In this document: in pieces, positions 1-64,000 of the stretch
Numbering within the stretch: position 1 is the first letter of the stretch
Layout of the letters: every line of letters begins with the position of its first letter
Assembly: GCA_049322955.1 (NCBI GenBank)
Contig: JBMOPU010000012.1
Coordinates: 681,517-745,516 of the forward strand
Reading direction: 5' to 3'
DNA from: Patescibacteria group bacterium
GTDB taxonomy: Bacteria > Patescibacteriota > Microgenomatia > UBA10105 > UBA927
DNA: 64,000 nucleotides
Notes under the pieces: model-generated
Told to the model about the DNA's origin: nothing
The model's input: only the letters and a program-made list of their open reading frames with translations
The model's database searches: none
Made by a program: the position numbers and the translations under genes

Positions 1-283
1 TTCTTTAAAGAACTTAAATGTAGATAATATAAAAATTATATTTCAAACTTACCTTAGTGAATATATTTTTGCTAGCTTATTACAAAAAGCAGGACAAAAA
101 TTAGGAAAAATATCACATAAAGACGCCATAAGAATCGAAAAAAGAATGAAAGGATATATCTCATCTAAAGTTAATTTAGACTTATCGAATATTGACTTCT
201 CAAAGATGGATTGGAATGGTCAATCAGGAAAAGCATTTGTTCAAAGTATTTTTGAAAAAGCATATGAGTTGATGGAGACATAA
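1..283 (+). CDS. 3' end (93 codons) of an upstream gene running off the window start. Its TAA stop overlaps the ATG of the next gene (TAATG). Possibly the partner that precedes QueC-like genes in Qat-type loci.
   Basis: Frame 2 is open from position 2 to the TAA at 281-283. Its composition (A+T-rich, Lys/Ile/Asn-rich) matches the downstream island genes. Translational coupling to 283..1593. Confidence 0.4.
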   Translation, partial: SLKNLNVDNIKIIFQTYLSEYIFASLLQKAGQKLGKISHKDAIRIEKRMKGYISSKVNLDLSNIDFSKMDWNGQSGKAFVQSIFEKAYELMET

Positions 284-1593
284 TGACAGTGAATACAATA
301 CATGTAAAAACAGGTAAGGAAGATATAAAAATAGCATCTGGTTTGGGAAATCGGATTATTGATTTTACTTCTACAAACACGAACCAGACACTAGAAAAAC
401 CCTTATGGTTGAATCGAGATTTTTACAATTTAGAGTATCAACCAGTTCTTGTTGATTTGTTTCGCTTAGCAACCTCTGTTTTTATCATCGACAAAACTAT
501 TCCGAGAATTGAAGCTTACGATCGTTGGACAAGAGATATAGAACTAAACTTGCCCGTAAGTGACCCATCAATGTGGTACGAGAATACGAATTTAATTGTT
601 AGATTTCTTAGTTTTCTCACAGGAGATCATTGGAAGGTACTTTTTACCCAAGATGAATCCACACAACCACAAAAGGATAAGCAATTAACGAAAAAAGGCC
701 ATAAGCTAGACGTAAAATCAGTTTCACTTTTTTCTGGAGGTTTAGATTCCTTCATTGGTGTAATAGATCAAATAGTTGATACCGAATCAGTAGCAATGAT
801 TGCTCACTACGATCAGGGGCAGGTTTCTAAAGTACAAAAATTATTACATGCTAGCTTGGTGAGCCAATTCCCCTCTGCAAAGGTAGAATTATTACAATTT
901 TTTGTTCAGCCTTTAGCAACCAGCGAAAATACCATGAGAAGTAGATCTCTGCTTTTTCTATCTTTAGGAAGCATAGTTGCATCTAGTATAGGTGTCAAAG
1001 AATTAATAGTTCCTGAAAACGGTTTTATAAGTTTAAACGTGCCTTTAACATACAATCGGCTTGGAAGCTTAAGTACCAGAACAACTCATCCAAACACACT
1101 AAATCTCTTTAATAGACTACTCCAAAACTTAAGAATAGGTGTTTTGGTATCCGATCCTTACAAATTTAAGACTAAAGGGGAAATGTTATCAGACTCTAAG
1201 AGCCTTGAGTATTTGGTCAGTGTTGCAAATGAAACGATGTCTTGTGCACATGCGAATGTTGGTATATATCAACATTTACCACCAAATAGACATTGTGGAT
1301 ATTGCTTGCCTTGTTTAATCAGGAGAGCTGCATTTCATAGAGTTGGCCTTGATGACCCAAAGCACTATACCTTTGATGTATTAGATTTAGATTTTTTAGA
1401 ACAAGATAGTAGCAAAACTAGTGACCTTAGGGCTGTTTTACATAGCATTGAAAGTCATAAGACAAATTCAACATTAACAAATATATTGAAGACTGGACCT
1501 ATATTTCCCATAAATGACTTAGAAAATTTTTGTAAGATATACAATATGGGAATCCTGGAATTAGAAAGCTTTTTAAGTGTATATAAAGATTAG
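283..1593 (+). CDS. QueC-like PP-loop ATPase (7-cyano-7-deazaguanine synthase fold) with a roughly 140-aa N-terminal extension. QatC/Cap9/DpdC-like.
   Basis: SGGLDS PP-loop at about aa 150. RSRSLLFLSLGS and PENGFISLNVPL blocks resemble QueC core motifs. The C-terminal CGYCLPCLIRR cysteine cluster resembles the QueC zinc site. Tight coupling to the downstream TatD gene. Confidence 0.75.
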   Translation: MTVNTIHVKTGKEDIKIASGLGNRIIDFTSTNTNQTLEKPLWLNRDFYNLEYQPVLVDLFRLATSVFIIDKTIPRIEAYDRWTRDIELNLPVSDPSMWYENTNLIVRFLSFLTGDHWKVLFTQDESTQPQKDKQLTKKGHKLDVKSVSLFSGGLDSFIGVIDQIVDTESVAMIAHYDQGQVSKVQKLLHASLVSQFPSAKVELLQFFVQPLATSENTMRSRSLLFLSLGSIVASSIGVKELIVPENGFISLNVPLTYNRLGSLSTRTTHPNTLNLFNRLLQNLRIGVLVSDPYKFKTKGEMLSDSKSLEYLVSVANETMSCAHANVGIYQHLPPNRHCGYCLPCLIRRAAFHRVGLDDPKHYTFDVLDLDFLEQDSSKTSDLRAVLHSIESHKTNSTLTNILKTGPIFPINDLENFCKIYNMGILELESFLSVYKD

Positions 1594-1599
1594 TGTATT

Positions 1600-2346
1600 A
1601 TGGATTTTAGTAAACAATTTGATTATATCGACACTCACTGTCACCTAGACTTGTATAAAAACTATACAGAGGTTATTGAACAGTCTAAAATGTCAAACAC
1701 TTCGATTGTTGCGGTAACAAACCTTCCAACAGTGTTTGAGCGAGAATGCAAGCTATTCAAAAACTATTCAAATGTAATTGTCGCATTAGGTTTTCATCCG
1801 CAATTAGTGAAATCTCATGGAGATCAGGTAAGTCAGATGTTAAGCTTTATGTCTAAAACGCAATTTATCGGTGAAATAGGGCTAGATTATCAAGAAAATA
1901 ATGATGACCTAAAAACGAAACAAAAATACATATTCCAACAAATATTGGACGGTGCAGCAACATATAGGACCAAAATACTTTCTGTGCATAGTAGAAAGTC
2001 CTCCGAAGATGTAGTAGCTATGATTGGATCTAATTTCCCCGGAAACATTATTCTTCACTGGTATAGCGGGTCACAATCGACGTTAAAAAAGGCTTTGTCT
2101 AATGGATATTTATTTTCCGTTAATCCAGCTATGACATTTTCAGCTAGTGGAAGATCTATTATTAATGGTTTGCCACTTGAAAAAATTTTAACTGAAACAG
2201 ACGGTCCATTCACGGAGGTGAATAATAAACAAAGTATCCCTTCAGACATAAGTTTGGTTCTGGACTACTTGGCAAAGTTACATAATCAAACAACTCAAAA
2301 TATCAAAGAAATAATTAAAAATAACTTTTTGAATATTTTGAATTAA
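1600..2346 (+). CDS. TatD-family metal-dependent hydrolase/DNase (QatD-like)
   Basis: N-terminal DTHCHLD motif, IGEIGLDYQ, LSVHSR, ILHWYSG, TETDGPF. This is the full TatD metal-ligand set. 6-nt gap after the QueC-like gene. Confidence 0.8.
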   Translation: MDFSKQFDYIDTHCHLDLYKNYTEVIEQSKMSNTSIVAVTNLPTVFERECKLFKNYSNVIVALGFHPQLVKSHGDQVSQMLSFMSKTQFIGEIGLDYQENNDDLKTKQKYIFQQILDGAATYRTKILSVHSRKSSEDVVAMIGSNFPGNIILHWYSGSQSTLKKALSNGYLFSVNPAMTFSASGRSIINGLPLEKILTETDGPFTEVNNKQSIPSDISLVLDYLAKLHNQTTQNIKEIIKNNFLNILN

Positions 2347-2352
2347 ACAGAT

Positions 2353-3069
2353 ATGGCAACTATTTATGGTCAACCCAGCCGATATCTCAATGCGAATAAA
2401 ACCATAAGCAAATACGGTGCATTAGCCTACCTAATTTACTTTACAGTTATCATCGGAATTGTTATTTGGCGCTTATCAATAGCCTCGTTCTCATTGCCTG
2501 CTGTTTTCGCTATCTCACTTGTATTTGGCCCGATATTACTCGTTACAGACTCACTCATGAGAAAAGAGGAGTCACTAATGTATAAGTTCCGCAGTGGCAT
2601 TGTTGGAGAAAAGCTAATCGGCGATGAATTAAAGAAACTATATGCAAGTTATACGGTATTTGAAGATGTTCATGTCCCGGGCAAGAAAGAGAATATTGAT
2701 TTTGTGGTCGTTGGCGCTACAGGAATTCATGCAATCGAGGTTAAAAATCATCATGGAAAGGTGGGTTTTGATGGAGATGCCCTCACCTTAAACGACAAAC
2801 CATTCGAAAAGGACTTTCTAAGACAGGCCATGCGCGAAGCAACCTCTCTCCATGATTATCTTGTGTCGTCGGGGATTTCTAATGCGTTTGTTGTTCCTAT
2901 CATTGTCTTTTCTCATCGCTTTGCTCTAGTTAGATTTGGGATTCAGCCTATTAAAAATGTTCGTGTTATTCAGTATCGCTGGCTCAACAAAATGATAACC
3001 AGCGAACCGAGAAGTTATCCAGATCAAAAAGTGGTTGATCTAATAAAAAATACCTACATTCAGGCCTAG
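2353..3069 (+). CDS. NERD (nuclease-related domain) protein with two N-terminal transmembrane helices
   Basis: NIDFVVVGATGIHAIEVKNHHGKV matches the NERD core (ID-x-vv-x-G-x-x-x-IE-x-K). Hydrophobic helices at aa 20-65. 6-nt gap after TatD. Confidence 0.65.
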   Translation: MATIYGQPSRYLNANKTISKYGALAYLIYFTVIIGIVIWRLSIASFSLPAVFAISLVFGPILLVTDSLMRKEESLMYKFRSGIVGEKLIGDELKKLYASYTVFEDVHVPGKKENIDFVVVGATGIHAIEVKNHHGKVGFDGDALTLNDKPFEKDFLRQAMREATSLHDYLVSSGISNAFVVPIIVFSHRFALVRFGIQPIKNVRVIQYRWLNKMITSEPRSYPDQKVVDLIKNTYIQA

Positions 3070-3109
3070 TGGCCTGTGTAAGCAAGCTTTTTTGTAAAGT
3101 TGCGGTCAG

Positions 3110-3346
3110 ATGTTAGAATATAAATATATGAATAGCGATTCCATGAATTTGAAAGAGAAAAAAGAGTTTGGAGATAAAGCTCGTGTTGCTAGAGAGAAGT
3201 TATCCCTAACTCAAGCAGATGTAGCCAAAAAAGCCAATATGACCGTCAACTACTACGCCATGATAGAGCGCGGTGAAGCTAATCTGTCCTTTGAAAAAAT
3301 GAAGAGTATCGTAAAAGTTCTGAAACTCAAGATCACTATTTCCTAG
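3110..3346 (+). CDS. XRE/Cro-C1-type helix-turn-helix transcriptional regulator
   Basis: LSLTQADVAKKANMTVNYYAMIERGE is a classic HTH_3 signature. Small protein at the operon end. The true start may be an internal Met. Confidence 0.6.
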   Translation: MLEYKYMNSDSMNLKEKKEFGDKARVAREKLSLTQADVAKKANMTVNYYAMIERGEANLSFEKMKSIVKVLKLKITIS

Positions 3347-3605
3347 CATCAAGCACTAGCTTGGCTGATTCTCTCATCATTTCGACCAGTTTTTCAGCCT
3401 CTTCAAATGTCGCTCTCTTGGGATTCGTTTGTTGTAGGCTCTCCAGAGCAGATTTGAACATCTGATCGTGATTTGCAGTATCTATAGCAAATTGCAATGT
3501 CTCTCTTGGTACTGCCTCAAACTTTTCCTTGCCGATAGCGGTAATCTCATCCCACGGCAACGAAACTATACTGCTATTTTTATCCATGAACGTATTATAG
3601 TCCAA
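3336..3605 (-). CDS. Hypothetical 89-aa protein downstream of the PLD-like gene
   Basis: ORF in the low-GC island, co-directional with the PLD-like gene at a 33-nt spacing. No recognisable motif. Confidence 0.35.
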   Translation of the reverse strand: MDYNTFMDKNSSIVSLPWDEITAIGKEKFEAVPRETLQFAIDTANHDQMFKSALESLQQTNPKRATFEEAEKLVEMMRESAKLVLDARK

Positions 3606-3638
3606 GAAGCTTACTAGAGGAAATTGCCTATATTTCCA

Positions 3639-4079
3639 CTACATGTATTTTCCGTACCCAATAAAGTTAAATAAATCTACGGCGAAGCCGCCGTCCTCAA
3701 GACGGCGCATAAATTCTCTACTTTTTGCCTGAGAAAGGATATTTAGGCTTCCTTCCCAGAGTATATTGCGGTCGATAATGGCTAGTTTCCGGTGGTGATT
3801 ACCTGTACAAAGCAGTACTTGGATGCCAATATTCTCAAATTCTTGGATTTCTAGCTCAGACTGCTCATCATAGCCATCTATGTGCGCTCGTGGGTCTCGA
3901 GTGACTATGTAGATTTTGACATCGCGCGCAACCAAGCGTCGAAACACTGGCCAAAAAGTCTTCATTCTAGCTATGGTAATGAATGGACTTTCGATAATTA
4001 CCTCATTCTGACTATTCTCTAAGTCTGTCAGAAATTTGGAGAAGAAGGTTTTCTCGTCGTGCAAAGAGGTTTTAATCAT
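3639..4079 (-). CDS. Small phospholipase-D-family (Nuc-like) nuclease, HxKx4D
   Basis: HHRKLAIID followed by GSLN fits the HxK(x)4D(x)6GSxN PLD motif. GGAGG RBS 6 nt upstream of the ATG on the minus strand. Confidence 0.65.
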   Translation of the reverse strand: MIKTSLHDEKTFFSKFLTDLENSQNEVIIESPFITIARMKTFWPVFRRLVARDVKIYIVTRDPRAHIDGYDEQSELEIQEFENIGIQVLLCTGNHHRKLAIIDRNILWEGSLNILSQAKSREFMRRLEDGGFAVDLFNFIGYGKYM

Positions 4080-4189
4080 GTAAATCCTCCTCCGACTTCG
4101 ATTGATACAGTTCCATTAACCTGGTAAAATGTACTAGGTAATTGTCGGAGAGCGGTTCAAAATAAGAATCGTCCTCCGCACTAGCGAAC

Positions 4190-4657
4190 ATGGCAGAATT
4201 CCCCCACCACGAAATGAGAGGTGATGAGTCTCGCGTAGTACTTCTACAGGCCCTTCGGGCAATGCAACATCGCATCAGCATTCCGCAACTCATCGACGGA
4301 TCAAGGCTTTCTCCACTTATCAAATTGGGGCTCAATAATCTGATTATGTGTGAAGGAGGCAAGTTTAAATCCGTTCGGGCGGTTCAAGAACTTACGGCAC
4401 TGGATGTGCCGACGCTCATGTTGGAGGGTGGAATTTACCATCTCCACAGGGTCATGCGACAAAATGAAAGAAAAATTGTTCGTAATCTGATGCCGCTTGA
4501 CGATGTTGTCGTCATTGGCCCAGAAAGCATTTTTCGTTACGGTGACCCATCAATTCCCGACAGTGGCTATGGGGAAACGCTAAATAGAATTCCTAACCTC
4601 AGAATGGTGGAAGACGTGATTGACGCGGTACGGTATCTTCGGGAAAGGAACGCGTAG
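4190..4657 (+). CDS. Hypothetical protein (uncertain ORF at the island/host junction)
   Basis: 155-aa ORF with intermediate G+C. No motif recognised. The alternative minus-strand reading is shorter. Confidence 0.25.
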   Translation: MAEFPHHEMRGDESRVVLLQALRAMQHRISIPQLIDGSRLSPLIKLGLNNLIMCEGGKFKSVRAVQELTALDVPTLMLEGGIYHLHRVMRQNERKIVRNLMPLDDVVVIGPESIFRYGDPSIPDSGYGETLNRIPNLRMVEDVIDAVRYLRERNA

Positions 4658-4662
4658 GAGTG

Positions 4663-5118
4663 CTATGTCAATTTTCCTGCAAGCAAAGTAGCCCAATCTT
4701 TTACTGCTTGTTCGTTTGCGGCGAGGCTATAGTAGCGATCAATTTTAAGTGAAGGTACCACGAGGGTAACCGAGAGCTTGTTAAATATTTCCTCCATGAC
4801 ATCAATGGCGCCGCAGTAATGGGGATAGGAAGTGTCTCCGAGACCGATGAGTGCCACTTTCTTCCCCGACAGGTCTTCGTTCGTAAGACTTTCAACAAAC
4901 GCTCGTACTTCGGGGAGAGGCTGTCCGTCTTTCCCTTGATCCTCCCAACTGGGAGAACTGACGATAAGCACGTCATACTCGGCAACCTTCTCGCGGGTCA
5001 CTTCATCGGCGGAAAACATGTCAACGGTATGATTGGCGGTACGAAGTGTTGCGGCGGCAACTTCCGACGCACTCATGGTCGAACCGGACAGGGTGCCATA
5101 GACAAGGAGGCATTTCAT
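4663..5118 (-). CDS. Flavodoxin
   Basis: MKCLLVYGTLSGSTM N-terminal FMN phosphate loop. SPSWEDQG and GLGDTSYPHYCGA flavodoxin motifs. About 150 aa. Confidence 0.8.
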   Translation of the reverse strand: MKCLLVYGTLSGSTMSASEVAAATLRTANHTVDMFSADEVTREKVAEYDVLIVSSPSWEDQGKDGQPLPEVRAFVESLTNEDLSGKKVALIGLGDTSYPHYCGAIDVMEEIFNKLSVTLVVPSLKIDRYYSLAANEQAVKDWATLLAGKLT

Positions 5119-5137
5119 AACTGTGATCTATTATACA

Positions 5138-6187
5138 TTAGTGGAGCGAGTTGTGAACGATCTGTACCACAAAGTCATCAAGCGTCATCCCGTGTGCTTT
5201 GATACTCGCCGTCATGGCATCCCGGGGATCCGGATCAAAGCCTGCATTGGCGTTGGCTTCGAGAAAGTACCACATATTATTTTTCGTATTGAACCGCAGA
5301 TCAAAGCGCGCATAATCCCGAAGACCTAGCGCGTAAAAGGCTCGGATGGAATCTTTGCGAATGCCGGTATCTATCCCTGACTTCAGTTCTTTGGGAGGAG
5401 CGATAAAGTGACAGCTTTGGTATGCGGCCGTGTTTTTTGTCCATTTTTCATCAAAGCCATAGATATTCCATTTATTTTTCCCTTTTGATTTGAATGCGAT
5501 TTCCGCAATGGGAAGTGCATACGTTTTGGTGGGTGTCTCGAGCACAGTGACCTGCAGTTCTTTGCCGGGAATAAATTCCTCCGCTAAAAGCGCCTGTTTA
5601 TGATTTTTTCGCATGGTCTGCACGATTTTCTTAAACTGTTCGTAGGTGGTGGCGATTGATTTGTTGGTAATGCCGATACTGCAGTGTTCAAATGCAGGCT
5701 TGACGATAATCGGAAATTTTCCAGGAAGCATTTTTCGGCTTATGCGGTCATGCAGACGGATAATCGTATATTTCGGCGTCGGCAACGCATATTTTTCAAA
5801 CAAACGTTTTGTTTTCAATTTATTATTGGAAATTTGAATGGCTTTAAATGAGGATCCTGAATACGGAATATGCAGTCTTCCCAATATTTTGGCAATCTCG
5901 ACCTCCATTTTCTTGCTGTCCACGAGATTAAAAACAAAATCTGCTTTGAGATTTTTAAGTTCCGAAAGATCATCGGGTTTTACTTTAATAATCTGTACTT
6001 TATATCCGCGTTTGCGAAAAAGTGCGGTCATATACCGCACGATATCGTCGGTTTGGTTGTCGACGAGTGCATGTTCGGAACTGAAATACGTGTCAGTAAT
6101 ATCCTTGGGAACGTAATGATACAGAATCGCAATGGTGTGCGATTTTTTTGATTTGATATTTTTCTTTTTTGATTTCATAGAACGCAA
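5138..6187 (-). CDS. ATP-grasp enzyme of the D-alanine--D-alanine ligase family
   Basis: Blocks IVKPAFEHCSIGI, EEFIPGKELQVTVLE, ARFDLRF and MWYFLEANANAGFD match the Ddl/ATP-grasp C-terminal fold. The Lys-rich N-terminus is atypical. Confidence 0.7.
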   Translation of the reverse strand: MRSMKSKKKNIKSKKSHTIAILYHYVPKDITDTYFSSEHALVDNQTDDIVRYMTALFRKRGYKVQIIKVKPDDLSELKNLKADFVFNLVDSKKMEVEIAKILGRLHIPYSGSSFKAIQISNNKLKTKRLFEKYALPTPKYTIIRLHDRISRKMLPGKFPIIVKPAFEHCSIGITNKSIATTYEQFKKIVQTMRKNHKQALLAEEFIPGKELQVTVLETPTKTYALPIAEIAFKSKGKNKWNIYGFDEKWTKNTAAYQSCHFIAPPKELKSGIDTGIRKDSIRAFYALGLRDYARFDLRFNTKNNMWYFLEANANAGFDPDPRDAMTASIKAHGMTLDDFVVQIVHNSLH

Positions 6188-6277
6188 CTATTACAACAAC
6201 AAATTTTTTGCCGTTTGTCAAATATACCATAACCATTGTGGCGACCGTATGGTATTTGTTAAAATAGAACCCTTGGG

Positions 6278-6350
6278 GGACGATTAGCTCAACGGCTAGA
6301 GCACTTCGTTTACATCGAAGGGGTTGGGGGTTCGAATCCCTCATCGTCCA
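6278..6350 (+). tRNA. tRNA-Val (anticodon TAC)
   Basis: Hand-folded cloverleaf. Acceptor GGACGAT/ATCGTCC, D-stem GCTC/GAGC, anticodon stem CTTCG/CGAAG with loop TTTACAT, T-arm GGGGG-TTCGAAT-CCCTC. Confidence 0.85.
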
Positions 6351-6419
6351 CTGAATTTGCTCTGTGACGCAGTGTGGGTATCAGGGTATAATTCATTGCA
6401 AAGTGGTGTGATCGGTTTT

Positions 6420-6492
6420 GCTGAGGTAGCCAAGGTGGTCACGGCGCCTGTCTGAAAAACAGGTTATGCGTGTTCGACTCACGCCCTCAGCA
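6420..6492 (+). tRNA. tRNA-Phe (anticodon GAA), CCA encoded at 6493-6495
   Basis: Acceptor GCTGAGG/CCTCAGC, anticodon stem CCTGT/ACAGG with loop CTGAAAA, T-arm GCGTG-TTCGACT-CACGC. 3-bp D-stem with a 9-nt loop containing GG. Confidence 0.75.
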
Positions 6493-6540
6493 CCATAGTC
6501 GTCTATCAGGGTCGAATTAGGAAAGCACACGTGCTTTGAG

Positions 6541-6636
6541 TATAATATCGTCGCAAGGGAGTGCGTTATGTGGAGAGCCCTTGCGACACTCTGGTAGAAA
6601 GGGAGGTTGGAAGGGAAACGTCGTTTCCCGTCCATG
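6541..6636 (+). promoter_or_regulatory. tRNA-Gly leader: TATAAT box followed by a conserved two-hairpin leader (copy A of a repeated motif)
   Basis: TATAAT at 6541. Hairpin GTCGCAAGGG...CCCTTGCGAC and hairpin GGGAAAC-GTC-GTTTCCC. About 75% identical to copy B at 6737-6830, with compensatory stem changes. Confidence 0.45.
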
Positions 6637-6639
6637 AAA

Positions 6640-6711
6640 GCGGCGTTAGTTCACCGGTAGAATGTCTCCTTGCCAAGGAGAAGGTAACGGGTTCAATTCC
6701 CGTACGCCGCT
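6640..6711 (+). tRNA. tRNA-Gly (anticodon GCC)
   Basis: Acceptor GCGGCGT/ACGCCGC, anticodon stem TCTCC/GGAGA with loop TTGCCAA, T-arm ACGGG-TTCAATT-CCCGT. Confidence 0.85.
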
Positions 6712-6736
6712 CAGAGAATCACTATCCAAAATAGGT

Positions 6737-6830
6737 TATAATTATGTCGCGAAGGTGTGCTATATGTATGAGCCCTTCGCGACTCTTTGGTAAATAGGAT
6801 CGTTGGGAAGGGAACATCGTTTCCGTCCCA
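6737..6830 (+). promoter_or_regulatory. tRNA-Gln leader: TATAAT box plus conserved two-hairpin leader (copy B)
   Basis: TATAAT at 6737. Hairpin GTCGCGAAGG...CCTTCGCGAC (a compensatory A-T to G-C change relative to copy A). Second hairpin GGGAAC-ATC-GTTTCC. Confidence 0.45.
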
Positions 6831-6836
6831 GAGAGG

Positions 6837-6908
6837 TGCGGGGTCGTTCAACGGTAGGACACCTGCCTTTGGAGCAGGGTATTCTTGGTTCGAATCCAAG
6901 CCCCGCAG
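6837..6908 (+). tRNA. tRNA-Gln (anticodon TTG) with U1:A72 first pair
   Basis: Acceptor TGCGGGG/CCCCGCA, D-stem GTTC/GGAC, anticodon stem CCTGC/GCAGG with loop CTTTGGA, T-arm CTTGG-TTCGAAT-CCAAG, discriminator G. Confidence 0.85.
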
Positions 6909-6914
6909 CTTATA

Positions 6915-6945
6915 CAAAAATTGCCCATATTGGGCATTTTTTGTA
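6915..6945 (+). terminator. Rho-independent terminator after the tRNA cluster
   Basis: GCCCA-TAT-TGGGC hairpin followed by ATTTTTTGT. An A-tract upstream makes it potentially bidirectional. Confidence 0.6.
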
Positions 6946-7088
6946 TATACGGGGTTTATGGTAAGAACCGACATTGGTTCGAAAATGAGGAGTCGTTATA
7001 GCGACAACGATCGCTGTAACAGCGAATCATTCATGGAGTCTTGCTTTGCGACACGAATATCTTCCAAGCCCCGCAATCTGCATTAAAT

Positions 7089-7988
7089 TTACCTCGATTT
7101 TTCGCTTTCCAATCGATTCATTGCAATAACTGAAAAACTGATGATGGCTCCGCCCAAGACGTCTCTTGGCATGGGGGCTTCGCCGAAGAATATAAATCCC
7201 AGAAATACGGCAAACAAAGCCTCTAGAGTCAAAATATTGCCTGCAAGCACTGCTTCAAGTTTTTGAAAGCCGTAATTAGTGAGGAAAACATTGAGGGCAT
7301 TGAAAATGCCTGCACCGATAACCGCGAATAGTAATCCCCAATTCCAACCGGCAAGCGGCAGACCGTCACCTTTGAAAAGCGAGACGAGAAAGACCGCCAA
7401 AAATGCTACGAAAAAATTGGCGACGGTTAATTCCGTATTGTTGAGAAAATCCGACTGCCATCTTCGTGCCACATAACTTAATGAAAAGAATACGGTGGAT
7501 GCCTGGGTGATCATTTCACCGCGACTCCAGTTAAATATATTGGAATAGTCCTGTACCGATATGATAAAAACGCCTATAAACGCCAAAACAATATACAATG
7601 CCTTTTTAAAAGAGAATTTTTCGCCGAGAAGCAAAAACCCCAACAGTGCCGTCATCGGCAACGCGCTGATAAAAGACACGTTCGCATATTTGGTGACAAG
7701 AATCGCTTGTGTAAAAAGGATAATACCAAAAAGTGAATAGGAAACTGCTCTGAGCAGTATAATCAACCAATCTTTTGCAGATATCTTTAAAAATTTCTTG
7801 AAATCAATTTGTTTCCTGAAAAGTATTAGACATATAAGTAATGCCGCAAACATGCGCAAATAAACCTGCTGAAATAAAAGGAATCCCGTTGCCAGGTAGC
7901 GTGCAAAAAGACCCATCGACGCAAAAACCAACGCTAAAAGGATAAGAGCAATAACCCCTTTGTGTTTATCAGAATTACGCATGTTCAT
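7089..7988 (-). CDS. EamA/DMT-family transporter (10 TM)
   Basis: Two repeated hydrophobic EamA-like halves. Typical length and TM spacing. Confidence 0.75.
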   Translation of the reverse strand: MNMRNSDKHKGVIALILLALVFASMGLFARYLATGFLLFQQVYLRMFAALLICLILFRKQIDFKKFLKISAKDWLIILLRAVSYSLFGIILFTQAILVTKYANVSFISALPMTALLGFLLLGEKFSFKKALYIVLAFIGVFIISVQDYSNIFNWSRGEMITQASTVFFSLSYVARRWQSDFLNNTELTVANFFVAFLAVFLVSLFKGDGLPLAGWNWGLLFAVIGAGIFNALNVFLTNYGFQKLEAVLAGNILTLEALFAVFLGFIFFGEAPMPRDVLGGAIISFSVIAMNRLESEKSR

Positions 7989-8015
7989 CTTGGTGCAATG
8001 GAATTTTTGGTGGTA

Positions 8016-9359
8016 CTACTTCCCTCTCGTCACCGTGTACAGTTTGGGGTAATACAGGAAGATCGCGGGAGCCTCTTCCACAAGTCTACGCTGGAAATCC
8101 GTATAGATAAGTTTGCGCTTTTCCTGATCAAGTTCCACCCTTCCGTCTTCCAATAGCTTATCGATTTTTACGTTCACGTATCCTGTGATATTCGTCGGTC
8201 CCTGGGTGGAGTGCCAGAACGGATATTGATCAGGATCGGGCGGAACGTCCTGCGCGCTTAACAACACCTGGTAGTCTTGAGGCACCGTACTTTCCACCTG
8301 CACCTTGGTCGGCATGCCAAGAGCCGTCCAGGAGGCCGCTATCTTTTGTGCCGTATCCAAATAGGAAGGGAAGGTGGAAAGCGTCAGTTGTCCCGATTCG
8401 GTTGCCAGCCTGGTTTGCCCGATCATCTTCTTTGCCTCGATCGGATTATAGGTGTAGTTTTTGACGTTTTTGGCATATGCCCACGACGTTTTACTGATCG
8501 GTGATCCGGCCTTTTCGTACGGCAATTCCGGAATACCGTACGCCAATCCCTGACGGATTGTTTTGTCACTCAGCTCAGGGTTACGCATGTTAAAAAATAA
8601 CGTAACGATGCGGTCATATTTAGTTTGTTCGGTCACGGTCACGTTTCCCCAGTTTGCCAGTGCCGACACAGTACTCATTTCCACTAACTCGTCAATTTCT
8701 CCCAGCTGGAACGCAAGTTGTGCCTGTGCTTCGGTCTGATAGAAGGTAAATTGTTTCGGCGTAAGCTTTTCGCCGAGTTTCGGATATAACGAAACAGATT
8801 TGACACTCCCTCCCGCAAGCTGAATATTCCCGACGCTATATTTCCCAATCCCGGTGAGGCCGGGCAGAAAGACGGGTTTTGAAAGCAATGAGGGAAACGG
8901 GCTATACGGATATTGCAGATGCGCAATCAGCATGTTATCTCCGGTAGGAACAAAGGTGACGCCCCGTATATTGTAATTCACGTCCAGTGCGGTGACGGTT
9001 TTGCCGTTATGCCAGGTAACATCCTTTTTTAGGGTAAAAATAAATGTTTTGCCGCTATTGGTCGCTTCCCATTTCTCGCTCAATGCAGGTTTTGGAGTGC
9101 CGTCGGGTGCAAGCTCCGTTAATCCTTGGCTGATAAGCTGTTGGATTGACGCGGGTAAGTTGGACGGACTGTATTCGCCTACCATACCGACTCGGTCCAT
9201 ACGATAGGTGAGCGAACGGGCAAAAAACGGATAGGCACGCCAGAAGAGCACAGAAAGCAACAATCCCGCGACAAATCCAAGCACCAGTGAACGGGTGTAC
9301 TTACGGGCGAGTTCTATGACAACAAGGAAAAAAAGCCGTACCGATCTAGGTCGAAACAT
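8016..9359 (-). CDS. ABC transporter substrate-binding protein, family 5 (peptide/nickel type), membrane-anchored
   Basis: N-terminal TM anchor. The FTLKKDVTWHNGKTVTALDV block is typical of SBP_bac_5 (OppA/DppA-like). Confidence 0.7.
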   Translation of the reverse strand: MFRPRSVRLFFLVVIELARKYTRSLVLGFVAGLLLSVLFWRAYPFFARSLTYRMDRVGMVGEYSPSNLPASIQQLISQGLTELAPDGTPKPALSEKWEATNSGKTFIFTLKKDVTWHNGKTVTALDVNYNIRGVTFVPTGDNMLIAHLQYPYSPFPSLLSKPVFLPGLTGIGKYSVGNIQLAGGSVKSVSLYPKLGEKLTPKQFTFYQTEAQAQLAFQLGEIDELVEMSTVSALANWGNVTVTEQTKYDRIVTLFFNMRNPELSDKTIRQGLAYGIPELPYEKAGSPISKTSWAYAKNVKNYTYNPIEAKKMIGQTRLATESGQLTLSTFPSYLDTAQKIAASWTALGMPTKVQVESTVPQDYQVLLSAQDVPPDPDQYPFWHSTQGPTNITGYVNVKIDKLLEDGRVELDQEKRKLIYTDFQRRLVEEAPAIFLYYPKLYTVTRGK

Positions 9360-9375
9360 AGCGGTTCACCGGTCG

Positions 9376-9591
9376 TCAATGAATGGCGACATTGATAAGC
9401 GACGTGATTAAAAATAACACGCCCACGACGATGGTTCCGGTGAAGATGACTTTTTCTGCCCCCCGTTTGGTCCGATACAGTTCTCCGCCGCCGAGTCCCC
9501 CGCCCAAACCGCCTTTACTGCTTTGGAGGAGGATAAGCCCCATAAGGGTTACGGAAAGTATGACCTGTAAAACTAAAAATACGGTACCCAT
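9376..9591 (-). CDS. secG: Preprotein translocase subunit SecG
   Basis: 71 aa, two TM helices flanking the LLQSSKGGLGGGLGGG glycine-rich loop characteristic of SecG. Confidence 0.75.
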   Translation of the reverse strand: MGTVFLVLQVILSVTLMGLILLQSSKGGLGGGLGGGELYRTKRGAEKVIFTGTIVVGVLFLITSLINVAIH

Positions 9592-9593
9592 AG

Positions 9594-10631
9594 TTATGGT
9601 GTAATAATACCAGCTAATGCCTCCGCAAGTCTATCGCTACTGTGTCGGATGAGGCTCCGGATGAGCGCATCGGAGGACGATTTCTTATACAGCGTATTAC
9701 TCACCAGTTTCCCCGTTCGGACCTTGTAGTAGCTGTTGCGCGGAAGATTATCGATAACAGGCGCTTCATGAGCCTTGGCATACACTTCCAGTGCCTTGGG
9801 TGAAAGTGGGGCGGTGTTGACTAATACATGATCGATTGATTGACCGATGATTTTTTCAACGGCGTTGACATGATCGACGGCGGTAAAGTTGTAGGTCTGG
9901 CCGAATTTGGTCATGAGGTTTAACACATAGACGATCTCCGCCTTCGTTTCTTTGAGCGCCTTGGCAATTCCCTCGACCAAAAGATTCGGCAGTAAGCTGG
10001 TGTAGAGATCCCCCGGACCAATGACCACCATATCGGCATTTTTGATGGCGGCAATCGCTTCGGGATTGGCTTTCGCATTGGGTTTTAAGGAGACATCGGT
10101 GATCTTGAGGGTACCGTCGTGTGTCGGTTCGTCGATAAGATGCTCTTCGGTAACCGTGGTGCCGTCTTCATAGGTGGCATAGAGGTTGGTTTCGGTGAGG
10201 GTTACGGGGATAACCGCACCTTTTATGCGAAGTACTTTCCCCGTCTGCTTGATCGCCTCATCCTGACTGCCCATGATGTCGGTTAAGGCGGCCATAAAGA
10301 GGTTTCCGAACGTCATACCGGCAATTCCCTGCCCCTTCTCGAAACGGTACATAAAAAGCTTGCGTAAGATTCCTATACCCCCGTTTTCGTCGGAAAGCGC
10401 CACGAGACATTGGCGGATGTCGGAGGTGGGAAGCAGGCCGAACTCATCACGAATCCTTCGGTTACTTCCTCCCGAATCACTCATGGTGACGATGGCGGTA
10501 AGCGAAAGCGGGTATTGCTTGAGCCCCCGAAGCGCGACAAAAGTACCCGTTCCCCCGCCGATGCACACGACTTTTTTGAGGTTCTGTTGTTTTGTTGCCA
10601 TAGCCGTTCGATTAGGACTCGGAAATGTCAT
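9594..10631 (-). CDS. YvcK/CofD-like gluconeogenesis-factor family protein (UPF0052)
   Basis: N-terminal VVCIGGGTG motif, MSDSGGS block and overall length fit the CofD/YvcK family. Confidence 0.7.
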   Translation of the reverse strand: MTFPSPNRTAMATKQQNLKKVVCIGGGTGTFVALRGLKQYPLSLTAIVTMSDSGGSNRRIRDEFGLLPTSDIRQCLVALSDENGGIGILRKLFMYRFEKGQGIAGMTFGNLFMAALTDIMGSQDEAIKQTGKVLRIKGAVIPVTLTETNLYATYEDGTTVTEEHLIDEPTHDGTLKITDVSLKPNAKANPEAIAAIKNADMVVIGPGDLYTSLLPNLLVEGIAKALKETKAEIVYVLNLMTKFGQTYNFTAVDHVNAVEKIIGQSIDHVLVNTAPLSPKALEVYAKAHEAPVIDNLPRNSYYKVRTGKLVSNTLYKKSSSDALIRSLIRHSSDRLAEALAGIITP

Positions 10632-11016
10632 GCAGTAAGTTCACCAGTGCCGAGACAGCCAATGATACCAGAATGAACGATACAAATGAAGAAAAGGCAA
10701 TCTCCGGGAGCACAAATCCGGCAAATGACGCCCCGGGAAATGTCCAAGCCGTAACCTTCACCCCGCTGACGAAAAAGGTTAACAGGTACAGAACTATAAC
10801 GTTAATAAACCATGAAAGCAATCCGAACGTCAGGAGATTTATCGGAATAAAGAGTATCTTCAGAAGCGGGGCGACTAACAGCATAAGGAGGCTCAACACA
10901 AAGCCCGCAAGCAAAAGTACCGGCCATCCTCCGCTTATTTGGAGCGCGGGAAGTATTTGAGAAACGAACCAAAGGGAAAAACTGTGAAACAGAAAAACCC
11001 GCAGTAAATACTTCAT
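10612..11016 (-). CDS. Small 4-TM membrane protein (DUF360/YvlD-like)
   Basis: Four hydrophobic helices in 134 aa. Overlaps the YvcK-like gene by 20 nt. The family assignment is tentative. Confidence 0.45.
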   Translation of the reverse strand: MKYLLRVFLFHSFSLWFVSQILPALQISGGWPVLLLAGFVLSLLMLLVAPLLKILFIPINLLTFGLLSWFINVIVLYLLTFFVSGVKVTAWTFPGASFAGFVLPEIAFSSFVSFILVSLAVSALVNLLHDISES

Positions 11017-11050
11017 AATGATTTATGGTACCAAGAGCGGTGCGCTTCGG

Positions 11051-12394
11051 TCAAACGCCGGAGGCATCCAGTTGCTTTTTAAATGCTTTTGAGCGAAGCA
11101 ACCGGTGGTAGGTTATGGCAAACCGGTGCGCTTCATCGCGTATCCGTTGTACGACCTTTATCGCACGACCCGAAAGCGGCAGGCGAAGGATCGAAAAACC
11201 TTTTTCCTCGGGGATAACCAATTCTTCTTCCCGTTTCGCAAGACCCACGAGCGGTAGCGTGATGCCAAGCTCTGTTAACACGGTTTTGGCCGTTTCCACT
11301 TGCGGTTTGCCGCCGTCAACGATCAGCAAATCAGGAAACGGCCACTCCGTATGAGCAAGTCTTCTCGTGAGGACATCGCGCATCATCGCAACGTCGGAGA
11401 TGCCTTTGACCGAGGTGATCCGAAACTTCCGATACTCTCCTTTTTCCGGTCGGCCGTCGTGCAGGACGGTCATGGAACCCACCGCCTGTTTGCCCATGAG
11501 ATTAGATATATCAAAACATTCGATGCGATGCAGTGTGTGTAACTCGGGAAAGTACCTCTGCATGCGAAGCAGGAGTTCCGAAAGTTCCTCCTGATAGATG
11601 TCGGTTGCCCCCTGATCCAAAAATATCTGCGGGTCATAACGATATGCCGATATGCCGTTTAAAAATTGCAATCGATCCTTTATGACGCCGGCTTTTTCAA
11701 AAGCCAGCGCATCGGCATACGCGCGCATTTCCTTTTCGTATTCTTTCACCAACCAGGCGGTTTTCCCCTGAAACAGGGCATTTAAGCGAAACATATTTGA
11801 ACGATACCGGTGTATTGCCTGTTCACGGGCTTTTCCTTCCAGTGTGATGATGATGCCGGGACAAGGATCGCATAACCCAAGATGGGTATAAAAACATGCT
11901 TTCCCCCTGCGTTCCTTTTGCGTGCAGTACGGAACGATACTCCGTAACTGCCGGAGGAGCCCGCGTAAAGCATATCCCGATTGGAACGGACCGTAGATGG
12001 CATTTTTGGCCGAATGCTCATAAAACTGTAGCTCTCCTTTTCGCACTAAAAGGAGCCTAGGTAATTCCTCAGAAAGGGTGATGACGACATACAGATAGCT
12101 TTTGTCATCACGTGACACTACGTTGTATTTCGGCATATACTGCCGAATGAGTTTTGCTTCCAGGAGCAGTGCATCAAATTCGCTGGTCGTAGGGATTGTT
12201 TCAATGGAGTTGATTTCCGCAACAAGTCGTACGGTTTTTTCACCGACGGCATCCTCGCGCTGAAAATACTGCCTGACCCTGCGGGACAAATCGACGGCCT
12301 TGCCGACGTAGATAACTGTCTTTTCCGCATTCCGGTAGATGTACACTCCCGGTTCTTTGGGGAGTACTGCTAATGTTTCTTTGAGGTTTTCCAT
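11051..12394 (-). CDS. uvrC: Excinuclease ABC subunit C (short form, lacking the C-terminal HhH region)
   Basis: N-terminal GIY-YIG (PGVYIYRNAEKTVIYVGKAVDLSRRVRQYF). UvrB-interacting and RNase-H-like middle regions. 447 aa. Start overlaps the upstream gene by 25 nt. Confidence 0.8.
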   Translation of the reverse strand: MENLKETLAVLPKEPGVYIYRNAEKTVIYVGKAVDLSRRVRQYFQREDAVGEKTVRLVAEINSIETIPTTSEFDALLLEAKLIRQYMPKYNVVSRDDKSYLYVVITLSEELPRLLLVRKGELQFYEHSAKNAIYGPFQSGYALRGLLRQLRSIVPYCTQKERRGKACFYTHLGLCDPCPGIIITLEGKAREQAIHRYRSNMFRLNALFQGKTAWLVKEYEKEMRAYADALAFEKAGVIKDRLQFLNGISAYRYDPQIFLDQGATDIYQEELSELLLRMQRYFPELHTLHRIECFDISNLMGKQAVGSMTVLHDGRPEKGEYRKFRITSVKGISDVAMMRDVLTRRLAHTEWPFPDLLIVDGGKPQVETAKTVLTELGITLPLVGLAKREEELVIPEEKGFSILRLPLSGRAIKVVQRIRDEAHRFAITYHRLLRSKAFKKQLDASGV

Positions 12395-14184
12395 AGGAAT
12401 AGTTGTAGGAGTTTTATCCCGATACCGATTGCCGAAAGAAGCGTCAGTGCCCCGAGTACGACAAGCCAGTACAGCGGTTGGATGCGAAAGCTTTGGGTTA
12501 AGGTGACGTCATTGACCCGCGCACGAATCTGACCGGGTTTTGCGGTAACCGTCTGATCAAACGTGCCGGCAATGGGAATGCGAACCACCGCATAAGGGAG
12601 GAGCTCACCGATAACTTCCGTTACCTTTATGGCATCGGGCTCGGACACCGCACTGACGGCAATATTGTATGCTGATTCTCCTCCTTTGTTGGTGATGACA
12701 ATCGCGCCCGATGCCTTGGTGCCGGCTCCTACCTGACTCGGAAACTCGATAACGGTTGAAACATCCGCACCTTTATCCTGGGCAGATTCAGCAAACTCAA
12801 CGCTGATATCCCTTCCCGAACTGTCCGCGGTTCGATAGTAACCGGCAGGATACGGTGTTGCGCTGTCGATACCGTTAATGGCAAAGACGATATGGTTAAA
12901 GTCGAGTTTGGTAAAGTAATCAACTCCCCCGGTTGTGTTTGCCCAGGTCGGATCAACGGGTACCCATAATTTGAGCGTGCTGTCGTAGTACTCGGGCCAT
13001 GCATGCAAGACGTCGGTGATCAGTGAGAGGGGTCGGAGCTTCGGATTATTCGTATAGGCATAGCCGACCACTCTTCGTGCCGGTATGCCGGCGGCACGGG
13101 CAATCGCGATAAATAAGTCGGTAAATTCCATACACACCGCCTGCGACGGATTTTTACTTGCTTCCAGAGCTCCCAGGCGCGTTGTCGGAGCGTTTACTTT
13201 GTCATAATTGTACGAAAGCGCCGTTGAGACGTAGGAATAGATCAACTCCGGCGTGTTGTAACGTGCGGCAAGACTCTGAATGGAGGTGTCTTTCACCTGC
13301 CAATACGCCGCCTCTTTGGTATAGAGCGCGGGATCGGGAGGCGTTGTCGCAAAATCTTTCCGTGCGGAAAGAAACACCGATATCGAAAGCACCGCGGTTA
13401 CTTTAAGGGTCTGTCGCGGCGCTACACTATACCTGCCGAGCCAATTACCGTCGGGATCCGACGTCACCGTCACCGGGGAAGGCGTTAACGATTGGATGGT
13501 GACCTTTTGGAATGCGGTACTCGGCGGCAAGGCAATTTCCTGTAGCTCCGCAGTGACCCCGGGATTGCTGAGCGAATAGGTAAGCGTCAGATCAAAATTT
13601 TGAGTGGCGCCGTATGCGGCCGCGATGCCTCCCTTGATCATCTGTTCTTTGTTCCACGACTTGCCGTTGGCAGGTTGTGGGGAAAGGTAGGCCGCGGGGC
13701 CGAACGTCGGAGGTACCGCAACGGTGACATCATAAGCGCCGATGTCGGGATCATTGAGTACACCCGGTACGTACAACTCCCAAATACTTCCGTTTTTTGT
13801 CGCAATCCCCGCATGTTCATAGCGCAATGAAAACGGCAACGATTTTCCCAATCCGATGGCGCGGACATTAAACCGAAGTGAAATATGCGTCTTTCCTTCT
13901 TTTACCGAGATCGCCGGGGTAATAATGCCGCCGTCATCATAGGCGATGATATTGCTTATTTTGTCGCTGTCCAAAACCAATGAATATTCCTGCGGATAAA
14001 AATTCGGGAGCTTGTTGGTAAGGGTCACCTGTTGGGTGACGATGGTTTTCCCCGTGGGTGAAATCGCGTATTGTACGTCATAATCGGCCTGAAATTCACC
14101 GGTGGCATATGCTTTAGGAGTGATTGTGACTATTCCGAAAAGAAGGAAGAGCAGGCAAAAAAGTCGTCCGGCGAAGACACGCAT
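12370..14184 (-). CDS. Exported transglutaminase-like cysteine protease-domain protein with C-terminal TM anchor
   Basis: Signal peptide. CMEFTDLFIAIARAAGIPARRVVGYAY ... HAWPEYYD is the transglutaminase-like Cys-His-Asp core. C-terminal hydrophobic helix. Confidence 0.7.
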   Translation of the reverse strand: MRVFAGRLFCLLFLLFGIVTITPKAYATGEFQADYDVQYAISPTGKTIVTQQVTLTNKLPNFYPQEYSLVLDSDKISNIIAYDDGGIITPAISVKEGKTHISLRFNVRAIGLGKSLPFSLRYEHAGIATKNGSIWELYVPGVLNDPDIGAYDVTVAVPPTFGPAAYLSPQPANGKSWNKEQMIKGGIAAAYGATQNFDLTLTYSLSNPGVTAELQEIALPPSTAFQKVTIQSLTPSPVTVTSDPDGNWLGRYSVAPRQTLKVTAVLSISVFLSARKDFATTPPDPALYTKEAAYWQVKDTSIQSLAARYNTPELIYSYVSTALSYNYDKVNAPTTRLGALEASKNPSQAVCMEFTDLFIAIARAAGIPARRVVGYAYTNNPKLRPLSLITDVLHAWPEYYDSTLKLWVPVDPTWANTTGGVDYFTKLDFNHIVFAINGIDSATPYPAGYYRTADSSGRDISVEFAESAQDKGADVSTVIEFPSQVGAGTKASGAIVITNKGGESAYNIAVSAVSEPDAIKVTEVIGELLPYAVVRIPIAGTFDQTVTAKPGQIRARVNDVTLTQSFRIQPLYWLVVLGALTLLSAIGIGIKLLQLFLWKTSKKH

Positions 14185-14188
14185 ACGT

Positions 14189-17128
14189 CTATAGTACCCT
14201 TTTTAGAAATTGACCGGTATACGATAAACGGTTTGCGGCAATTTCTTTAGGAGTTCCTTGTGCGATGATATCGCCTCCCTTGGATCCCCCTTCAGGACCT
14301 AAATCGATAATCCAATCGGCACTGCGGATAACATCAAGATTATGCTCGATGACCACGACGGTATTACCGAGAGCAACCAGTCGGTGCAAAACCGCAAGGA
14401 GTTTTTCAAGGTCGGCAAAGTGCAGACCCGTGGTCGGCTCATCCAGGATATACAGCGTTCTTCCGGTTGACCGTCGGGAAAGCTCGCTTGAAAGCTTAAC
14501 CCGCTGAGCCTCTCCGCCTGATAGAGTTGTCGCAGGTTGCCCCAAATGCATATAGGACAGACCGACATCGGCAATGGTGGTCAGTTTAGACAGCACCTGC
14601 GGGTGCGCATGGAAAAATTCGATAGCTTCCGTAATACTCATGTTGAGCACGTCCGCTATTGATTTGCCGCGATACGTCACCTCGAGCGTTTCATTGTTAT
14701 AGCGCTTGCCGCCACATACTTCGCAGGTTACATACACGTCCGCCATAAACTGCATTTCGATCTTTCGTTGTCCTTCGCCTTCACACACCTCACACCGACC
14801 CCCCTTGACGTTAAAGGAGAATCGTCCGCTTTTATATCCGCGGAGACGCGATTCGGATAGGTTGGCATAGATATCGCGAACAAAACTGAAAATACCCGTA
14901 TACGTCGCGGGGTTGCTTCGCGGAGTTCGCCCGATCGGCGATTGGTCGATGAGTACCACTTTGTCGATTGCATCGATACCGGTTACCGATGCAAACGTTC
15001 CGGGGCGTTCTTTGGAAAACGGATTATAGTGCCGCATAAGCGCGGGATAGAACGTCTCGACGACAAGGGAAGATTTTCCGCTTCCCGATACTCCGGTGAC
15101 ACAGACGAATTTACCGAGCGGAATAGAGAGATCCACGCCTTTTAAGTTGTTATGCGTCACGTTGGTCATGGTGATAAAACGCGGGGTAAGATCGGTCTGT
15201 GGGCTTTTCGTAACCGTTATGTGCTTTCTCCCTGAGAGATAACCCCCGGTGACTGACTTTTTCGACTCTTTGATTTCGGCAAGCGTTCCCTGTGCTACCA
15301 CGGTGCCGCCGAATTTTCCCGCGCCAGGGCCGAAGTCCACTATATAATCCCCCGCTTCTATCATCTCGCGATCATGTTCGACGACGATGACGGAGTTCCC
15401 CAGATCACGAAGCGATACCAGCGTTTTGACGAGCCGATGATTATCCCGTGGGTGCAATCCGATGGACGGTTCATCCAAAACGTACAATACCCCGGTCAAG
15501 CCGGAGCCTATTTGTGACGCTAATCTGATCCGCTGTGCCTCGCCGCCCGCCAGTGTCGTTGCGCCTCGCGAAAGTGAGAGGTATTCGAGTCCGACACTGA
15601 GGAGAAACCCCAACCTCGCCAACACTTCCTTGAGAATCGGTCCCGCGATACGTGCCTCCGTTTGCGACAGGACGGCATTTTCCGTTTTGGCGATTGATTG
15701 TGTCCATGCGTACGCGTCGGTAATGCTCATATCCGTCACATCGGCAATGGAGTGCTTATCAATGGTGATGGTGAGACTTTCTTTCTTGAGCCGTTTTCCC
15801 TGACACGCACTACACACTTCCGTACGCATATATTTCTCGATTTCCGTTCGGAGAAAATCGGATTCCGATTCGGCATGTCGCTTCATGAGCTCGGGAATAA
15901 ATCCCGAAAACGTTTCATTAATGGCCGTTTCTTCACCAAAACGGTTTTTCCCTTTGACATGATGAATCTCATCTCCCGTGCCGTAAAGCAATATGTCCCG
16001 CTGTTTTTTGGTGAAGGTCTTAAGCGGCAGTCGTATGTTCATACCGTGTTTCTCGGCAACCGCTGTCACGACGCGTGAATACCAGGTATCGTGAAAAAAT
16101 GTCTTGGCAAACGGCAACACCCCGCCCTCGGTTATGGAAAGATCCAAATTGAGAACGAGCTCCGGGTCAACCGTCAGGATGGATCCGATGCCGGTACAGG
16201 TGGGACACGCGCCGTGCGGTGAATTGAACGAAAATGACCGCGGTTCGATTTCTGGTAACGAGATATTACAAACCGGACAACTGAATTTTTCGGAAAAAAT
16301 ATGATCATGAACCGAACTGGGCTTATCGGGAAGCGAAAAACTTTTGTCATGAATTTCTCCCGCTATGACCAATCCCTCTGCAAGATTTAACGACTGTTCG
16401 ACGGCTTCGGTAAGCCGTGATCGAATGGTACTGACAAAGGCGGGCTTGAGGCTTTGTTTATCGATACTGAATTTATCGATAACGACATCAATAGAATGTT
16501 TGTTGGTTTTCAAAAGCGTGATGTCGCTATCAAGCTCAATAAACTTTCCGTCCACGCGCATCATTCGGAATCCTTTTGCTTTTACGTTATCAAAAAGCCC
16601 GGTGAATTCACCCTTGCGATCTCGTACGATGGGAGCCAAAATGACCAGTCGATAACTTCGGGCGGTGCCGCTCAGGCTGTTTTGGGCCATGGCAAGGATC
16701 GCATTCACAATCTGATCACCCGACATTTTGGAAATTTCCCTGCCGCAGTTCGGGCAATGCGGATGTCCGACACGGGCAAACAGCAAACGCAGGTAATCAT
16801 AAATTTCGGTGACGGTTCCGACCGTGGAGCGGGGGTTATGGGATGTGGATTTCTGGTCGATAGAAATCGCGGGCGACAACCCTTCTATCGTGTCCACATC
16901 GGGTTTGTCCATGACGCCAAGGAATTGTCTGGCGTATGAGGAAAGTGATTCCACATATCGCCGTTGCCCTTCCGCATAGATGGTATCAAATGCCAGGCTT
17001 GACTTCCCGGAGCCGGAAAGGCCGGTAAAAACAACAAGTTTATTTTTGGGAAGCTCCAGGTGCACGTTTTTCAAATTGTGCTGTCTGGCGCCTTTAATGA
17101 TAATGTTTTCCATAAAGCAAACGACCAC
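14189..17128 (-). CDS. uvrA: Excinuclease ABC subunit A
   Basis: Two ABC ATPase modules with Walker A GLSGSGKSSL and GVSGSGKSSL, LSGGE signature motifs and zinc-finger cysteines. 979 aa. Confidence 0.95.
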   Translation of the reverse strand: MVVCFMENIIIKGARQHNLKNVHLELPKNKLVVFTGLSGSGKSSLAFDTIYAEGQRRYVESLSSYARQFLGVMDKPDVDTIEGLSPAISIDQKSTSHNPRSTVGTVTEIYDYLRLLFARVGHPHCPNCGREISKMSGDQIVNAILAMAQNSLSGTARSYRLVILAPIVRDRKGEFTGLFDNVKAKGFRMMRVDGKFIELDSDITLLKTNKHSIDVVIDKFSIDKQSLKPAFVSTIRSRLTEAVEQSLNLAEGLVIAGEIHDKSFSLPDKPSSVHDHIFSEKFSCPVCNISLPEIEPRSFSFNSPHGACPTCTGIGSILTVDPELVLNLDLSITEGGVLPFAKTFFHDTWYSRVVTAVAEKHGMNIRLPLKTFTKKQRDILLYGTGDEIHHVKGKNRFGEETAINETFSGFIPELMKRHAESESDFLRTEIEKYMRTEVCSACQGKRLKKESLTITIDKHSIADVTDMSITDAYAWTQSIAKTENAVLSQTEARIAGPILKEVLARLGFLLSVGLEYLSLSRGATTLAGGEAQRIRLASQIGSGLTGVLYVLDEPSIGLHPRDNHRLVKTLVSLRDLGNSVIVVEHDREMIEAGDYIVDFGPGAGKFGGTVVAQGTLAEIKESKKSVTGGYLSGRKHITVTKSPQTDLTPRFITMTNVTHNNLKGVDLSIPLGKFVCVTGVSGSGKSSLVVETFYPALMRHYNPFSKERPGTFASVTGIDAIDKVVLIDQSPIGRTPRSNPATYTGIFSFVRDIYANLSESRLRGYKSGRFSFNVKGGRCEVCEGEGQRKIEMQFMADVYVTCEVCGGKRYNNETLEVTYRGKSIADVLNMSITEAIEFFHAHPQVLSKLTTIADVGLSYMHLGQPATTLSGGEAQRVKLSSELSRRSTGRTLYILDEPTTGLHFADLEKLLAVLHRLVALGNTVVVIEHNLDVIRSADWIIDLGPEGGSKGGDIIAQGTPKEIAANRLSYTGQFLKRVL

Positions 17129-17162
17129 CGATATCCCGTGGCTTGGGTATTATACCAGGCTA

Positions 17163-19190
17163 CTATGCAGTTTCGGAAAGCTCTGCGATGAGATCACGAA
17201 AACGAGCCGCCGTTTCGAAATCCAGATCCCTGCTCGCTTTGCGCATGAGTTTTGTATAGGTCGCTATTTTCTTTTTCTTATCGGCGGGGGTCATGGCGTC
17301 TTTTTCCTCCCGGGAGAGCGTTGCCGATTCATTCACCATTACGGCATCTTCCTTTTGTACGAGCCGTTCGCGAATGGGCTTCGAGATTGAGAGCGGGGTG
17401 ATATTGTGCGTTGCATTGTACGCAAGTTGTATCGTGCGACGCCTCTCGACTTCGCTCATTGCCGCCGCCATGGATTTGGTGACGGTATCGGCGTACAAAA
17501 TGACTCGGCCGTGCACATGTCGGGCCGCCCGCCCCATGGTTTGGATAAGACTCGTGCGACTGCGCAAAAATCCTTCTTTATCCGCATCAAGGACTGCTAC
17601 CAATGATACCTCAGGAAGATCAAGTCCTTCCCGCAGTAAATTGATTCCCACGACCACATCATACTTGCCCGCCCGGAGGTCAGCCAGGATATCGCTCCGT
17701 TCAAGGGTTAAGACGTCCGCATGCAGATAATGCACTTTTATGCCCCGTTCCTCCAGGAATTTCGCCAAATCTTCCGCCATGCGTTTGGTGAGCGTCGTGA
17801 CGAGCACCCGCTCATGTTTTTCGATTCGTTTATTGATCTCTCCCATCAAGTCTTCAATCTGTCCCTGACTTTTCCTTACTTCAATCTCAGGATCAACCAG
17901 CCCTGTCGGTCGGATGAGTTGTTCGACGATTGCCGTTTTCCCCGTTTGCGTCGTTACCCTATGGGTTTCCCACTCATCGGGAGTTGCGGACACATAGATA
18001 GTCTGCGGCATGCGCCGTTCGAACTCATCAAATTTGAGCGGACGGTTATCGATGGCGGCGGGAAGCCGGAAACCGTAATCGATAAGCGTTTGTTTTCTGC
18101 TTCGGTCACCCTGATACATACCGCGGATCTGCGGAATGGTCATATGAGATTCGTCGATTAAAAGAAGCCAGTCATTTTCGGGAGCGTTTCTCCGGACACT
18201 CGCTTCCTTAAAGTAATCAAGCAAAGAATACGGCGCTTCACCCGGCTTTCTGCCGTCGAAGTATCGGCTATAGTTTTCGATACCGTTCACGAATCCCACT
18301 TCCTGAATCATTTCAAGGTCGTAGGTGACGCGTTCTTTGATGCGTTGTGCTTCGATAAACTTATTCGCTTTGCGGAATGCCGCCACCTGTCGGTCAAGGT
18401 CATCTTGAATTTGGGCGAAAACGGATTTGTAGCTTTTCGGATCCGTCATATAGTGTTTGGCAGGATATACGACCAGTGCCGGCAAATCTTCAATCTTTTT
18501 CCCGGTTAACGGATCGCGTCGGTCAATGCTCAGAACGCCCTTTTCTCCCATGACGATACGGATACCCGTATCCTCATATGCCGGAAACACATCGATCGTT
18601 TCGCCGCGCACCCTGAATGCGCCGCGATGAAATCCGTAATCGTTCCGTTCGTACTGCAAATCGATGAGTCGCTCCATGATGCTTTCGCGGGTGACGGCGA
18701 CTCCCGGCTGTAATTCCAGTACAAAGTGACCGTATTCCTTGGGAGAGCCGATGTTGTAAATACACGAAACGGATGCCACCACGATCGTGTCGTTTCTGGT
18801 CAATAAATTGGTAGTTGCGGCAAGACGAAGCTTGTCGATTTCCTCATTTATCTCGGTTTCCTTTTCTATATAGGTATTGGTGGACGGAATATACGCTTCC
18901 GGCTGATAGTAATCGTAGTAGGAAACAAAATAGGAAACCGCGTTGTCGGGGAAAAAATCCCGGAATTCCTGATACAGCTGGGCGGCCAACGTTTTATTGT
19001 GCGAGATGATAAGCGTCGGTTTTTGGATCTTTTCTATCACTTTCGCCATCGTGTAGGTTTTGCCGCTTCCCGTCACTCCCAGAAGTATCTGTTCGGGAAC
19101 GTCGTTTTTCAGATTATCCAGCAATGCGGCAATTGCCTTCGGTTGATCGCCGGTCGGTTGAAATGCTGAGGTAAGGGTAAATTGCTTCAT
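17163..19190 (-). CDS. uvrB: Excinuclease ABC subunit B
   Basis: GVTGSGKT Walker A, helicase motifs and a C-terminal UVR domain. 675 aa. Confidence 0.95.
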   Translation of the reverse strand: MKQFTLTSAFQPTGDQPKAIAALLDNLKNDVPEQILLGVTGSGKTYTMAKVIEKIQKPTLIISHNKTLAAQLYQEFRDFFPDNAVSYFVSYYDYYQPEAYIPSTNTYIEKETEINEEIDKLRLAATTNLLTRNDTIVVASVSCIYNIGSPKEYGHFVLELQPGVAVTRESIMERLIDLQYERNDYGFHRGAFRVRGETIDVFPAYEDTGIRIVMGEKGVLSIDRRDPLTGKKIEDLPALVVYPAKHYMTDPKSYKSVFAQIQDDLDRQVAAFRKANKFIEAQRIKERVTYDLEMIQEVGFVNGIENYSRYFDGRKPGEAPYSLLDYFKEASVRRNAPENDWLLLIDESHMTIPQIRGMYQGDRSRKQTLIDYGFRLPAAIDNRPLKFDEFERRMPQTIYVSATPDEWETHRVTTQTGKTAIVEQLIRPTGLVDPEIEVRKSQGQIEDLMGEINKRIEKHERVLVTTLTKRMAEDLAKFLEERGIKVHYLHADVLTLERSDILADLRAGKYDVVVGINLLREGLDLPEVSLVAVLDADKEGFLRSRTSLIQTMGRAARHVHGRVILYADTVTKSMAAAMSEVERRRTIQLAYNATHNITPLSISKPIRERLVQKEDAVMVNESATLSREEKDAMTPADKKKKIATYTKLMRKASRDLDFETAARFRDLIAELSETA

Positions 19191-19238
19191 GTTCGGTTAA
19201 TTTTCTGTTTTGATATAGATATATCGGGTTTGAATGGA

Positions 19239-19266
19239 TTGACAGTTCGGTTATTTTTCGTAATAC
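19239..19266 (+). promoter_or_regulatory. Putative sigma-70-type promoter of lexA (TTGACA-16 nt-TAATAC)
   Basis: Near-consensus -35 and -10 hexamers with a 16-nt spacer, about 50 nt upstream of the lexA ATG. Confidence 0.45.
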
Positions 19267-19292
19267 TACGAATTATCGTAACATAGTTTCGG

Positions 19293-19310
19293 TTCCTGTA
19301 AATACAGGAA
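19293..19310 (+). promoter_or_regulatory. Perfect 18-bp palindrome TTCCTGTA-AA-TACAGGAA (CTGT-N4-ACAG core). Candidate LexA operator.
   Basis: Perfect inverted repeat of 8-bp arms located between the lexA -10 and its RBS. It shares the CTGT/ACAG half-sites with the E. coli SOS box but has a shorter spacer. Confidence 0.45.
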
Positions 19311-19317
19311 AACTAAT

Positions 19318-19941
19318 ATGCCAGCAATACTTTATCCGAGAGAACGCCAACTCCTTGATTTTATCACGCAATTTATCGGAAGGTTCGGGTATGCCCCGAC
19401 CCTGAAGGAGATCGGTGAAGCGTTAAATATTCATTCGCCCGCTACCGTGCATGAACACGTCGATCGACTTCGTCAAAAAGGATTTATCCGTAAGCTTGAC
19501 GGAACGGCACGGGGTCTGGAGGTCGTCGCGGAAAATTATAAACCCGCGGGACAAAATGCCACCATGGATTTGCCCGTTCTAGGCTTTATCGCGGCAGGTG
19601 CTCCTCTTGAGCCGTACACCGACCCGAATTTCTATATATCGGTAGCTCCTTCCATGATCGCTTCCAGCCAGCCGCATTACGTATTGCAGGTCAAAGGACA
19701 ATCCATGATCGATGACGGCATTTTTGATGGCGATTATGTCGTGATCCAACACCAGCAGGATGCAAAAAACGGCGACATTGTGGTAGCGCTTCTCCCGAAC
19801 GGCCTTGCAACCTTAAAGCGTATCTATTTTGAAAAAGACAAAATAAAACTCATGCCGAGCAATTCCACCATGTCTCCCATATTTACCACGCATGTCAAAA
19901 TCCAAGGACGATGTGTGGGACTTATCCGAAAATTCGTGTAA
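19318..19941 (+). CDS. lexA: LexA repressor (S24 peptidase)
   Basis: N-terminal winged HTH. Ala-Gly cleavage region (FIAAGAPLE). Ser and Lys catalytic dyad context (VKGQSMIDDGI ... LKR). Confidence 0.85.
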   Translation: MPAILYPRERQLLDFITQFIGRFGYAPTLKEIGEALNIHSPATVHEHVDRLRQKGFIRKLDGTARGLEVVAENYKPAGQNATMDLPVLGFIAAGAPLEPYTDPNFYISVAPSMIASSQPHYVLQVKGQSMIDDGIFDGDYVVIQHQQDAKNGDIVVALLPNGLATLKRIYFEKDKIKLMPSNSTMSPIFTTHVKIQGRCVGLIRKFV

Positions 19942-19944
19942 CCG

Positions 19945-20670
19945 TTATTGTCGGGGGTATATCGTGAGCGGAGATTCGGATTTTACCGTCCTTCCGTTTT
20001 GCACATCCCGTGATACCACGCTTCCGGGATAAATGGTGCAATACTCACCTATTTTTGTCCCCGGCAAGACACCGCTGTGCATGCCGATGGAGGTGTGCGC
20101 GCCGATGATCGCACCGAATTTCCCGTCAACCGGTTCAAGAGTTCCCTGGAAGAGTGAAGCGATACGTCTGCCGCGCAGATTATATCCCGTTAAGACATCT
20201 CCCGCGGTTATTTCCACCCATGGTGCCACCACGGAATCACCGACAAAGCTGTGATGCGTCGTCGTATCATGTCCGATGGTGCTTCTTACGACCTCGCTCA
20301 TGGCACCGATGACACAGTGGCGACCGATTATGCTCGATCGAACGAGTGAATGATCACCTATTTCCGCCCGGTCTGCGATGCATACCGGACCGACAATATG
20401 GGCATACGGATGGATCACGACGTGATGGCCGATATGTACATTTCCGTCGATTATAGCCGTGGGATGAATACGTGCGGACCGTTCAATATGGGGTGTGACA
20501 ACTCTTGATTCAAGAATGTGTGAAAAGAAGCGAATCGTCTCCCAAGGGCGACGAAATTCAACCCGTGCGTCTTCTTTATCGCGTAATGCCGCGGGAACGA
20601 CAGAAAGCAGTGACCGACGGAGCGGCCACATATCCTTAGTCCAATGAGAAAAGCGATCCGGCAAAGCCAT
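19945..20670 (-). CDS. Left-handed beta-helix (hexapeptide-repeat) acyltransferase-family protein
   Basis: Multiple [LIV]-G-x-x-x-x hexapeptide repeats (IGHHVVIHPYAHIVGPVCIADRAEIGDHSLV...). GlmU/LpxD C-terminal-like. Confidence 0.6.
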   Translation of the reverse strand: MALPDRFSHWTKDMWPLRRSLLSVVPAALRDKEDARVEFRRPWETIRFFSHILESRVVTPHIERSARIHPTAIIDGNVHIGHHVVIHPYAHIVGPVCIADRAEIGDHSLVRSSIIGRHCVIGAMSEVVRSTIGHDTTTHHSFVGDSVVAPWVEITAGDVLTGYNLRGRRIASLFQGTLEPVDGKFGAIIGAHTSIGMHSGVLPGTKIGEYCTIYPGSVVSRDVQNGRTVKSESPLTIYPRQ

Positions 20671-20724
20671 CCGCGCATTATAGGGGAATGAGATGATGAG
20701 GGCAATCCGAAGGACGAAAAACGA

Positions 20725-21411
20725 TTACTCGTTGACGACCTTTTCAAGCTTCTTGGTGGACACGCCGGGAACATCCGGGTGCCGTTTGTTTTGGATGTAT
20801 TCGTAAATCATCGGAATAATCGAGAGTCCGATGATCGCAAATACCGCATAGTGAAAGTTTTCCTTAATAAACTCCATGTTGCCGAAGAAATATCCGAGCA
20901 ACGTAAAAATCGCGACCCACAATACGCCCCCGACGATGTTATAGGTGATAAACGTCGAGTAATGCATGGATCCCACTCCCGCCACAAAGGGGGCAAACGT
21001 ACGGACAATCGGCACAAAACGAGCCAGAATAATCGTTTTTGCCCCGTGCTTTTTATAAAACTGTTCTGTCTTGTCGATGTGCTCCTGATTGATGAGGGTA
21101 ATTTTGGGATTATCGACGATTTTCCGTCCGAAGAAGTGCCCGATCCAGTAATTAACCGTATCCCCCGCAATTGCCGCCACCATAAGGAGGGCAAGCATAA
21201 ACCAGACATTCAGCGATCCTAACGCGGCAATAGCACCCGCCGCAAACAACAGAGAATCACCGGGGAGAAACGGCGTCACCACAAAACCCGTCTCGGCAAA
21301 TACGATAAGGAAAAGAATCCCGTAGGTTAACGCCCCGTATTGATTGACGAGGTCGGTAAGATGCGTATCCAGGTGCAACATGACATCAAGAAAAGAAGTG
21401 AGTAGTTCCAT
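20725..21411 (-). CDS. DedA/SNARE-associated family membrane protein
   Basis: VTPFLPGDSLLFAAGA DedA signature. Several TM helices. Confidence 0.8.
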   Translation of the reverse strand: MELLTSFLDVMLHLDTHLTDLVNQYGALTYGILFLIVFAETGFVVTPFLPGDSLLFAAGAIAALGSLNVWFMLALLMVAAIAGDTVNYWIGHFFGRKIVDNPKITLINQEHIDKTEQFYKKHGAKTIILARFVPIVRTFAPFVAGVGSMHYSTFITYNIVGGVLWVAIFTLLGYFFGNMEFIKENFHYAVFAIIGLSIIPMIYEYIQNKRHPDVPGVSTKKLEKVVNE

Positions 21412-21442
21412 AAGAGATATATAGTATCACGAGAATGGTACA

Positions 21443-22171
21443 ATGTACCACATGGGAACCTTATCGATCGTCGCCACCCCAATAGGCAACCTGGAAGATA
21501 TTTCTCTTCGCGCACTCAAAGTACTCTTTACCGCTGATGTCATTGCGTGCGAAGACACAAGACGGGCAGGATCGCTACTGCATGAGCTCGGCGTTCGCTA
21601 TCCGGAAGTGCTTATTGCTCTGGGGATTGATGCCGCCAGAACACCCCGTTTTATACGCTATGATGATCATACCGAACAACAGGGTGCGCCGGAAATCATC
21701 GCACTCGTGGAAAACGGTAGCGATGTGGCCCTTATTTCCGATGCCGGCACGCCGCTCATCAACGATCCCGGATATGTGCTCGTCAATGCGGCAAGAAAAA
21801 GAGGTATCCCCGTCATCGGGATTCCGGGTGCGTCCGCAATTCTCACCGCACTGACCGTTTCCGGCCTTCCCGCCAATACCTTTACGTACCTCGGGTATCC
21901 TCCCGAAAAACAAGGTAATCGGGTCAGGTTATTGCACTCGCTTAAGGAAATCGCCACAAAAGAGCCGACGACGTTTGTTTTTTACGTGTCACCGCATAAA
22001 CTTTCGGGTATGCTCGCGGACATGGACGAGGTATTCGGAGAATCGCAGGGTATTACCGTGGCACGGGAACTTACGAAACGGTACGAAGAGGTATGGACGG
22101 GATCCGTGAAAGACGCACAAACACACTTTGCCGAACCCAAAGGTGAATTTGTTCTCCTGTTTCGCCGCTAA
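21443..22171 (+). CDS. rsmI: 16S rRNA (cytidine1402-2'-O)-methyltransferase
   Basis: LSIVATPIGNLEDISLRALKVL...CEDTRR is the tetrapyrrole-methylase-fold RsmI N-terminus. Confidence 0.8.
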   Translation: MYHMGTLSIVATPIGNLEDISLRALKVLFTADVIACEDTRRAGSLLHELGVRYPEVLIALGIDAARTPRFIRYDDHTEQQGAPEIIALVENGSDVALISDAGTPLINDPGYVLVNAARKRGIPVIGIPGASAILTALTVSGLPANTFTYLGYPPEKQGNRVRLLHSLKEIATKEPTTFVFYVSPHKLSGMLADMDEVFGESQGITVARELTKRYEEVWTGSVKDAQTHFAEPKGEFVLLFRR

Positions 22172-23898
22172 TAATCTTCGAGGGTTGACGTATCGCCGAT
22201 CGGAAGTCCCAATTCCTTTGCTTTGAGGATTCTGCGCATAATTTTTCCCGATCGGGTTTTGGGGAGTTTATCGATAAACTCGATTTCCCGGGGATACGCG
22301 TGCCCCGCCAAATGCTTTTTGACATAGACCGAAAGCTCCTCTTTAAGGGCGTCCTGCTGTGCTTTGGTTGAGGCCTTTTTCAGGGCCTCTTTCTCGAGGA
22401 CGACAAATGCTTTGATGATCTCGCCGCGCATGACGTCGGGTTTGCCGATGACTCCCGCTTCAACGACAGCTGGATGCGCGACAAGTGCCGATTCCACTTC
22501 AAACGGACCCACCCGTTCTCCCGAGGTTTTAATCACATCATCCGCTCTCCCGATAAACCAGAAGTAGCCGTCCTTGTCCTTCATACCCCGGTCGCCGCTT
22601 ATGTACCAGCCTTTGGTAAAATAGCTTTTGTATTTGTGCGGTCGCTTCCAGATGGTGTGCATGATCGAAGGCCACTTCGGCTTTAAGGCGATATTGCCCT
22701 CGGTATTTATCGGTAATTCATTTCCTTTGTCATCGACGATAGCGGCAGTCAGCCCCGGAATAGGCTTGCCCATGGAACCGATTTTCATGTCCATAGAGGG
22801 ATAATTGGCAATACAGATAGCACCCGTTTCCGTCTGCCACCAGGTATCATGAAAAGGCATGCCGAATGCCTTCAAACCCCAGCGTATCGCTTCGGGATTA
22901 AGCGGTTCTCCGACGGAGCAAAGATGCCGAAGGTGGGAAAGGTTATGCTTATTGACTAAGTCGGTGCCGGCGGCCATGAGCATACGAATGGCGGTGGGTG
23001 CCGTGTACCAGACTGTGACGTTGTATTTGTCCAACAGCGCGTACCAGCGATCGGGGTCAAATCGTCCGGCGTACACGAGCGCGGCTACCCCGTTGCTCCA
23101 ACTCCCCAATATTTCATACGCAATCCCCGTTACCCATCCGGGATCGGCGGTACACCAGTAGGTGTCGTCATCCCGAAGGTCCAACACCCAATGTGCCGTC
23201 ATGTGTTCCTGGATGATCGCCCGATGGGAATGTACCACTCCTTTCGGCTTGCCTGTCGTTCCGGAGGTGTACAGCATGAATGCATAATCATCGGGATCGG
23301 TTTTGGCGATACGAAGCTCATCGGATGCCGCCGCAAGGCTTTTTGCAAACGAAGGTTCGTCAACGACGATAATGTGCGCAAGTTCGGGAAGCTTTTTTTT
23401 GATTTTATCGACGCGTGGCTTGAGATCACTCGTGGTAATCAACACTTTGGCCCCGGAATTTTCCAAACGATCGCAAAGTGCCTGTTCCTGAAAGGCGCTA
23501 AACAGCGTCCCGGCGATTGCACCGATTTTTAAGATACCCAGGAAGCTGAAGTAGAGTTCCGGAACACGCGGCAGGAACAGAAAAACCCTATCTCCCCGCT
23601 CGACGCCGAAGTCTTTGAGGATATTGCCCATTTTGTTTGAAAGGAGCGAAATATCCTCAAACGTATATTTTTTCTCATTCCCTGCTTCATCTTCCCAAAA
23701 GAGCGCTACTTTGTTTTTTCGCCAGGTGGCCACATGCCTGTCTATCGCGTTATACGCCGCATTCAGGCCGCCGTCCACCCAATCGAGGGCGCGCCGAGCG
23801 TCTTTCCACGAGAAGCTCGCCGCCGTCTTGTCATAATCCTCAAGATTCGGCGGAAAAGCGCCCGTTCCTTTTGGTTTCTTATAGAGCTCTTCCTTCAT
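22168..23898 (-). CDS. AMP-forming acetyl-CoA synthetase-like acyl-CoA ligase
   Basis: YTSGTTGKPKGV AMP-binding motif and an ACS-like C-terminal domain. 576 aa. Confidence 0.8.
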   Translation of the reverse strand: MKEELYKKPKGTGAFPPNLEDYDKTAASFSWKDARRALDWVDGGLNAAYNAIDRHVATWRKNKVALFWEDEAGNEKKYTFEDISLLSNKMGNILKDFGVERGDRVFLFLPRVPELYFSFLGILKIGAIAGTLFSAFQEQALCDRLENSGAKVLITTSDLKPRVDKIKKKLPELAHIIVVDEPSFAKSLAAASDELRIAKTDPDDYAFMLYTSGTTGKPKGVVHSHRAIIQEHMTAHWVLDLRDDDTYWCTADPGWVTGIAYEILGSWSNGVAALVYAGRFDPDRWYALLDKYNVTVWYTAPTAIRMLMAAGTDLVNKHNLSHLRHLCSVGEPLNPEAIRWGLKAFGMPFHDTWWQTETGAICIANYPSMDMKIGSMGKPIPGLTAAIVDDKGNELPINTEGNIALKPKWPSIMHTIWKRPHKYKSYFTKGWYISGDRGMKDKDGYFWFIGRADDVIKTSGERVGPFEVESALVAHPAVVEAGVIGKPDVMRGEIIKAFVVLEKEALKKASTKAQQDALKEELSVYVKKHLAGHAYPREIEFIDKLPKTRSGKIMRRILKAKELGLPIGDTSTLEDY

Positions 23899-25037
23899 TT
23901 GGCAGTATCATCACGCTTGACGAATTTGGCATCCAGACGCTTCAGGTTCTCCATTACGCCCGTGTATTCCATTTCATCCTGAGGTCCCATGGCCGGATTA
24001 AAGAATCCCTGCTCACGCATGGCAAGGGTCTTTTCCGTCGCTTTCTCACGGATGACATCCCAGAACGGCTGGTCAAACAAATCAACCGCCTCCGTGAGTT
24101 TGCCTTCATGGACACAGTATCCGGCGGCGGACATGATTGTCGGTCCGTCAAAAAACGAGATGATCGAATTCTGCTTTACCGGCATGACGGCCACATGGTG
24201 TGATCCGCGATTGTCGCCCAGCGTATATTGCGCGAGTGCCCACGGAGAAAGTATCTCCCCCGTTGAAGGGAATTGTTTCTGGCTTCGCACGATCGCTACG
24301 GGGTCATCTTTTCCGACATATTTGCCCGCGATATTATGAAGCCTGCTCGTTGAGGCAACCGCGGCGGTAAGGCCCGATGCGTTTTCAACAACGGACGCGA
24401 TGATATAGCGATTGGGATCACGGAGTAAGCATGCGATATCATAGTAATCCTGTGGAACCTTCAAGGTAATCACCTTGTCATGCTCGGTGTGGTTCACATC
24501 CATGATGGTGAATGTAAATCCCGCCTGCATGTCGGGAGCAAGAAGAAGGCCGGCATTGTGATACGGGTCGGCAAATGCGGAAAAAAGTGCATGGTTAAAT
24601 ACACCCGGTCCGCATTTGTCACCGGCAAAAACGATAAACGGCTCTGCGGCGCGTTCCTCAATTTCCATTTCGGCGCTTCCCGGTCCCATACCGCGCACAT
24701 TGCCGGAAAATGCATCCTTGAGTAAATCCTGTCCCGCACCGTACAACCCCTGACTCTTGGCAATTTTGGTGGTTTCGACAAAGGTATCCCATGCGAACTT
24801 ATGAACATCACTGTTGTCCGTTCCGCGGGAATGCGTCATGGTGAGGGCGATATCATCACCCGTAAAGGTCACGTTGGCATCAAGAAGAAGCCCGCTTTTT
24901 ATGGCTTCATCAACACGTTCTCTGGCTTTTGCCAGCATTGCATCACTCGGGCGATTGTGTCCGCCTATGGAACCGGTATCCGCTTTAATAACTGAAATGG
25001 TCACTTTCATGGTGTGACCTCCTTTCTCTATAAACAA
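23895..25037 (-). CDS. fbp: Bifunctional fructose-1,6-bisphosphate aldolase/phosphatase (class V, archaeal-type FBPase)
   Basis: MKVTISVIKADTGSIGGH N-terminus. About 380 aa. High similarity by eye to the FBP aldolase/phosphatase family. Overlaps gpmI by 10 nt. Confidence 0.8.
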   Translation of the reverse strand: MFIEKGGHTMKVTISVIKADTGSIGGHNRPSDAMLAKARERVDEAIKSGLLLDANVTFTGDDIALTMTHSRGTDNSDVHKFAWDTFVETTKIAKSQGLYGAGQDLLKDAFSGNVRGMGPGSAEMEIEERAAEPFIVFAGDKCGPGVFNHALFSAFADPYHNAGLLLAPDMQAGFTFTIMDVNHTEHDKVITLKVPQDYYDIACLLRDPNRYIIASVVENASGLTAAVASTSRLHNIAGKYVGKDDPVAIVRSQKQFPSTGEILSPWALAQYTLGDNRGSHHVAVMPVKQNSIISFFDGPTIMSAAGYCVHEGKLTEAVDLFDQPFWDVIREKATEKTLAMREQGFFNPAMGPQDEMEYTGVMENLKRLDAKFVKRDDTAK

Positions 25038-26662
25038 TCCGCTAATAAATTTTTTCCCGTCATTTCATTTGGAATAGGAAGCCCCAGTGCCGCTAAAATC
25101 GTCGGGGCAATATCGGCAAGCTTTCCCGTTGGAAGCTTAAGCGGCTGATTTTCGAATCGTTTGTCAATCATGATGCAAGGCACCGGAAACATAGAATGCT
25201 CGGTATCCATTTCTCCCCCGGGTCCGAGCATTTCTTCAACGTTACCATGATCCGCCGTAATCATGCAAGAGCCCCCCATGGAGAGCGCCAGCGAGGTGAT
25301 TTTTCCGACACACTCATCGGTTACTTCGCATGCCTTAATCCCCGCGGAAATATTGCCGGTGTGTGCCACCATGTCGGGATTGGCAAAGTTTATCGCGATA
25401 AACGAATAGACGTTACTCGTCATCCGATCAATCACATGATTCGTCAGCTCCACCGCGGACATGGAAGGTTGCAAATCATACGTGGCCACCTTGGGGGAAG
25501 GCACGATCAATCGGTCTTCCTGTGGAAACGGTACCTCACGCATTCCGTTGAAGTAATAGCCGATAAACCGTTCTTTTTCCGTTTCGGATACCCGTAATTG
25601 GCGAAGCCCCGCTTCCGAAAAAACCTGCCCGAGTGTTTTGGTAATCTGATTTAAGGGATACGCAACGACGCACGGACTGGGTCGCTCATATTCCGTCATG
25701 GTGACGAAGAATAATTCCGGCAGTACGATAGTACGGACAAAAGGACGTTTTCTGCTGTCTTCTTCGATGACATGTTTATGATAATACTTCACCGCATACG
25801 GATCGAAGCTTTCCGTCGGATTGTATGTTTCAAAATTCGGGAGGGTAAAGGCACGGGTAAGCTGTCGCGGTCTGTCGATGCGATAGTTATAGAAAATCAC
25901 GGCATCATGGGCGGTGATGCGAGGGTACGCGTTGCCGTTGTGATCGGTGAGGATAACAGGCTCGATAAACTCGTCGGTAATCCCCTTCTTATAACTTGCG
26001 TCAATCGCTTCTGCGGCGGATTTTGCTTTAGAGGGGATATCCTCGGTAAGTGCCTGATACGCTCGCGCCGTCCTGTCCCATCGCCGATCCCGATCCATGG
26101 CGTAATATCGCCCCATGATGGTGGCGACATGCGTGTTGTTGCACTGCGCCAGTTTGGCTTCTACTTCCCGAATGAAGCGAATCCCCGACTTCGGGGGAGA
26201 ATCTCTGCCGTCGGTGAAAAGATGCAGATAAACTGGGCGGGTGCACTGATTCCGTTGCATCAGATCGAGGAGAGCATAGAGGTGGTCACGACTTGCATGG
26301 ACGCCGGAATCAGAAAGCAAACCCATGAGGTGAATATTCGACTGGTGTGAGGTGGCATAATGGATCGCCCCCAAAAATGCGTCGTTGGTAAAGAAACTTC
26401 CGTCCTTGATGGTCATATTTATCCGCGGAAGATCCTGGTAGACAACCCGACCCGCACCGATGTTGATGTGCCCGGTCTCCGTGTTGCCGTCTTCTCCCGG
26501 CGGCAAGCCCACCGCTTCCTGTGAGGCGTCAAGCTGTGTGTGGGGAAACGAATTCCAGAGTCTCGGGATGTGCGTCAGCTTCGCTTGTGAGATAGCGTTG
26601 CCCGGACCGGGAGGGGCAAGACCCCATCCGTCTAAAATAATGAGCACGAAAGGCTTACCCAT
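25028..26662 (-). CDS. gpmI: 2,3-bisphosphoglycerate-independent phosphoglycerate mutase
   Basis: FVLIILDGWGL N-terminus and metalloenzyme-domain motifs. 544 aa. Confidence 0.9.
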   Translation of the reverse strand: MGKPFVLIILDGWGLAPPGPGNAISQAKLTHIPRLWNSFPHTQLDASQEAVGLPPGEDGNTETGHINIGAGRVVYQDLPRINMTIKDGSFFTNDAFLGAIHYATSHQSNIHLMGLLSDSGVHASRDHLYALLDLMQRNQCTRPVYLHLFTDGRDSPPKSGIRFIREVEAKLAQCNNTHVATIMGRYYAMDRDRRWDRTARAYQALTEDIPSKAKSAAEAIDASYKKGITDEFIEPVILTDHNGNAYPRITAHDAVIFYNYRIDRPRQLTRAFTLPNFETYNPTESFDPYAVKYYHKHVIEEDSRKRPFVRTIVLPELFFVTMTEYERPSPCVVAYPLNQITKTLGQVFSEAGLRQLRVSETEKERFIGYYFNGMREVPFPQEDRLIVPSPKVATYDLQPSMSAVELTNHVIDRMTSNVYSFIAINFANPDMVAHTGNISAGIKACEVTDECVGKITSLALSMGGSCMITADHGNVEEMLGPGGEMDTEHSMFPVPCIMIDKRFENQPLKLPTGKLADIAPTILAALGLPIPNEMTGKNLLADCL

Positions 26663-27938
26663 GCGTAAATAGCTCCGATTCTATCTGGAGCAATCGATTG
26701 TATTTCGCAACCCGCTCTCCCCGTGCGGGAGCACCGAACTTCACGTAGTCTGATTGAACTCCTACGGCCAGATCGGCAATAAATGCATCGTTCGTCTCCC
26801 CGCTCCGGTGCGAGACAATGGTTTTGATGCCCGCCTGTTTGGCAATGGCGATAACGGCAAAAAATTCGGAAAGGGAACCGATCTGATTGGGTTTGGCAAG
26901 AATCGCCGAACACACCTTTTCGGTAATTGCGCGTTTCAACCGCTCGGGATTCGTCGCCAATAAATCATCGCCTACGACTAATACGTCATTCCCGATCTGG
27001 CGGGAAAGATCGTCCCAACTATCCCAATCATCTTCGCTTAACGGGTCCTCCAAAATTAATAGGCGATATTTCTTATGAAGCTCCATGAGATACTTAATAA
27101 AGTCGCTACTATTGAGGGGCGTGGGCTTATCTTTGATCTGATACCCTCCCCGATCATGCTTAAAGCTGTTCGCGGCGAGGTCCAATCCGAAAAATATGTC
27201 CACTCCGAAAATATAGGGAGAAGTTTTGATTGCTTCGGCGAGAATTTTTAGGGCGTCCAGGTTTGTGAAAAGGTTAGGGGCAAAACCCCCTTCGTATCCC
27301 ACGGCGTAGACGGCATTTCTATATTTGAGTATCTGCATCACCTGCTTATAAATAGCAACACCCATCTCTAAAGCCTGAGAAAACGATTTATTCGATGCGG
27401 GCACGACATGAAATTCCTGAAAATCCAAATTTCCCGAGCCGTGTTTGCCCCCGTTTATGACGTTAAACGTCGGGGTGGGAATTCTCGCCATGGGAGATGC
27501 GACAAACGGCGTAAAGAGTTCGTTGATATAGCGGTACAAAGGAATTCTCCGGGCATTGGCCGCCGCGGATGCCGTTGCAAGCGATACTCCCAATATGCTG
27601 TTAGCTCCCAGTACGTGTTTATCAGGTGTCCCGTCGAGGTCCAAGAGCGCTTTATCAAGCGCGGCCTGGTTTAAGGCATCCATACCTTTTACCGTGGTTG
27701 CAATGGTGCCGTTGACATGCGAAACGGCTTTTAAAACTCCCATACCGCCGTACCGCTTGGGATCTTTGTCCCGAAGCTCTACCGCTTCATATTTCCCGAG
27801 ACTAGTTCCCGCAGGAACGCTCGCTATACCACGGTAGCCGCTTTCCAGGATAACCATCACCTCAATAGTCGGATCGCCGCGAGAATCAAGAATTTCGCGG
27901 GCAATAACGGAATGAATACGGGTACTTACCTGTGTCAT
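26655..27938 (-). CDS. eno: Enolase (start assigned to the internal Met). The six-frame ORF extends a further 62 codons upstream across the ppsA stop.
   Basis: MTQVSTRIHSVIAREILDSRGDPTIEV enolase N-terminus. SIEDP and catalytic Lys regions. 427 aa from the ATG at 27938. Confidence 0.9.
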   Translation of the reverse strand: MTQVSTRIHSVIAREILDSRGDPTIEVMVILESGYRGIASVPAGTSLGKYEAVELRDKDPKRYGGMGVLKAVSHVNGTIATTVKGMDALNQAALDKALLDLDGTPDKHVLGANSILGVSLATASAAANARRIPLYRYINELFTPFVASPMARIPTPTFNVINGGKHGSGNLDFQEFHVVPASNKSFSQALEMGVAIYKQVMQILKYRNAVYAVGYEGGFAPNLFTNLDALKILAEAIKTSPYIFGVDIFFGLDLAANSFKHDRGGYQIKDKPTPLNSSDFIKYLMELHKKYRLLILEDPLSEDDWDSWDDLSRQIGNDVLVVGDDLLATNPERLKRAITEKVCSAILAKPNQIGSLSEFFAVIAIAKQAGIKTIVSHRSGETNDAFIADLAVGVQSDYVKFGAPARGERVAKYNRLLQIESELFTHG

Positions 27939-27946
27939 AACGGTGT

Positions 27947-30214
27947 TTATTTTTTCGTCACGAAGCGGTGCTCTGCGGCGGCAACCGTCGCTCTCACATG
28001 ATCGACCGCATCGGCATTGACGGATACGCTGGTTATCCCCCAAGAGACAAGCTTTTCGACCAGTTCCGGGTAGTCCGAGGGTGCCTGTCCGCACATGGAG
28101 GTGGTGACGCCTTCCTTTGCACACGCCTTTATTACCTTTTCAAATGCCCACATCACGGAAGGATCCTGCTCGGAAAAATCATGGGCAACTTCGCTATTGT
28201 CCCGATCGGTTCCCATGGTCAACATCGTTAAATCATTACTTCCTATGGACACCCCGTCGATACCGACTTTCAGAAAATCCTCAATGCGGATAACGTTCGT
28301 GGGAATCTCCACCATCATCCACAATTTGAAGGTGCTGGAACGCGAAAGTCCGCTCGCCGCCACCATCTTTTTTACTTCCATGAGTTCCTCAGGGGTTCTC
28401 ACAAACGGAATCATGATCCACAGATTTTTAAGACCCATTTTATTCCGTACCGTCTTGATTGCTTCAAGTTCAAGCTCAAATACCTGCGGATCGGCAATAT
28501 AGCGTGCCGCGCCCCGGAATCCCAACATCGGGTTCGGTTCCTCCGGCTCAAACGCTGTTCCTCCCTTAAGATTGCGATATTCGTTTGTCTTAAAATCCGT
28601 CGTTCGATACACCACCGGACGGGGAGAAAACGCCTCCGCTATGGTGGCGATTTGTCCCGCCACAACGTCGATAAACATCTGTTGTTTTTTGTCGGCAATA
28701 ATCTTTTTGGGATGGATTCCGACGCTCGCCATGATAAATTCGGCACGAAGGAGTCCCACACCGTCGGCATGGAGCTTGGCCACTTCCGCGGCTCTCCCTG
28801 CTTGCGCCAGATTCATATATACTTTGGTTGCCGTTTTTATCCGTTCGGCGGGTTTGACGATAGCAGGCGCACCGGTCGCGACCTTCACGGCACCCTTGTA
28901 TATTTCGCCGTTAGTGCCGTTCACCGTGATCACCATACCGTCCTTGACCGTCTTAAGGACACCGGTAGTTCCCACAACCGCGGGGATACCCAACTCACGC
29001 GAAACGATTGCGGCGTGAGAGGTACGGCCGCCACGCTCCGTTACGATGGCAACCGCTTTTTTCATGGCGGGCACAAAGTCGGGGTTCGTCATTTGGGCTA
29101 CCAACACATCCCCCGGGTGGACTTTCCCCAAATCTTTGGGGCTATAAAGAATCTGTACAGGACCGCTGGCAAGCCCCGGACTGGCGGCATCGCCTTTCAA
29201 AAACACTTCCTGTTTGGTAACGGGTAACTGCTGACGGTTCACCGTCGACTTAATGGTCGTCACCGGCCTGGTTTGAACAATATAAAGCTTGCCCTTTTCG
29301 ATCGCCCACTCAATATCCTGCGGGAAGAAATAATGTTTCTCCAAACGTTTGCCGAGCCGGGCAAGACCAAGAATCTGTCCGTCGGTCAGTTTTGCCTGAG
29401 AACCTTTCGCTTTCGGAATCGGGGTAATAAGGGTCTTCGTGCCGTGTTTGGTCATGATCTTTTCCTGCGTATTGACCTCTTTTTCGATAATTTTTTCGTC
29501 CGCTTTATCAACCACATAATGGTCGGGGGTAACGGCACCCTGGACGATCATTTCACCGAGGCCGTAAATGGCGTCAACCACCACTTTGGTTTTGTCGTTC
29601 GTGACGGGATCAATCGTGAACATAATGCCCGAATAATCGGACTGCACCATGCGTTGTACCGGAACGGCGATCCCGACTTTAAAGTGATCAAACTTGTGGG
29701 TGGCACGGTAGAATATCGCACGATCGGTGAAAAGCGATGCCCAGGCTTCTTTTACTTTTTCAAGTAAATTTGCTTCTCCCAACACATTAAGAAACGTTGC
29801 CTGTTGTCCCGCAAATGACGCTTCCGGCAGATCCTCGGCGGTTGCGGATGATCGTACGGCGACAAGCGCATGCTTTTTCAGTAATCCCGTATCCATGGTA
29901 AAATACGCGCGCATCACCTCATGAGCGATATCTTCGGGAAACCGGGATTTCATGATAAGCGAACGGATAGCTTTTCCCGCCTCTGCCAATTTCTTACTAT
30001 TACTGACGTCCAGGCCGTGCAGGAGATCAGCAAGATCATCACGAAGATGTGCTTCGTCGAGGAAATGGAAGTATGCCTGTGCGGTGACGATAAAACCGTT
30101 GGGCACGGGGAACCCAGCCTTCGTCATTTCGCCTAAATTGGCACCCTTGCCTCCTACAATTCCTATGTCACCCCGATCAACGTCCTTAAACCATACGACA
30201 AACGGTTTGGTCAT
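27947..30214 (-). CDS. ppsA: Phosphoenolpyruvate synthase (pyruvate, water dikinase)
   Basis: N-terminal ATP-grasp-like nucleotide-binding domain, central phospho-His domain (GGRTSHAAIVSRELGIPAVVG) and C-terminal PEP-utilising TIM barrel. 755 aa. Confidence 0.85.
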   Translation of the reverse strand: MTKPFVVWFKDVDRGDIGIVGGKGANLGEMTKAGFPVPNGFIVTAQAYFHFLDEAHLRDDLADLLHGLDVSNSKKLAEAGKAIRSLIMKSRFPEDIAHEVMRAYFTMDTGLLKKHALVAVRSSATAEDLPEASFAGQQATFLNVLGEANLLEKVKEAWASLFTDRAIFYRATHKFDHFKVGIAVPVQRMVQSDYSGIMFTIDPVTNDKTKVVVDAIYGLGEMIVQGAVTPDHYVVDKADEKIIEKEVNTQEKIMTKHGTKTLITPIPKAKGSQAKLTDGQILGLARLGKRLEKHYFFPQDIEWAIEKGKLYIVQTRPVTTIKSTVNRQQLPVTKQEVFLKGDAASPGLASGPVQILYSPKDLGKVHPGDVLVAQMTNPDFVPAMKKAVAIVTERGGRTSHAAIVSRELGIPAVVGTTGVLKTVKDGMVITVNGTNGEIYKGAVKVATGAPAIVKPAERIKTATKVYMNLAQAGRAAEVAKLHADGVGLLRAEFIMASVGIHPKKIIADKKQQMFIDVVAGQIATIAEAFSPRPVVYRTTDFKTNEYRNLKGGTAFEPEEPNPMLGFRGAARYIADPQVFELELEAIKTVRNKMGLKNLWIMIPFVRTPEELMEVKKMVAASGLSRSSTFKLWMMVEIPTNVIRIEDFLKVGIDGVSIGSNDLTMLTMGTDRDNSEVAHDFSEQDPSVMWAFEKVIKACAKEGVTTSMCGQAPSDYPELVEKLVSWGITSVSVNADAVDHVRATVAAAEHRFVTKK

Positions 30215-30257
30215 ATGACCAGTATGGGTAATTTTTGCAAAAATCGCAAGTGCTATA

Positions 30258-30926
30258 ATGCACGATATGCGAAAAGCAATACTTTTTGATATGGACGGGG
30301 TTATCGCCCACAGTGAAACGCTGTGGAATGAGCGGGAACCCGATTTGCTGAGAGAAATCCTCCCCGCATCTGCCGCTGATACGATTATCGGAAATACCCG
30401 CGGTCTTTCGGAAAGCCTTATCTACGAATGGGCAAAAAAATTAGGATATAGCGGAACCAGAGAAACCTTTTATGGTAAGTATGACCGTCTCGCACAAAAA
30501 ATATATGCGGAATGTGCTCTCACGCCGGGTATGGATGATCTATTCGGGGAATTGAAACAATCACAGGCATCAATAGGATTGGTATCTTCATCCCCTATGG
30601 ATTGGATCACCATCGTATTACACCGTCTCAAAAACCGGGATGTATTCCGTTTCATAGAATCGGTCAATGCGCACCCCGAGCTACGCCCAAAGCCCGCACC
30701 GGACGGGTATATCGCGGCCATGAAGGCGTTAAACGTACTCCCTCATGATACGCTTATTGTCGAAGACTCCCAAACGGGGATCAATGCGGCGGTGTCAGCG
30801 GGTGCCAACGTGTGTTGTTTTGCCCTTCATGTCGACAAACAGAAACTGCCTACGGGTGTTACCCAGTACGCCCATACCATTCAGGAGCTGAAAAGCGCTT
30901 GCATGGCCTTTCTTGCCCCCCGATAA
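30258..30926 (+). CDS. HAD-IA family hydrolase (beta-phosphoglucomutase-like)
   Basis: LFDMDGVI motif I and VEDSQTGI motif IV. Confidence 0.7.
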   Translation: MHDMRKAILFDMDGVIAHSETLWNEREPDLLREILPASAADTIIGNTRGLSESLIYEWAKKLGYSGTRETFYGKYDRLAQKIYAECALTPGMDDLFGELKQSQASIGLVSSSPMDWITIVLHRLKNRDVFRFIESVNAHPELRPKPAPDGYIAAMKALNVLPHDTLIVEDSQTGINAAVSAGANVCCFALHVDKQKLPTGVTQYAHTIQELKSACMAFLAPR

Positions 30927-30932
30927 ATGCTT

Positions 30933-31850
30933 TTACCGGTTCGCGGGTACAATCACCTCAAATTTCTCCGGCTTACCGTAGGCTTTCGGACCGTAATCGT
31001 TACAAAACTGCTCAATGTGTTGCATGAAATAGTCGGGCTTCACCTTTTGAATCTGCCCGCACAAGTAATACGTAAGCGCGATGACGGTACCGAAACTTGC
31101 CGTAGCGCCAAGCGGGATATCCCAGCGGTGGGCAGGGTGGCCGAAGTATTTGTTTTCACTGCCCAAGGTGATCACCAATTCATGTTCCCACGGATGGACA
31201 AATTTAGCATGTCGGGCATGACCTTGCGGAAACGCGCGAATCATAACGTGCGGTCCGAATAATTCGTCTCCTTTTATTTCGACCATAGGCCCGACGTTGA
31301 GGTACGCATCGGGGAGCACAAACGTGTACGTCTGATATTCGGAAAAACCGGGAGGAAGTGAGATACCGTTTATACATGTCTTTATATCTTCCGCTTTTTC
31401 TCCCGTTGCGGATAATACCATCCCCAGATACGTTGAGGTGTTGTACGTATACGGCTCTGCAATGCTTTTGTACGCGTACACTTTGTCGGCGATACCTGCC
31501 CCGGTTGAATTCGGCTTGCAGGTCAACAAGGTTGTTCTTAGCTTCATATCCCGCGAAAGTTCGAGTTCCCACACCGAATCTTTTTCACCCGAGGCGGAGA
31601 TGATGACCGCATCGGTGATAAGTCCCTTTTCAATGACCGGCTTGTAGGCTTCTGCAATCGCACGAAAATTACTTTCATCGGCAAATATGGCCGCTTTTCC
31701 CGAAAATAAAATTTTGCCCGTATTAATTGCATTGCCGCTCCCGACGACAAAAGGAAGCGAATAGGCACTGATATCAAGGGCGGGGGGCGGTGTTTTTGTA
31801 AAAAAATCCAACGCTTCCAAAACGATCGTATCCAATGTCGGAATGTTCAT
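30933..31850 (-). CDS. Hypothetical protein, possibly an SIS-type sugar-phosphate isomerase
   Basis: About 305 aa, Gly-rich VVGSGNAINTGK loop. Sits between the gluconeogenic operon and the ManA/PMM genes. Assignment is speculative. Confidence 0.35.
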   Translation of the reverse strand: MNIPTLDTIVLEALDFFTKTPPPALDISAYSLPFVVGSGNAINTGKILFSGKAAIFADESNFRAIAEAYKPVIEKGLITDAVIISASGEKDSVWELELSRDMKLRTTLLTCKPNSTGAGIADKVYAYKSIAEPYTYNTSTYLGMVLSATGEKAEDIKTCINGISLPPGFSEYQTYTFVLPDAYLNVGPMVEIKGDELFGPHVMIRAFPQGHARHAKFVHPWEHELVITLGSENKYFGHPAHRWDIPLGATASFGTVIALTYYLCGQIQKVKPDYFMQHIEQFCNDYGPKAYGKPEKFEVIVPANR

Positions 31851-31862
31851 AGCAACCCCTTT

Positions 31863-33050
31863 CTAATATGAAATAAGTATTTCGGTATCGGCAACCGTCG
31901 CGCTGACTTTGTACGATCCGCACCCTGCGGGAACAAACACCGAGTGACCCATAGTTACGGTAACGGGCAGTTCATTTGCCGTGACGACGACGGCTCCCGC
32001 CCTGACAAATATATGCCGGAAGGTGTCCATGGTCGAATCAAACATCGCTCCCGGTTTCGTGAAGCTCACCCGATCCATAGAATAGTACTTACTTTCCAAA
32101 ATCAGATCATGCGTATAGGCGTCCGTTTTTGCAACCGATTTTGCCTGACGCATATGGGTTTTCGGATCGTTTGCCTCAGGACTTCTGTCTGCGTAAGTAA
32201 AGTACTCGGCTATCTGTAACGGACGAAGCGTTCCGTCTTTCGACATTTTCCCCTTGTCAAAACTCCGCAGTGTCGCCACGTTATCCATGACATTGAGCTG
32301 AATCTCATACAACACGTTCCCCAAAGGAATACTCGCAAGATCTTCCTCCCAGGAGTGATGGATACCGCAGGGCGAAAGGTCGATAAGCGTTCCTTTTTCT
32401 ACCCGGACGACATTGACGTATTGCCAGGGGTTCGCGTCTTTGACGAGCTGACTGATTATCTCGGACGCCTCCTCGTACGAAAGGGACCCTTCGCGAACCC
32501 GTGCGGCGACAAGTTGCATCTCTTTGTCGAGTTTGGTGACCGCACCCTGATATGACTCCCATGAAACTCCCGTTTTGATACCGCAGGTAATAATGCCGGG
32601 CTCAAAGTAATACCAGGATTCTGGCTTGGGCTTCCAATGGTCATTTTTCACCCCGTCGGGGACATGCAGTTGAAATGAATTGCCCAATGCCTGGGTAAAT
32701 TTCAACAGTAAATGCATCGTTGAGCCGTACGTACGAACGATGCGCTTTCCCAACACCGCCACCGCATCCTGTGAGATGAGCGCCGACAGGGCTACGCTGT
32801 TGGGGACGACTGATTGCTGTTCAACCGACTTGGTATCGGCTATTTCCCCCTGAAATTGCGGATCTTGGGAACTTATTAACAGCGACAGATTGCTTTTATC
32901 GTAAAGTTCATACGATTGCCCGATTTTTTTGCCGGCGACGTTTGTTGCGTTCTGCCATTTTTTAGATTCGGCGATGTACGTTCCGCCCCAAGTCGGCTGT
33001 TCAATAAGCTTTGGAATAACAAGATACGGACGAAGTTGTTTTGTATCCAT
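31863..33050 (-). CDS. Mannose-6-phosphate isomerase class I-like cupin protein
   Basis: N-terminal PTWGGTY block resembles the type I PMI (ManA) PxWGG motif. About 395 aa. Confidence 0.45.
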   Translation of the reverse strand: MDTKQLRPYLVIPKLIEQPTWGGTYIAESKKWQNATNVAGKKIGQSYELYDKSNLSLLISSQDPQFQGEIADTKSVEQQSVVPNSVALSALISQDAVAVLGKRIVRTYGSTMHLLLKFTQALGNSFQLHVPDGVKNDHWKPKPESWYYFEPGIITCGIKTGVSWESYQGAVTKLDKEMQLVAARVREGSLSYEEASEIISQLVKDANPWQYVNVVRVEKGTLIDLSPCGIHHSWEEDLASIPLGNVLYEIQLNVMDNVATLRSFDKGKMSKDGTLRPLQIAEYFTYADRSPEANDPKTHMRQAKSVAKTDAYTHDLILESKYYSMDRVSFTKPGAMFDSTMDTFRHIFVRAGAVVVTANELPVTVTMGHSVFVPAGCGSYKVSATVADTEILISY

Positions 33051-33057
33051 AGGATGG

Positions 33058-34473
33058 TTACTCTAACGCTTTTGTGTTGACACCGGAACCGAAATCGATT
33101 TCGGAAAACTTATGCAGTATTTCGCCGACCTGACGCTTCAGTGTGTCGTACGCTGTCTGGGTCTTCCCTTCAAATTTCACCGTAAGATACGGCCCGTTTT
33201 GACTTGCCCGCACGATAAGCATCTCGCTATCAGTGTCCATACGCACCCCGTCAATCTCGGTATAGGTAGCCGCCGGATACAATTTCTTCACCTCTCCGCC
33301 GATCTTTTCACTGACGAGTGAAAATTTGATCGCATCCGGACATCCTACTTTTATTTCAGGGCTTGAAACATACTGCGGCAACTCGTCGATAACCGCGGCA
33401 AGACTCTTCTTTACTTTGGTTAAGTAGGCAAGGAGACGCAAGCTGGCAATAGCTCCGTCATCATGACCGTAAAAATTGTCCATGAAGAAGAAATGTCCCG
33501 AAAGCTCCCCGCCGAACGGTGAACGCGCCTCGCGAACTTTGGCTTTAATAAATGAATGCCCCGTCTTCCAAAGGATCGGCGTGCCGCCTTTTTGGCGTAT
33601 TACTTCATCCACCTGCTTGGAGCAAAGCGCATTATAGACGATGTTTGCTCCGGGAAGAGACCCCAACACGTCGACGGAGAATATAGATACGAGGACGTCG
33701 TTCCAAATGAGCCTTCCGGTGTGATCGACAATGCCGACACGATCCCCGTCACAATCATAGGAAAATCCGATATCGGCTTTTTCCTTGAGCACCCGTTCGG
33801 CAAGACGTGCCTGCACTTCGTGCTCGGTCGGGTCTGGCGTACCTACCGGGAAATTACCGTCGGGCGTGGTGTTTTGCTCGATGACTTCGCACCCTACCGA
33901 GCGCAAGATGTCGGGTAAATAAATGCCCGTGGTAGCACCGCAGGAATCCACGACAATCTTGAATGTACCGATGGGATCAATCCGTCGCTTCAGATCATCC
34001 ATATATTCCTGTTTGATATCTTTTTTGACCACCGTGCCTTTCGGCGAGCGGGTCACGAATTTCCCTGATTTGACCAAATCGCGAAGTTCAATAATCTCTT
34101 CGGAAAGCATGGTTTCCGAAAATCCCATACCGAACTTAAACCCGTTGTATTCTTTGGGGTTATGCGATGCGGTGATCATGACTAATCCTTTGGTACGGAA
34201 GTAGTACCCGGCAAAGTACGCAATTTGAGATAACGTCATGCCGATGTCATAGACCGTTATTCCCGACTCGGTGAGTCCTTTGACCATGGCGTCGCGAAAT
34301 TCGGGACTTGAGAGCCGACAATCATAGCCCACCACGCAATCATAGATCCTGCGTTGGAGTAACCATGTCGCATACCCTTTTGCCAACAATTCCACATTTT
34401 CCGCATCGAGTTCACTGCCTACCAAACCGCGCAAGTCATATCCGCGAAACACATGATCAGGAATAGAGTTCAT
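33058..34473 (-). CDS. Phosphomannomutase/phosphoglucomutase (alpha-D-phosphohexomutase)
   Basis: TASHNPKEYNGFK active-site serine loop and four-domain organisation. 471 aa. Confidence 0.85.
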   Translation of the reverse strand: MNSIPDHVFRGYDLRGLVGSELDAENVELLAKGYATWLLQRRIYDCVVGYDCRLSSPEFRDAMVKGLTESGITVYDIGMTLSQIAYFAGYYFRTKGLVMITASHNPKEYNGFKFGMGFSETMLSEEIIELRDLVKSGKFVTRSPKGTVVKKDIKQEYMDDLKRRIDPIGTFKIVVDSCGATTGIYLPDILRSVGCEVIEQNTTPDGNFPVGTPDPTEHEVQARLAERVLKEKADIGFSYDCDGDRVGIVDHTGRLIWNDVLVSIFSVDVLGSLPGANIVYNALCSKQVDEVIRQKGGTPILWKTGHSFIKAKVREARSPFGGELSGHFFFMDNFYGHDDGAIASLRLLAYLTKVKKSLAAVIDELPQYVSSPEIKVGCPDAIKFSLVSEKIGGEVKKLYPAATYTEIDGVRMDTDSEMLIVRASQNGPYLTVKFEGKTQTAYDTLKRQVGEILHKFSEIDFGSGVNTKALE

Positions 34474-34482
34474 AAAACCTCC

Positions 34483-35172
34483 TTATAAAGAAATCAATAA
34501 TTGTTCGATACGTTGGGTTAAAACAAACGGTGAGGATCCCGTTTTGATGGCAGTGTCGATATCCAACAAGGATGTATGCATAACGACGAGTTGTTCAATC
34601 GTAAAATGTTGCGCCTGTGAAGTCAAGCGACCTACCTGCCACGATTGCATACCCGCAGGCGTTACTCCGTCTTTGAGCATGATGAGCTGTCGCACGCGCC
34701 GTACAAGCAGGGCAAACACCACTTCGGGAACTTCCTGCGATATCACCTGGGAAAATAAGGTTAACGACGTTTTTGCATTGCCGGGAGCTATGCTATCAAG
34801 AAATTGGAAGATAACGCTCGGCAGTTTAAAGAGAAACGGTCGCAGGGCACTGCCGAGTTTTGAGAGCGTTCCTTTTTCAATTTCCTTGTCTTCATAGAGG
34901 ATGATGTCCGTGTCTTTTGCAGAGGCAATAATCTGGGCAAGCAGATTCGAAAACGCTTTTTCCCTTTTTTTAGCATTACCGATAAACCCTTCGATAATAA
35001 CGAGTATTTCCCCGCCGAACAGGGAAGATGACGTCAGCGCCTGTACAAGCGCGTTCGAATCCAACTTCTTACCTGAAATTTCCCGGATCTCCTTATCTTT
35101 TGCGTCGGATTTGAGCTCCATGAGTTTGGCGCGTGAAGCGGTCAGATGGTCCCCATGAATAAGCGTAAGCAT
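34483..35172 (-). CDS. holA: DNA polymerase III delta-subunit-like protein (start at internal Met)
   Basis: MLTLIHGD...LFGGEILVII N-terminal clamp-loader delta-like fold features. Assignment is tentative. Confidence 0.4.
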   Translation of the reverse strand: MLTLIHGDHLTASRAKLMELKSDAKDKEIREISGKKLDSNALVQALTSSSLFGGEILVIIEGFIGNAKKREKAFSNLLAQIIASAKDTDIILYEDKEIEKGTLSKLGSALRPFLFKLPSVIFQFLDSIAPGNAKTSLTLFSQVISQEVPEVVFALLVRRVRQLIMLKDGVTPAGMQSWQVGRLTSQAQHFTIEQLVVMHTSLLDIDTAIKTGSSPFVLTQRIEQLLISL

Positions 35173-35176
35173 AGCG

Positions 35177-35602
35177 TTAGGTTGACGGTTGCAGTTTCTT
35201 GAGCGCTTCGGTAAGGAGCGGCACATTGGTTTTCGGGTACCCTAATTGCGTCATGGCGGTCGAAACGGGCATCCATGTCGCCTCACTGATTCCTTCTTCC
35301 GTTTGAACCACCGGTTTTTGCAATGAGGCGGACCGGAACACATAATAATACACCGTCTTCCGAATCGGAAGGGCACGGAAGTACCAATAGGAGGTAGGAG
35401 CGAGTGAAGCGACGAGGGTGAGATTATGTATCCCCACTTCTTCGGCGATTTCGCGTAGAGCGGTGGTTTCAAGATCCTCGCCCTTTTCAATCTTTCCTTT
35501 GGGGAACGTCCACAAACCCTTTCGATCTTTCATCACCAACACGAGCATGACCTGTTTGCTCCGGTAAAAAATAAGCCCTCCTGCCGATACTTCGCTCATC
35601 AT
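35177..35602 (-). CDS. NUDIX hydrolase
   Basis: Nudix box GKIEKGEDLETTALREIAEEVGI. Confidence 0.75.
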   Translation of the reverse strand: MMSEVSAGGLIFYRSKQVMLVLVMKDRKGLWTFPKGKIEKGEDLETTALREIAEEVGIHNLTLVASLAPTSYWYFRALPIRKTVYYYVFRSASLQKPVVQTEEGISEATWMPVSTAMTQLGYPKTNVPLLTEALKKLQPST

Positions 35603-35603
35603 A

Positions 35604-36776
35604 TTATTTGAGATATTTTTTCCCTTTTATCTTATCGGGAAGCAGACTTTCATTTGTATATGCCTGATAGCCCTTGCCGTAGCCTAAGTTTTTCATGAGC
35701 TTGGTCGGCGCATTGCGGATGACCAGCGGAATCGGGAGGTTCCCGTATTTTTTGACATCATCAAGCGCCGCAAAGTACGCATCATATGCGCTCCGGTCTT
35801 TTTTGGCCAGGGAAAGATACACAACCCCGTGCGCAAGATTTTCCTGACATTCGGGATAGCCTATTTTGTTACAGGCATCAAATACGGCATTTGCCACAAC
35901 AAGTGCCGTGGGTTGGGCTACCCCGATATCTTCCGACGCAAAAACGACCATGCGCCGTGCGATAAACAACGGATCCTCGCCGGCTTCGACCATCCGCGCC
36001 AGATAATAGAGCGCGGCATCGGGATCGCTGGCGCGCATCGATTTTATAAACGCGCTTATCGTGTTGTAATGTTCCTCGGCACCTTTATCATAGTGGAGTG
36101 TCTTCCGTTGTGCCGCTTCCTCAATATTTTTGAGCGTCAGCTGTTTGCCTTTGGTAATTTCCGACGCAATTTCAAGCGTCGTCAGGAGTGCCCGACCGTC
36201 ACCGTTTGCCACTTCCCAAAGAAACTTTTCCGCATCCGTTGTTATGGTTTTTTTCAGATACGATAATCCCCGTTGCGTAATGGTATGAAGCGCGGCTTCC
36301 GTAAGAGGATTGAGGACAAGAACACGAAGTCGTGACAAAAGCGGACTAATGACCTCAAATGACGGGTTTTCGGTAGTAGCACCGATAAAAATAACCGTAC
36401 CCTTTTCCACATGCGGCAGTAAGGCGTCCTGTTGCGCTTTGTTAAACCGATGAATTTCATCGATAAAGAGTACGGTGCGCCTCCCTGTTTTGAGCCGTTC
36501 GGCCGCTTCGGCGATAATACCCCGTACGGTAGCAAGCGATGTGGTGACTGCCGATTCCGCAACAAAGTGTGCATCGGTTAAGGTTGCCAAGAGCTGGGCA
36601 AGCGAGGTTTTGCCGCTCCCCGGGGGCCCCCAAAATACCATGGAGGGAAGAAAGCCCTTCACGAGAAATTTTCGGATAATCCCTTCTTTGCCGACAAGGT
36701 GATCCTGACCGATAATTTCGTCCAGGGTGCGAGGTCGTAACGCGTCAGCAAGAGGCCGAGACATTTCCATCGGCAA
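35604..36776 (-). CDS. rarA: Replication-associated recombination protein A (AAA+ ATPase)
   Basis: Walker A GPPGSGKTSLA, Walker B LFIDEIHRFN and MgsA C-terminal domain. 390 aa. Confidence 0.85.
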   Translation of the reverse strand: MPMEMSRPLADALRPRTLDEIIGQDHLVGKEGIIRKFLVKGFLPSMVFWGPPGSGKTSLAQLLATLTDAHFVAESAVTTSLATVRGIIAEAAERLKTGRRTVLFIDEIHRFNKAQQDALLPHVEKGTVIFIGATTENPSFEVISPLLSRLRVLVLNPLTEAALHTITQRGLSYLKKTITTDAEKFLWEVANGDGRALLTTLEIASEITKGKQLTLKNIEEAAQRKTLHYDKGAEEHYNTISAFIKSMRASDPDAALYYLARMVEAGEDPLFIARRMVVFASEDIGVAQPTALVVANAVFDACNKIGYPECQENLAHGVVYLSLAKKDRSAYDAYFAALDDVKKYGNLPIPLVIRNAPTKLMKNLGYGKGYQAYTNESLLPDKIKGKKYLK

Positions 36777-36784
36777 TCATTCTA

Positions 36785-37102
36785 TCATGTTTCGTAAGTG
36801 TTTCGGGAAAAATCGACATGCGCTACGGGAACCTTATATTTTTTCAACATGCGAACGATGCGAACGTCAATAGGGTGCATATCATCAAATCGCCATACGA
36901 TAATCTCATGAGTCGGTTTTGCGGCGTCATGTTCCTTTGCTAATAGGGAGATCTCATCAGTAGCTCCCTGCCCAAACGGAATTCTCGGGAGAATTGTCCG
37001 CACAAACTGCGTTCTTTTCGACTGCTCAAGCGAGGCAAAACACGCGGGACAGAAACATCCCGCATATTTTGCCGTTTCTTTGCCGAAGGTGCGTATCGTC
37101 AT
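36785..37102 (-). CDS. Hypothetical protein with a CxxC pair
   Basis: 105-aa ORF tightly following rarA. No recognisable domain. Confidence 0.4.
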   Translation of the reverse strand: MTIRTFGKETAKYAGCFCPACFASLEQSKRTQFVRTILPRIPFGQGATDEISLLAKEHDAAKPTHEIIVWRFDDMHPIDVRIVRMLKKYKVPVAHVDFSRNTYET

Positions 37103-37121
37103 ACTCTCCCGAAGGAGACGG

Positions 37122-38237
37122 TTATTTTACTACTTCCTCCCACGGGAAACCAGCACGCCCGAAGTGTCCGTAGCGTGCCGTTTTAGCATAGATTGGACGG
37201 CGTAGTTTAAGCCCCGAAAGTATTCCAGGTACCGACATGTCAAGGAGCTTCCACGCAAACGCTTCGATGTCGGCAAGCGATTTCTTCTCGGTGCCGAAGG
37301 TTTCAATCGCTTTCCCCAACGGCTCACGTTGACCGATGACATACGCCACCCGTACTTCCACCCGATCGGCAAGACCGTGGGCAACGATGTTTTTCGCGAT
37401 AAAGCGTGCGGCATAGGCACCGCTTCGATCCACTTTCGTCGGATCCTTGCCGGAAAACGCGCCGCCGCCATGCCGGGAAAATCCGCCGTAGGTGTCGACG
37501 ATGATCTTTCTTCCCGTCACCCCGGTGTCGGAAGCGGGGCCGCCTATTTCCCACTTTCCCTTGCTCCCGTTCACGATGACATCGTCAAGGGAAGGCGGAC
37601 TCAGCTTGTATTTTTTCACGACGGGCTTTACCACTTTCTCGTACAATTTCTTTTTGAGTTCCGCATTGGTGATTTTCGGGTCATGGGGAACGGCCAGCAC
37701 GATCCGTTCAACCGCCACCGGCTTGTTGTTTTCATACCGCACCTTTACCTCGCTTTTGCCGTCGGGACGAAGGAACGGAAGTATTTTTTCCTCGCGTGCT
37801 TCATCCATCTTTTCAACGAGCCGATGTGACAACACCAGCGGAAGCGGCATGTATTCGGGCGTTTCATTGGTCGCGTAGCCGAACATCATCCCCTGATCGC
37901 CCGCTCCTCCTTCATCCACGCCGCCCGCGATATCGGGCGATTGCTCATGGATATAGACAGATATCGGCGACTTATACCAAAAACCGAACGCTTTGTTGGT
38001 GTATCCCAGGCTCTTTATTGTTTTTCGGGCTATTTTTTCGTAATCGAGTTTTTTCGTACAGGTTACCTCGCCCGCCAGCACGATTCGGTCGGTCGTGACT
38101 AACGTTTCCACCGCCACCCGTGCTTTGGGATCAACGGCGAGTGCGGCATCCACAATCGCATCCGATACCTGATCACAGATTTTGTCGGGATGACCGGACG
38201 CAACGGATTCCGAGGTAAAGTGGGTCGTTGTTTTCAT
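37122..38237 (-). CDS. metK: S-adenosylmethionine synthetase (start at internal Met, 371 aa)
   Basis: ESVASGHPDKICDQVSDAI N-terminus, GGGAFSGKDPTKVDRS P-loop region. GGAAAGG RBS upstream of the ATG at 38237. Confidence 0.9.
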   Translation of the reverse strand: MKTTTHFTSESVASGHPDKICDQVSDAIVDAALAVDPKARVAVETLVTTDRIVLAGEVTCTKKLDYEKIARKTIKSLGYTNKAFGFWYKSPISVYIHEQSPDIAGGVDEGGAGDQGMMFGYATNETPEYMPLPLVLSHRLVEKMDEAREEKILPFLRPDGKSEVKVRYENNKPVAVERIVLAVPHDPKITNAELKKKLYEKVVKPVVKKYKLSPPSLDDVIVNGSKGKWEIGGPASDTGVTGRKIIVDTYGGFSRHGGGAFSGKDPTKVDRSGAYAARFIAKNIVAHGLADRVEVRVAYVIGQREPLGKAIETFGTEKKSLADIEAFAWKLLDMSVPGILSGLKLRRPIYAKTARYGHFGRAGFPWEEVVK

Positions 38238-38264
38238 AACTCGCCTTTCCTGCCAAATGAAGTG

Positions 38265-38420
38265 AAACAAAATACCCCGCCAAGCGGGGTGAAGTTTTTC
38301 CCTACTGTTTGGCAAATCATTCCTCGCGAAGCGAGGACTCGTTGGGGCACCGCAGGTACATTTCCTCGGTTGCCGGATGGTTCACAGAGCGAGATCTCTC
38401 CCCACCACTCTTGATTTATT
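38265..38420 (-). ncRNA. SAM-I (S-box) riboswitch with intrinsic terminator in the metK 5' leader
   Basis: The leader reads AUCAAGAGUGGUGGGGAGAGA...CCGGCAACC...GGUGCcccAAcgagUCC...GAAUGAUUU. This matches the SAM-I P1/P2/P3/P4 conserved blocks. It is followed by the CCCCGC-UUGG-GCGGGG hairpin plus UAUUUUGUUU. Confidence 0.75.
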
Positions 38421-38499
38421 TACTTACTGACCAAGGTACTCTTTCTTCCGTTTATATGTCAAGAGATAATCAATGTTTGTTTACATATAACAATAAAAT

Positions 38500-38814
38500 T
38501 CATTTATGTGATTTAAGCCATGCTATTTCTTCATTATCGTTTCCCGCCATTACAATCATTACTACTTTTTTTGCCTCATAAATATCAAATAATATCCTGT
38601 CGCCCCCAGTAATTTCGTAACAAAATACTGAACCCTTTTTCTCAATTTTGCATAGTTCTGACCCATGAGTTGAACTAGGATAAGGATAATTTTCGAGAGT
38701 GGTTTTAAATCTATGCTTGACTGTCGGAGATAACCTCTTTAATAACTTTTTACATTTTTTTTGAACTTTTGCGGAAGCAAATCTAATCTCATACATGGAA
38801 GTAGTTAATCCCAA
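38500..38814 (-). CDS. RelE/ParE-superfamily toxin-like protein (third gene of the mini-island operon)
   Basis: 104 aa, basic. The C-terminal GGDRILFDIYEAKKVVMIVMAGNDNEE resembles the RelE/ParE beta-sheet core. A+T-rich. Confidence 0.4.
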   Translation of the reverse strand: MGLTTSMYEIRFASAKVQKKCKKLLKRLSPTVKHRFKTTLENYPYPSSTHGSELCKIEKKGSVFCYEITGGDRILFDIYEAKKVVMIVMAGNDNEEIAWLKSHK

Positions 38815-39038
38815 AACTTATCATCAGCCTTAGGATATGCCTCAGGATTTTTTTCAAAATCCTCTCTAATTCTTAAAATTTCAAGAACAAAGGCAGATGA
38901 TGTGTATAGACTATCAGAATCTTCCACAGATTGAGTTGTTCTACATTCAAAAAAGTAGTCTGGAACAAGAGATGTATAAGCACTTTCTGTGCTTTCAAAT
39001 ATTTTTTTCGCTAATCTGTAATCGATCTGAGTAGGCAT
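38805..39038 (-). CDS. Hypothetical 77-aa acidic protein (candidate antitoxin or partner)
   Basis: Overlaps the downstream gene by 10 nt and abuts the upstream gene. No motif recognised. Confidence 0.35.
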   Translation of the reverse strand: MPTQIDYRLAKKIFESTESAYTSLVPDYFFECRTTQSVEDSDSLYTSSAFVLEILRIREDFEKNPEAYPKADDKFWD

Positions 39039-39039
39039 A

Positions 39040-39306
39040 TTAATTACTACCTTTCTTCTTTAGTTCATGTTGTTTCATAGTTTCCAATATTACTTTTGCT
39101 AAATTTTCACCAGATGACAAAGGCAAAGTAATTCGTGATACTACCTGCCCCTTAGTCTTTTCTCTTGGATTTATATATACAAATTCGATTGTTATATCTA
39201 CATCCGTAACCGTAACACTTGCTATCTGAGCATATACACTACCTATAACTGTCGCACCATTGACATCTATATTGATAGCTTCCATTTTCTTTGATTCTTT
39301 AATCAT
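39040..39306 (-). CDS. Hypothetical 88-aa protein (DUF3467-like by eye)
   Basis: First gene of the A+T-rich three-gene operon. The VYAQIASVTVTDVDITIEFVYINP pattern is reminiscent of DUF3467. Uncertain. Confidence 0.35.
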   Translation of the reverse strand: MIKESKKMEAINIDVNGATVIGSVYAQIASVTVTDVDITIEFVYINPREKTKGQVVSRITLPLSSGENLAKVILETMKQHELKKKGSN

Positions 39307-39399
39307 AATCTATATATTTATATAACTATAATCAGCGTATATAGTATAACAGAAAAAGTCAACTGCTTATCACTAAATGGATTGATGTGGCAATCCAAA

Positions 39400-40692
39400 C
39401 TAATCTATAACCTGATATTTTATTTGTTCAGAAAATTCCACCTCCGGTAACCCCTGTACTCCCCCAAACGAAATTCTATCCAGCACCCGTTGCTCCATAT
39501 TTGCCATACGGGCGGGATAAATGGCAAAGTCCCCGAACCTATCCTGAATGGCATCTACGGCACGGGTAACGAGCAGTTTTTTGTTTTCTTCCGGAAAGAG
39601 CGATACCTGGGTACTGTCGTTTCGGTGTAACGCATAACAATACACGGCAAGCATCTTGACGTCCTTTTCGGGTGCGTGGGTAAGCATCCGGCGCATTTCG
39701 GTATAGAACTCAAGATCGGCACTCATGGCATATGACTTCTTCTCCTGGGTATGCCAATGGGTGTGATCGAAAAACATGGTGGAAATGCCGACCCCGTAGG
39801 CGCAAAACCCGTCTTTTCGGAGTCTCCTGGCCATTTTCATAGTGAGTTGGGCAAGTATCTGCCAAAGCCGCGCGTCGCGGGTACCTCGCGCGGTTCCCAA
39901 TACATAGGATTGCCCGAAACTTTTTTGGTCTTCTTCTTCGCTACTGCCAAATGCCTTGTACCTGCCGCCGTCTTCGTATCCGTGAAGCCTCAACCACCAG
40001 TGCAGTCCCGTCACCGAACGGAATGCCCGTCTTAAGCTAATGGCACTCGCCCGATACAACTCGAGCGGGGTGGTAATTCCTGCCGCGATAAGCCGGGAAC
40101 TATTTCCCTGTTTGATCCCGCAAAAGTCGGTAAGCGTCATCCGCGAAAAGGTCTCGACGATGTTTTCTTTCGTAATTGTTACTAACCCGTCGGGTTTTTG
40201 TAAGCCTGAAGCCACTTTTGCAAGATACCGATTGGGGGCAATGCCGCACGAAACGGTAATCCACTCCCCGATTTCATTTTTTATCCGCGCTTTAATCTCG
40301 CGTGCCACCTCTTCCATGGTATGCGTGGTAAGGATCGGCGCACCGTATAGGCTCATGACCATTTCATCAATCGATTCGACGCTGATATCGGCAGTGTAGG
40401 ATCGTAACAATCCGAGAAGTTTTCGGTTCACGATACGGTATTTCGGCGGATCGGGGGGTAACACCATCACCCGGGGATATATCTTTTTGGCTTCCCCCAC
40501 ATACATCCCGGTTTTGATCCCCAATACTTTTGCTTCGCGGGAGGCGGCCAAAATACAACCGTAGTCTTTGACATAAGCCGCCACCACCGTGGGCTTATGG
40601 CGAAGGAGCGGATTGGCCTGCTGTTCCACCGTGGCAAAGCACGAATTGATATCAACATGCATCATGCAAGGAGGAATCGGATTAAAGTCCAT
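39400..40692 (-). CDS. dinB: DNA polymerase IV (Y-family translesion polymerase)
   Basis: MHVDINSCFATVE catalytic N-terminus (DxD...SIDE), little-finger domain. 430 aa. Confidence 0.85.
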   Translation of the reverse strand: MDFNPIPPCMMHVDINSCFATVEQQANPLLRHKPTVVAAYVKDYGCILAASREAKVLGIKTGMYVGEAKKIYPRVMVLPPDPPKYRIVNRKLLGLLRSYTADISVESIDEMVMSLYGAPILTTHTMEEVAREIKARIKNEIGEWITVSCGIAPNRYLAKVASGLQKPDGLVTITKENIVETFSRMTLTDFCGIKQGNSSRLIAAGITTPLELYRASAISLRRAFRSVTGLHWWLRLHGYEDGGRYKAFGSSEEEDQKSFGQSYVLGTARGTRDARLWQILAQLTMKMARRLRKDGFCAYGVGISTMFFDHTHWHTQEKKSYAMSADLEFYTEMRRMLTHAPEKDVKMLAVYCYALHRNDSTQVSLFPEENKKLLVTRAVDAIQDRFGDFAIYPARMANMEQRVLDRISFGGVQGLPEVEFSEQIKYQVID

Positions 40693-40697
40693 ATGGA

Positions 40698-40955
40698 TTA
40701 ATGAATGCTTGTTTCCACTTCAACCAGTGTCCATGCCAGACTTTGACTGTCCATAACGAGTTTAAAGAAGGTCGTACCGTCGCTTACCGAAAAGATGTGA
40801 AACAACCGTCTTCCTTCCCACACGGTATGGTGTAATCCTATGGTGGTAATGTGGTACTGTCGGCCTTTCCAGTAGATGCTGTAGGGGAGCACTTTTCGGG
40901 TTTTATGATTGCTCCACAGTGTCACGGATACGGGTTCATTGATGGTTTCAGGCAT
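40698..40955 (-). CDS. Hypothetical 85-aa protein co-transcribed immediately upstream of dinB
   Basis: 5-nt gap to dinB. Resembles small accessory ORFs found with Y-family polymerases, but no motif was confirmed. Confidence 0.45.
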   Translation of the reverse strand: MPETINEPVSVTLWSNHKTRKVLPYSIYWKGRQYHITTIGLHHTVWEGRRLFHIFSVSDGTTFFKLVMDSQSLAWTLVEVETSIH

Positions 40956-41045
40956 AGCAAAACCATAATAAACCCGAAAATAGGTAAGGTCAACTGGATA
41001 GAACTATAGCAAATTATACGAAATATACCCGAAAATGTACCGCCA

Positions 41046-41891
41046 TTAAAAATGCACCTCGGTATTCGGAAGCAGGGTCCGAATCCGATCAATCTCTCCC
41101 GCTTCCAACGGATTGTCCTCAAGATAGAGATCGGTAAGATTGGTGAGACTGCGTATGCTGTCGGGAAGGCGGGTGATACGGTTTTCTGAAAGCTGAAGAA
41201 TGGTAAGCGAGGACAATTGCCCTATTTCAGGAGGAATTGAGCTGATACGGTTGCCGTAGAGGAACAGATGTTCCAAATTGGAAAGGGCACCGATACCCGC
41301 GGGCACTTCGGTAATCATATTCCTGCTCATATCAAGTGCTATGAGATTTTGTAACGCCAAAATATCGGGAGGAATAACGCGAAAATTATTGGTGGAAAGC
41401 GAAACATGCGTGAGGCTTTGGAGAAGGTGCAGGGTCGAAGGCACGCTGACCAGGTCGTTCCTGTTGGCCTGCAAAACCTTAAGATTTTTAATGGTTGCAA
41501 TATCCGAGGGCAATGCGCCGATGGCGCTTCCCACCCGCGGGGCATCCATGACCACTTCTCCCTGTGTTTCATCCGCCCATCCTTCTGACCGGGGGGAAAG
41601 ATACAACGCGCAGGTTCTGGAAACATCCGATGCCGCTTCCTGAAACGTATAGGCAATATCGGCTTCGGGACAAAGCGGTGCAGACGTGGGCTTCGGAGTC
41701 GGCATCAGTTGGGTATTTGCGACGGGCGCCTGAGTGGAGGGCGTATTGCGTCGGGAGAGCACGATACCGAAAACGACCGCCATGCAAATCGCGTACACGG
41801 CAAGGAGCGATAGGATGACCATTGCCCGCTTGTCACTCTGCTGATTCTGCTGAGGCGACATGTCTGCGGTATAGGGCGGTATTGTTTCCAT
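41046..41891 (-). CDS. Leucine-rich-repeat protein with N-terminal membrane anchor
   Basis: Nine or more LxxLxLxxNxL repeats (LQNLIALDMSRNMITEVP, LSNLEHLFLYGNRISSIP ...). Single TM near the N-terminus. Confidence 0.7.
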   Translation of the reverse strand: METIPPYTADMSPQQNQQSDKRAMVILSLLAVYAICMAVVFGIVLSRRNTPSTQAPVANTQLMPTPKPTSAPLCPEADIAYTFQEAASDVSRTCALYLSPRSEGWADETQGEVVMDAPRVGSAIGALPSDIATIKNLKVLQANRNDLVSVPSTLHLLQSLTHVSLSTNNFRVIPPDILALQNLIALDMSRNMITEVPAGIGALSNLEHLFLYGNRISSIPPEIGQLSSLTILQLSENRITRLPDSIRSLTNLTDLYLEDNPLEAGEIDRIRTLLPNTEVHF

Positions 41892-41900
41892 ATCTCTAGC

Positions 41901-43529
41901 TTACAGCGCTTTCACAGGATTTAACATATAGTCCCACCAGTCATTTTGTTTTCCGTCGGGTCCGATACCCGCAAATTGCGGGAAGTGCGAAAACCAATAG
42001 CCGAAAAAGCCGATATCCGTGCAATTCCAGGTGCGGCAATCAATGCTCTCTGCCTGAATGTTTGCAACGGGTGCCAATTCGGGGTAATTCAAAAAGTCGT
42101 CGCACATGGTGAGTTTCATGGCCATATTCGAGTAGTCGTAATCGACCGGAGCATTCGGCGGAAAGTGCGTGGTGCCGCACCCGCTGAACGCGTAACTGGT
42201 CGCTTTTGCCTGCACCAGGGCAAATCGGTCAAAGTTGGTATAGATACGGCTTCTCGCCCACGATGTATAGACTTTGAGCATGGTGTATTCGGCACGATGA
42301 CCGAAGTCGTGAATCATCTCGGGGAGTCCACGTTCGAAGTTATACCCCATAATCGGCATGGGGCGAGTACACGTACTCCCTGTCACAATCGGAGAGTTAT
42401 ACCAAAACGCATTGGTCCCCGCGAGTCGGGATTCGTAAAACCCGAACCATGAGCCGCCGAACATCCATAACTCATCTATCTCGCCGGCATTAAATGCCTC
42501 GCACGCCGCGGTTTCCGTGAGAATCGTGTTGTAATTCGCCCATACGGGTTCATGCACGGGGGTATCACCGGTAATCATGGAATGATACGTCGTATCGGTG
42601 TAGGCAAAACCGTCCGTGAGCGTCGGGTACTTATTGAGCACCGTTTGTTTGGTCAGCACATAATTGACTCGTCCGTTGGTAAGTGACTTAAACCACGCGA
42701 TAGCTTGGTTGGTAAGCGCATACGGATCATTGGAACCGTAAAAGCTGATGTGATTTTGATTCGGACCGAATGCCGCGGATAACTGCGGGTTATAGATCAC
42801 AAGATAAATCTTTTTCGTAATGGGTGCTCCGACGGGCATGGGCGTAGCCGTCGGCGTGGGAGCAATAGTCGGCGTCGGAGACACGGTGGGGGTAGGTGGT
42901 GTCGTGGGAACTGCTGTAGGAGGAACGGGTACCGGGGTTGCGGTGGGAGTAAGCGGTACCGTAACGTTCTCCGTACCAGAACCGCCCCCGTCGCCGACGG
43001 AAACCGGGGCGTCGGCAATGACGGTGGTCGCATTGTTGGTCATACAGTGGTAACACCCCTCAGGAGGACAGGTTGCCGCACTGTTGCCATAGCGGTCATA
43101 TGCGGTTGCGACATCATTTTTCATAATTTTTGACTCCGGGATAAAACAGAGCCGCAAGACGGATCCGTCGGTCGATGCGGTAAGGGTTATTTTGGCAAGA
43201 TCATTACGGGAAACTTTAGTAAATGCCTGCGATAACTCCCCCGCGGCAATGAGTGCGGCAATCGCCTGTTCACCCTCGGTACTTGCCAATGTCACGCCGT
43301 TTAGATCGCTTTTCCAAGGATAATTGCCGCTTTTAATCGAGAGGTTGGTGACGGCACTATACATGTCGGCGGCCACCGTACGACGAACCGTATCCGTACC
43401 TTTTTTGACTTGTTCAAAGGGATTTACCGCGACAATAAGCAATAGGGTAATAACGCCGAAGATGGCAAAAGCGACCAGTAGCTCGAGAAGACTAAACCCC
43501 TTAGATAATTTCGCGGCAGAAAACGGCAT
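41901..43529 (-). CDS. Large type-IV-pilin-like (prepilin N-terminal methylation motif) protein with a Pro/Thr-rich linker
   Basis: KGFSLLELLVAFAIFGV class III signal/pilin N-terminus. TPTATPVPVPPTAVPTTPPTPT linker. About 300-aa C-terminal globular domain. Confidence 0.65.
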   Translation of the reverse strand: MPFSAAKLSKGFSLLELLVAFAIFGVITLLLIVAVNPFEQVKKGTDTVRRTVAADMYSAVTNLSIKSGNYPWKSDLNGVTLASTEGEQAIAALIAAGELSQAFTKVSRNDLAKITLTASTDGSVLRLCFIPESKIMKNDVATAYDRYGNSAATCPPEGCYHCMTNNATTVIADAPVSVGDGGGSGTENVTVPLTPTATPVPVPPTAVPTTPPTPTVSPTPTIAPTPTATPMPVGAPITKKIYLVIYNPQLSAAFGPNQNHISFYGSNDPYALTNQAIAWFKSLTNGRVNYVLTKQTVLNKYPTLTDGFAYTDTTYHSMITGDTPVHEPVWANYNTILTETAACEAFNAGEIDELWMFGGSWFGFYESRLAGTNAFWYNSPIVTGSTCTRPMPIMGYNFERGLPEMIHDFGHRAEYTMLKVYTSWARSRIYTNFDRFALVQAKATSYAFSGCGTTHFPPNAPVDYDYSNMAMKLTMCDDFLNYPELAPVANIQAESIDCRTWNCTDIGFFGYWFSHFPQFAGIGPDGKQNDWWDYMLNPVKAL

Positions 43530-43642
43530 ACACTTCTCGTAGTGTAGTTAATACACAAAGAAAAATACAGTGCACCGTTACTGGCTCTGTTGAAATACAA
43601 TTATTTTCTGCGGGGATGTTCCGTAGGCGCGAAAATCGGCGG

Positions 43643-43960
43643 TTACTGAAGTTTGTCAGGCGCTTTCTTCCAACGGGATGGAAGGAGTGCAATGGGAAAA
43701 TCGGAAAGGATGTGGACGCCTTTTCGTCTGGCGCGACCGGATGATTCTATGCCGGCTTTTTGCATGAGTTCTTCCGCGGTAACCGCGGCTCCAGGGCGAA
43801 CAATCGGCACAACTACTCCGTCTCGCGTTCCTATTGCGATAACATCGTCGGATTCATCCACATGGACGGCCATATCACCCGTTTGGTTGTGTTTTAAATA
43901 GTACTCTATCGCTTCTTTTATGCTAAATCCCATATGCGCAATTTTATCAAATTGTGTCAA
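43643..43960 (-). CDS. Hypothetical protein
   Basis: 105-aa ORF. No motif. Confidence 0.3.
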   Translation of the reverse strand: MTQFDKIAHMGFSIKEAIEYYLKHNQTGDMAVHVDESDDVIAIGTRDGVVVPIVRPGAAVTAEELMQKAGIESSGRARRKGVHILSDFPIALLPSRWKKAPDKLQ

Positions 43961-44152
43961 AAATTTGTAAATTGTCAGCCTTTTTGCTATACTAACGTTT
44001 GCAGTTTGTATTGAAACAATACATCTGCTTATTAGGTTAACAGTTTGAGAAGTTGAGAGAAAAAACGCCCCGATCTATATTGTTATATCCTGCGTCTTTT
44101 CCCCTTTTCAGGTTTTTTTCATGACATAAGCAGTTATTTTGTTTCAATACGG

Positions 44153-45391
44153 TTGTTTCCCTATATGTATAAGAAAAATATCCGATCGTTTCGTCCTTCA
44201 GGTAATTTTCGCGGCGGTCGCAGTCGCGGACCCGGCGGGAGTGGTGACAACCGCGGCGGAAGGCATATGCGCACGGTTCCCAAAAACGTGATTCTTTCCG
44301 TTATCGAGCGAAGCCAGACTCGTGCGGAGTCCGTGATCTTTGAACCCGAGGCTATTACCCACACGTTCGCTGATTTTGCGCTTGATCCCCGACTTGCGGA
44401 TGCCATCACGGAAAAAGGCTTTCTCACCCCGACTCCTATCCAAGATAAGGCGATCCCTGCAATTTTAGCCGGCAAAGATCTTATCGGAACGGCAAATACG
44501 GGTACGGGCAAAACCGCCGCATTCTTGATACCGCTTATTCACAAAATGTCCCAAAACCGCAATGAACGAGCGCTGGTTATCGCGCCCACCCGGGAGCTTG
44601 CGGTGCAGATTAATCAGGAATTTCGGGATTTGGCGCGCAGAGTAGGGTTACGAAGCACCATGCTTATCGGCGGGGCGAATGAATGGCGTCAACGTCAGGA
44701 TCTGCGCAACACCCCCAATCTGGTGGTCGCTACCCCCGGACGACTCAAGGATTTTATCGGCGCGGGATTCATCAGACTTTCTGATTTTGCCAATGTGGTA
44801 TTGGATGAAGCGGACCGTATGGTGGACATAGGGTTTATCAGCGAAATCAAATACTTTATCTCCCTGCTTCCCGAAAAACGGCAGTCGTTGTTTTTCTCCG
44901 CGACCATATCCGGCAAAGTCGGGGAAATTCTCAGAGACTTCGTAAAGAACCCCGTGCATGTCTCGGTAAAGAAAGAAGATACCGCAACGACCATACGACA
45001 GGAAGCGGTACGTATCACCCGTGATGTGCCGAAAATCGAAGTCTTGCATGATCTTCTCAACAAAAAGGAATTTGACAAGGTATTAATCTTCGGGCGTACC
45101 AAATGGGGCGTCCAGAAGCTTTCCGATGAGCTGGAGCGGCGCGGTTTCCGGGCCAGTGCCATACACGGGAATAAGCGGCAGAACCAACGCCAGTTCGTAC
45201 TGGAACAGTTTAAGCGAAGTCAGATTCAGGTGCTTCTTGCTACCGACGTGGCAAGCCGGGGATTGGATATCCCGGATGTGTCGCATGTCATCAACTATGA
45301 CCTTCCCGAAACGCTGGAAGACTACATCCATCGCATCGGTCGGACCGGGCGGGCAAACAAACGGGGCATTGCGTTAACCTTCATCGAATAA
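44153..45391 (+). CDS. DEAD-box ATP-dependent RNA helicase with N-terminal RGG-rich tail
   Basis: Q-motif (FADFAL...TPIQ), Walker A ANTGTGKT, DEAD (VLDEADRM), SAT, HRIGRTGR. Confidence 0.85.
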   Translation: MFPYMYKKNIRSFRPSGNFRGGRSRGPGGSGDNRGGRHMRTVPKNVILSVIERSQTRAESVIFEPEAITHTFADFALDPRLADAITEKGFLTPTPIQDKAIPAILAGKDLIGTANTGTGKTAAFLIPLIHKMSQNRNERALVIAPTRELAVQINQEFRDLARRVGLRSTMLIGGANEWRQRQDLRNTPNLVVATPGRLKDFIGAGFIRLSDFANVVLDEADRMVDIGFISEIKYFISLLPEKRQSLFFSATISGKVGEILRDFVKNPVHVSVKKEDTATTIRQEAVRITRDVPKIEVLHDLLNKKEFDKVLIFGRTKWGVQKLSDELERRGFRASAIHGNKRQNQRQFVLEQFKRSQIQVLLATDVASRGLDIPDVSHVINYDLPETLEDYIHRIGRTGRANKRGIALTFIE

Positions 45392-45715
45392 TTCCGCCGT
45401 TTGCTTTTGTGCGATATACTACTTCCTAGGTAACGGTTTGCCTCCATACGATGCCGGAACAAACGTCAGAACTAGCCGCGTTTCGTTGGTACCACCCGCT
45501 TTGGTACCGAAGCGGCATTCGCGCAAGATCATTGCTTTCCCGCCTTCGCGAATACGGAGTCCATGATCCCGTCCACGGGATGCTTCCCGACCGTCGCCCG
45601 CTTCCCTCGGCATGGACGCTCGGCGTAACGCTTATTTGCAACAAAGCGGAGCGCGGTATTACCTGGTTTGTTGAGGATTATCTCACTGGCATGCTGACGG
45701 GAAAACAATAATACC

Positions 45716-45750
45716 CACAAAAAGCCCCGCTTTCGCGGGACTTTTTCCCT
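45716..45750. terminator. Bidirectional intrinsic terminator between the convergent helicase and csp genes
   Basis: CCCCGC-TTTC-GCGGG hairpin flanked by an A-tract on one side and a T-tract on the other. Confidence 0.55.
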
Positions 45751-45770
45751 CGCGGAGCGAGGTAGTTGCG

Positions 45771-45968
45771 TTATACGCGTTTTACATTCTTGGCGGAAGG
45801 TCCTTTGGGGCCGTCCACGACTTCGAATGTCACTTGATCACCCACTTGGATTTCATCAAACGTGACGCCGACTAAATCCTTGGAATGAAAAAACAGGTCT
45901 TTCGCTTCCCCTTCTCGGGCGATGAAGCCAAATCCTCTGTCTGTTTTTGTTTTGACAGTGCCGTTCAT
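45771..45968 (-). CDS. cspA: Cold-shock protein (CspA family)
   Basis: GTVKTKTDRGFGFI RNP1 and VTFEV regions. 65 aa. Confidence 0.85.
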   Translation of the reverse strand: MNGTVKTKTDRGFGFIAREGEAKDLFFHSKDLVGVTFDEIQVGDQVTFEVVDGPKGPSAKNVKRV

Positions 45969-46012
45969 GGTGTTCTCCTTTCTAGGGAGAGTATAACAGA
46001 TACGGCATACAA

Positions 46013-46990
46013 TCAGGAAGTTGTAGGCGTGGCCAGTCTGGCGCGAAGGAATTTTTTAAGATCACGAAGACTTTCCGGCGTATGCACCGATCCTGCAAAA
46101 ACGGCGGGGGCGAGCCCCGCAAAACGAGTCTCCAATTCCCTCCGGCGTTTTTCGTCGACAAGGTCAGTCTTATTGAGGAATATAATTTCGGGCTTTGTCA
46201 GAAGCTCCGGGTTATAGGCACGGAACTCTTCGCGAACCGTTTCATAATCGGAAAATGGATCGTCCGCACTTATATCAACGCAATGGATAAGTATCATCGT
46301 TTTCTCGATATGTTTGAGGAATTTCAGACCCAGCCCCACACCCTTCGACGCGCCTTCAATGAGTCCGGGTATGTCCGCAATAGGGTGCCGACCGAACATC
46401 CCGATACTCGGTTCCAACGTGGTGAAGGGATACGCTCCTATCGCGGGCGTGGCATTCGTGAGCGCGGCGAGCAGACTGCTTTTGCCGGCATTGGGAAGGC
46501 CGATCAGGCCGACTTGAGCAATCAGCCGCAGTTCCAACAGCAGATTTTTCCGTTCCCCCGGTTCTCCCAATTCACGCTTGGTCGGAGCCTGGTAAGTGGA
46601 TGATTTATATTTGACGTTGCCGAATCCGCCTCTGCCGCCTTTGGCGATGCATATCGGAGCAGAGACCGTTTCTAAGGTTATGACATTGCCCGTATCTTCA
46701 TCCGTTATTTTGGTACCGAGCGGCACAAGCGTGAGGATCGGCGACCCGTTCTTTCCGAAGCCGTTATGTTTGGTGCCGTGTCCGCCGTTTTCTCCTACGA
46801 TCTTTTTTTTGTAGCGAAACTCCCGAAGATCGTTAATATTGGGAGATGCCTGGAAGAAGATATCGCCGCCGCGCCCGCCATTACCTCCGTCGGGGCCTCC
46901 CCTGGCCTTCCCCGGCGCACTGGCAAACGTAGCGGCTCCGTTACCTCCGTCACCGGCTTTCACGACTAATCGTACCGTATCCACAAGCAT
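46013..46990 (-). CDS. obg: GTPase Obg
   Basis: N-terminal Gly-rich Obg fold (KAGDGGNGAATFAS...GGNGGRGGDI). G-domain GLPNAGKSSL, DIPG, NKTD. Confidence 0.9.
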   Translation of the reverse strand: MLVDTVRLVVKAGDGGNGAATFASAPGKARGGPDGGNGGRGGDIFFQASPNINDLREFRYKKKIVGENGGHGTKHNGFGKNGSPILTLVPLGTKITDEDTGNVITLETVSAPICIAKGGRGGFGNVKYKSSTYQAPTKRELGEPGERKNLLLELRLIAQVGLIGLPNAGKSSLLAALTNATPAIGAYPFTTLEPSIGMFGRHPIADIPGLIEGASKGVGLGLKFLKHIEKTMILIHCVDISADDPFSDYETVREEFRAYNPELLTKPEIIFLNKTDLVDEKRRRELETRFAGLAPAVFAGSVHTPESLRDLKKFLRARLATPTTS

Positions 46991-47046
46991 ACCCGTATTG
47001 TACCATTTACGGCGTGCATGCGGAGGAATCGGACGGGAGGAACTGA

Positions 47047-48324
47047 TTATATGGTGGGATCGTAGAACGGAAGTTTCTTACCCTTGAGCAAGACACCCCA
47101 GTCATGGATTTCGCCGTCGCTTCCCGGAGGCGGATTGACGCGGGAAGCCTGTAACACACAGACGACGGCGTCGGGTTCTTTGTTCTTCTCACGGATTTTA
47201 TCTTCCCAAAGCTCCAGCATGGCGAGTCCGCCGCCCAAGTAAATGCGCGTTTCGTTTTTGCCTGCGCCGTAAATGCGCACGTGCGGATTGATACGGCCTT
47301 CGCGGCCGGTCGAAAGTTTGTCGCCCATATCACCGACGGTAAATCTGCCTAATGCCGCCATTTCCGGCTGGATGTTCATAAGGTAATTTGTCCCGATGGC
47401 CTTACTGCCTAATCCGTACGCAAGCGCCCCCACGCGGATAAGTGTCGGAACCTGACGATCAAGCGCCCGTTTGATCGCCATCGTGATCCCCTGGGTTGAG
47501 GCGACGGCGACGCGGATTTCTTCAAGCGTTTGTTTGCGCGTTCGTCCCATCAGATCATCGACTTCCTGATCGCCGAAAATCGTCGCTCCTGACGCCAAAC
47601 AATCGTCGAATCGGGTCAAGCGCTTGTATTCATACAAGCCCAGTCGTTTGCGCACGGCGGTTGCCCCTTTGGCAAAAAAACCTCCGAGACAGTCACTTAC
47701 CGCTTTCCGATATCGCGCTTTTTTATCGGCATCCATGACGGGGTCGTTGCCGATCGTGGTGAGCTCCCGCATCACGGGAGACATCGAGCCGTTACGGATT
47801 TCAATGATTATTTTGCCCTGAGCGTCATTTTTGATTGCCCGCATGACGGGAATTTCTTCCTCGCCCGACAGCGTCAGGCAGGACGCATCAGACGAAATTG
47901 CGGCAACGGCTTGGGCATCCGTGAGTTCCTTGCCGTACCCATCCTCACAAGTGAAATTGAGGGCTTTGAGCCCTTCGACAAACCGGTCGGCGGGAAGCTT
48001 GGTTCCCTCAATCGATTCAACGAGAAGCGGTCCGAAGAGCACTTCGGCATCGCCTTTGTTCGGCCTGCCGTATTTTTTTGCCCCGTGCCAGGCATCGGGG
48101 ATATCAATACTGTCACCGTCCCCTGCGATATTCACCCTCACCGTTTCCGCATTCCAGTGGGTATCAAAGCGGTCAAAAATTTCCTGCATGGTGATATCCC
48201 GTAACACCAGCGGCGGTTCAAGGATTTCCTGACTTTTTACGGAGTGAAAACGTTCCCCGGTTGAGGCATGGGGGTCGTGTTCGTACGGCGGTGATTGCGT
48301 AGGCCTACGAGACTCAATACTCAT
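47047..48324 (-). CDS. Hypothetical protein (possibly ASKHA/actin-like ATPase fold)
   Basis: 425-aa ORF immediately upstream of obg. Gly-rich GGGLAMLE segment. No confident family. Confidence 0.45.
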   Translation of the reverse strand: MSIESRRPTQSPPYEHDPHASTGERFHSVKSQEILEPPLVLRDITMQEIFDRFDTHWNAETVRVNIAGDGDSIDIPDAWHGAKKYGRPNKGDAEVLFGPLLVESIEGTKLPADRFVEGLKALNFTCEDGYGKELTDAQAVAAISSDASCLTLSGEEEIPVMRAIKNDAQGKIIIEIRNGSMSPVMRELTTIGNDPVMDADKKARYRKAVSDCLGGFFAKGATAVRKRLGLYEYKRLTRFDDCLASGATIFGDQEVDDLMGRTRKQTLEEIRVAVASTQGITMAIKRALDRQVPTLIRVGALAYGLGSKAIGTNYLMNIQPEMAALGRFTVGDMGDKLSTGREGRINPHVRIYGAGKNETRIYLGGGLAMLELWEDKIREKNKEPDAVVCVLQASRVNPPPGSDGEIHDWGVLLKGKKLPFYDPTI

Positions 48325-48378
48325 ATCGCAGACCGATAGTAATATTTTTGACGAAAAAATACAACCCGGAGCCTGATA

Positions 48379-48870
48379 TCAACCAAAATAGGCCGTATCC
48401 GGGTTCTGATCGATCAAATGATGCGCCTGTTTCATTTCCTCCGGCGTATTGAGATGGATAATGACGAATTTCCCCGACGTCATTTTGTTTTGGTAATCAT
48501 GCGTTACTTCGAGGATGTGAACGAGTCCCCAGTAAATCCATTTCCCGTTTACATTTTCCACAAGAAAATTTCGCACCGGCGGAGCATGATAGAGACGAAT
48601 ATTGGCTTTTTTCTGAAACGTAAATAGTTTTCCTGCAACGTCATTGAGCGTAAATGGTTGCTTCACATGCGTTGCGATATCCAGCATGTCGGGAAAACCC
48701 TGGGCTTTGGAAATTTGGAGCGTGTCATTTAATTCGACAATACTTCCCATAGGTCGATTATACAAATCCCGCTTACTGCCGCAAGCACTTTCTTTCATAC
48801 ATGCCCTATAGTACAATCCTTGAATGTCAGAACGCACCATTGTGCACCGAAAGCTATATACCGTAACCAC
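48379..48870 (-). CDS. Hypothetical protein
   Basis: 163-aa ORF with no recognisable motif. Confidence 0.4.
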   Translation of the reverse strand: MVTVYSFRCTMVRSDIQGLYYRACMKESACGSKRDLYNRPMGSIVELNDTLQISKAQGFPDMLDIATHVKQPFTLNDVAGKLFTFQKKANIRLYHAPPVRNFLVENVNGKWIYWGLVHILEVTHDYQNKMTSGKFVIIHLNTPEEMKQAHHLIDQNPDTAYFG

Positions 48871-49107
48871 GCAATCTCTTGAAGAGGTGTTACCCGGCGC
48901 CCGCCTCGTGTTCCGCGCGCTGGCTCCCTGCCCGCTGTTTGGACCACCCGACGAACGTCAGGGAATGGAGGTACGGCTTGACCGAACGGCTATTATCTTC
49001 TCTGCCTGGCATCTTTCGCTCCCCCAAAAAAGAGTATTTGTGCCCCGCTCCGTACTGGAGGAATAACCCATTGTGATGATGCCCCATAGGGCTCCTTAAT
49101 CCATCGT

Positions 49108-49467
49108 TCACTCGAGCGGAGTTCCTTCGTAGGCAGGAGGAGCATTCAGACTTCCCATGCATTGGGACTGACATGTTTCCTTGAGTGCCGAGTTCTCGCA
49201 CTGTTTGACGCACTCTGCCTTTTTGACCTGTTCTCCTACGTTAAGAGTAGCACCGATCCCGAAAAGCACCCCGAAAAGGATGATAAGGATTACGGGAAGG
49301 GTGACCAGGATTTTTACCCACTTTGCCCATGACGTCCACAACCACATGACGACAACCCCGATAGGGTACACGAAAAAGAGCAATAAGAGGGTGAGAATGC
49401 TATTGGTATTGTCTGCCGCGGTGGCTGTCGGTTTTTCTTTCATATGATCGTACGATGGCACAGTCAA
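49108..49467 (-). CDS. Small membrane protein with Cys-rich extracytoplasmic tail
   Basis: Two TM helices, C-terminal CVKQCENS...CQSQC. Confidence 0.4.
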   Translation of the reverse strand: MTVPSYDHMKEKPTATAADNTNSILTLLLLFFVYPIGVVVMWLWTSWAKWVKILVTLPVILIILFGVLFGIGATLNVGEQVKKAECVKQCENSALKETCQSQCMGSLNAPPAYEGTPLE

Positions 49468-49517
49468 CTACCGCGGTCAAGCATGAGTATCATATTGTTC
49501 GATACATCACATAAATT

Positions 49518-50597
49518 GTGGTAGAATTGCCCCTTCCCCCGACCCTGTCGGGCATCTCTATGCATCACGAATATTCTCAACTTTGTGCCATTCCGTCCGT
49601 TGCCGACGTCATGCACGGCAAAGGTGACACGAAGTGGCTGACTCCCCCGTTGCGTTCACTCGCGGCACATATGCTCTGGATGCCTTCAATTCATCGGGAT
49701 GCATTATCTGCACCGGAAACCGATCTTGAGACTTCGGCACTCATTTTGGCACAAGCGAAAGACCGAACCGTCGGCAAGCTGAGACATATGCGACTGACGT
49801 TGCCGCACTATTTCCGTGCCTACGATGCGTTCGGATCGGGAAACATCGATGAACTGCAAAGGATTGATGCCGAATCGCATCGCCGCATTGAGCCTGCGGA
49901 CGAACAACCGGACACAAAGACCCTCATGACCGATCCCACGGGTCGATATACCCCGGAGCGACGTCAGTTGCATTGGGAGTACGTGCATGCCAGCCAGCAG
50001 GGCATCCGGTCAAGCCATTTTCCGGTTTTGCGAATAGTCATGGGACCGTTCGGTGCGGGGAAATCCGAAAAACTTCGCGCACTCTACAAAAACACCGAGC
50101 CGATCTATGTGAGTGATCCCGATGCGGTGCGTCCGTATCTTATGGATGACTTTGATGCATCCAACCATACGCATGTCATGCGAACCAGTCGTGAAGTCGC
50201 CGATCTTTCCGATCTTGCTTTCAATGTCGCGCTGGGGAAGCGGTTATCCATACTTTGCGAAACATCTCTTCGCCACCTCGACTGGTGGAAAAAAATGGTG
50301 CATCGTGTCAATCGCATTGGGTATCGGGTCGAGCTTCATATGGCCGCCCGTCCCATTCAGGATTGTTTTCGGCGCGTTATCGCAAGCCGCGACCGGCCGG
50401 CGCGCATACGAGATTACCTGAACCTGACGGAACGATACAAAAATTTTATGGCGCTTGTTGATCACCCGGGAGTGAGTACCGTCACGCTCACCGGCATGGC
50501 GAGTCCTGAAGGGATGCGTCCGGAGGATTGCCCGCTTACGGGAGACTATATCCGCGCGATGCAACAGCATCCGAATGTGATCGCCCTTACGATGTAA
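49518..50597 (+). CDS. P-loop kinase-like protein (zeta-toxin/AAA_33-like C-terminal domain) with about 170-aa N-terminal extension
   Basis: Walker A MGPFGAGKSEKL at about aa 185, followed by an Asp-containing segment (VSDPDAV). Family call is tentative. Confidence 0.45.
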   Translation: MVELPLPPTLSGISMHHEYSQLCAIPSVADVMHGKGDTKWLTPPLRSLAAHMLWMPSIHRDALSAPETDLETSALILAQAKDRTVGKLRHMRLTLPHYFRAYDAFGSGNIDELQRIDAESHRRIEPADEQPDTKTLMTDPTGRYTPERRQLHWEYVHASQQGIRSSHFPVLRIVMGPFGAGKSEKLRALYKNTEPIYVSDPDAVRPYLMDDFDASNHTHVMRTSREVADLSDLAFNVALGKRLSILCETSLRHLDWWKKMVHRVNRIGYRVELHMAARPIQDCFRRVIASRDRPARIRDYLNLTERYKNFMALVDHPGVSTVTLTGMASPEGMRPEDCPLTGDYIRAMQQHPNVIALTM

Positions 50598-51612
50598 CGA
50601 TGGGCTTATTTAGCAACTCCCCCCAGCGAAGCTCTTTTGCGGCGTGGTAAATCTCTTTATGACGTTTCAGCACACGGGCACGGACAATACCCTCTGCCGT
50701 GAGCACGGGGACAATAAGATAGCCCTTGTACTTTTCGACTTTTCCGATCGTCACTCCCCATGGCGAAACGGTCGTCGGCAAGCTCCCGCGCGCAACATAG
50801 GCATACGTGGCTTCTTCCCAATCCGAAGCCATAAGCGAAGAATCACGCATGCTTTGACGGATAAGTCGCATGAAGTCCGGCCGCTGAAATCGCTGGGAGA
50901 AGTGAATCCACGTTTTCTCATCGCTCACGAATGTTTGATCGATATAAGGAGCCAAAAGCGGAAGCTTTATCGCATCCGTTTTGGCAAACCGTTCAATAAG
51001 CGTCACGCCGTCTTTCGTTCCCGGTTCAATAATGACCAGTATGCCGCTACATTTTTTCGCAATATGCGTGAGCACTTGCTCTTTTAATATGCCGGGAAGT
51101 TCGTTTATGACACTGGCGACAACGACAAGATCATACTGGTTTGTATCCTGGTCATCATTGACCCAATTGAGAAACGAGGCTTTGACCCAGGTTGGCGCCA
51201 GGGTTTCGCGATAGACGGTGGCAAACTCATCGGCAACGGAAAGAAAATGCTGTACTTGGTCGACACCGACTGCAGTACCTATAGACGGCCAAAGTTCTTT
51301 GGCCGCCCAAATGGCCGTTCCCGGGCCGCAACCGACATCGAGCATACGCGCGGGCTTCCAATCGGGGTTACGTTCCTTAATCTGAGCAAGCGCGCCGTAT
51401 ATCTGAGCATAGGTCGCGGGAAAGCGAAGACACAGGTACGCCAGGACATCATCGGGACTCTTTACGAATGCCTGACGATCACCCGCTTCACGTTGCATAT
51501 ATCGCGCATGCAACTGTTCCGCATGCTGTCGCAAGGCGCGCATATTGCTCCGCGAGATAATGCGTCGTGTTATTTCCTGAATTGGAGATGGAAGGTTAAC
51601 GAATGTTTGCAA
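50587..51612 (-). CDS. Class I SAM-dependent methyltransferase (Rsm22-like)
   Basis: MLDVGCGPGTAIWAA motif I and acidic motif II (VVASVINE). Confidence 0.65.
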   Translation of the reverse strand: MQTFVNLPSPIQEITRRIISRSNMRALRQHAEQLHARYMQREAGDRQAFVKSPDDVLAYLCLRFPATYAQIYGALAQIKERNPDWKPARMLDVGCGPGTAIWAAKELWPSIGTAVGVDQVQHFLSVADEFATVYRETLAPTWVKASFLNWVNDDQDTNQYDLVVVASVINELPGILKEQVLTHIAKKCSGILVIIEPGTKDGVTLIERFAKTDAIKLPLLAPYIDQTFVSDEKTWIHFSQRFQRPDFMRLIRQSMRDSSLMASDWEEATYAYVARGSLPTTVSPWGVTIGKVEKYKGYLIVPVLTAEGIVRARVLKRHKEIYHAAKELRWGELLNKPIVTS

Positions 51613-51738
51613 AGTACCGTGATTATAGCAAAACGGCAGACTTGGCGGCGCGTTTGCGAATACGTCTCACCATTTGTTTCGATTCGGAAATCGGCAGAGG
51701 CATACGCGGCTTGCATCATGTAAGGAGTACACGGTTGC

Positions 51739-52461
51739 CTAACGTCCTTCGACGGACAATTTGGCCTTTCTCCCTTCTTTGCGCCATCCCGCAAAGATAC
51801 GATCAAAATTTACCTTTTTTCGATGCCATATATACGGGTACGGCAGACGGAGTGAGTTGTAAAAAATGGAAGGATAAAACGGATGACCCTCGGCAAGCAA
51901 CCGTCGCGGTGAAAGGATAAATAACTCGATTTTTGTACCGCTTAACGTCCCTATTTCTGCTTCAAAACGCGTTGCCTCGGTTGCATCGTTATCGATGACG
52001 GCAATATCGATGTCATAAAAAAATCTATTTGCCGGCCTATTGGCGAGTTTTTCATGCTTTACTGTCGGAAGTTCAAGCGGCAACCTGCCGTCCACATGTC
52101 CTGCAACAAGCGGCCATTCCCTTCGGATACCCCGTATCGTTGCAAGCGACATAGCATCGCGATATTTCATCCTAAGCCGACGCTCGGAGTGGATAACTAC
52201 CCCCGCTTTTCTGCAACCCGCAAGCCCTGCATACGACCGGTTTGGCGCAAAGGCATCGAGGAGCTCCAACATATCTTTCGCTTCGGCTTCATTGCGCAAG
52301 TGATAGCCGACAGCAAGAAACGGAAGTGTGGGTTGTTTCGCAATGAGGTCACGCACCCGCGTGCGTTCCACACGGGAAAGTCGGGACAATGTTTCGGTCA
52401 TTACCATCCCCGAATTATAGTAAATGAAGCTAAAGTTATCAACTATAGGATATATTTGCAT
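51739..52461 (-). CDS. Hypothetical protein
   Basis: 240-aa ORF, preferred over the overlapping + strand ORF. No confident motif. Confidence 0.45.
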   Translation of the reverse strand: MQIYPIVDNFSFIYYNSGMVMTETLSRLSRVERTRVRDLIAKQPTLPFLAVGYHLRNEAEAKDMLELLDAFAPNRSYAGLAGCRKAGVVIHSERRLRMKYRDAMSLATIRGIRREWPLVAGHVDGRLPLELPTVKHEKLANRPANRFFYDIDIAVIDNDATEATRFEAEIGTLSGTKIELFILSPRRLLAEGHPFYPSIFYNSLRLPYPYIWHRKKVNFDRIFAGWRKEGRKAKLSVEGR

Positions 52462-52476
52462 GATTCATGGTATAAT

Positions 52477-52716
52477 ATGGCCATGTTAGAAAGAGCAAAG
52501 TTATTGTTAAGACGACCGCCAGATCACCCGAGGCTTGCGCCCTCCATCGCCCCGATGCCCGCCGATCATGTGGCAAATGTACTGGACTGGGCGGCTCCGG
52601 AATTTGTATTGGAAGGCAAAGCGATGGGATTAAAAGGGAAAAAACTGGATGCATTTGTAAAACGACGAACGGACGAAGCACGAAAAGCGGCAACAGAAAT
52701 GTTTGCGGGGTCTTGA
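52477..52716 (+). CDS. Small hypothetical protein (79 aa) with a TATAAT box abutting the ATG and its own terminator
   Basis: GGTATAATATGG places the -10 directly at the start codon. Terminator hairpin at 52725-52759. Confidence 0.3.
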   Translation: MAMLERAKLLLRRPPDHPRLAPSIAPMPADHVANVLDWAAPEFVLEGKAMGLKGKKLDAFVKRRTDEARKAATEMFAGS

Positions 52717-52724
52717 TGATAAGG

Positions 52725-52759
52725 AAGTATCCGTTGAGGATACCTTCTTTTTTTTCTAC
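52725..52759 (+). terminator. Rho-independent terminator
   Basis: AAGGAAGTATCC-GTTGA-GGATACCTTCTT stem-loop followed by TTTTTTTT. Confidence 0.55.
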
Positions 52760-53186
52760 GAACCTATCCCCCTTTGGTCTTCGGACAAAAAAAGCTAACT
52801 GTACAATTTTCCGAAAACCGATTATACTAAGAAGTATTAAATCTACACCTCACCAGTCTATCGACCCTACGAACTCCCGAGAGATTATCCAGGATATTGC
52901 AGGCAATCTTATCCAGATCGGCAATTGGACACTGAAAGGCTTCAGTCAGCAACAATCAAACATCACGCTATTTCTGAAACTTACCCGAAAAAATATCGAT
53001 GCGTTGTCCGAACGGAACCTTCGCGAAAAATTTCGTCCGACGTTTGATCAATTTTGCACGCAATACGCCGAGTTGGAGAAAGAATATCAGCATGGTATCG
53101 CCGATCATCAAAAATGGGCGAAACTGCTTCATGCCTTGGCAAACACGTTGCACCGACAGTCACTCCTCGCGTAATAGCATCCCGTC

Positions 53187-53516
53187 TCACTCCGTTTCAC
53201 TAACGGTATAGGCATAAAGCGTGCTACCGGAATACGATCCGGTGATCGTCACTTTCTTTCCGGAATATGCCGAGAGATCGATCTTTTGTGAAGCGATGCC
53301 GACGGTTTTTCCCTGATCAGTGCGCAATATATAACTGTAATCATCCCCTTTTCCGGGCATAAGGAGCCCGCTCACCGTATCCGTTTGGGAACCCGTGCTT
53401 TCCTCCGTCGCCTGCGTCGGAAACGCGGGCTTGGCAAGGTACTGATACCCGTAATACCCCGCTCCGCAAAGTACCCCCAACACAATGAGAATGATCAGAA
53501 AATTTTTCATATACAA
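53187..53516 (-). CDS. Small membrane-anchored protein
   Basis: N-terminal signal-anchor helix, Ser/Thr/Gly-rich ectodomain. 109 aa. Confidence 0.45.
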   Translation of the reverse strand: MYMKNFLIILIVLGVLCGAGYYGYQYLAKPAFPTQATEESTGSQTDTVSGLLMPGKGDDYSYILRTDQGKTVGIASQKIDLSAYSGKKVTITGSYSGSTLYAYTVSETE

Positions 53517-53589
53517 CCATACTAGCGCATCCCCGGAGAAAATTCATAGATGTGGTAAGCTCGATTAAGACCTATAGTTGTGATATACT

Positions 53590-53991
53590 ATGCCCTTCAT
53601 GAAAGAATCTGCCCAACCAAGAATTCCGCTCTATCTCGGAAAGGAAATTCGCTGTTACCGCGTGAACGGACGAGGCGGAAAACGACTGCTTATTGAAGCG
53701 GGTGATTTTGCGTACACCCTCGAAGAGCTCAAAGTTTTGCTTCTTGCGTGTGACGGCAAAACCCTTGCCCAAACGGATAGCCTACGAGGGACGGATGGAT
53801 CACGAAACATGCGCTACCGGCTCCGCAAACGAAACAACGGTACACATCTCACCCGCCTGTATGAAAATGCCCGGCACCATGAGCTCGTGTATCCGTTCGT
53901 CATTGAAGGGCTGGAAACGCTTCTTAAGCACGATAGGACACGGTATCCGCGAAAACCGGCGGCATCCCGCCTTTTAGCAGAAATGAGATAA
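53590..53991 (+). CDS. Hypothetical protein
   Basis: 133-aa basic ORF. No motif. Confidence 0.35.
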   Translation: MPFMKESAQPRIPLYLGKEIRCYRVNGRGGKRLLIEAGDFAYTLEELKVLLLACDGKTLAQTDSLRGTDGSRNMRYRLRKRNNGTHLTRLYENARHHELVYPFVIEGLETLLKHDRTRYPRKPAASRLLAEMR

Positions 53992-54076
53992 TCGGATACC
54001 GATAGCCGTTTTCGATACGCTTACACCTATATGGCATCACTGTTAGAGATTCTTTCAGGAATACGAAGCGAAAGAA

Positions 54077-54301
54077 TTGAATATTGAAATACATAACATA
54101 TCTATGACTACCCGTCCGAGAAAAATATCAGAGCAATCAGCTCGCGAAATTCGTGAACACATACGTCATTGGCTTTCAAAATTCGGAAGATTGGATAAAG
54201 CTATTGTAGAAATGCATCGGAGAAGAATTTATATTGAACGGCAAGCCGAAGAGCTGAAAGAAAAATATCCCCAATCGGCAAGCGCCAAAGAACGAAGTTA
54301 A
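54077..54301 (+). CDS. Hypothetical small coiled-coil protein
   Basis: 74-aa ORF. Confidence 0.3.
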   Translation: MNIEIHNISMTTRPRKISEQSAREIREHIRHWLSKFGRLDKAIVEMHRRRIYIERQAEELKEKYPQSASAKERS

Positions 54302-54447
54302 GCAATTCGTGCACGACATTTTTTCGCGTGCCATATTCGGGTAACTTACTCCCCGCTTCCGTCTCTCACACACCTCAGAGGTGCGCTTCTCTTCACACAT
54401 AGGGATAGTCCATACTTTCACGCATCGCAAGGCAAGTCGCCTAAAAC

Positions 54448-55092
54448 ATGAAAAATTCACCGCAAGAGCGTATAATCGCCAAGAAGCGAAATACTATGAC
54501 ACGATTTGAAGGCAAGATTATCGGAATCATCGGTCCCGAAGGTTCGGGAAAATCCACCATCACCAAACGGTTGGCGGCAGAAACCGGATTGCCGCGTGTG
54601 TATCCCGGCGACCTCTTACGTGAGTATGCAAAAAATGACACCACGGAAATCGGCGAGGCGGCAAGGAAAATGTTTGCGGAAAATGCGTATTTTCCGCCAT
54701 ACATGTTGCTTGACGTCATGAGGCGGCGGTTTGCTCAGGGGGACTTAACGCGCGGCTTTATATTGGACGGACCATTTAGAACCGTAGAAGAAACCCGGGG
54801 CTATCCCCAATTGCTACAAGATACACACTTAGACATGCCGGTGACCGTCGTATCGCTCAGAATCCCCGGATGGTTAAGCCTCGATAGGTTAGTGTCGGGC
54901 GAAAATGCGAGAGCGAGGGAGGACGATACGCCCCAGGGTGTTATACGTCGGCTGGGGCATTTTTATGACATGCTGGGGTTTCGTATGAAAGCCATACGGG
55001 AAAACGGATGGCACTCCTTGCACGTGCGTGCGATTGGTCAGCCGGAAGAGGTGTACCAGGGCGTCGTAACGGCGTTGCGTGCTGAGGGTTAG
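54448..55092 (+). CDS. Adenylate-kinase-like P-loop nucleoside monophosphate kinase
   Basis: Walker A GIIGPEGSGKST, NMP-binding-like region (PGDLLRE), LID-like basic segment. Confidence 0.55.
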   Translation: MKNSPQERIIAKKRNTMTRFEGKIIGIIGPEGSGKSTITKRLAAETGLPRVYPGDLLREYAKNDTTEIGEAARKMFAENAYFPPYMLLDVMRRRFAQGDLTRGFILDGPFRTVEETRGYPQLLQDTHLDMPVTVVSLRIPGWLSLDRLVSGENARAREDDTPQGVIRRLGHFYDMLGFRMKAIRENGWHSLHVRAIGQPEEVYQGVVTALRAEG

Positions 55093-55325
55093 CACGATAG
55101 GTATTTCATACCCCGTTCAAATCGAAAGACGGCAAATTCCAGGATTTTTTGTATGTACCCCCTGCCGGATTTGGTGTGACTACACACCAATCACCAGCAG
55201 TACGACTCGCGTCGAAGACGACGCTTGTTAACTGCTGGACTGCGAACCGGTGAACCGATTCACATATTCGGTACGAGATATATATGTACAAAAAATCCCG
55301 CCTATTGGCGGGAATTTTGTACATG

Positions 55326-55399
55326 TACCCCCTGCCGGATTCGAACCGGCGATTCACGGGCTGAAAACCCGTTGTCCTAGGCCGCTAGACGAAGGGGGC
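55326..55399 (-). tRNA. tRNA-Glu (anticodon TTC), G1:U72 wobble
   Basis: Minus-strand sense GCCCCCUUCGUCUAGCGGCCUAGGACAACGGGUUUUCAGCCCGUGAAUCGCCGGUUCGAAUCCGGCAGGGGGUA. Closely resembles canonical bacterial tRNA-Glu. Confidence 0.8.
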
Positions 55400-55462
55400 G
55401 CAAGGAACCTCATAATTGTAACAAAAAACACCCCAAATTGGTATAATCTCCTTTCATTTCTT

Positions 55463-55678
55463 ATGAGTGCCGATACTGAAACAAAAAAGAAAACATTTGA
55501 TTGGGGTGACGGTCATGAAGTGGAAATTCCTCGACCGAATCTCAACGAAATTCCCGGCGACTCCATGATCTGCCCCATGCCGTGCTTTCCCGTGGGCGAA
55601 GATGAAAAAGAGTGGAAAAAACACGAAAGGCGATCAATTCGACCGAAACGCAAAAGAAAAGAAGAAGAAAAGCCTTAG
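55463..55678 (+). CDS. Small Lys/Glu-rich hypothetical protein
   Basis: 71-aa ORF starting after the tRNA. The longer ORF starting inside the tRNA is discounted. Confidence 0.25.
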   Translation: MSADTETKKKTFDWGDGHEVEIPRPNLNEIPGDSMICPMPCFPVGEDEKEWKKHERRSIRPKRKRKEEEKP

Positions 55679-55923
55679 GCTTTCCTCACAAAGCAGGTTA
55701 TTCGAGTGGTGATGTTAACTAGCTTATGATGCACCGCGTTGGTTGAGGCGGTAAATGCCCCGGCGAGGTCCTTGCCGTTCAGTTGACTCTGCCCATTGCC
55801 ACAGCGTCCCGTGACCAAGTAAAACCTTCCGTCAGGGAACTGTTGCATCCCACGCTTGCCTGCCGCGACAAACGCTTTGCAGTCTTTGCAGAGGGGCTCA
55901 TCTTCTTTTATATATCGGGGCAT
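55675..55923 (-). CDS. Hypothetical protein with N-terminal CxxC
   Basis: 82-aa ORF. Confidence 0.35.
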   Translation of the reverse strand: MPRYIKEDEPLCKDCKAFVAAGKRGMQQFPDGRFYLVTGRCGNGQSQLNGKDLAGAFTASTNAVHHKLVNITTRITCFVRKA

Positions 55924-55970
55924 ATGTTGATTCTATTGCACTCAGGCCGAAATACCAACAATCCTGCAAT

Positions 55971-56360
55971 TTATTCTTCCACGTACTCAAGCATTTTGAA
56001 AATGACGTTCCGCGATCCGCCCGGCATATGTTGCGACCCGAGGAGTACCGCCGGTGCACTTTTTCGCCGTAACACGGTCGAGACCTGCAAAAATTCACCA
56101 GGAATACCCAGCTGAGCGATCACCGCGTCTTCCCTGGTCGGTTGAATCTCCAATAATCCCGTGCCGTCTGATCGCACCGTCAGCTTCCAATTATGCGAGA
56201 CATTATTCCACCGGAGATCGTTGAGTGTGTACACGCCGGGCTTTCGATACCAATGGACAAGCGGCGTGCCCGTATGACTTCTGATTGCGCGATCAACACC
56301 GGCGAGCGTCGTTTGCTCGGGAAATATTGCAGGCTGAAATATGGTCTCCCTAATGGTCAT
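55971..56360 (-). CDS. Hypothetical protein
   Basis: 129-aa ORF. Confidence 0.4.
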   Translation of the reverse strand: MTIRETIFQPAIFPEQTTLAGVDRAIRSHTGTPLVHWYRKPGVYTLNDLRWNNVSHNWKLTVRSDGTGLLEIQPTREDAVIAQLGIPGEFLQVSTVLRRKSAPAVLLGSQHMPGGSRNVIFKMLEYVEE

Positions 56361-56439
56361 CTACATATTATAGGCTATTTTAAGCTTTTCATCAACCGTT
56401 TCCCCTCTTGCGTGAAGGAGTACTTTTGCTTTTAAATAG

Positions 56440-56913
56440 TTGGATATGAATGATCAACTTTCTCCCGATTCCGTACAGGATGCCGATGTTATTGCTCCCG
56501 AAGTTTCTTCTGATAGCCCGAGTGCCGATACGGTGCTTGAGCTTGAAAATATGATCAAAAATACGGTCACCGTCATCGACCGTAACAAAAACGAGCTTAA
56601 AAAGTACAAGGAGATGCTCGAAAGCGCGCTTCTAAACGACAGCACGTACAAAGAGGCCGCCGACAAAGCCAAAGAAGCCAACAAGGAAAAGGGCAAAGCA
56701 AAGGCCGCCGTCATGCAAAACCCCGCCACCAAGCAAATCGCGGAAAAAGTAAAAGACATGACGCAGGAAAACAAAGACTTGGCTACCGCCCAGTCGGAGT
56801 ATCTGCGCGAATACGCCAAACTGTCGGGCACAAACGAGATTGAAGGCGATGACGGTGAGGTTCGCGAAATCGTCTATATCGCCAAACTGGTAAAGAAGTC
56901 CAAGCGCGGATAA
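56440..56913 (+). CDS. Hypothetical coiled-coil protein
   Basis: 157 aa, Lys/Glu/Ala-rich heptads. Confidence 0.45.
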   Translation: MDMNDQLSPDSVQDADVIAPEVSSDSPSADTVLELENMIKNTVTVIDRNKNELKKYKEMLESALLNDSTYKEAADKAKEANKEKGKAKAAVMQNPATKQIAEKVKDMTQENKDLATAQSEYLREYAKLSGTNEIEGDDGEVREIVYIAKLVKKSKRG

Positions 56914-56914
56914 A

Positions 56915-57595
56915 CTAACGCGCGATTGCCACATCCCGACGTTTGGTCACAAAAAACCATTCTTCCTTGGGGACAGTCATCCAGCGGGTCACCACGCGAT
57001 CCACATCTTTTTGCTGTGAAGTATGGCAATGTGCGGCGGCGACTTTTTGAGTAAATACGCCCGAGATATCCACGACCATATCGACTTCTTCCCGTAGAAA
57101 TCCGGGAGGGAAAAAGACAAAGTAATCCTGCATGCTGTCACTCACGTCGCGGCTGGCGCAGTTATACCAAATCGCATCGATATCGGCATTTTTGCTATAC
57201 ACATAGCTTGTTACCATCGCAACGGCGACGTGATCCAGGTGCCCCGAAACACCCCGAAGCTCCGTGGTGATAAGAAGGGAGGGCTTGTGTGCGTCGACAA
57301 GCTTTTGCAGGGCATCGGCTATTGCATGATACGTATTGTTGTTGAGTGTGCCGTCCGCAAAACCTAACATATGGACCTTGGCAACTCCCAGCGCATTGGC
57401 CGATGCGGCAAGCTCATCTTTGCGCATATCGGCAAGCGTTTTGCCGCCGACCGGGTGAAACCGCGGATCGGAAGCGCCGTCCGTCACGCAAATAACGTGC
57501 ACCTCATACGTCTTGGCAAGAATCGCAATCGTCCCCGAGGGACCGAACGCTTCATCGTCGGGGTGCGCTATCACACAAAATACGGTCTTTTTCAT
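56915..57595 (-). CDS. PIG-L/LmbE-family N-acetylglucosaminyl deacetylase
   Basis: N-terminal VIAHPDDEAFG motif and HxxH downstream. Confidence 0.75.
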   Translation of the reverse strand: MKKTVFCVIAHPDDEAFGPSGTIAILAKTYEVHVICVTDGASDPRFHPVGGKTLADMRKDELAASANALGVAKVHMLGFADGTLNNNTYHAIADALQKLVDAHKPSLLITTELRGVSGHLDHVAVAMVTSYVYSKNADIDAIWYNCASRDVSDSMQDYFVFFPPGFLREEVDMVVDISGVFTQKVAAAHCHTSQQKDVDRVVTRWMTVPKEEWFFVTKRRDVAIAR

Positions 57596-57617
57596 GTCTG
57601 TGGATTATAATACACAT

Positions 57618-58544
57618 ATGGAGATTTTTACGCAATTTACGCCGACCATTTCTTCGTTGTGGGAAAAAGCGCTTGCACGGGAAAAAAATCCGTATCCGTT
57701 TTCTCCCATGTCCTGGCATGCGCACTGGTTTTCCCACTTTGGAGCGAATGAAACGCTTTCGCTCGTTGCCGACTCTGCAGGATCGGTTATCCTTCCGCTC
57801 GCCGTAAAAGACGGCGTCGCTCACTTCACGGGTGGTGAAGAAATCGCCGATTATCTCGACGCCATAGGCGACGACGATACTAAACTATCGCTCTGGCAAA
57901 AAGCCCTTCCTGCACTCAAGGAACAAAAAGCAACGTCCCTCACGCTTCGGAATATCCCCGAAGGCTCCCCAACGCTTGCGTATTTTCGTACCGTGCCGGG
58001 CGCCGATATTGCACAAGAAGACACGACACCGATCCTTACGCTTCCCGATTCTTTTGAAGGGTATCTTGCCGCGCTCGATCGCAAAGATCGCCATGAATTG
58101 CGCCGTAAAATGAAGAAGTTCGAAGCGACACATACCGATCTCATCTTTTCCGTAAGGGAACACGATGCGATACGTATCGACGATCTCGTCCTCCTCATGA
58201 AGCAGGATACGGATAAAGCGATATTTTTGACCCCGGAGATGACCGAATTTTTTTCGGGACTCCCCTCGGTAGCACCGGATTCGCTTCGCCAGTTTGTGTT
58301 AATGGCAGGCGAAAAAATCATTGCCGTTACCCTGGCATTTCAAACTCGTGACGCGCTGCTCCTCTATAACTCAGGGTTCGATCCGCAGTATCCGGGGGCA
58401 GGTTGGTATATAAAGGTAAAAACGATCGCCTGGGCGATCGAGCAAAAACTCACACAATACAACTTTCTCCAGGGAAGCGAACGGTATAAGTATGATTTGG
58501 GAGGGAAAGATTTTCCGGTGTATAAAATAACCCTTTCCTTGTAA
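57618..58544 (+). CDS. GNAT-fold FemAB/CelD-like acyltransferase-family protein
   Basis: About 310 aa. The C-terminal KYKYDLGG resembles the FemAB-family KxxFGG ending. Tentative. Confidence 0.45.
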   Translation: MEIFTQFTPTISSLWEKALAREKNPYPFSPMSWHAHWFSHFGANETLSLVADSAGSVILPLAVKDGVAHFTGGEEIADYLDAIGDDDTKLSLWQKALPALKEQKATSLTLRNIPEGSPTLAYFRTVPGADIAQEDTTPILTLPDSFEGYLAALDRKDRHELRRKMKKFEATHTDLIFSVREHDAIRIDDLVLLMKQDTDKAIFLTPEMTEFFSGLPSVAPDSLRQFVLMAGEKIIAVTLAFQTRDALLLYNSGFDPQYPGAGWYIKVKTIAWAIEQKLTQYNFLQGSERYKYDLGGKDFPVYKITLSL

Positions 58545-58575
58545 CGACTACCTTTGCTATACTATCTTTCATCTC

Positions 58576-61125
58576 GTGATACGTACGCCACATCTTTCGA
58601 GTACCAAAGCCGCCGAGCTACTCACGAAATTCGGCCCAAACGCGCTAAGCGAGGCGTCGGCTCACTCTCCGCTCTCTATCTTCATTGACCAGTTCAAAAA
58701 CATCCTCGTCCTCATGCTGATGGGTGCGGCGGGTCTCTCGTTTATTCTGGGTGATGAACTCGACGGCATCCTCATTCTCACCATCCTTATTCTGAATGCC
58801 ATCTTGGGCTTTGCCCAGGAGTTTAAAGCGGAAAAGGCACTTGCGGCGCTAAAACGCATGACGGTGGGCGTGGTGAAAGTCCTTCGTGACAATCAGGTCA
58901 AAGAACTTCCCAGCACCGACATTGTCCCCGGAGACATCATCTTCCTCGAAGAAGGAGACAAAGTCCCCGCAGATGCGATACTTATTGAAGCGCTCCATGT
59001 GGAGTTTAATGAGGCGGCGTTGACCGGTGAATCGCTCCCCGTCGAAAAAAACACGACGACAGATAATGAAATCTACATGGGAACGATCGTCACGCGCGGC
59101 AGAGCCACCGCAAAAGTTACCCAAACGGGCATGCGCACCAAATTCGGCTCCATCGCGACCAAACTCGGTGAAATCACCGATGAGGAAACGCCGCTCGAGA
59201 AGAAAATGGCGGTATTGGGCAAACAGTTGGGGGTTGTCGCGCTCACGTGTGCCGGTATCATTTTCGGTTTGGGTTTCTTGCGAAAGGATCCGCTGTTTGA
59301 ATCGATCCTGACCGCCATCAGTCTTGCCGTTGCTGCAGTTCCCGAGGGACTGCCTGCCGTGGTCACGATCACGCTTGCCGTCGGTACCCAACGTATGGCC
59401 AGACAACGGGCAATACTCCGGAAACTATCCGCCATCGAGTCGTTGGGCAGTGTCACGGTAATAGCCACCGACAAAACGGGGACGCTTACTCAAAATGACA
59501 TGCGCGTAACCGACGTATGGGCCTCGGGCGTTTCGCACAAGCTTGCCGAACTGCAAAAGAAGCAACCCGCGCACCTGTCGGAACTTCTGGAGGTCGGCGT
59601 TCTGTGTAACAATGCCAGCCTTTCCGTCGTCTACAAAGGCGAGCCGCCGACCGTCATCGGCGACAAAACCGAAGGATCGCTGTTGTTATTTTCCCATGAT
59701 ATGGGCAAACAACCCGAAGAATTCCGCATTGACGGCAAGCTCGTCGAAGAGTTTGCGTTCAATTCCCTGGTGAAAATGATGACCGTCGTATGGAAGCAAG
59801 GGAAAACTACAACAGCCTTTACCAAAGGAGCACCCGAGTCGGTACTTATGCAATGTAATCGCTACAAAACGAACGGAAAGGTCATGGAGCTTTCCGATAC
59901 CGAACGCAAAAAGATCGAAAAAGCCTTCCGTTCCTTTGCCGCCAAGGGACTTCGCATGATCGCGCTTGCCAAAAAGGATATTACCTGGAACAACCAACCG
60001 AGAGAAAAAGTGGAACATGATCTGATTTTTTTGGGATTTGTGGGTATTGCCGATCCTCCCCGACCGCAAATTGCGGGTGCGGTAAAACTTGCTCAACGGG
60101 CGGGCATCACGACCGTCATGATCACGGGAGATAACGAACTCACCGCACAGGCAATCGGTGCAGAGGTGGGGCTTCTGCAAAAAGGCGATCAGGTACTCAC
60201 GGGTGCCCAATTTGAGAAACTTTCCGACGCAGAAGCGATGAAAGCGTTGGAAAAGACCCGCATCTTTGCCCGTACCACACCCGAACAGAAGTATCGCATC
60301 GTCAGCTTACTCCAAAAAATGGGACATGTGGTGGCGGTCACGGGAGACGGCGTCAACGACGCCCTGGCATTAAAACAAGCGGATGTCGGCGTCGCCATGG
60401 GAATAACCGGCACCGATGTCGCCAAAGAAGCGTCCGACATGATTATCACGGATGATAATTACGCATCGCTTGTCGTTGCCATCGAAGAAGGCCGAACGAT
60501 TTTTGACAATATCAAATCGACGACCAAGTACCTTATCGGCTGTAACCTCGGTGAAATCGGGGCTATCACCGGCGGCGTCCTTTTGGGATGGCCGTTTATC
60601 TTAAGCCCGCTGCATATCCTCTACGTCAACCTGGTCACCGACGGACTTCCTGCCATCGGGCTGTCACTTACCCCCAAGCAGGGAGATATTATGAGTCAAA
60701 AACCTCGTACGGAAAAGGCGATTTTCAATAAACATGACGTGATCTGGTTTATCGAAGTGGGACTCATTACCACGGTTGCGACCCTGGTTTCGTTCGTGAT
60801 AGGCTCCAAGGTCGATATCACGCTGGGGCGTACGCTTGCGTTTTTGGCCATTATTTTGGCACAGCAATATATCTTCTACGACATCGCAAGCCGCAACAAG
60901 ACGATTCTCAAACTCTCGCCCAGGAAGTTCCCGTGGATTTTGCTACCCGTTGTCATCATCATTATGCAGGTTATGCTTTTGGAAGTGCCGGCATTTGAGA
61001 AAGTGTTTGAAACCACGGCACCGCCGATTATCTTCTCGGTGGCAAGCGTGGCGATCACGAGCTTACTCCTTATCGCTTCCGAGCTCCGCAAGAAATACGG
61101 ACGCCATTTGTATTACCATCATTAA
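58576..61125 (+). CDS. Cation-transporting P-type ATPase (P2/P3-like)
   Basis: TGES actuator motif, DKTGTLT phosphorylation site, TGDN, GDGVNDALAL. 10 TM. Confidence 0.9.
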   Translation: MIRTPHLSSTKAAELLTKFGPNALSEASAHSPLSIFIDQFKNILVLMLMGAAGLSFILGDELDGILILTILILNAILGFAQEFKAEKALAALKRMTVGVVKVLRDNQVKELPSTDIVPGDIIFLEEGDKVPADAILIEALHVEFNEAALTGESLPVEKNTTTDNEIYMGTIVTRGRATAKVTQTGMRTKFGSIATKLGEITDEETPLEKKMAVLGKQLGVVALTCAGIIFGLGFLRKDPLFESILTAISLAVAAVPEGLPAVVTITLAVGTQRMARQRAILRKLSAIESLGSVTVIATDKTGTLTQNDMRVTDVWASGVSHKLAELQKKQPAHLSELLEVGVLCNNASLSVVYKGEPPTVIGDKTEGSLLLFSHDMGKQPEEFRIDGKLVEEFAFNSLVKMMTVVWKQGKTTTAFTKGAPESVLMQCNRYKTNGKVMELSDTERKKIEKAFRSFAAKGLRMIALAKKDITWNNQPREKVEHDLIFLGFVGIADPPRPQIAGAVKLAQRAGITTVMITGDNELTAQAIGAEVGLLQKGDQVLTGAQFEKLSDAEAMKALEKTRIFARTTPEQKYRIVSLLQKMGHVVAVTGDGVNDALALKQADVGVAMGITGTDVAKEASDMIITDDNYASLVVAIEEGRTIFDNIKSTTKYLIGCNLGEIGAITGGVLLGWPFILSPLHILYVNLVTDGLPAIGLSLTPKQGDIMSQKPRTEKAIFNKHDVIWFIEVGLITTVATLVSFVIGSKVDITLGRTLAFLAIILAQQYIFYDIASRNKTILKLSPRKFPWILLPVVIIIMQVMLLEVPAFEKVFETTAPPIIFSVASVAITSLLLIASELRKKYGRHLYYHH

Positions 61126-61134
61126 TAGGTAGGT

Positions 61135-61971
61135 ATGAAACAAAAGAAACCTGCTCCCAAAATCGGCCTTGCTCTCGGCAGCGGCGGCCCCCGGGGACTT
61201 GCCCATATCGGCGTCATCAAAGCCCTTGTTGAATATCATGTCCCTATCCATATCATTACCGGCGCAAGCGCCGGGTCACTTATCGGGGGTATGTATTTGG
61301 CGCTGGGCTCGATTACCAAGGTGGAACATATCGCCAAGTCTCTAACGTACAAAGACATCATCGCCGCCTTTGCCGATTTCGGTTCGCGGTCGGGAATCAT
61401 CAAGGGCATCAAAATGGAACGACATTTGACCAAATTATTGGGCAGGAAGAACATCGAACACCTTTCCCTGCCCTTTGCCGCGGTGGCGACCGATATGAAA
61501 ACGGGTGAAGCGGTCACTATAACACGCGGCAACCTCATCAAAGCCATCCGCGCCAGCAGTTCAATCCCCGCACTTGTTGATGCCGCCTATATCGGTAAAA
61601 CCTATCTTATCGACGGCGGGGGCTCCAATCCCGTGCCCGTATCGGTGGCAAGAAATTTGGGCGCAACGCATGTCATCGCTGTTAATTTGGATACGTATCG
61701 CTTCATCAGGGAAGATGCGCTGAGGGTTAAACTTCCGACGGTAGCGGATATGGGACTGGCGGCGCTTCATATGCTCCGGTATAACCTGGCAAAAAAGCTG
61801 TGCGAAGACGCCGATGTGACGATCACGCCTGATGTTGCCGAAATATCTTCCATAAACCTCGCGGAATTTCTGCACGGAGAAGCGATTATCCAAAAAGGGT
61901 ACGACGCGACGATACAAGCCCTCCCCCGTATCCGTCAGGTCTTGAGTGTTGCCGCAATCGGCGTAAAGTAG
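61135..61971 (+). CDS. Patatin-like phospholipase
   Basis: GGGPRG oxyanion loop, GASAGS nucleophile elbow (GxSxG), DGG catalytic Asp motif. Confidence 0.8.
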   Translation: MKQKKPAPKIGLALGSGGPRGLAHIGVIKALVEYHVPIHIITGASAGSLIGGMYLALGSITKVEHIAKSLTYKDIIAAFADFGSRSGIIKGIKMERHLTKLLGRKNIEHLSLPFAAVATDMKTGEAVTITRGNLIKAIRASSSIPALVDAAYIGKTYLIDGGGSNPVPVSVARNLGATHVIAVNLDTYRFIREDALRVKLPTVADMGLAALHMLRYNLAKKLCEDADVTITPDVAEISSINLAEFLHGEAIIQKGYDATIQALPRIRQVLSVAAIGVK

Positions 61972-61992
61972 GTATAATACGCGATATCTTCT

Positions 61993-62592
61993 ATGACGAA
62001 TAAACAACTTATTCTTATCGCCGTCGCCGTGCTCGGCGTATTTCTTTTAATCGGCGGCATTTTCTTTGCCGTTGGTATGAAGAGCGCAGGCACCGCTCCC
62101 ACTCCGACGCCGACACCGAGCCCGGAAATTACGAGTGCACCGACGCCGTATAGCACTGATGCGCCGACGGCAACACCCACGAGAAGTGTCACTCCCACCA
62201 GAGCCGCGTCGCCCACACCGACGAAAACACCGGCGCCGACCGCGACCATCACGCCTACCCCATCGCCCACTCCTACTCCCGGAGTAGTGAATATCGAAGC
62301 GAGTGTGACACCGACAACCAGTAACACCTGCACCCAAAAATACGTCTTTTCGGCAAAGATTTATACCAACGGCGCGGCGACGGTAAAGTACAAGTGGTTG
62401 AGAAGCGATAACGCCATCTCCCCCGAACAATCGATTACCTTCACTGAAGCGGGCATGCAGACGGTGACAACGGAGTGGACTCGGGGACCGATCGCATCGG
62501 GAACCAACGAAGCAGGCTGGCAACGGATAGAGATATTAAGCCCCGGATCGGGACTCGGCAACAAAGCCGAATTTACGCTCTCGTGTCCGTAA
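61993..62592 (+). CDS. Membrane-anchored Pro/Thr-rich protein with a C-terminal globular domain
   Basis: N-terminal TM helix, TPTPTPSPEITSAPTP... linker. Confidence 0.5.
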   Translation: MTNKQLILIAVAVLGVFLLIGGIFFAVGMKSAGTAPTPTPTPSPEITSAPTPYSTDAPTATPTRSVTPTRAASPTPTKTPAPTATITPTPSPTPTPGVVNIEASVTPTTSNTCTQKYVFSAKIYTNGAATVKYKWLRSDNAISPEQSITFTEAGMQTVTTEWTRGPIASGTNEAGWQRIEILSPGSGLGNKAEFTLSCP

Positions 62593-62971
62593 CACTTCGC
62601 TACCTCCGCGCACGGGACCAGAATGATCCGCGTTTTTTTTCGGATTCAGCCACGATCCCGCGGCATAGTTCCTGTTCCTTCGGCTCCGCCAACACCCACC
62701 CGCCGTCGCTCCAGATGTAGGAAAACGCACCTTGAAAGTCCTCTTTCGCCTGTCCCCCGTCTTTCCAAAGAATGATATGCCGATGCGCTTCCGATCTGCC
62801 TTCCGGAGGTAGATGAATAACCTTTCGTACGTGAGTAATCGGCCTTTCTGCAGACACTCATTCCAGCGTACACCTTTCGACATGCATCGGAAAGATCGGA
62901 ATATACTCACGCACGGCTTTTTTGCTATAATAGCGAGTGTGTTCTGACCTAAAAGGTCAGGATTATCTCTA

Positions 62972-63043
62972 GGGCCTGTAGCTCAACGGTAGAGCAGTAG
63001 CCTTTTAAGCTATTGGTTCTGGGTTCGAATCCCAGCGGGCTCA
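62972..63043 (+). tRNA. tRNA-Lys (anticodon TTT)
   Basis: Acceptor GGGCCTG/CGGGCTC (two G-U pairs), D-stem GCTC/GAGC, anticodon stem GTAGC/GCTAT with loop CTTTTAA, T-arm CTGGG-TTCGAAT-CCCAG. Confidence 0.85.
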
Positions 63044-63056
63044 CTGATACAAAAAT

Positions 63057-63081
63057 GCCTCCCGTACGGGAGGTTTTTTGT
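63057..63081 (+). terminator. Rho-independent terminator after tRNA-Lys
   Basis: CCTCCCG-TA-CGGGAGG hairpin followed by TTTTTTGTG. Confidence 0.6.
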
Positions 63082-63086
63082 GATTT

Positions 63087-63869
63087 TCATTTTGTCGGCA
63101 CCCACGTCGACACCGTCACGGGAATTTGTTCCTGTCCGTTTTCGAGTTTCGGCTTTCCCTTCATCACATACTGGTCTCTAAACCCATTCGCCAACATTTC
63201 AAGGAAATATGTTACGTTATGAAAGCGGGTGCGCAATCGTGGGAACAGAAAACTTTCATTTTCCTCATATCCGTTTTCGGGCGGGCGGGTTTGCCGAAAA
63301 TCCGATTTGGTTAGCCCTAACTGCCGGTTTAGTTCGGCATATAGCGCAACTTCAGAATCTTCACTCCCCTCAACGAGAAGTTTCCCCGAAGTGGAACTGT
63401 CCCGTTTCAGGATGAACCCCGGGGGCAACTTCAGCGGATCAATAACGGGAAGAGTATCCGCTTCCCCTATCGGCACCGTGCCCGCACACTGCACCATCGA
63501 AAGTTCCCCGCGCTGAGGTGACTGATAGCGGATTTTACCGCGAAACGTCCGCATCCCCGACTCAATCACTGTCCTCCGCTGACTTTCATAACGGGTACGG
63601 TAAAACACGCGGAGTCCCTTTCTCGCCTCATCGACGAGCCGATCAAGGAGCGTATCGGGATAGAGCAGTGTTTTTTTTCCCGTTCCATATTCGCGTTTGG
63701 TGAGCATGCCCGCTTTCCCAAGTTCTTCGCGAAGCTCTCCTACCGATTGAGGAATGAATTTTTCATCAAGGATCTTGCGTCGCGGCATTTCATGCCGTAC
63801 CGATAGCTCTGCCATAGCCGTAGTGTAGTAAAGGAAATCCGGTTTGTCGAGGAAGTACGACAATAACAT
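63087..63869 (-). CDS. Hypothetical protein
   Basis: 260-aa ORF at the window end. No motif recognised. Confidence 0.45.
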   Translation of the reverse strand: MLLSYFLDKPDFLYYTTAMAELSVRHEMPRRKILDEKFIPQSVGELREELGKAGMLTKREYGTGKKTLLYPDTLLDRLVDEARKGLRVFYRTRYESQRRTVIESGMRTFRGKIRYQSPQRGELSMVQCAGTVPIGEADTLPVIDPLKLPPGFILKRDSSTSGKLLVEGSEDSEVALYAELNRQLGLTKSDFRQTRPPENGYEENESFLFPRLRTRFHNVTYFLEMLANGFRDQYVMKGKPKLENGQEQIPVTVSTWVPTK

Positions 63870-64000
63870 CTATTCGAGCTTCGGAGCGACGAATACAATC
63901 CGTGTCCGATGCAGACCATCGAGACTCCTGGGATTGATAAGTACCGCCAAATCCTCATCTTCCGTAGGCTTTATCGTGAAATCCACAAGAGGACTTTCAT

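Follow-up and report, generated by a model that had tools for sequence, protein, structure and literature searches.

Five genes, ppsA, eno, gpmI, fbp and acs, are arranged head to tail on the minus strand at 22168-30214 of a 64-kb stretch of DNA (hereafter the window), whose host is, judging from homologues named Gottesmanbacteria or Patescibacteria, a member of Candidatus Gottesmanbacteria within the Candidate Phyla Radiation (CPR). On balance, the region is probably a vertically inherited, operon-like anabolic module through which Gottesmanbacteria form hexose phosphates from C2 and C3 acids. The original prediction had placed five minus-strand reading frames here and named their products, among them a class V FBP aldolase/phosphatase (FBP A/P). 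The frames are present at the predicted coordinates, profile searches gave full-length family matches under these names for all five proteins, and the catalytic motif of FBP A/P is intact.

PpsA (27947..30214, 755 aa) is a phosphoenolpyruvate (PEP) synthase (pyruvate, water dikinase), scoring 962 bits against NF005057 (cutoff 598) and 917 bits against TIGR01418 (cutoff 740), and merely 197 against the PPDK model. It has PPDK_N, PEP-utilizers and PEP-utilizers_C domains, and its translation contains the phosphohistidine motif GGRTSHAAI and a C-terminal MCGQ. Enolase (26655..27938, 427 aa; TIGR01060, 506 bits, cutoff 300) comprises Enolase_N and Enolase_C domains, and the cofactor-independent phosphoglycerate mutase GpmI (25028..26662, 544 aa; TIGR01307, 582 bits, cutoff 331) comprises iPGM_N and Metalloenzyme domains. 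Acs (22168..23898, 576 aa) is an AMP-forming acetyl-CoA synthetase (NF003313, 844 bits, cutoff 729), nearest to a 572-aa bacterial-type enzyme (PDB 9g79, 712 bits). Alignment with S. enterica Acs shows that the acetate-pocket residues V310, T311, V386 and W414 are kept, and that the A10 motif PKTRSGK is conserved.

The product of fbp (23895..25010, minus strand) matches PF01950 (FBPase class V) with 502 bits against a cutoff of 25, over profile positions 1-360 of 361. The protein predicted at 23895..25037 thus belongs to the expected family over its full length, and the profile search matched it to no other. With 503.3 bits it falls narrowly below the equivalog cutoff of 520 for NF041126, which is consistent with membership of a divergent clade. 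The bifunctional enzyme was reportedly described by Say and Fuchs in 2010 from Thermoproteus neutrophilus and Sulfolobus tokodaii (PDB 3t2b and 3r1m). Like these enzymes, to which it scores 325 and 328 bits, respectively, the window protein is full-length; it is 46-48% identical to them and shares their catalytic and metal-ligand positions. Residues D11, H18, D52, D53, Q95, D132, K133, Y229, K232, D233 and D234 of 3t2b are all identical, and the segment GKYVGKDDP, containing Tyr229 and Lys232, is conserved in the alignment. These positions include the Schiff-base Lys232, the catalytic Tyr229 and the Mg-binding Asp, His and Gln residues, roles reportedly assigned in the 2011 structure papers. 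Unlike the archaeal enzymes, the window FBP A/P is putative, its gene lies inside a five-gene cluster, and its host is a CPR bacterium, which is probably mesophilic since its relatives were recovered in metagenomes of groundwater and sediment. It is 77-99% identical to the FBP A/P of 24 Gottesmanbacteria-like genomes and is the most constrained protein of the cluster, with a mean pairwise identity of 85.8% as against 66-79% for the others.

The cluster junctions measure +8, -8, +17 and -4 nt. The TAA stop codon of ppsA is followed after 8 nt by eno ATG 27938, eno and gpmI overlap by 8 nt (ATGGGTAA), fbp and acs overlap by 4 nt (ATGA), and the acs stop overlaps the convergent rsmI gene (21443..22171, plus strand) by 4 nt. 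Reading of the sequence confirmed the predicted spacings at ppsA/eno, eno/gpmI and fbp/acs, as well as a purely mechanical extension of the eno reading frame by 62 codons upstream to 28124; the proposed eno start at ATG 27938 is supported by the TIGR01060 alignment, which begins at residue 8. The predicted 10-nt overlap of gpmI and fbp probably does not exist, as it arises only if fbp starts at TTG 25037. The most likely start is instead ATG 25010, leaving a 17-nt gap: a Shine-Dalgarno sequence, AAGGAGG (25018..25024, minus strand), lies 7 nt upstream of this codon, the Pfam and PDB alignments begin at its Met, and the Shine-Dalgarno-ATG arrangement is kept in relatives. This is the sole strong Shine-Dalgarno sequence within the cluster. 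An AGGAGG-type sequence precedes fbp in most related loci (about 19 of 23), while eno, gpmI and acs mostly have none. Translation of these three genes may depend on coupling, through the 8-nt gap, the 8-nt overlap and the ATGA overlap, with fbp translated from its own strong site.

The location of the genes on one strand, with so little sequence at each junction that none could hold a promoter or terminator of its own, points to an operon, and a single transcript presumably spans all five. Terminators that might split the run, named in the original prediction as grounds for doubt, did not exceed chance, and the packing leaves no room for them: 17 terminator-like signals were found between 21000 and 35000, against 16.7 expected from shuffled sequence. 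The only junction hairpin, at eno/gpmI, was rejected as a terminator, as shuffled sequences score equally well (z = 0.06). Rfam searches of the cluster region and the whole window returned six tRNAs and no riboswitch, leader or structured RNA. Upstream of ppsA lies a promoter-like element (30221..30249, minus strand) consisting of TTGCGA (30249..30244), a 17-nt spacer ending in AAATTACC, and CATACT (30226..30221), which is followed after 6 nt by the ppsA ATG. A generic sigma-70 scan of 21000..35000, whose hits were no more frequent than expected from shuffled sequence, missed this element because just 8 of 12 consensus positions match, and it was detected only through comparison across loci. 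The architecture CTTGCG-N13-AAATTnCC-CATACT-N6-ATG is found in about 18 of 24 Gottesmanbacteria loci, regardless of the upstream gene, and its -10-N6-ATG pattern occurs at no other gene start in the window. The short distance to the ATG suggests that transcription from this element would yield a leaderless mRNA running through the five genes.

A total of 19 complete five-gene runs share the order and strand of ppsA-eno-gpmI-fbp-acs, and incomplete loci follow the identical order over their extent. The genomes concerned are species-level, and protein identity between them has fallen to 50-57%. The arrangement lies well outside what chance would produce, and conservation in 19 genomes leads us to reject chance adjacency. 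Median gaps are 12, 6, 15.5 and -4 nt, and the fbp/acs coupling is the most conserved junction, with the ATGA overlap present in 15 of 23 loci. The transcription unit is not identical in all relatives, since eno has its own TATACT-N6-ATG element in loci L014-L016 and gaps reach up to 139 nt. In addition, locus L019 has no gpmI in the cluster, and locus L011 has, instead of acs, a gene for ADP-forming acetyl-CoA synthetase that lies on the other strand. The five-gene cluster was absent from the FBP A/P loci examined outside Gottesmanbacteria.

Further sugar-phosphate genes lie upstream on the same strand. The first of the co-directional run encodes a 471-aa phosphohexomutase of the PMM/PGM/GlmM family (33058..34473, minus strand) with PGM_PMM domains I-III, which scores 362 bits against PgmG and 290 bits against Arch_GlmM, each under the equivalog cutoff. 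It is followed by a gene for a divergent, 395-aa class I mannose-6-phosphate isomerase-like cupin (31863..33050, minus strand), which matches PF21621 weakly; its AF2 model (pLDDT 93.1) found the PMI structures 1qwr (E 1.6e-20, TMt 0.80) and 3h1m as best Foldseek matches. The third gene (30933..31850, minus strand) encodes an unannotated 305-aa protein with no Pfam, NCBIfam or PDB sequence match. Its AF2 model (pLDDT 93.8) is predicted to adopt a double-SIS phosphosugar-isomerase fold, with Foldseek matches to the GlmS isomerase domain, NagB-II and an archaeal GlcN6P deaminase (E about 1e-10, TMq 0.5-0.65). Single-sequence and profile searches of PDB sequences returned nothing for either the 305-aa or the 395-aa protein, and hhalign comparison of the 305-aa family with a Gottesmanbacteria PGI/PMI alignment gave a probability of 0.8%. 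Slot analysis shows that the two genes occupy the place of a bifunctional PGI/PMI in other Gottesmanbacteria: the co-directional upstream genes are PMM and PGI/PMI in 14 loci, and PMM, PMI-like and double-SIS protein in six. The 305-aa family has about 1,900 members across the CPR (Parcubacteria, Moranbacteria, Microgenomates), all called 'hypothetical'. Reading of its alignment shows an invariant loop, S85-A-S87-G88-x-K90-D91-S92, resembling the SxSGxT phosphate loop.

In the proposed route, Acs would convert acetate to acetyl-CoA, which a pyruvate synthase encoded elsewhere would carboxylate to pyruvate. PpsA would then form PEP, and Eno and GpmI would carry it to 3-phosphoglycerate. PGK, GAPDH and TPI, also encoded elsewhere, would provide triose phosphates, which the bifunctional FBP A/P would condense and dephosphorylate, irreversibly, to fructose-6-phosphate. 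Finally, a hexose-phosphate isomerase (PGI/PMI, or the PMI-like and double-SIS proteins) and the phosphohexomutase would lead to sugar-1-phosphates for envelope and nucleotide-sugar synthesis. An anabolic, gluconeogenic module is favoured because a single path leading from acetate to hexose-1-phosphate accommodates all seven genes, with PpsA and Acs presumably working in the synthetic direction. FBP A/P renders gluconeogenesis unidirectional, and PEP synthase is likewise regarded as unidirectional (PMC12525153). The steps used to recognize gluconeogenesis are PEPS/PPDK, ENO, PGM, PGK, GAPDH, TIM, FBPA plus FBPase or the bifunctional enzyme, PGI and PGLM (PMC12525153); the window holds PEPS, ENO, iPGM, bifunctional FBPAase, PGLM and the candidate isomerases. 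Pyruvate synthase, PGK, GAPDH and TPI were absent from the cluster, the 64-kb window and the 10-kb flanks of every locus, and these missing steps are presumably encoded elsewhere; PGK, GAPDH and TIM have been reported for Gottesmanbacteria (PMC6389311). The earlier description of a pyruvate-to-hexose module therefore stands in part. PpsA and FBP A/P are direction-specific, but Eno and GpmI are reversible, Acs lies outside gluconeogenesis, and the module is not complete because the four enzymes just named are absent from it.

It is conceivable, if a good deal less probable, that the region is instead an amphibolic hub. 3-Phosphoglycerate from the form III RuBisCO/AMP nucleoside pathway would pass through GpmI and Eno to PEP, PpsA in reverse would turn PEP, AMP and Pi into pyruvate and ATP, and, after PFOR, Acs in reverse would turn acetyl-CoA, AMP and PPi into acetate and ATP. 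The operon would then be mainly an energy-conserving fermentation unit, with FBP A/P only tapping triose phosphates for biosynthesis. Precedents exist for both reversals, in Thermococcus kodakarensis for PEP synthase and in Syntrophus aciditrophicus for AMP-forming Acs. Eno and GpmI work in either direction and must also act in the breakdown of 3-phosphoglycerate supplied by the RuBisCO/AMP pathway reported for this lineage. The ADP-forming acetyl-CoA synthetase at the acs position of L011 belongs to a type that classically forms acetate and ATP, so that the acetate step may still be read as catabolic. In addition, form III-c/III-like RuBisCO with deoA and e2b2 occurs in about 91% of Gottesmanbacteria genomes (PMC6389311). 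However, two rare reversals would be needed together, one of them in an enzyme generally treated as unidirectional (PMC12525153), and the path would employ only four of the seven co-directional genes, FBP A/P, PGI/PMI and PMM being anabolic. Moreover, the most conserved junction couples the strictly gluconeogenic FBP A/P with Acs, and the L011 gene, being on the opposite strand, is outside the unit. Participation in a Calvin-Benson-Bassham-like (CBB) cycle, with FBP A/P acting as FBP aldolase, FBPase and SBPase alongside PRK and RuBisCO, was floated by Jaffe et al., who found PRK and a near-complete set lacking only SBPase in some Gottesmanbacteria, with the bifunctional enzyme replacing separate FBA and FBPase (PMC6389311). 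For the present cluster this appears improbable. RuBisCO, PRK, transketolase, RPI and RPE are all absent from the window, the enzymes conserved alongside FBP A/P serve lower glycolysis, acetate activation and hexose-phosphate conversion, with no pentose-phosphate enzyme among them, and Jaffe et al. themselves term the cycle uncertain (PMC6389311).

The remaining alternative concerns origin rather than function. Archaea are considered the typical hosts of the family, with restricted transfer to bacteria (PMC12525153), and lateral acquisition was suggested by Jaffe et al. (PMC6389311), but that fbp or the entire cluster is a recent inter-domain acquisition is highly improbable; composition and co-divergence led us to reject such an island. 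The five genes have the same GC, GC3 and codon usage as the flanks, and fbp co-diverges with its cluster neighbours (r = 0.75-0.91). In a neighbour-joining tree of 59 sequences (100 bootstraps), the Gottesmanbacteria FBP A/P form a single clade (bootstrap 100) with a long stem. They resemble archaeal enzymes (44-48% identity) no more closely than bacterial ones (44-57%), and Acs is closest to the bacterial-type enzyme. Inter-domain transfer, raised by the original prediction, thus left no recent signal by composition, monophyly, co-divergence or identity. In a WWE3 (CPR) genome, fbp has the same uvrABC-lexA-dedA surroundings, a hint that the gene has long been resident in the CPR. The tree does not resolve the deep nodes and so points to neither an archaeal nor a bacterial donor. 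Ten of the few full-length 50% cluster representatives of the family come from Deltaproteobacteria, Bathyarchaeota, WWE3 and Patescibacteria.

The proposed anabolic module resembles known systems only in part. In anaerobic autotrophs, acetate enters via Acs and pyruvate synthase, and FBP A/P catalyses the final step. Methanogens and similar organisms use AMP-forming PEP synthase, then PGK, in gluconeogenesis (PMC12525153). AMP-forming Acs, PEP synthase and bifunctional FBP A/P are common to both, as is bifunctional PGI/PMI in most relatives of the window genome; unlike in methanogens, however, the genes are clustered, the host is a bacterium, pyruvate synthase is not found nearby and Acs belongs to the bacterial type of 572 aa. 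Another central-carbon operon with a gpmI and eno pair is the gapA operon of Bacillus and clostridia (cggR-gapA-pgk-tpi-pgm-eno). In that operon, pgm comes before eno, and the pair is joined by GAPDH, PGK and TPI of the reversible trunk, whereas in the window eno comes first, and the pair is joined by the irreversible gluconeogenic enzymes and Acs; the gapA trunk enzymes are exactly those missing from the cluster.

Several bacterial phyla have the bifunctional enzyme as a fixed trait (PMC12525153), and Jaffe et al. reported it in 2019 for most Gottesmanbacteria (PMC6389311), so that to call the module unusual for bacteria was an overstatement. The cluster is informative about carbon metabolism, as had been proposed, but unsurprising, because its key enzyme was already reported in this lineage. 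The putative bifunctional FBA/FBPase of Jaffe et al. (PMC6389311) is of the same family and lineage as the window protein, but was treated alongside RuBisCO, PRK and a possible CBB cycle; the cluster and its promoter-like element are added here. Enolase, PEP synthase, acetyl-CoA, operon and synteny all go unmentioned in the main text of their paper (PMC6389311). No paper was found that pairs Gottesmanbacteria with acetyl-CoA synthetase, or bisphosphate aldolase phosphatase with Patescibacteria, and other CPR papers gave only generic pathway-completeness statements. The conserved cluster appears not to have been described before. The picture of the FBP A/P family itself is unchanged.

The usual picture of CPR bacteria is one of fermentative symbionts whose glycolysis is patchy. 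Gottesmanbacteria keep both irreversible gluconeogenic enzymes, acetate activation and hexose-phosphate interconversion in one block. As this block is retained and FBP A/P is its slowest-evolving member, the data indicate strong selection on synthesis of sugar phosphates from small acids or triose phosphates. The cluster also offers a concrete unit for metatranscriptomics and for Gottesmanbacteria enzyme biochemistry, the latter called for by Jaffe et al. (PMC6389311), and two divergent sugar-phosphate isomerase candidates are flagged that current annotation pipelines miss. A bolder and rather unlikely proposal is that Gottesmanbacteria have a strictly bottom-up, archaeal-style carbon metabolism, in which hexoses are built and never split and the PMM/isomerase/five-gene supercluster is the core; in the clade of the window, the 305-aa protein would represent a novel kind of phosphohexose isomerase and, along with the divergent PMI, would have replaced the bifunctional PGI/PMI. 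If true, this isomerase role would fill a gap in CPR metabolic reconstructions.

Between the 305-aa gene and ppsA, the co-directional run is broken in the window genome by a gene (30258..30926, plus strand) divergent from ppsA, encoding a HAD-IA sugar phosphatase or beta-phosphoglucomutase-like protein (HAD_2, 87 bits; HxpB and bPGM models under cutoff). It probably starts at ATG 30267, with a TATAAT sequence (30254..30259) lying 7 nt ahead of this codon, and it is inverted at the same position only in loci L001 and L011.

The five genes from ppsA to acs lie consecutively on the minus strand (22168-30214) at the positions originally predicted, and each product matches its own family over its full length. 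PEP synthase (ppsA, 27947..30214) scores 962 bits against NF005057 (cutoff 598) and 917 against TIGR01418 (cutoff 740), enolase (eno, 26655..27938) 506 bits against TIGR01060 (cutoff 300), the cofactor-independent PGM (gpmI, 25028..26662) 582 bits against TIGR01307 (cutoff 331) and the AMP-forming acetyl-CoA synthetase (acs, 22168..23898) 844 bits against NF003313 (cutoff 729). The bifunctional FBP aldolase/phosphatase (fbp, 23895..25010) had been assigned to FBPase class V, and the assignment is borne out by a full-length PF01950 match of 502 bits (cutoff 25); the protein falls narrowly below the strict NF041126 equivalog cutoff (503 versus 520).

The enzymes appear intact. The FBP aldolase/phosphatase can be aligned over its whole length with the enzymes of known crystal structure from S. 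tokodaii (3r1m) and T. neutrophilus (3t2b), and D11, H18, D52, D53, Q95, D132, K133, Y229, K232, D233 and D234, which comprise the Schiff-base lysine, catalytic tyrosine and metal ligands, are all identical in the alignment. Acs is nearest to a 572-aa acetyl-CoA synthetase (PDB 9g79, 712 bits) and shares with S. enterica Acs both the residues lining the acetate pocket and the A10 lysine motif, while the PpsA translation contains the phosphohistidine motif GGRTSHAAI.

The genes are tightly packed. In the sequence, ppsA and eno are separated by 8 nt, eno and gpmI overlap by 8 nt (ATGGGTAA) and fbp and acs overlap by 4 nt (ATGA). The enolase reading frame does extend 62 codons upstream, as had been noted, and the proposed start at ATG 27938 is upheld by the profile alignment, whose first aligned position is residue 8. 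A 10-nt junction between gpmI and fbp was also noted, but this holds only for a mechanical TTG start at 25037. ATG 25010 is better supported: it is preceded by AAGGAGG at a spacing of 7 nt, the Pfam and PDB alignments start there, and the same start is conserved in relatives. Together these features make a 17-nt gap the most likely junction. Within the cluster a strong conserved Shine-Dalgarno sequence is found only before fbp; translation of eno, gpmI and acs appears to depend on coupling.

The best 120 homologues of the FBP aldolase/phosphatase are 81-92% identical to it, and those that are named belong to Patescibacteria or Candidatus Gottesmanbacteria. A scan of species-representative genomes returned 24 loci at 77-99% identity, whose informative titles are again Gottesmanbacteria or Patescibacteria, and nine distant bacterial loci at 45-57%. 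When the window proteins were compared with all loci by tblastn, the order ppsA-eno-gpmI-fbp-acs was found on a single strand in 19 complete runs; truncated contigs show it too, up to the point where they break off. Median junctions are 12, 6, 15.5 and -4 nt, and 15 of 23 loci share the ATGA overlap between fbp and acs. The cluster is absent from all nine non-Gottesmanbacteria loci in this comparison, and also from the WWE3 locus, another Patescibacteria locus and the closest outgroup by identity. There are three exceptions among the relatives. In L019 (400..3109) fbp directly follows eno, with gpmI missing between them; in L022 a gap of 627 nt precedes acs; and in L011 the position of acs is taken by an ADP-forming acetyl-CoA synthetase on the opposite strand. 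The last of these is a fused protein of 724 aa (11133..13307 of that locus, minus strand), in a complete Gottesmanbacteria genome whose cluster lacks acs.

Pairwise divergence of the FBP aldolase/phosphatase tracks the divergence of the four proteins encoded around it (r = 0.75-0.91), and it is the slowest-evolving of the five, with a mean identity of 85.8% against 66-79%. Judged from these sequence comparisons, the block has been passed on vertically in this lineage and is strongly constrained. Across 19318..34473, the window and its closest genome, L001, share lexA at 100%, dedA and fbp at 99% and PMM at 98% identity, with low values for a hexapeptide transferase (66%), rsmI (72%) and the PMI-like gene (79%). 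This mosaic suggests recombination between related lineages.

In generic scans of the region neither promoters nor terminators exceeded expectation, and no Rfam family was found in the cluster region. The sole junction hairpin is no better than shuffled sequences, in keeping with the original proposal of one transcription unit. Alignment of ppsA-upstream sequences across loci revealed an element that the generic promoter scan misses, CTTGCG-N13-AAATTnCC-CATACT-N6-ATG, present in about 18 of 24 genomes regardless of the upstream gene. In the window (30221..30249, minus strand) it comprises TTGCGA (30249..30244), a 17-nt spacer and CATACT (30226..30221), followed after 6 nt by the ATG. We infer that it is a promoter yielding a leaderless ppsA mRNA. 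The window's spacer also holds a 12-nt palindrome, TTTTTGCAAAAA (30232..30243), but L001 does not conserve it. Four relatives (L014, L015, L016 and L018) lack the element, and there ppsA follows the upstream gene with an AGGAGG; in the first three, a TATACT-N6-ATG element precedes eno instead. Gene order is conserved, but transcription-unit boundaries appear to shift between relatives.

An inverted HAD sugar-phosphatase gene stands directly ahead of ppsA in the window and L001, and also in L011. Its mechanical start in the window (30258, plus strand; region 30254..30269) overlaps a perfect TATAAT, and ATG 30267 lies 7 nt past this box, so the HAD gene may also be leaderless, starting at MRKAILFDMDG.

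Co-directional genes upstream of the cluster are holA, then a phosphohexomutase gene (33058..34473, minus strand), then a position ahead of ppsA whose content varies. In 14 loci this position holds a 357-aa SIS-type bifunctional phosphoglucose/phosphomannose isomerase (PGI/PMI), the gene that ppsA follows in the four relatives without the element; in L011 a PGI/PMI lies next to the HAD gene. Six loci, the window among them, have proteins of 395 and 305 aa there instead. The two arrangements were never found together when this position was compared across loci. The 395-aa protein (31863..33050, minus strand), a CPR-wide PMI-like protein, has a weak, sub-threshold Pfam match. Compared by Foldseek, its AlphaFold model (pLDDT 93.1) has its best hits among class I mannose-6-phosphate isomerases (E 1.6e-20 to 1qwr), ahead of other cupins by ten orders of magnitude, and the protein is accordingly predicted to have the class I fold. 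The 305-aa protein (30933..31850, minus strand) gave no match in Pfam, NCBIfam or PDB sequence searches. Its family comprises about 1,900 CPR proteins (1,922 matches), all called hypothetical, and it is more than 60% identical to members from Moranbacteria and Parcubacteria (L034-L039), which adjoin ManC, PGM/PMM and nucleotide-sugar genes. Its confident AF2 model (pLDDT 93.8) adopts the double-SIS fold of phosphosugar isomerases; profile comparison shows no sequence relation between this family and PGI/PMI. The protein is a candidate isomerase of hexose phosphates (or hexosamine phosphates) that has so far gone unrecognised.

All seven co-directional genes fit one linear route from acetate to sugar-1-phosphate. 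Acs would convert acetate to acetyl-CoA, PpsA pyruvate to PEP, and enolase and GpmI PEP to 3-PG; the FBP aldolase/phosphatase would then take triose phosphates to F6P, the isomerases F6P to G6P or M6P, and the mutase hexose phosphate onward to sugar-1-phosphate. With the FBP aldolase/phosphatase, gluconeogenesis can run in one direction only, and PEP synthase too is regarded as a unidirectional enzyme (PMC12525153). We therefore lean towards an anabolic module. The main rival, in which 3-PG from the lineage's RuBisCO/AMP pathway would pass down through GpmI and enolase, with PpsA and Acs reversed for ATP, draws support from the replacement of acs by an ADP-forming acetyl-CoA synthetase in L011. 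It requires two rare enzyme reversals, however, and three of the seven genes are anabolic in nature, so that we consider it rather unlikely. A role in the CBB cycle, on which gene context confers no support, is more improbable still.

Phylogeny of fbp had been proposed as a test of inter-domain transfer, and no evidence of a recent event emerges. The cluster does not differ from its flanks in GC, GC3 or codon usage, and in a neighbour-joining tree the Gottesmanbacteria enzymes group together in a single clade (bootstrap 100) with a long stem, with deep nodes unsettled. Identity is 46-48% to crenarchaeal enzymes, 45% to Bathyarchaeota and 44-57% to other bacteria; for the WWE3 sequence the value is 47%, and for a further one from Patescibacteria 44%. 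An ancient transfer is conceivable. In the WWE3 genome (L040, JABHGP010000009.1) a solitary FBP aldolase/phosphatase gene lies amid uvrC, uvrA, uvrB, lexA and a DedA/VTT gene, and the wider neighbourhood matches 11051..21411 of the window, which hints that the enzyme may have been long resident in CPR. The WWE3 gene also adjoins a PF01182 gene (glucosamine/6-phosphogluconolactonase isomerase family).

The FBP aldolase/phosphatase of Gottesmanbacteria has already been published (Jaffe et al. 2019, PMC6389311); the main text of that paper does not mention cluster partners, operons or synteny, and the cluster was not found in the other literature searched. It is a lineage-specific conserved arrangement of known enzyme kinds, to which the present analysis adds a putative leaderless-type promoter and two divergent isomerase candidates.

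A short way downstream of the cluster lies a gene for a stand-alone left-handed beta-helix acetyltransferase (19945..20670, minus strand), which is similar to the C-terminal half of archaeal GlmU-type enzymes and occurs only in the window and L001. Also downstream is a DedA-family protein (20725..21411, minus strand) with weaker matches that include undecaprenyl-phosphate transporter (UptA) models; both probably have envelope-precursor functions. A CofD-family protein is encoded at 9594..10631 (minus strand; PF01933, 291 bits), a family that includes YvcK, the Bacillus 'gluconeogenesis factor'. GC content, about 0.50 elsewhere, drops to 0.33-0.39 in 1..4000, which holds QueC-like, TatD and NERD nuclease genes, and to 0.415 in 38001..40000, between metK and a dinB-type polymerase gene. 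At 41046..43529 (minus strand) a leucine-rich-repeat protein adjoins a protein of 542 aa that carries a type IV pilin N-methylation motif, and a 359-aa Zeta-toxin-domain protein is encoded at 49518..50597 (plus strand). The six tRNA genes comprise a Val-Phe-Gly-Gln cluster (6278..6909, plus strand) and single genes for Glu (55325..55399, minus strand) and Lys (62972..63044, plus strand).

What the first reader, a model, noticed from the sequence alone, without database searches (positions are those of the whole stretch)
38421..39399. Second A+T-rich mini-island (about 1 kb) carrying a three-gene operon, inserted between the metK riboswitch and dinB
The G+C content falls sharply for about 1 kb exactly between two conserved housekeeping units. 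Three small, tightly overlapping minus-strand genes lie inside (88, 77 and 104 aa, with 1-nt and 10-nt overlaps). The last resembles a RelE/ParE-fold toxin. The others have no assignable function, although the first looks DUF3467-like. A three-component toxin-antitoxin or a small accessory module acquired horizontally is the simplest reading. No integrase or repeats flank it that I could see. It sits directly upstream of the SOS-type polymerase dinB, so it might also be stress-linked.
Basis: partly seen in the sequence, partly recalled or inferred. Interest (0 to 1): 0.6.

Follow-up and report, generated by a model that had tools for sequence, protein, structure and literature searches.

The report
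Imported three-gene toxin-antitoxin cassette
A 955-base A+T-rich cassette inserted between the dinB and metK genes of a Gottesmanbacteria (CPR) genome carries a probable three-part toxin-antitoxin system, and its first gene gives the uncharacterised protein family DUF3467 its first functional context.

Summary
Window 38465-39419 has G+C 0.315 against 0.50 for the rest (z = -7.2). It carries three co-oriented minus-strand genes: A (88 aa, DUF3467), B (77 aa, no family) and C (98 aa, not 104). At least ten related Gottesmanbacteria have dinB and metK adjacent, with no trace of the three genes, so this is an insertion. It has no integrase, flanking repeats or target duplication. C's predicted structure is a RelE/YoeB/YafQ-type toxin fold, although no Pfam RelE/ParE model detects it. 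B evolves fast and changes whenever the toxin changes, as an antitoxin would. All three genes are under purifying selection (dN/dS 0.01-0.08). The A-B-C order recurs in every sufficiently long related locus found, all low-G+C and at least one from Roizmanbacteria. Close homologues of A also precede an unrelated middle protein and a different probable RelE/ParE-type third protein. DNA homology between the two module types runs only from the -35 box to A's stop codon. A with its promoter is therefore a portable cassette, most likely a regulator; I found no support for a SecB-like chaperone. Toxicity is untested. The link to dinB and stress is unsupported, because relatives hold unrelated cargo in the same slot.

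The parts
38465..39419 (.). Inserted A+T-rich cassette, about 955 bp. It runs from just after dinB codon AAA (39420-39418) to just before the retained metK -35 box.
   Evidence: G+C is 0.315, z = -7.2. Alignment with empty-site relatives L004, L003, L020, L001, L006 and L005 puts the whole stretch in one gap. The boundary is good to about 10-15 nt.
39040..39306 (-). Gene A, 88 aa, DUF3467. It is the constant, promoter-proximal third component of the module. Its role is inferred to be regulatory; the biochemistry is unknown.
   Evidence: Pfam PF11950, E = 9.4e-9, above the cut-off. 72 of 73 members of the wider family hit PF11950. The AF2 model has a disordered N-terminus followed by beta-beta-beta-alpha. 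dN/dS is 0.01. It is found in front of two different downstream gene pairs.
38805..39038 (-). Gene B, 77 aa, acidic (pI 4.4), with no known family. It is the inferred antitoxin. The N-terminus is variable; the conserved C-terminal motif is F..N...[FY]PK[MA]...W.
   Evidence: Only 2 relatives are detectable by sequence. The alignment of positional homologues has F61, P69 and W76 invariant. There are no Pfam or PDB matches. dN/dS is 0.08. B is replaced whenever C is replaced.
38500..38796 (-). Gene C, 98 aa, basic (pI 9.5), a RelE/YoeB/YafQ-fold protein. It is the inferred toxin, probably a ribosome-dependent mRNA endonuclease.
   Evidence: AF2 pLDDT is 87.6. Foldseek against the PDB gives Sa2YoeB 7v6w_E at E = 4.5e-5 with TM 0.65/0.70, followed by RelE, YafQ, HP0892/0894, HigB and similar at probability about 1.0. 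PHROG 'RelE-like toxin' matches at E = 1.4e-3. R67 aligns with RelE R61, and aromatic residue 93 aligns with RelE Y87.
39307..39399 (-). Leader of the cassette. It has a hairpin (39378-39397, TGGATTG/CAATCCA) just after the dinB stop codon, and A+T-rich promoter candidates: TTGACT-17-TACGCT ending 27 nt before the ATG, and TATAGT ending 18 nt before it.
   Evidence: The hairpin folds at -8.6 kcal/mol, z = -2.2. Promoter candidates come; the consensus scan of this region finds no more sites than chance. The promoter position in this copy is inferred, not shown.
39400..39417 (-). New 3' end of dinB (codons YQVID plus stop), supplied by the inserted DNA. It replaces the ancestral tail H-E-x-x-S-stop.
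   Evidence: Codon-level comparison with L004, L003, L020 and L001.
38433..38464 (-). Retained metK promoter: TCTTGACA (-35 hexamer at 38457-38462), an 18-nt spacer, then TACCTT (38433-38438).
   Evidence: It is conserved in all aligned relatives, and homology to L004 resumes exactly here.
38314..38420 (-). SAM-I riboswitch aptamer of the metK leader. It is a flanking host element, not part of the insert. Its terminator hairpin lies at 38274-38290.
   Evidence: Rfam RF00162, 40.7 bits, E = 1.8e-7, with a cut-off of 44.4. Homologous elements pass the threshold in L020 and L006.

Best explanation
The island is a horizontally acquired, self-contained three-gene toxin-antitoxin cassette. It landed between the last codons of dinB and the metK promoter of a Gottesmanbacteria (CPR) genome with about 50% G+C.

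C is a RelE/YoeB-fold toxin, most likely a ribosome-dependent mRNA endonuclease that arrests translation when free. B is its cognate, fast-evolving antitoxin. B probably neutralises C through its conserved aromatic C-terminal segment and lacks a recognisable DNA-binding domain. A (DUF3467) is a generic third component that travels with the operon's promoter. It most likely controls transcription of the operon, as the separate regulators PaaR and omega do in the paaR-paaA-parE and omega-epsilon-zeta systems.

Shown: the insertion, the fold of C, the conserved three-gene linkage, the promoter-plus-A cassette structure, and purifying selection on all three genes.
Inferred: toxicity of C, neutralisation by B, and the regulatory role of A.
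For: Insertion:
- dinB and metK are 228-291 nt apart in at least 10 relatives, and none of the 20 related loci carries A, B or C.
- Island G+C is 0.315 and GC3 is 0.21-0.26, against host GC3 of 0.52-0.60.
- In low-G+C loci carrying the module, module G+C (0.30-0.35) matches its surroundings (0.34-0.36).
- It is not a chimera: the same arrangement appears in 8 independently assembled contigs.

Toxin:
- The AF2 model has pLDDT 87.6, and the top 40 or so Foldseek PDB hits are almost all RelE-superfamily toxins.
- C is basic, with pI 9.5.
- R67 and aromatic residue 93 align with RelE R61 and Y87.

Linkage:
- Every C-homologue locus with enough upstream DNA has A-B-C, in several unrelated genomic contexts.
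- Two copies are decaying as whole units (L046, L047).

B as the cognate partner:
- B is immediately upstream of C, evolves fast, and is acidic in this copy.
- B is swapped for an unrelated protein wherever C is swapped.

A as the generic component:
- Homologues of A at 52-60% identity precede unrelated B' and a distinct probable RelE/ParE-type C'.
- DNA homology between an A-B-C module and an A-B'-C' module runs only from the -35 box to A's stop codon.
- A is the most constrained gene: dN/dS is 0.01, against 0.08 for B and C.
Against: - No toxicity or neutralisation data exist.
- C matches no Pfam or NCBIfam RelE/ParE model. Several canonical RelE catalytic positions (K52, K54, R81) are not conserved in the low-probability profile alignment, so the RNase chemistry is unproven.
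- A has no recognisable DNA-binding fold. The model is of only medium confidence (pLDDT 68), and neither the PDB nor BFVD gave a significant match.
- I found no conserved operator.
- B in other copies is not always acidic.
- This copy's promoter is not well defined.
Confidence: 0.62

Rival explanations
1. A is a dedicated chaperone or stabiliser of the antitoxin, working like a toxin-antitoxin-chaperone (TAC) system. A would bind a segment of B, or of B', and protect it from aggregation or proteolysis. B could then neutralise C only while A is present.
For: - The logic parallels TAC, where one accessory protein serves several unrelated TA families (PMC5105189). Here one A family serves two different B/C pairs.
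- The invariant residues of B are aromatic (F61, W76), which recalls the Trp-dependent chaperone-addiction element.
- A is the most conserved of the three genes.
Against: - A shows no similarity to SecB. hhalign probability is 3.4%, and no SecB chain appears among the Foldseek PDB hits.
- B and B' share no detectable element that a common partner could recognise (probability 0.5%).
- The conserved C-terminal motifs of B and B' differ (FPKM..DW against LPEY). That suggests they bind the toxin rather than A.
- A sits first in the operon together with the promoter, whereas the best-studied TAC chaperone gene sits last.
Confidence: 0.17
2. A is the real antitoxin, or a co-antitoxin, and B is an accessory or regulatory peptide. 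In other words, the roles of the two upstream genes are the reverse of the main model.
For: - Both A and B lie upstream of C in one operon.
- B has no recognisable family or fold.
- A is always present.
Against: - The same A family (52-60% identity) accompanies C and C', whose similarity is only marginal (hhalign probability 36%). A direct toxin-binding inhibitor would be expected to co-vary with its toxin. B does that and A does not.
- A is mildly basic (pI about 9), like the toxin.
Confidence: 0.08
3. The operon is not a toxin-antitoxin module. C would be a RelE-fold protein recruited to a non-toxic or different role, for example part of an uncharacterised phage-defence or nucleic-acid-handling system in which A and B are sensor or effector partners.
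For: - C falls outside all curated RelE/ParE sequence families, and its catalytic residues cannot be confirmed.
- The window also carries a defence island (QatC/QatD), so this genome does acquire defence cargo.
- The function of DUF3467 is unknown.
Against: - There are no significant PADLOC hits for B or C, and only a marginal one for A.
- The size, gene order, patchy distribution, decay of whole copies and fast-evolving middle gene are all typical of type II TA modules.
- No copy was found on viral contigs.
Confidence: 0.1
4. The A+T-rich stretch is native DNA with locally skewed composition, not an insertion.
For: - The copies in the window and in L052 have diverged by 13-15% yet both remain at G+C 0.30-0.35. 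So low G+C alone does not prove a recent arrival.
Against: - At least ten related genomes lack the stretch entirely. They keep an ancestral arrangement in which the dinB stop codon lies inside the metK -35 box.
- Homologous modules sit in unrelated contexts in other genomes, one of them Roizmanbacteria.
Confidence: 0.02

Closest known systems
paaR-paaA-parE three-component TA systems of E. coli O157:H7 (Hallez et al. 2010, as cited in PMC7167474)
   Same: The gene order is the same: accessory or regulator gene, then a small antitoxin, then a RelE/ParE-superfamily toxin. Both are carried on horizontally acquired DNA, and the third component is encoded first in the operon.
   Different: From my own knowledge, PaaR is a helix-turn-helix repressor, whereas A is a DUF3467 protein with a beta-beta-beta-alpha model and no HTH. 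The toxin here resembles RelE/YoeB/YafQ mRNases more than ParE. The host is a CPR bacterium, not a prophage of an enterobacterium.
Toxin-antitoxin-chaperone (TAC) systems with a SecB-like chaperone (PMC5105189, PMC6377645)
   Same: Both are tripartite, and in both one accessory family is combined with several different TA pairs. Aromatic residues are prominent in the conserved part of the antitoxin.
   Different: A is not SecB-like by sequence profile or by fold search. B and B' share no common addiction-like element. A is first in the operon and linked to the promoter.
RelBE, YefM-YoeB and DinJ-YafQ type II TA systems
   Same: The toxin fold matches, with TM 0.6-0.7 to YoeB, YafQ and RelE structures. 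The toxin is basic. A small upstream partner gene is tightly coupled to the toxin gene. The motif ITGGDRILFDI resembles YoeB ITEEHRLVYAV by eye, and in the profile alignment R67 falls on RelE R61.
   Different: C belongs to no curated sequence family. The upstream partner B has no RelB, YefM/Phd or DinJ-like domain. There is an additional conserved first gene.
omega-epsilon-zeta systems (from my own knowledge)
   Same: A separate small protein encoded first controls the operon, while a DNA-binding-deficient antitoxin and a toxin follow.
   Different: Zeta is a kinase-fold toxin and omega is a ribbon-helix-helix protein. Neither is related to C or A.

Membership tests
RelE/ParE toxin superfamily | Characteristic fold: beta-alpha-alpha followed by an antiparallel beta-sheet of three or four strands, in a protein of about 90-100 aa | tested here: met
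   The AF2 model has pLDDT 87.6 and topology b-a-a-b-b-b-b-a. Foldseek against the PDB gives E = 4.5e-5, TM 0.65/0.70 to Sa2YoeB. RelE, YafQ, HigB and HP0892/0894 fill nearly all the remaining top hits.
RelE/ParE toxin superfamily | Match to a curated sequence model (Pfam ParE_toxin, YoeB/Txe, YafQ, HigB and similar; NCBIfam) | tested here: not met
   There is no Pfam or NCBIfam hit for C at E <= 1-10. Only 1 of 17 family members gives a marginal ParE-like hit, at E = 0.031. PHROG 'RelE-like toxin' matches at E = 1.4e-3. The PDB profile search gives E. coli RelE at E = 0.5.
RelE/ParE toxin superfamily | Catalytic residues of the mRNase branch (RelE K52, K54, R61, R81, Y87; YoeB E46, R65, H83, Y84) | tested here: inconclusive
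   In an hhalign alignment to verified E. coli RelE (probability 13%), R67 aligns with R61 and aromatic residue 93 aligns with Y87. K52, K54 and R81 are not matched. The invariant K50, E52 and K54 could substitute for them, but this is unproven.
Type II toxin-antitoxin system | Small co-oriented, tightly spaced genes, with the antitoxin immediately upstream of the toxin | tested here: met
   B's stop codon and C's ATG are 8 nt apart, and A and B are 1 nt apart.
Type II toxin-antitoxin system | Toxin inhibits growth, and the antitoxin protein neutralises it by direct binding | not testable with these tools
   This needs expression and rescue experiments.
Type II toxin-antitoxin system | The antitoxin carries a DNA-binding domain and autoregulates the operon | tested here: not met
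   No member of the B alignment matches any DNA-binding family, and the PDB profile search is empty. This is what makes a separate regulator (A) plausible.
Type II toxin-antitoxin system | Patchy, mobile distribution with signs of horizontal transfer and decay | tested here: met
   The module is absent from all 20 related loci fetched by DinB similarity. It is present in diverse contexts elsewhere. Decaying copies are L046 and L047.
DUF3467 (Pfam PF11950) | Score above Pfam's gathering threshold | tested here: met
   A scores 35.7 bits against a cut-off of 25, E = 9.4e-9. 72 of 73 wider relatives hit PF11950, with a best E of 5e-17.
TAC (toxin-antitoxin-chaperone) | The third component is a SecB homologue | tested here: not met
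   hhalign of the A profile against verified E. coli and H. influenzae SecB gives probability 3.4%. There is no SecB among the Foldseek PDB hits.
TAC (toxin-antitoxin-chaperone) | The antitoxin carries a chaperone-addiction extension recognised by the chaperone | tested here: inconclusive
   B has a conserved aromatic C-terminus. However, B and B', which are paired with the same A family, share no detectable element.
paaR-paaA-parE-type tripartite TA | Gene order regulator, antitoxin, toxin, with a toxin of the RelE/ParE superfamily | tested here: met
   Gene order and fold.
paaR-paaA-parE-type tripartite TA | The first gene encodes a helix-turn-helix repressor | tested here: not met
   A is DUF3467, with a beta-beta-beta-alpha model and no HTH match.
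Integrase- or IS-borne genomic island | An integrase or transposase gene, flanking direct or inverted repeats, or a tRNA target | tested here: not met
   There are no such genes in the island. The only repeats are short and at chance level. No tRNA lies nearby. The island has no similarity to the REP/RAYT element that occupies the same slot in L002.
SAM-I riboswitch (Rfam RF00162), the flanking element | Score at or above the gathering threshold, with a downstream terminator | tested here: inconclusive
   The window scores 40.7 bits against 44.4. The homologous element scores 48.1 in L020, and SAM-I/IV scores 41.6 against 41.1 in L006. A terminator hairpin is present.

The most novel reading that the evidence does not exclude
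DUF3467 proteins define a previously undescribed class of tripartite RelE-type toxin-antitoxin modules in CPR bacteria. In this class, a portable cassette of promoter plus DUF3467 gene is recombined with different antitoxin-toxin pairs. The DUF3467 protein would be a new kind of TA controller, either a transcription factor with a novel fold or a non-SecB antitoxin chaperone. This would give a widespread family of unknown function its first functional assignment.
Probability: 0.45. Interest if true: 0.6.

Novelty: new variant of a known kind. Interest (0 to 1): 0.45.

Why it matters
- It is a cleanly documented horizontal insertion in a streamlined, uncultured CPR genome. The empty site is preserved in relatives. 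The junctions fall within the last codons of one gene and immediately upstream of the next gene's promoter.
- It puts DUF3467 into a testable functional setting. The literature search found no functional study of this Pfam family (one incidental mention of the name, none of the accession).
- The promoter-plus-A cassette combined with interchangeable toxin-antitoxin pairs is a modular architecture so far known mainly from SecB-type TAC systems. If A is a regulator or chaperone of a new fold, that widens the repertoire of TA control mechanisms.
- In practical terms, all three genes are small and can be tested in E. coli.

Tried and rejected
- **SecB-like chaperone identity for A.** Rejected: hhalign probability is 3.4% against SecB sequences checked against the PDB, and no SecB appears in the Foldseek output.
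- **YbaB/EbfC-like or PC4-like identity for A.** hhalign probabilities are 0.5% and 0.15%. Those two query sequences came from my memory and were not verified, so these are weak negatives. Foldseek's PC4 and PURA hits have E of 0.4 or worse, and one marginal Pfam PurA hit has E = 0.057.
- **Viral origin.** No relatives of A or C turned up in IMG/VR, and BFVD fold hits were uninformative.
- **Known defence system.** PADLOC gave nothing significant.
- **Mobilisation by the IS200/RAYT element seen in the same slot of L002.** There is no shared sequence apart from the flanks.
- **Flanking repeats or target-site duplication.** I found only matches of chance quality. A possible AACAAA microhomology at both junctions is too short to weigh in A+T-rich DNA.
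- **A shared A-binding motif in B and B'.** hhalign probability is 0.5%.
- **A recombination tract in the flanks next to the island.** Window-to-L004 identity is mosaic (0.56-0.98) everywhere. The dip in the last 96 nt (0.78) is not distinctive.
- **Domain fusions of A as functional hints.** The 71 representatives are all stand-alone proteins of roughly 40-125 aa, apart from one spurious repeat protein.
- **Conserved operator in the promoters.** None is convincing beyond the -35 and -10 boxes themselves.
Full report
**1. The observation**

In 300-nt windows, G+C falls from 0.50-0.53 to 0.32-0.34 between about 38400 and 39400, then returns to 0.50. After the boundaries were refined, the island is 38465-39419. 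Its G+C is 0.315, which is z = -7.2 against all equal-sized windows outside it and outside the first 4.5 kb. GC3 of its three genes is 0.21-0.26, against 0.52-0.60 for dinB, metK, rarA and other neighbours.

Three co-oriented minus-strand ORFs fill the island:
- A, 39040-39306, 88 aa
- B, 38805-39038, 77 aa
- C, 38500-38796, 98 aa

All 17 homologues start MYEIRF at the ATG, and independent gene calls give 98 aa. The genes do not overlap: the spacers are 1 nt and 8 nt.

The flanks are as described:
- DinB has IMS and IMS_C domains, and MetK has all three of its domains.
- A SAM-I aptamer lies at 38314-38420. It scores 40.7 bits, just under Rfam's 44.4 cut-off, with E = 1.8e-7.
- Its terminator hairpin is present.
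- The homologous element passes the Rfam threshold in relatives L020 and L006.

**2. It is an insertion**

A DinB-based scan of one genome per species returned 20 loci. All are Candidatus Gottesmanbacteria or unclassified Patescibacteria MAGs; several are mislabelled 'Gammaproteobacteria'.

- In at least ten of these loci, dinB is followed after 228-291 nt, at host G+C, by the metK leader. None of the 20 loci encodes a relative of A, B or C.
- A multiple alignment puts the whole island in one gap. Homology to L004 (92% DinB identity) resumes exactly at TCTTGACA, the metK -35 box. On the other side it is lost after the dinB codon AAA.
- In the empty-site genomes, the dinB reading frame runs ...CAT GAA CAA GCG TCT TGA CA. 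The dinB stop codon therefore lies inside the metK -35 hexamer. The insertion replaced the last five codons of dinB with YQVID-stop and left the metK promoter intact.
- There is no integrase, no tRNA and no meaningful flanking repeat.
- The island is not an assembly artefact. The same arrangement appears in eight independently assembled contigs from different samples.

**3. The slot is a recurrent landing site, so position next to dinB carries no functional message**

- In L002 the same position holds an IS200-like Y1 transposase (Pfam E = 2e-14). It is bracketed by two copies of a perfect REP-like palindrome, and the DinB tail is again replaced.
- L011 and L019 hold unrelated ORFs of 90 aa and 74 aa.
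- None of these inserts resembles the window's island.
- The island is also 3' of dinB, not upstream of it.

**4. Where the module comes from**

- Homologues of C (50-88% identity) occur in CPR metagenome contigs, one of them named Roizmanbacteria.
- In three such genomes the same three-gene set sits in three different neighbourhoods. There the module's G+C (0.30-0.35) matches the host's (0.34-0.36).
- A metagenome scan added 12 loci. Every one with enough upstream DNA has A-B-C in the same order. L046 and L047 are decaying copies with internal deletions or truncations that affect B and C, and in L046 also A.
- No copy was found on viral contigs.

**5. History within Gottesmanbacteria**

- Contig L052 carries a copy 85-87% identical in DNA, followed by a metK promoter and riboswitch. 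So a second lineage has the module at the same site.
- Its riboswitch flank is only 84% identical to the window's. The empty-site genome L004 is 97% identical over that flank.
- The wider window-to-L004 flanks are a mosaic of 56-98% identity.
- The synonymous divergence between the two module copies is large (dS 0.65-1.05), yet both copies remain at G+C 0.30-0.35.
- So the island is not a very recent arrival.
- I cannot tell whether it spread between lineages by recombination or inserted twice at this site.
- A third relative, L053 (71% DNA identity), sits 63 nt from a tRNA gene. G+C there is 0.36 for the module and 0.41 for the upstream flank.

**6. The three proteins**

*C.* No Pfam or NCBIfam model detects it. 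PHROGs gives 'RelE-like toxin' at E = 1.4e-3.
- The AF2 model from 17 sequences is confident (pLDDT 87.6), with topology b-a-a-b-b-b-b-a.
- Foldseek against the PDB returns Staphylococcus aureus YoeB (E = 4.5e-5, TM 0.65/0.70). After it come Thermus and E. coli RelE, YafQ, HP0892/0894, the Mycobacterium RelE proteins and HigB, nearly all at probability about 1.0.
- C is basic, with pI 9.5.
- I checked the E. coli RelE and YoeB sequences I recalled against the PDB before using them. The profile alignment to RelE has low probability but is collinear. It places R67 on RelE R61 and an aromatic residue (W/F/Y93) on Y87. K52, K54 and R81 have no counterpart.
- So the fold is established, but the RNase chemistry is inferred.

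*B.* Only two relatives are detectable by sequence.
- Positional homologues align over a conserved C-terminal segment, with F61, P69 and W76 invariant. The motif is F..N...[FY]PK[MA]...W at the very C-terminus. The N-terminal half is variable.
- B has no Pfam or PDB match.
- The window's copy is acidic, pI 4.4, although other copies are not.

*A.* It is a true DUF3467 member: 35.7 bits against a cut-off of 25, and 72 of 73 wider relatives also hit the family.
- An exhaustive profile search found only 71 representatives of this subfamily among 1.84 billion proteins. All are stand-alone small proteins with no informative fusions.
- The AF2 model (pLDDT 68) has a disordered, Lys-rich N-terminus, three beta-strands and a long C-terminal helix.
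- Neither the PDB nor the viral structure set gave a significant match. The best were PC4- and PUR-type modules at E of 0.4 or worse.
- The literature search found one incidental mention of DUF3467 and none of PF11950.

**7. Functional linkage and modularity**

- All three genes are under purifying selection between the window and L052 copies. dN/dS is 0.01 for A (49 codons), 0.08 for B and 0.08 for C.
- Close homologues of A (52-60% identity) in L048, L050 and L051 are followed by an unrelated middle protein B' (102-135 aa, C-terminal LPEY motif). After that comes a different small basic protein C' (82-93 aa).
- C' gives sub-threshold ParE_like, ParE_toxin and HigB-like hits (E 0.015-0.036). 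It has a weak collinear profile match to C (probability 36%). B and B' are unrelated (probability 0.5%).
- At the DNA level, homology between an A-B-C module (L047) and an A-B'-C' module (L050) begins at the -35 box and ends at A's stop codon. The -35 to -10 segment is 25 of 27 identical.
- The promoter plus A is therefore one portable unit, and the B-C pair is another. B co-varies with the toxin and A does not.
- In 10 of the 12 other modules examined, a perfect TATAAT ends 6-8 nt before A's ATG. It is often preceded by TG, and TTGACA lies 17 nt upstream. This implies leaderless or near-leaderless mRNA.
- The window's own promoter is less canonical and is not confidently placed.

**8. Mechanism proposed**

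C is a RelE/YoeB-type translation-dependent mRNase toxin. B is its cognate antitoxin and binds C through the conserved aromatic C-terminal segment. B lacks a DNA-binding domain.

A supplies a function that does not depend on which toxin is present. Because A is physically coupled to the promoter and comes first in the operon, transcriptional control is the most economical reading. This follows the logic of paaR-paaA-parE (PMC7167474) and of omega-epsilon-zeta (from my own knowledge).

The main rival is a TAC-like chaperone role (PMC5105189). It fits the idea of one accessory protein serving several TA pairs. It is weakened because A has no SecB similarity and B and B' share no common element.

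No terminator separates C from the metK promoter. Operon transcripts therefore probably read into the SAM riboswitch, whose own terminator would still gate metK.

**9. Novelty and verdict**

A horizontally acquired type II TA module is ordinary in itself. What is new is the third component and the modular architecture. The DUF3467 gene with its promoter forms a cassette that is combined with different RelE-superfamily TA pairs, in a bacterial radiation where TA biology is essentially unstudied.

I rate this a new variant of a known kind, of moderate interest. The function of A is the open and readily testable question.

Noticed in passing
window 283-4079: The other A+T-rich stretch at the start of the window (G+C 0.31-0.42) is a defence island. 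It has QatC (283-1593, PADLOC E = 2e-106) and QatD (1600-2346, E = 2e-71). After these come a protein with a weak PglW-like match (2353-3069), a small ORF at 3110-3346 that looks like an XRE-type HTH regulator (by eye, not scanned), and a protein at 3639-4079 (-) that matches PADLOC MkoC, MkoB and DrmC; I read an HKD/PLD-type motif in it by eye. QatA and QatB would lie beyond the window's start.
   Followed up: partly
L004 about 11270-11300; also L003, L020 and L001 at the dinB/metK junction: In genomes with the empty site, the dinB stop codon TGA lies inside the -35 hexamer of the metK/SAM-riboswitch promoter (TCT TGA CA). This is an extreme case of gene packing. It means that any insertion here must rebuild the dinB tail.
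   Followed up: partly
L002 11290-12100; L011 11277-11549; L019 2761-2985: The dinB-metK slot is a recurrent insertion site. L002 carries an IS200-like Y1 transposase (RAYT-type) flanked by two copies of the palindrome CTGACCTCAACCCCTGGGGTTGA. L011 and L019 carry unrelated ORFs of 90 aa and 74 aa with no family match.
   Followed up: partly
L024, L036, L037, L039, L040, L041, L047, L048, L050 and L051, immediately upstream of gene A: In 10 of 12 modules a perfect TATAAT, often preceded by TG, ends 6-8 nt before the ATG of the DUF3467 gene. Several also have TTGACA 17 nt upstream. The operon mRNA is probably leaderless or nearly so.
   Followed up: partly
L046 253-637; L047 2480-3171: These are decaying copies of the module. 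In L046, which has the same genomic context as L024, a deletion fuses the start of A to the end of B, and C has an internal deletion. In L047, B lacks its C-terminal motif and C lacks its N-terminal half, while A is intact.
   Followed up: partly
L052 (whole 949-nt contig): A copy of the module that has diverged by 13-15% sits at the same dinB/metK site in a lineage whose riboswitch flank is more distant from the window (84%) than that of the empty-site genome L004 (97%). Both copies stay at G+C 0.30-0.35 despite dS of 0.65-1.05. Single gain plus recombination and repeated site-specific insertion both remain possible.
   Followed up: partly
L053 812-884 (-) and 948-1764: A further relative of the module (A 78% and C about 70% identical at the protein level) lies 63 nt from a tRNA gene, which ARAGORN calls tRNA-Ser(gct). 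This is a classic island-integration neighbourhood, unlike the window's site.
   Followed up: no
window 40698-40955 (-): An 85-aa ORF ends 5 nt before dinB. It is conserved in that position in all 20 related loci (49-94% identity) and has only a weak DUF6504 match (E = 0.055). It looks like an obligate partner of this Y-family polymerase.
   Followed up: no
window 36785-37102 (-): A 105-aa ORF lies between metK and the rarA/mgsA-like AAA+ gene. It is shared only with L004 (93% identity). In most other relatives metK and rarA are about 10 nt apart, so this may be another small lineage-specific insertion. It has no PADLOC match.
   Followed up: no
window 38314-38420 (-); L001, L005 and L052, homologous positions: The SAM-I aptamer scores just under Rfam's threshold here but above it in L020. 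L001, L005 and L052 carry an extra G+C-rich hairpin insertion in the 5' part of the aptamer, just after the conserved AUCAAGAG (seen in the alignment). The best hit in L006 is SAM-I/IV rather than SAM-I.
   Followed up: partly
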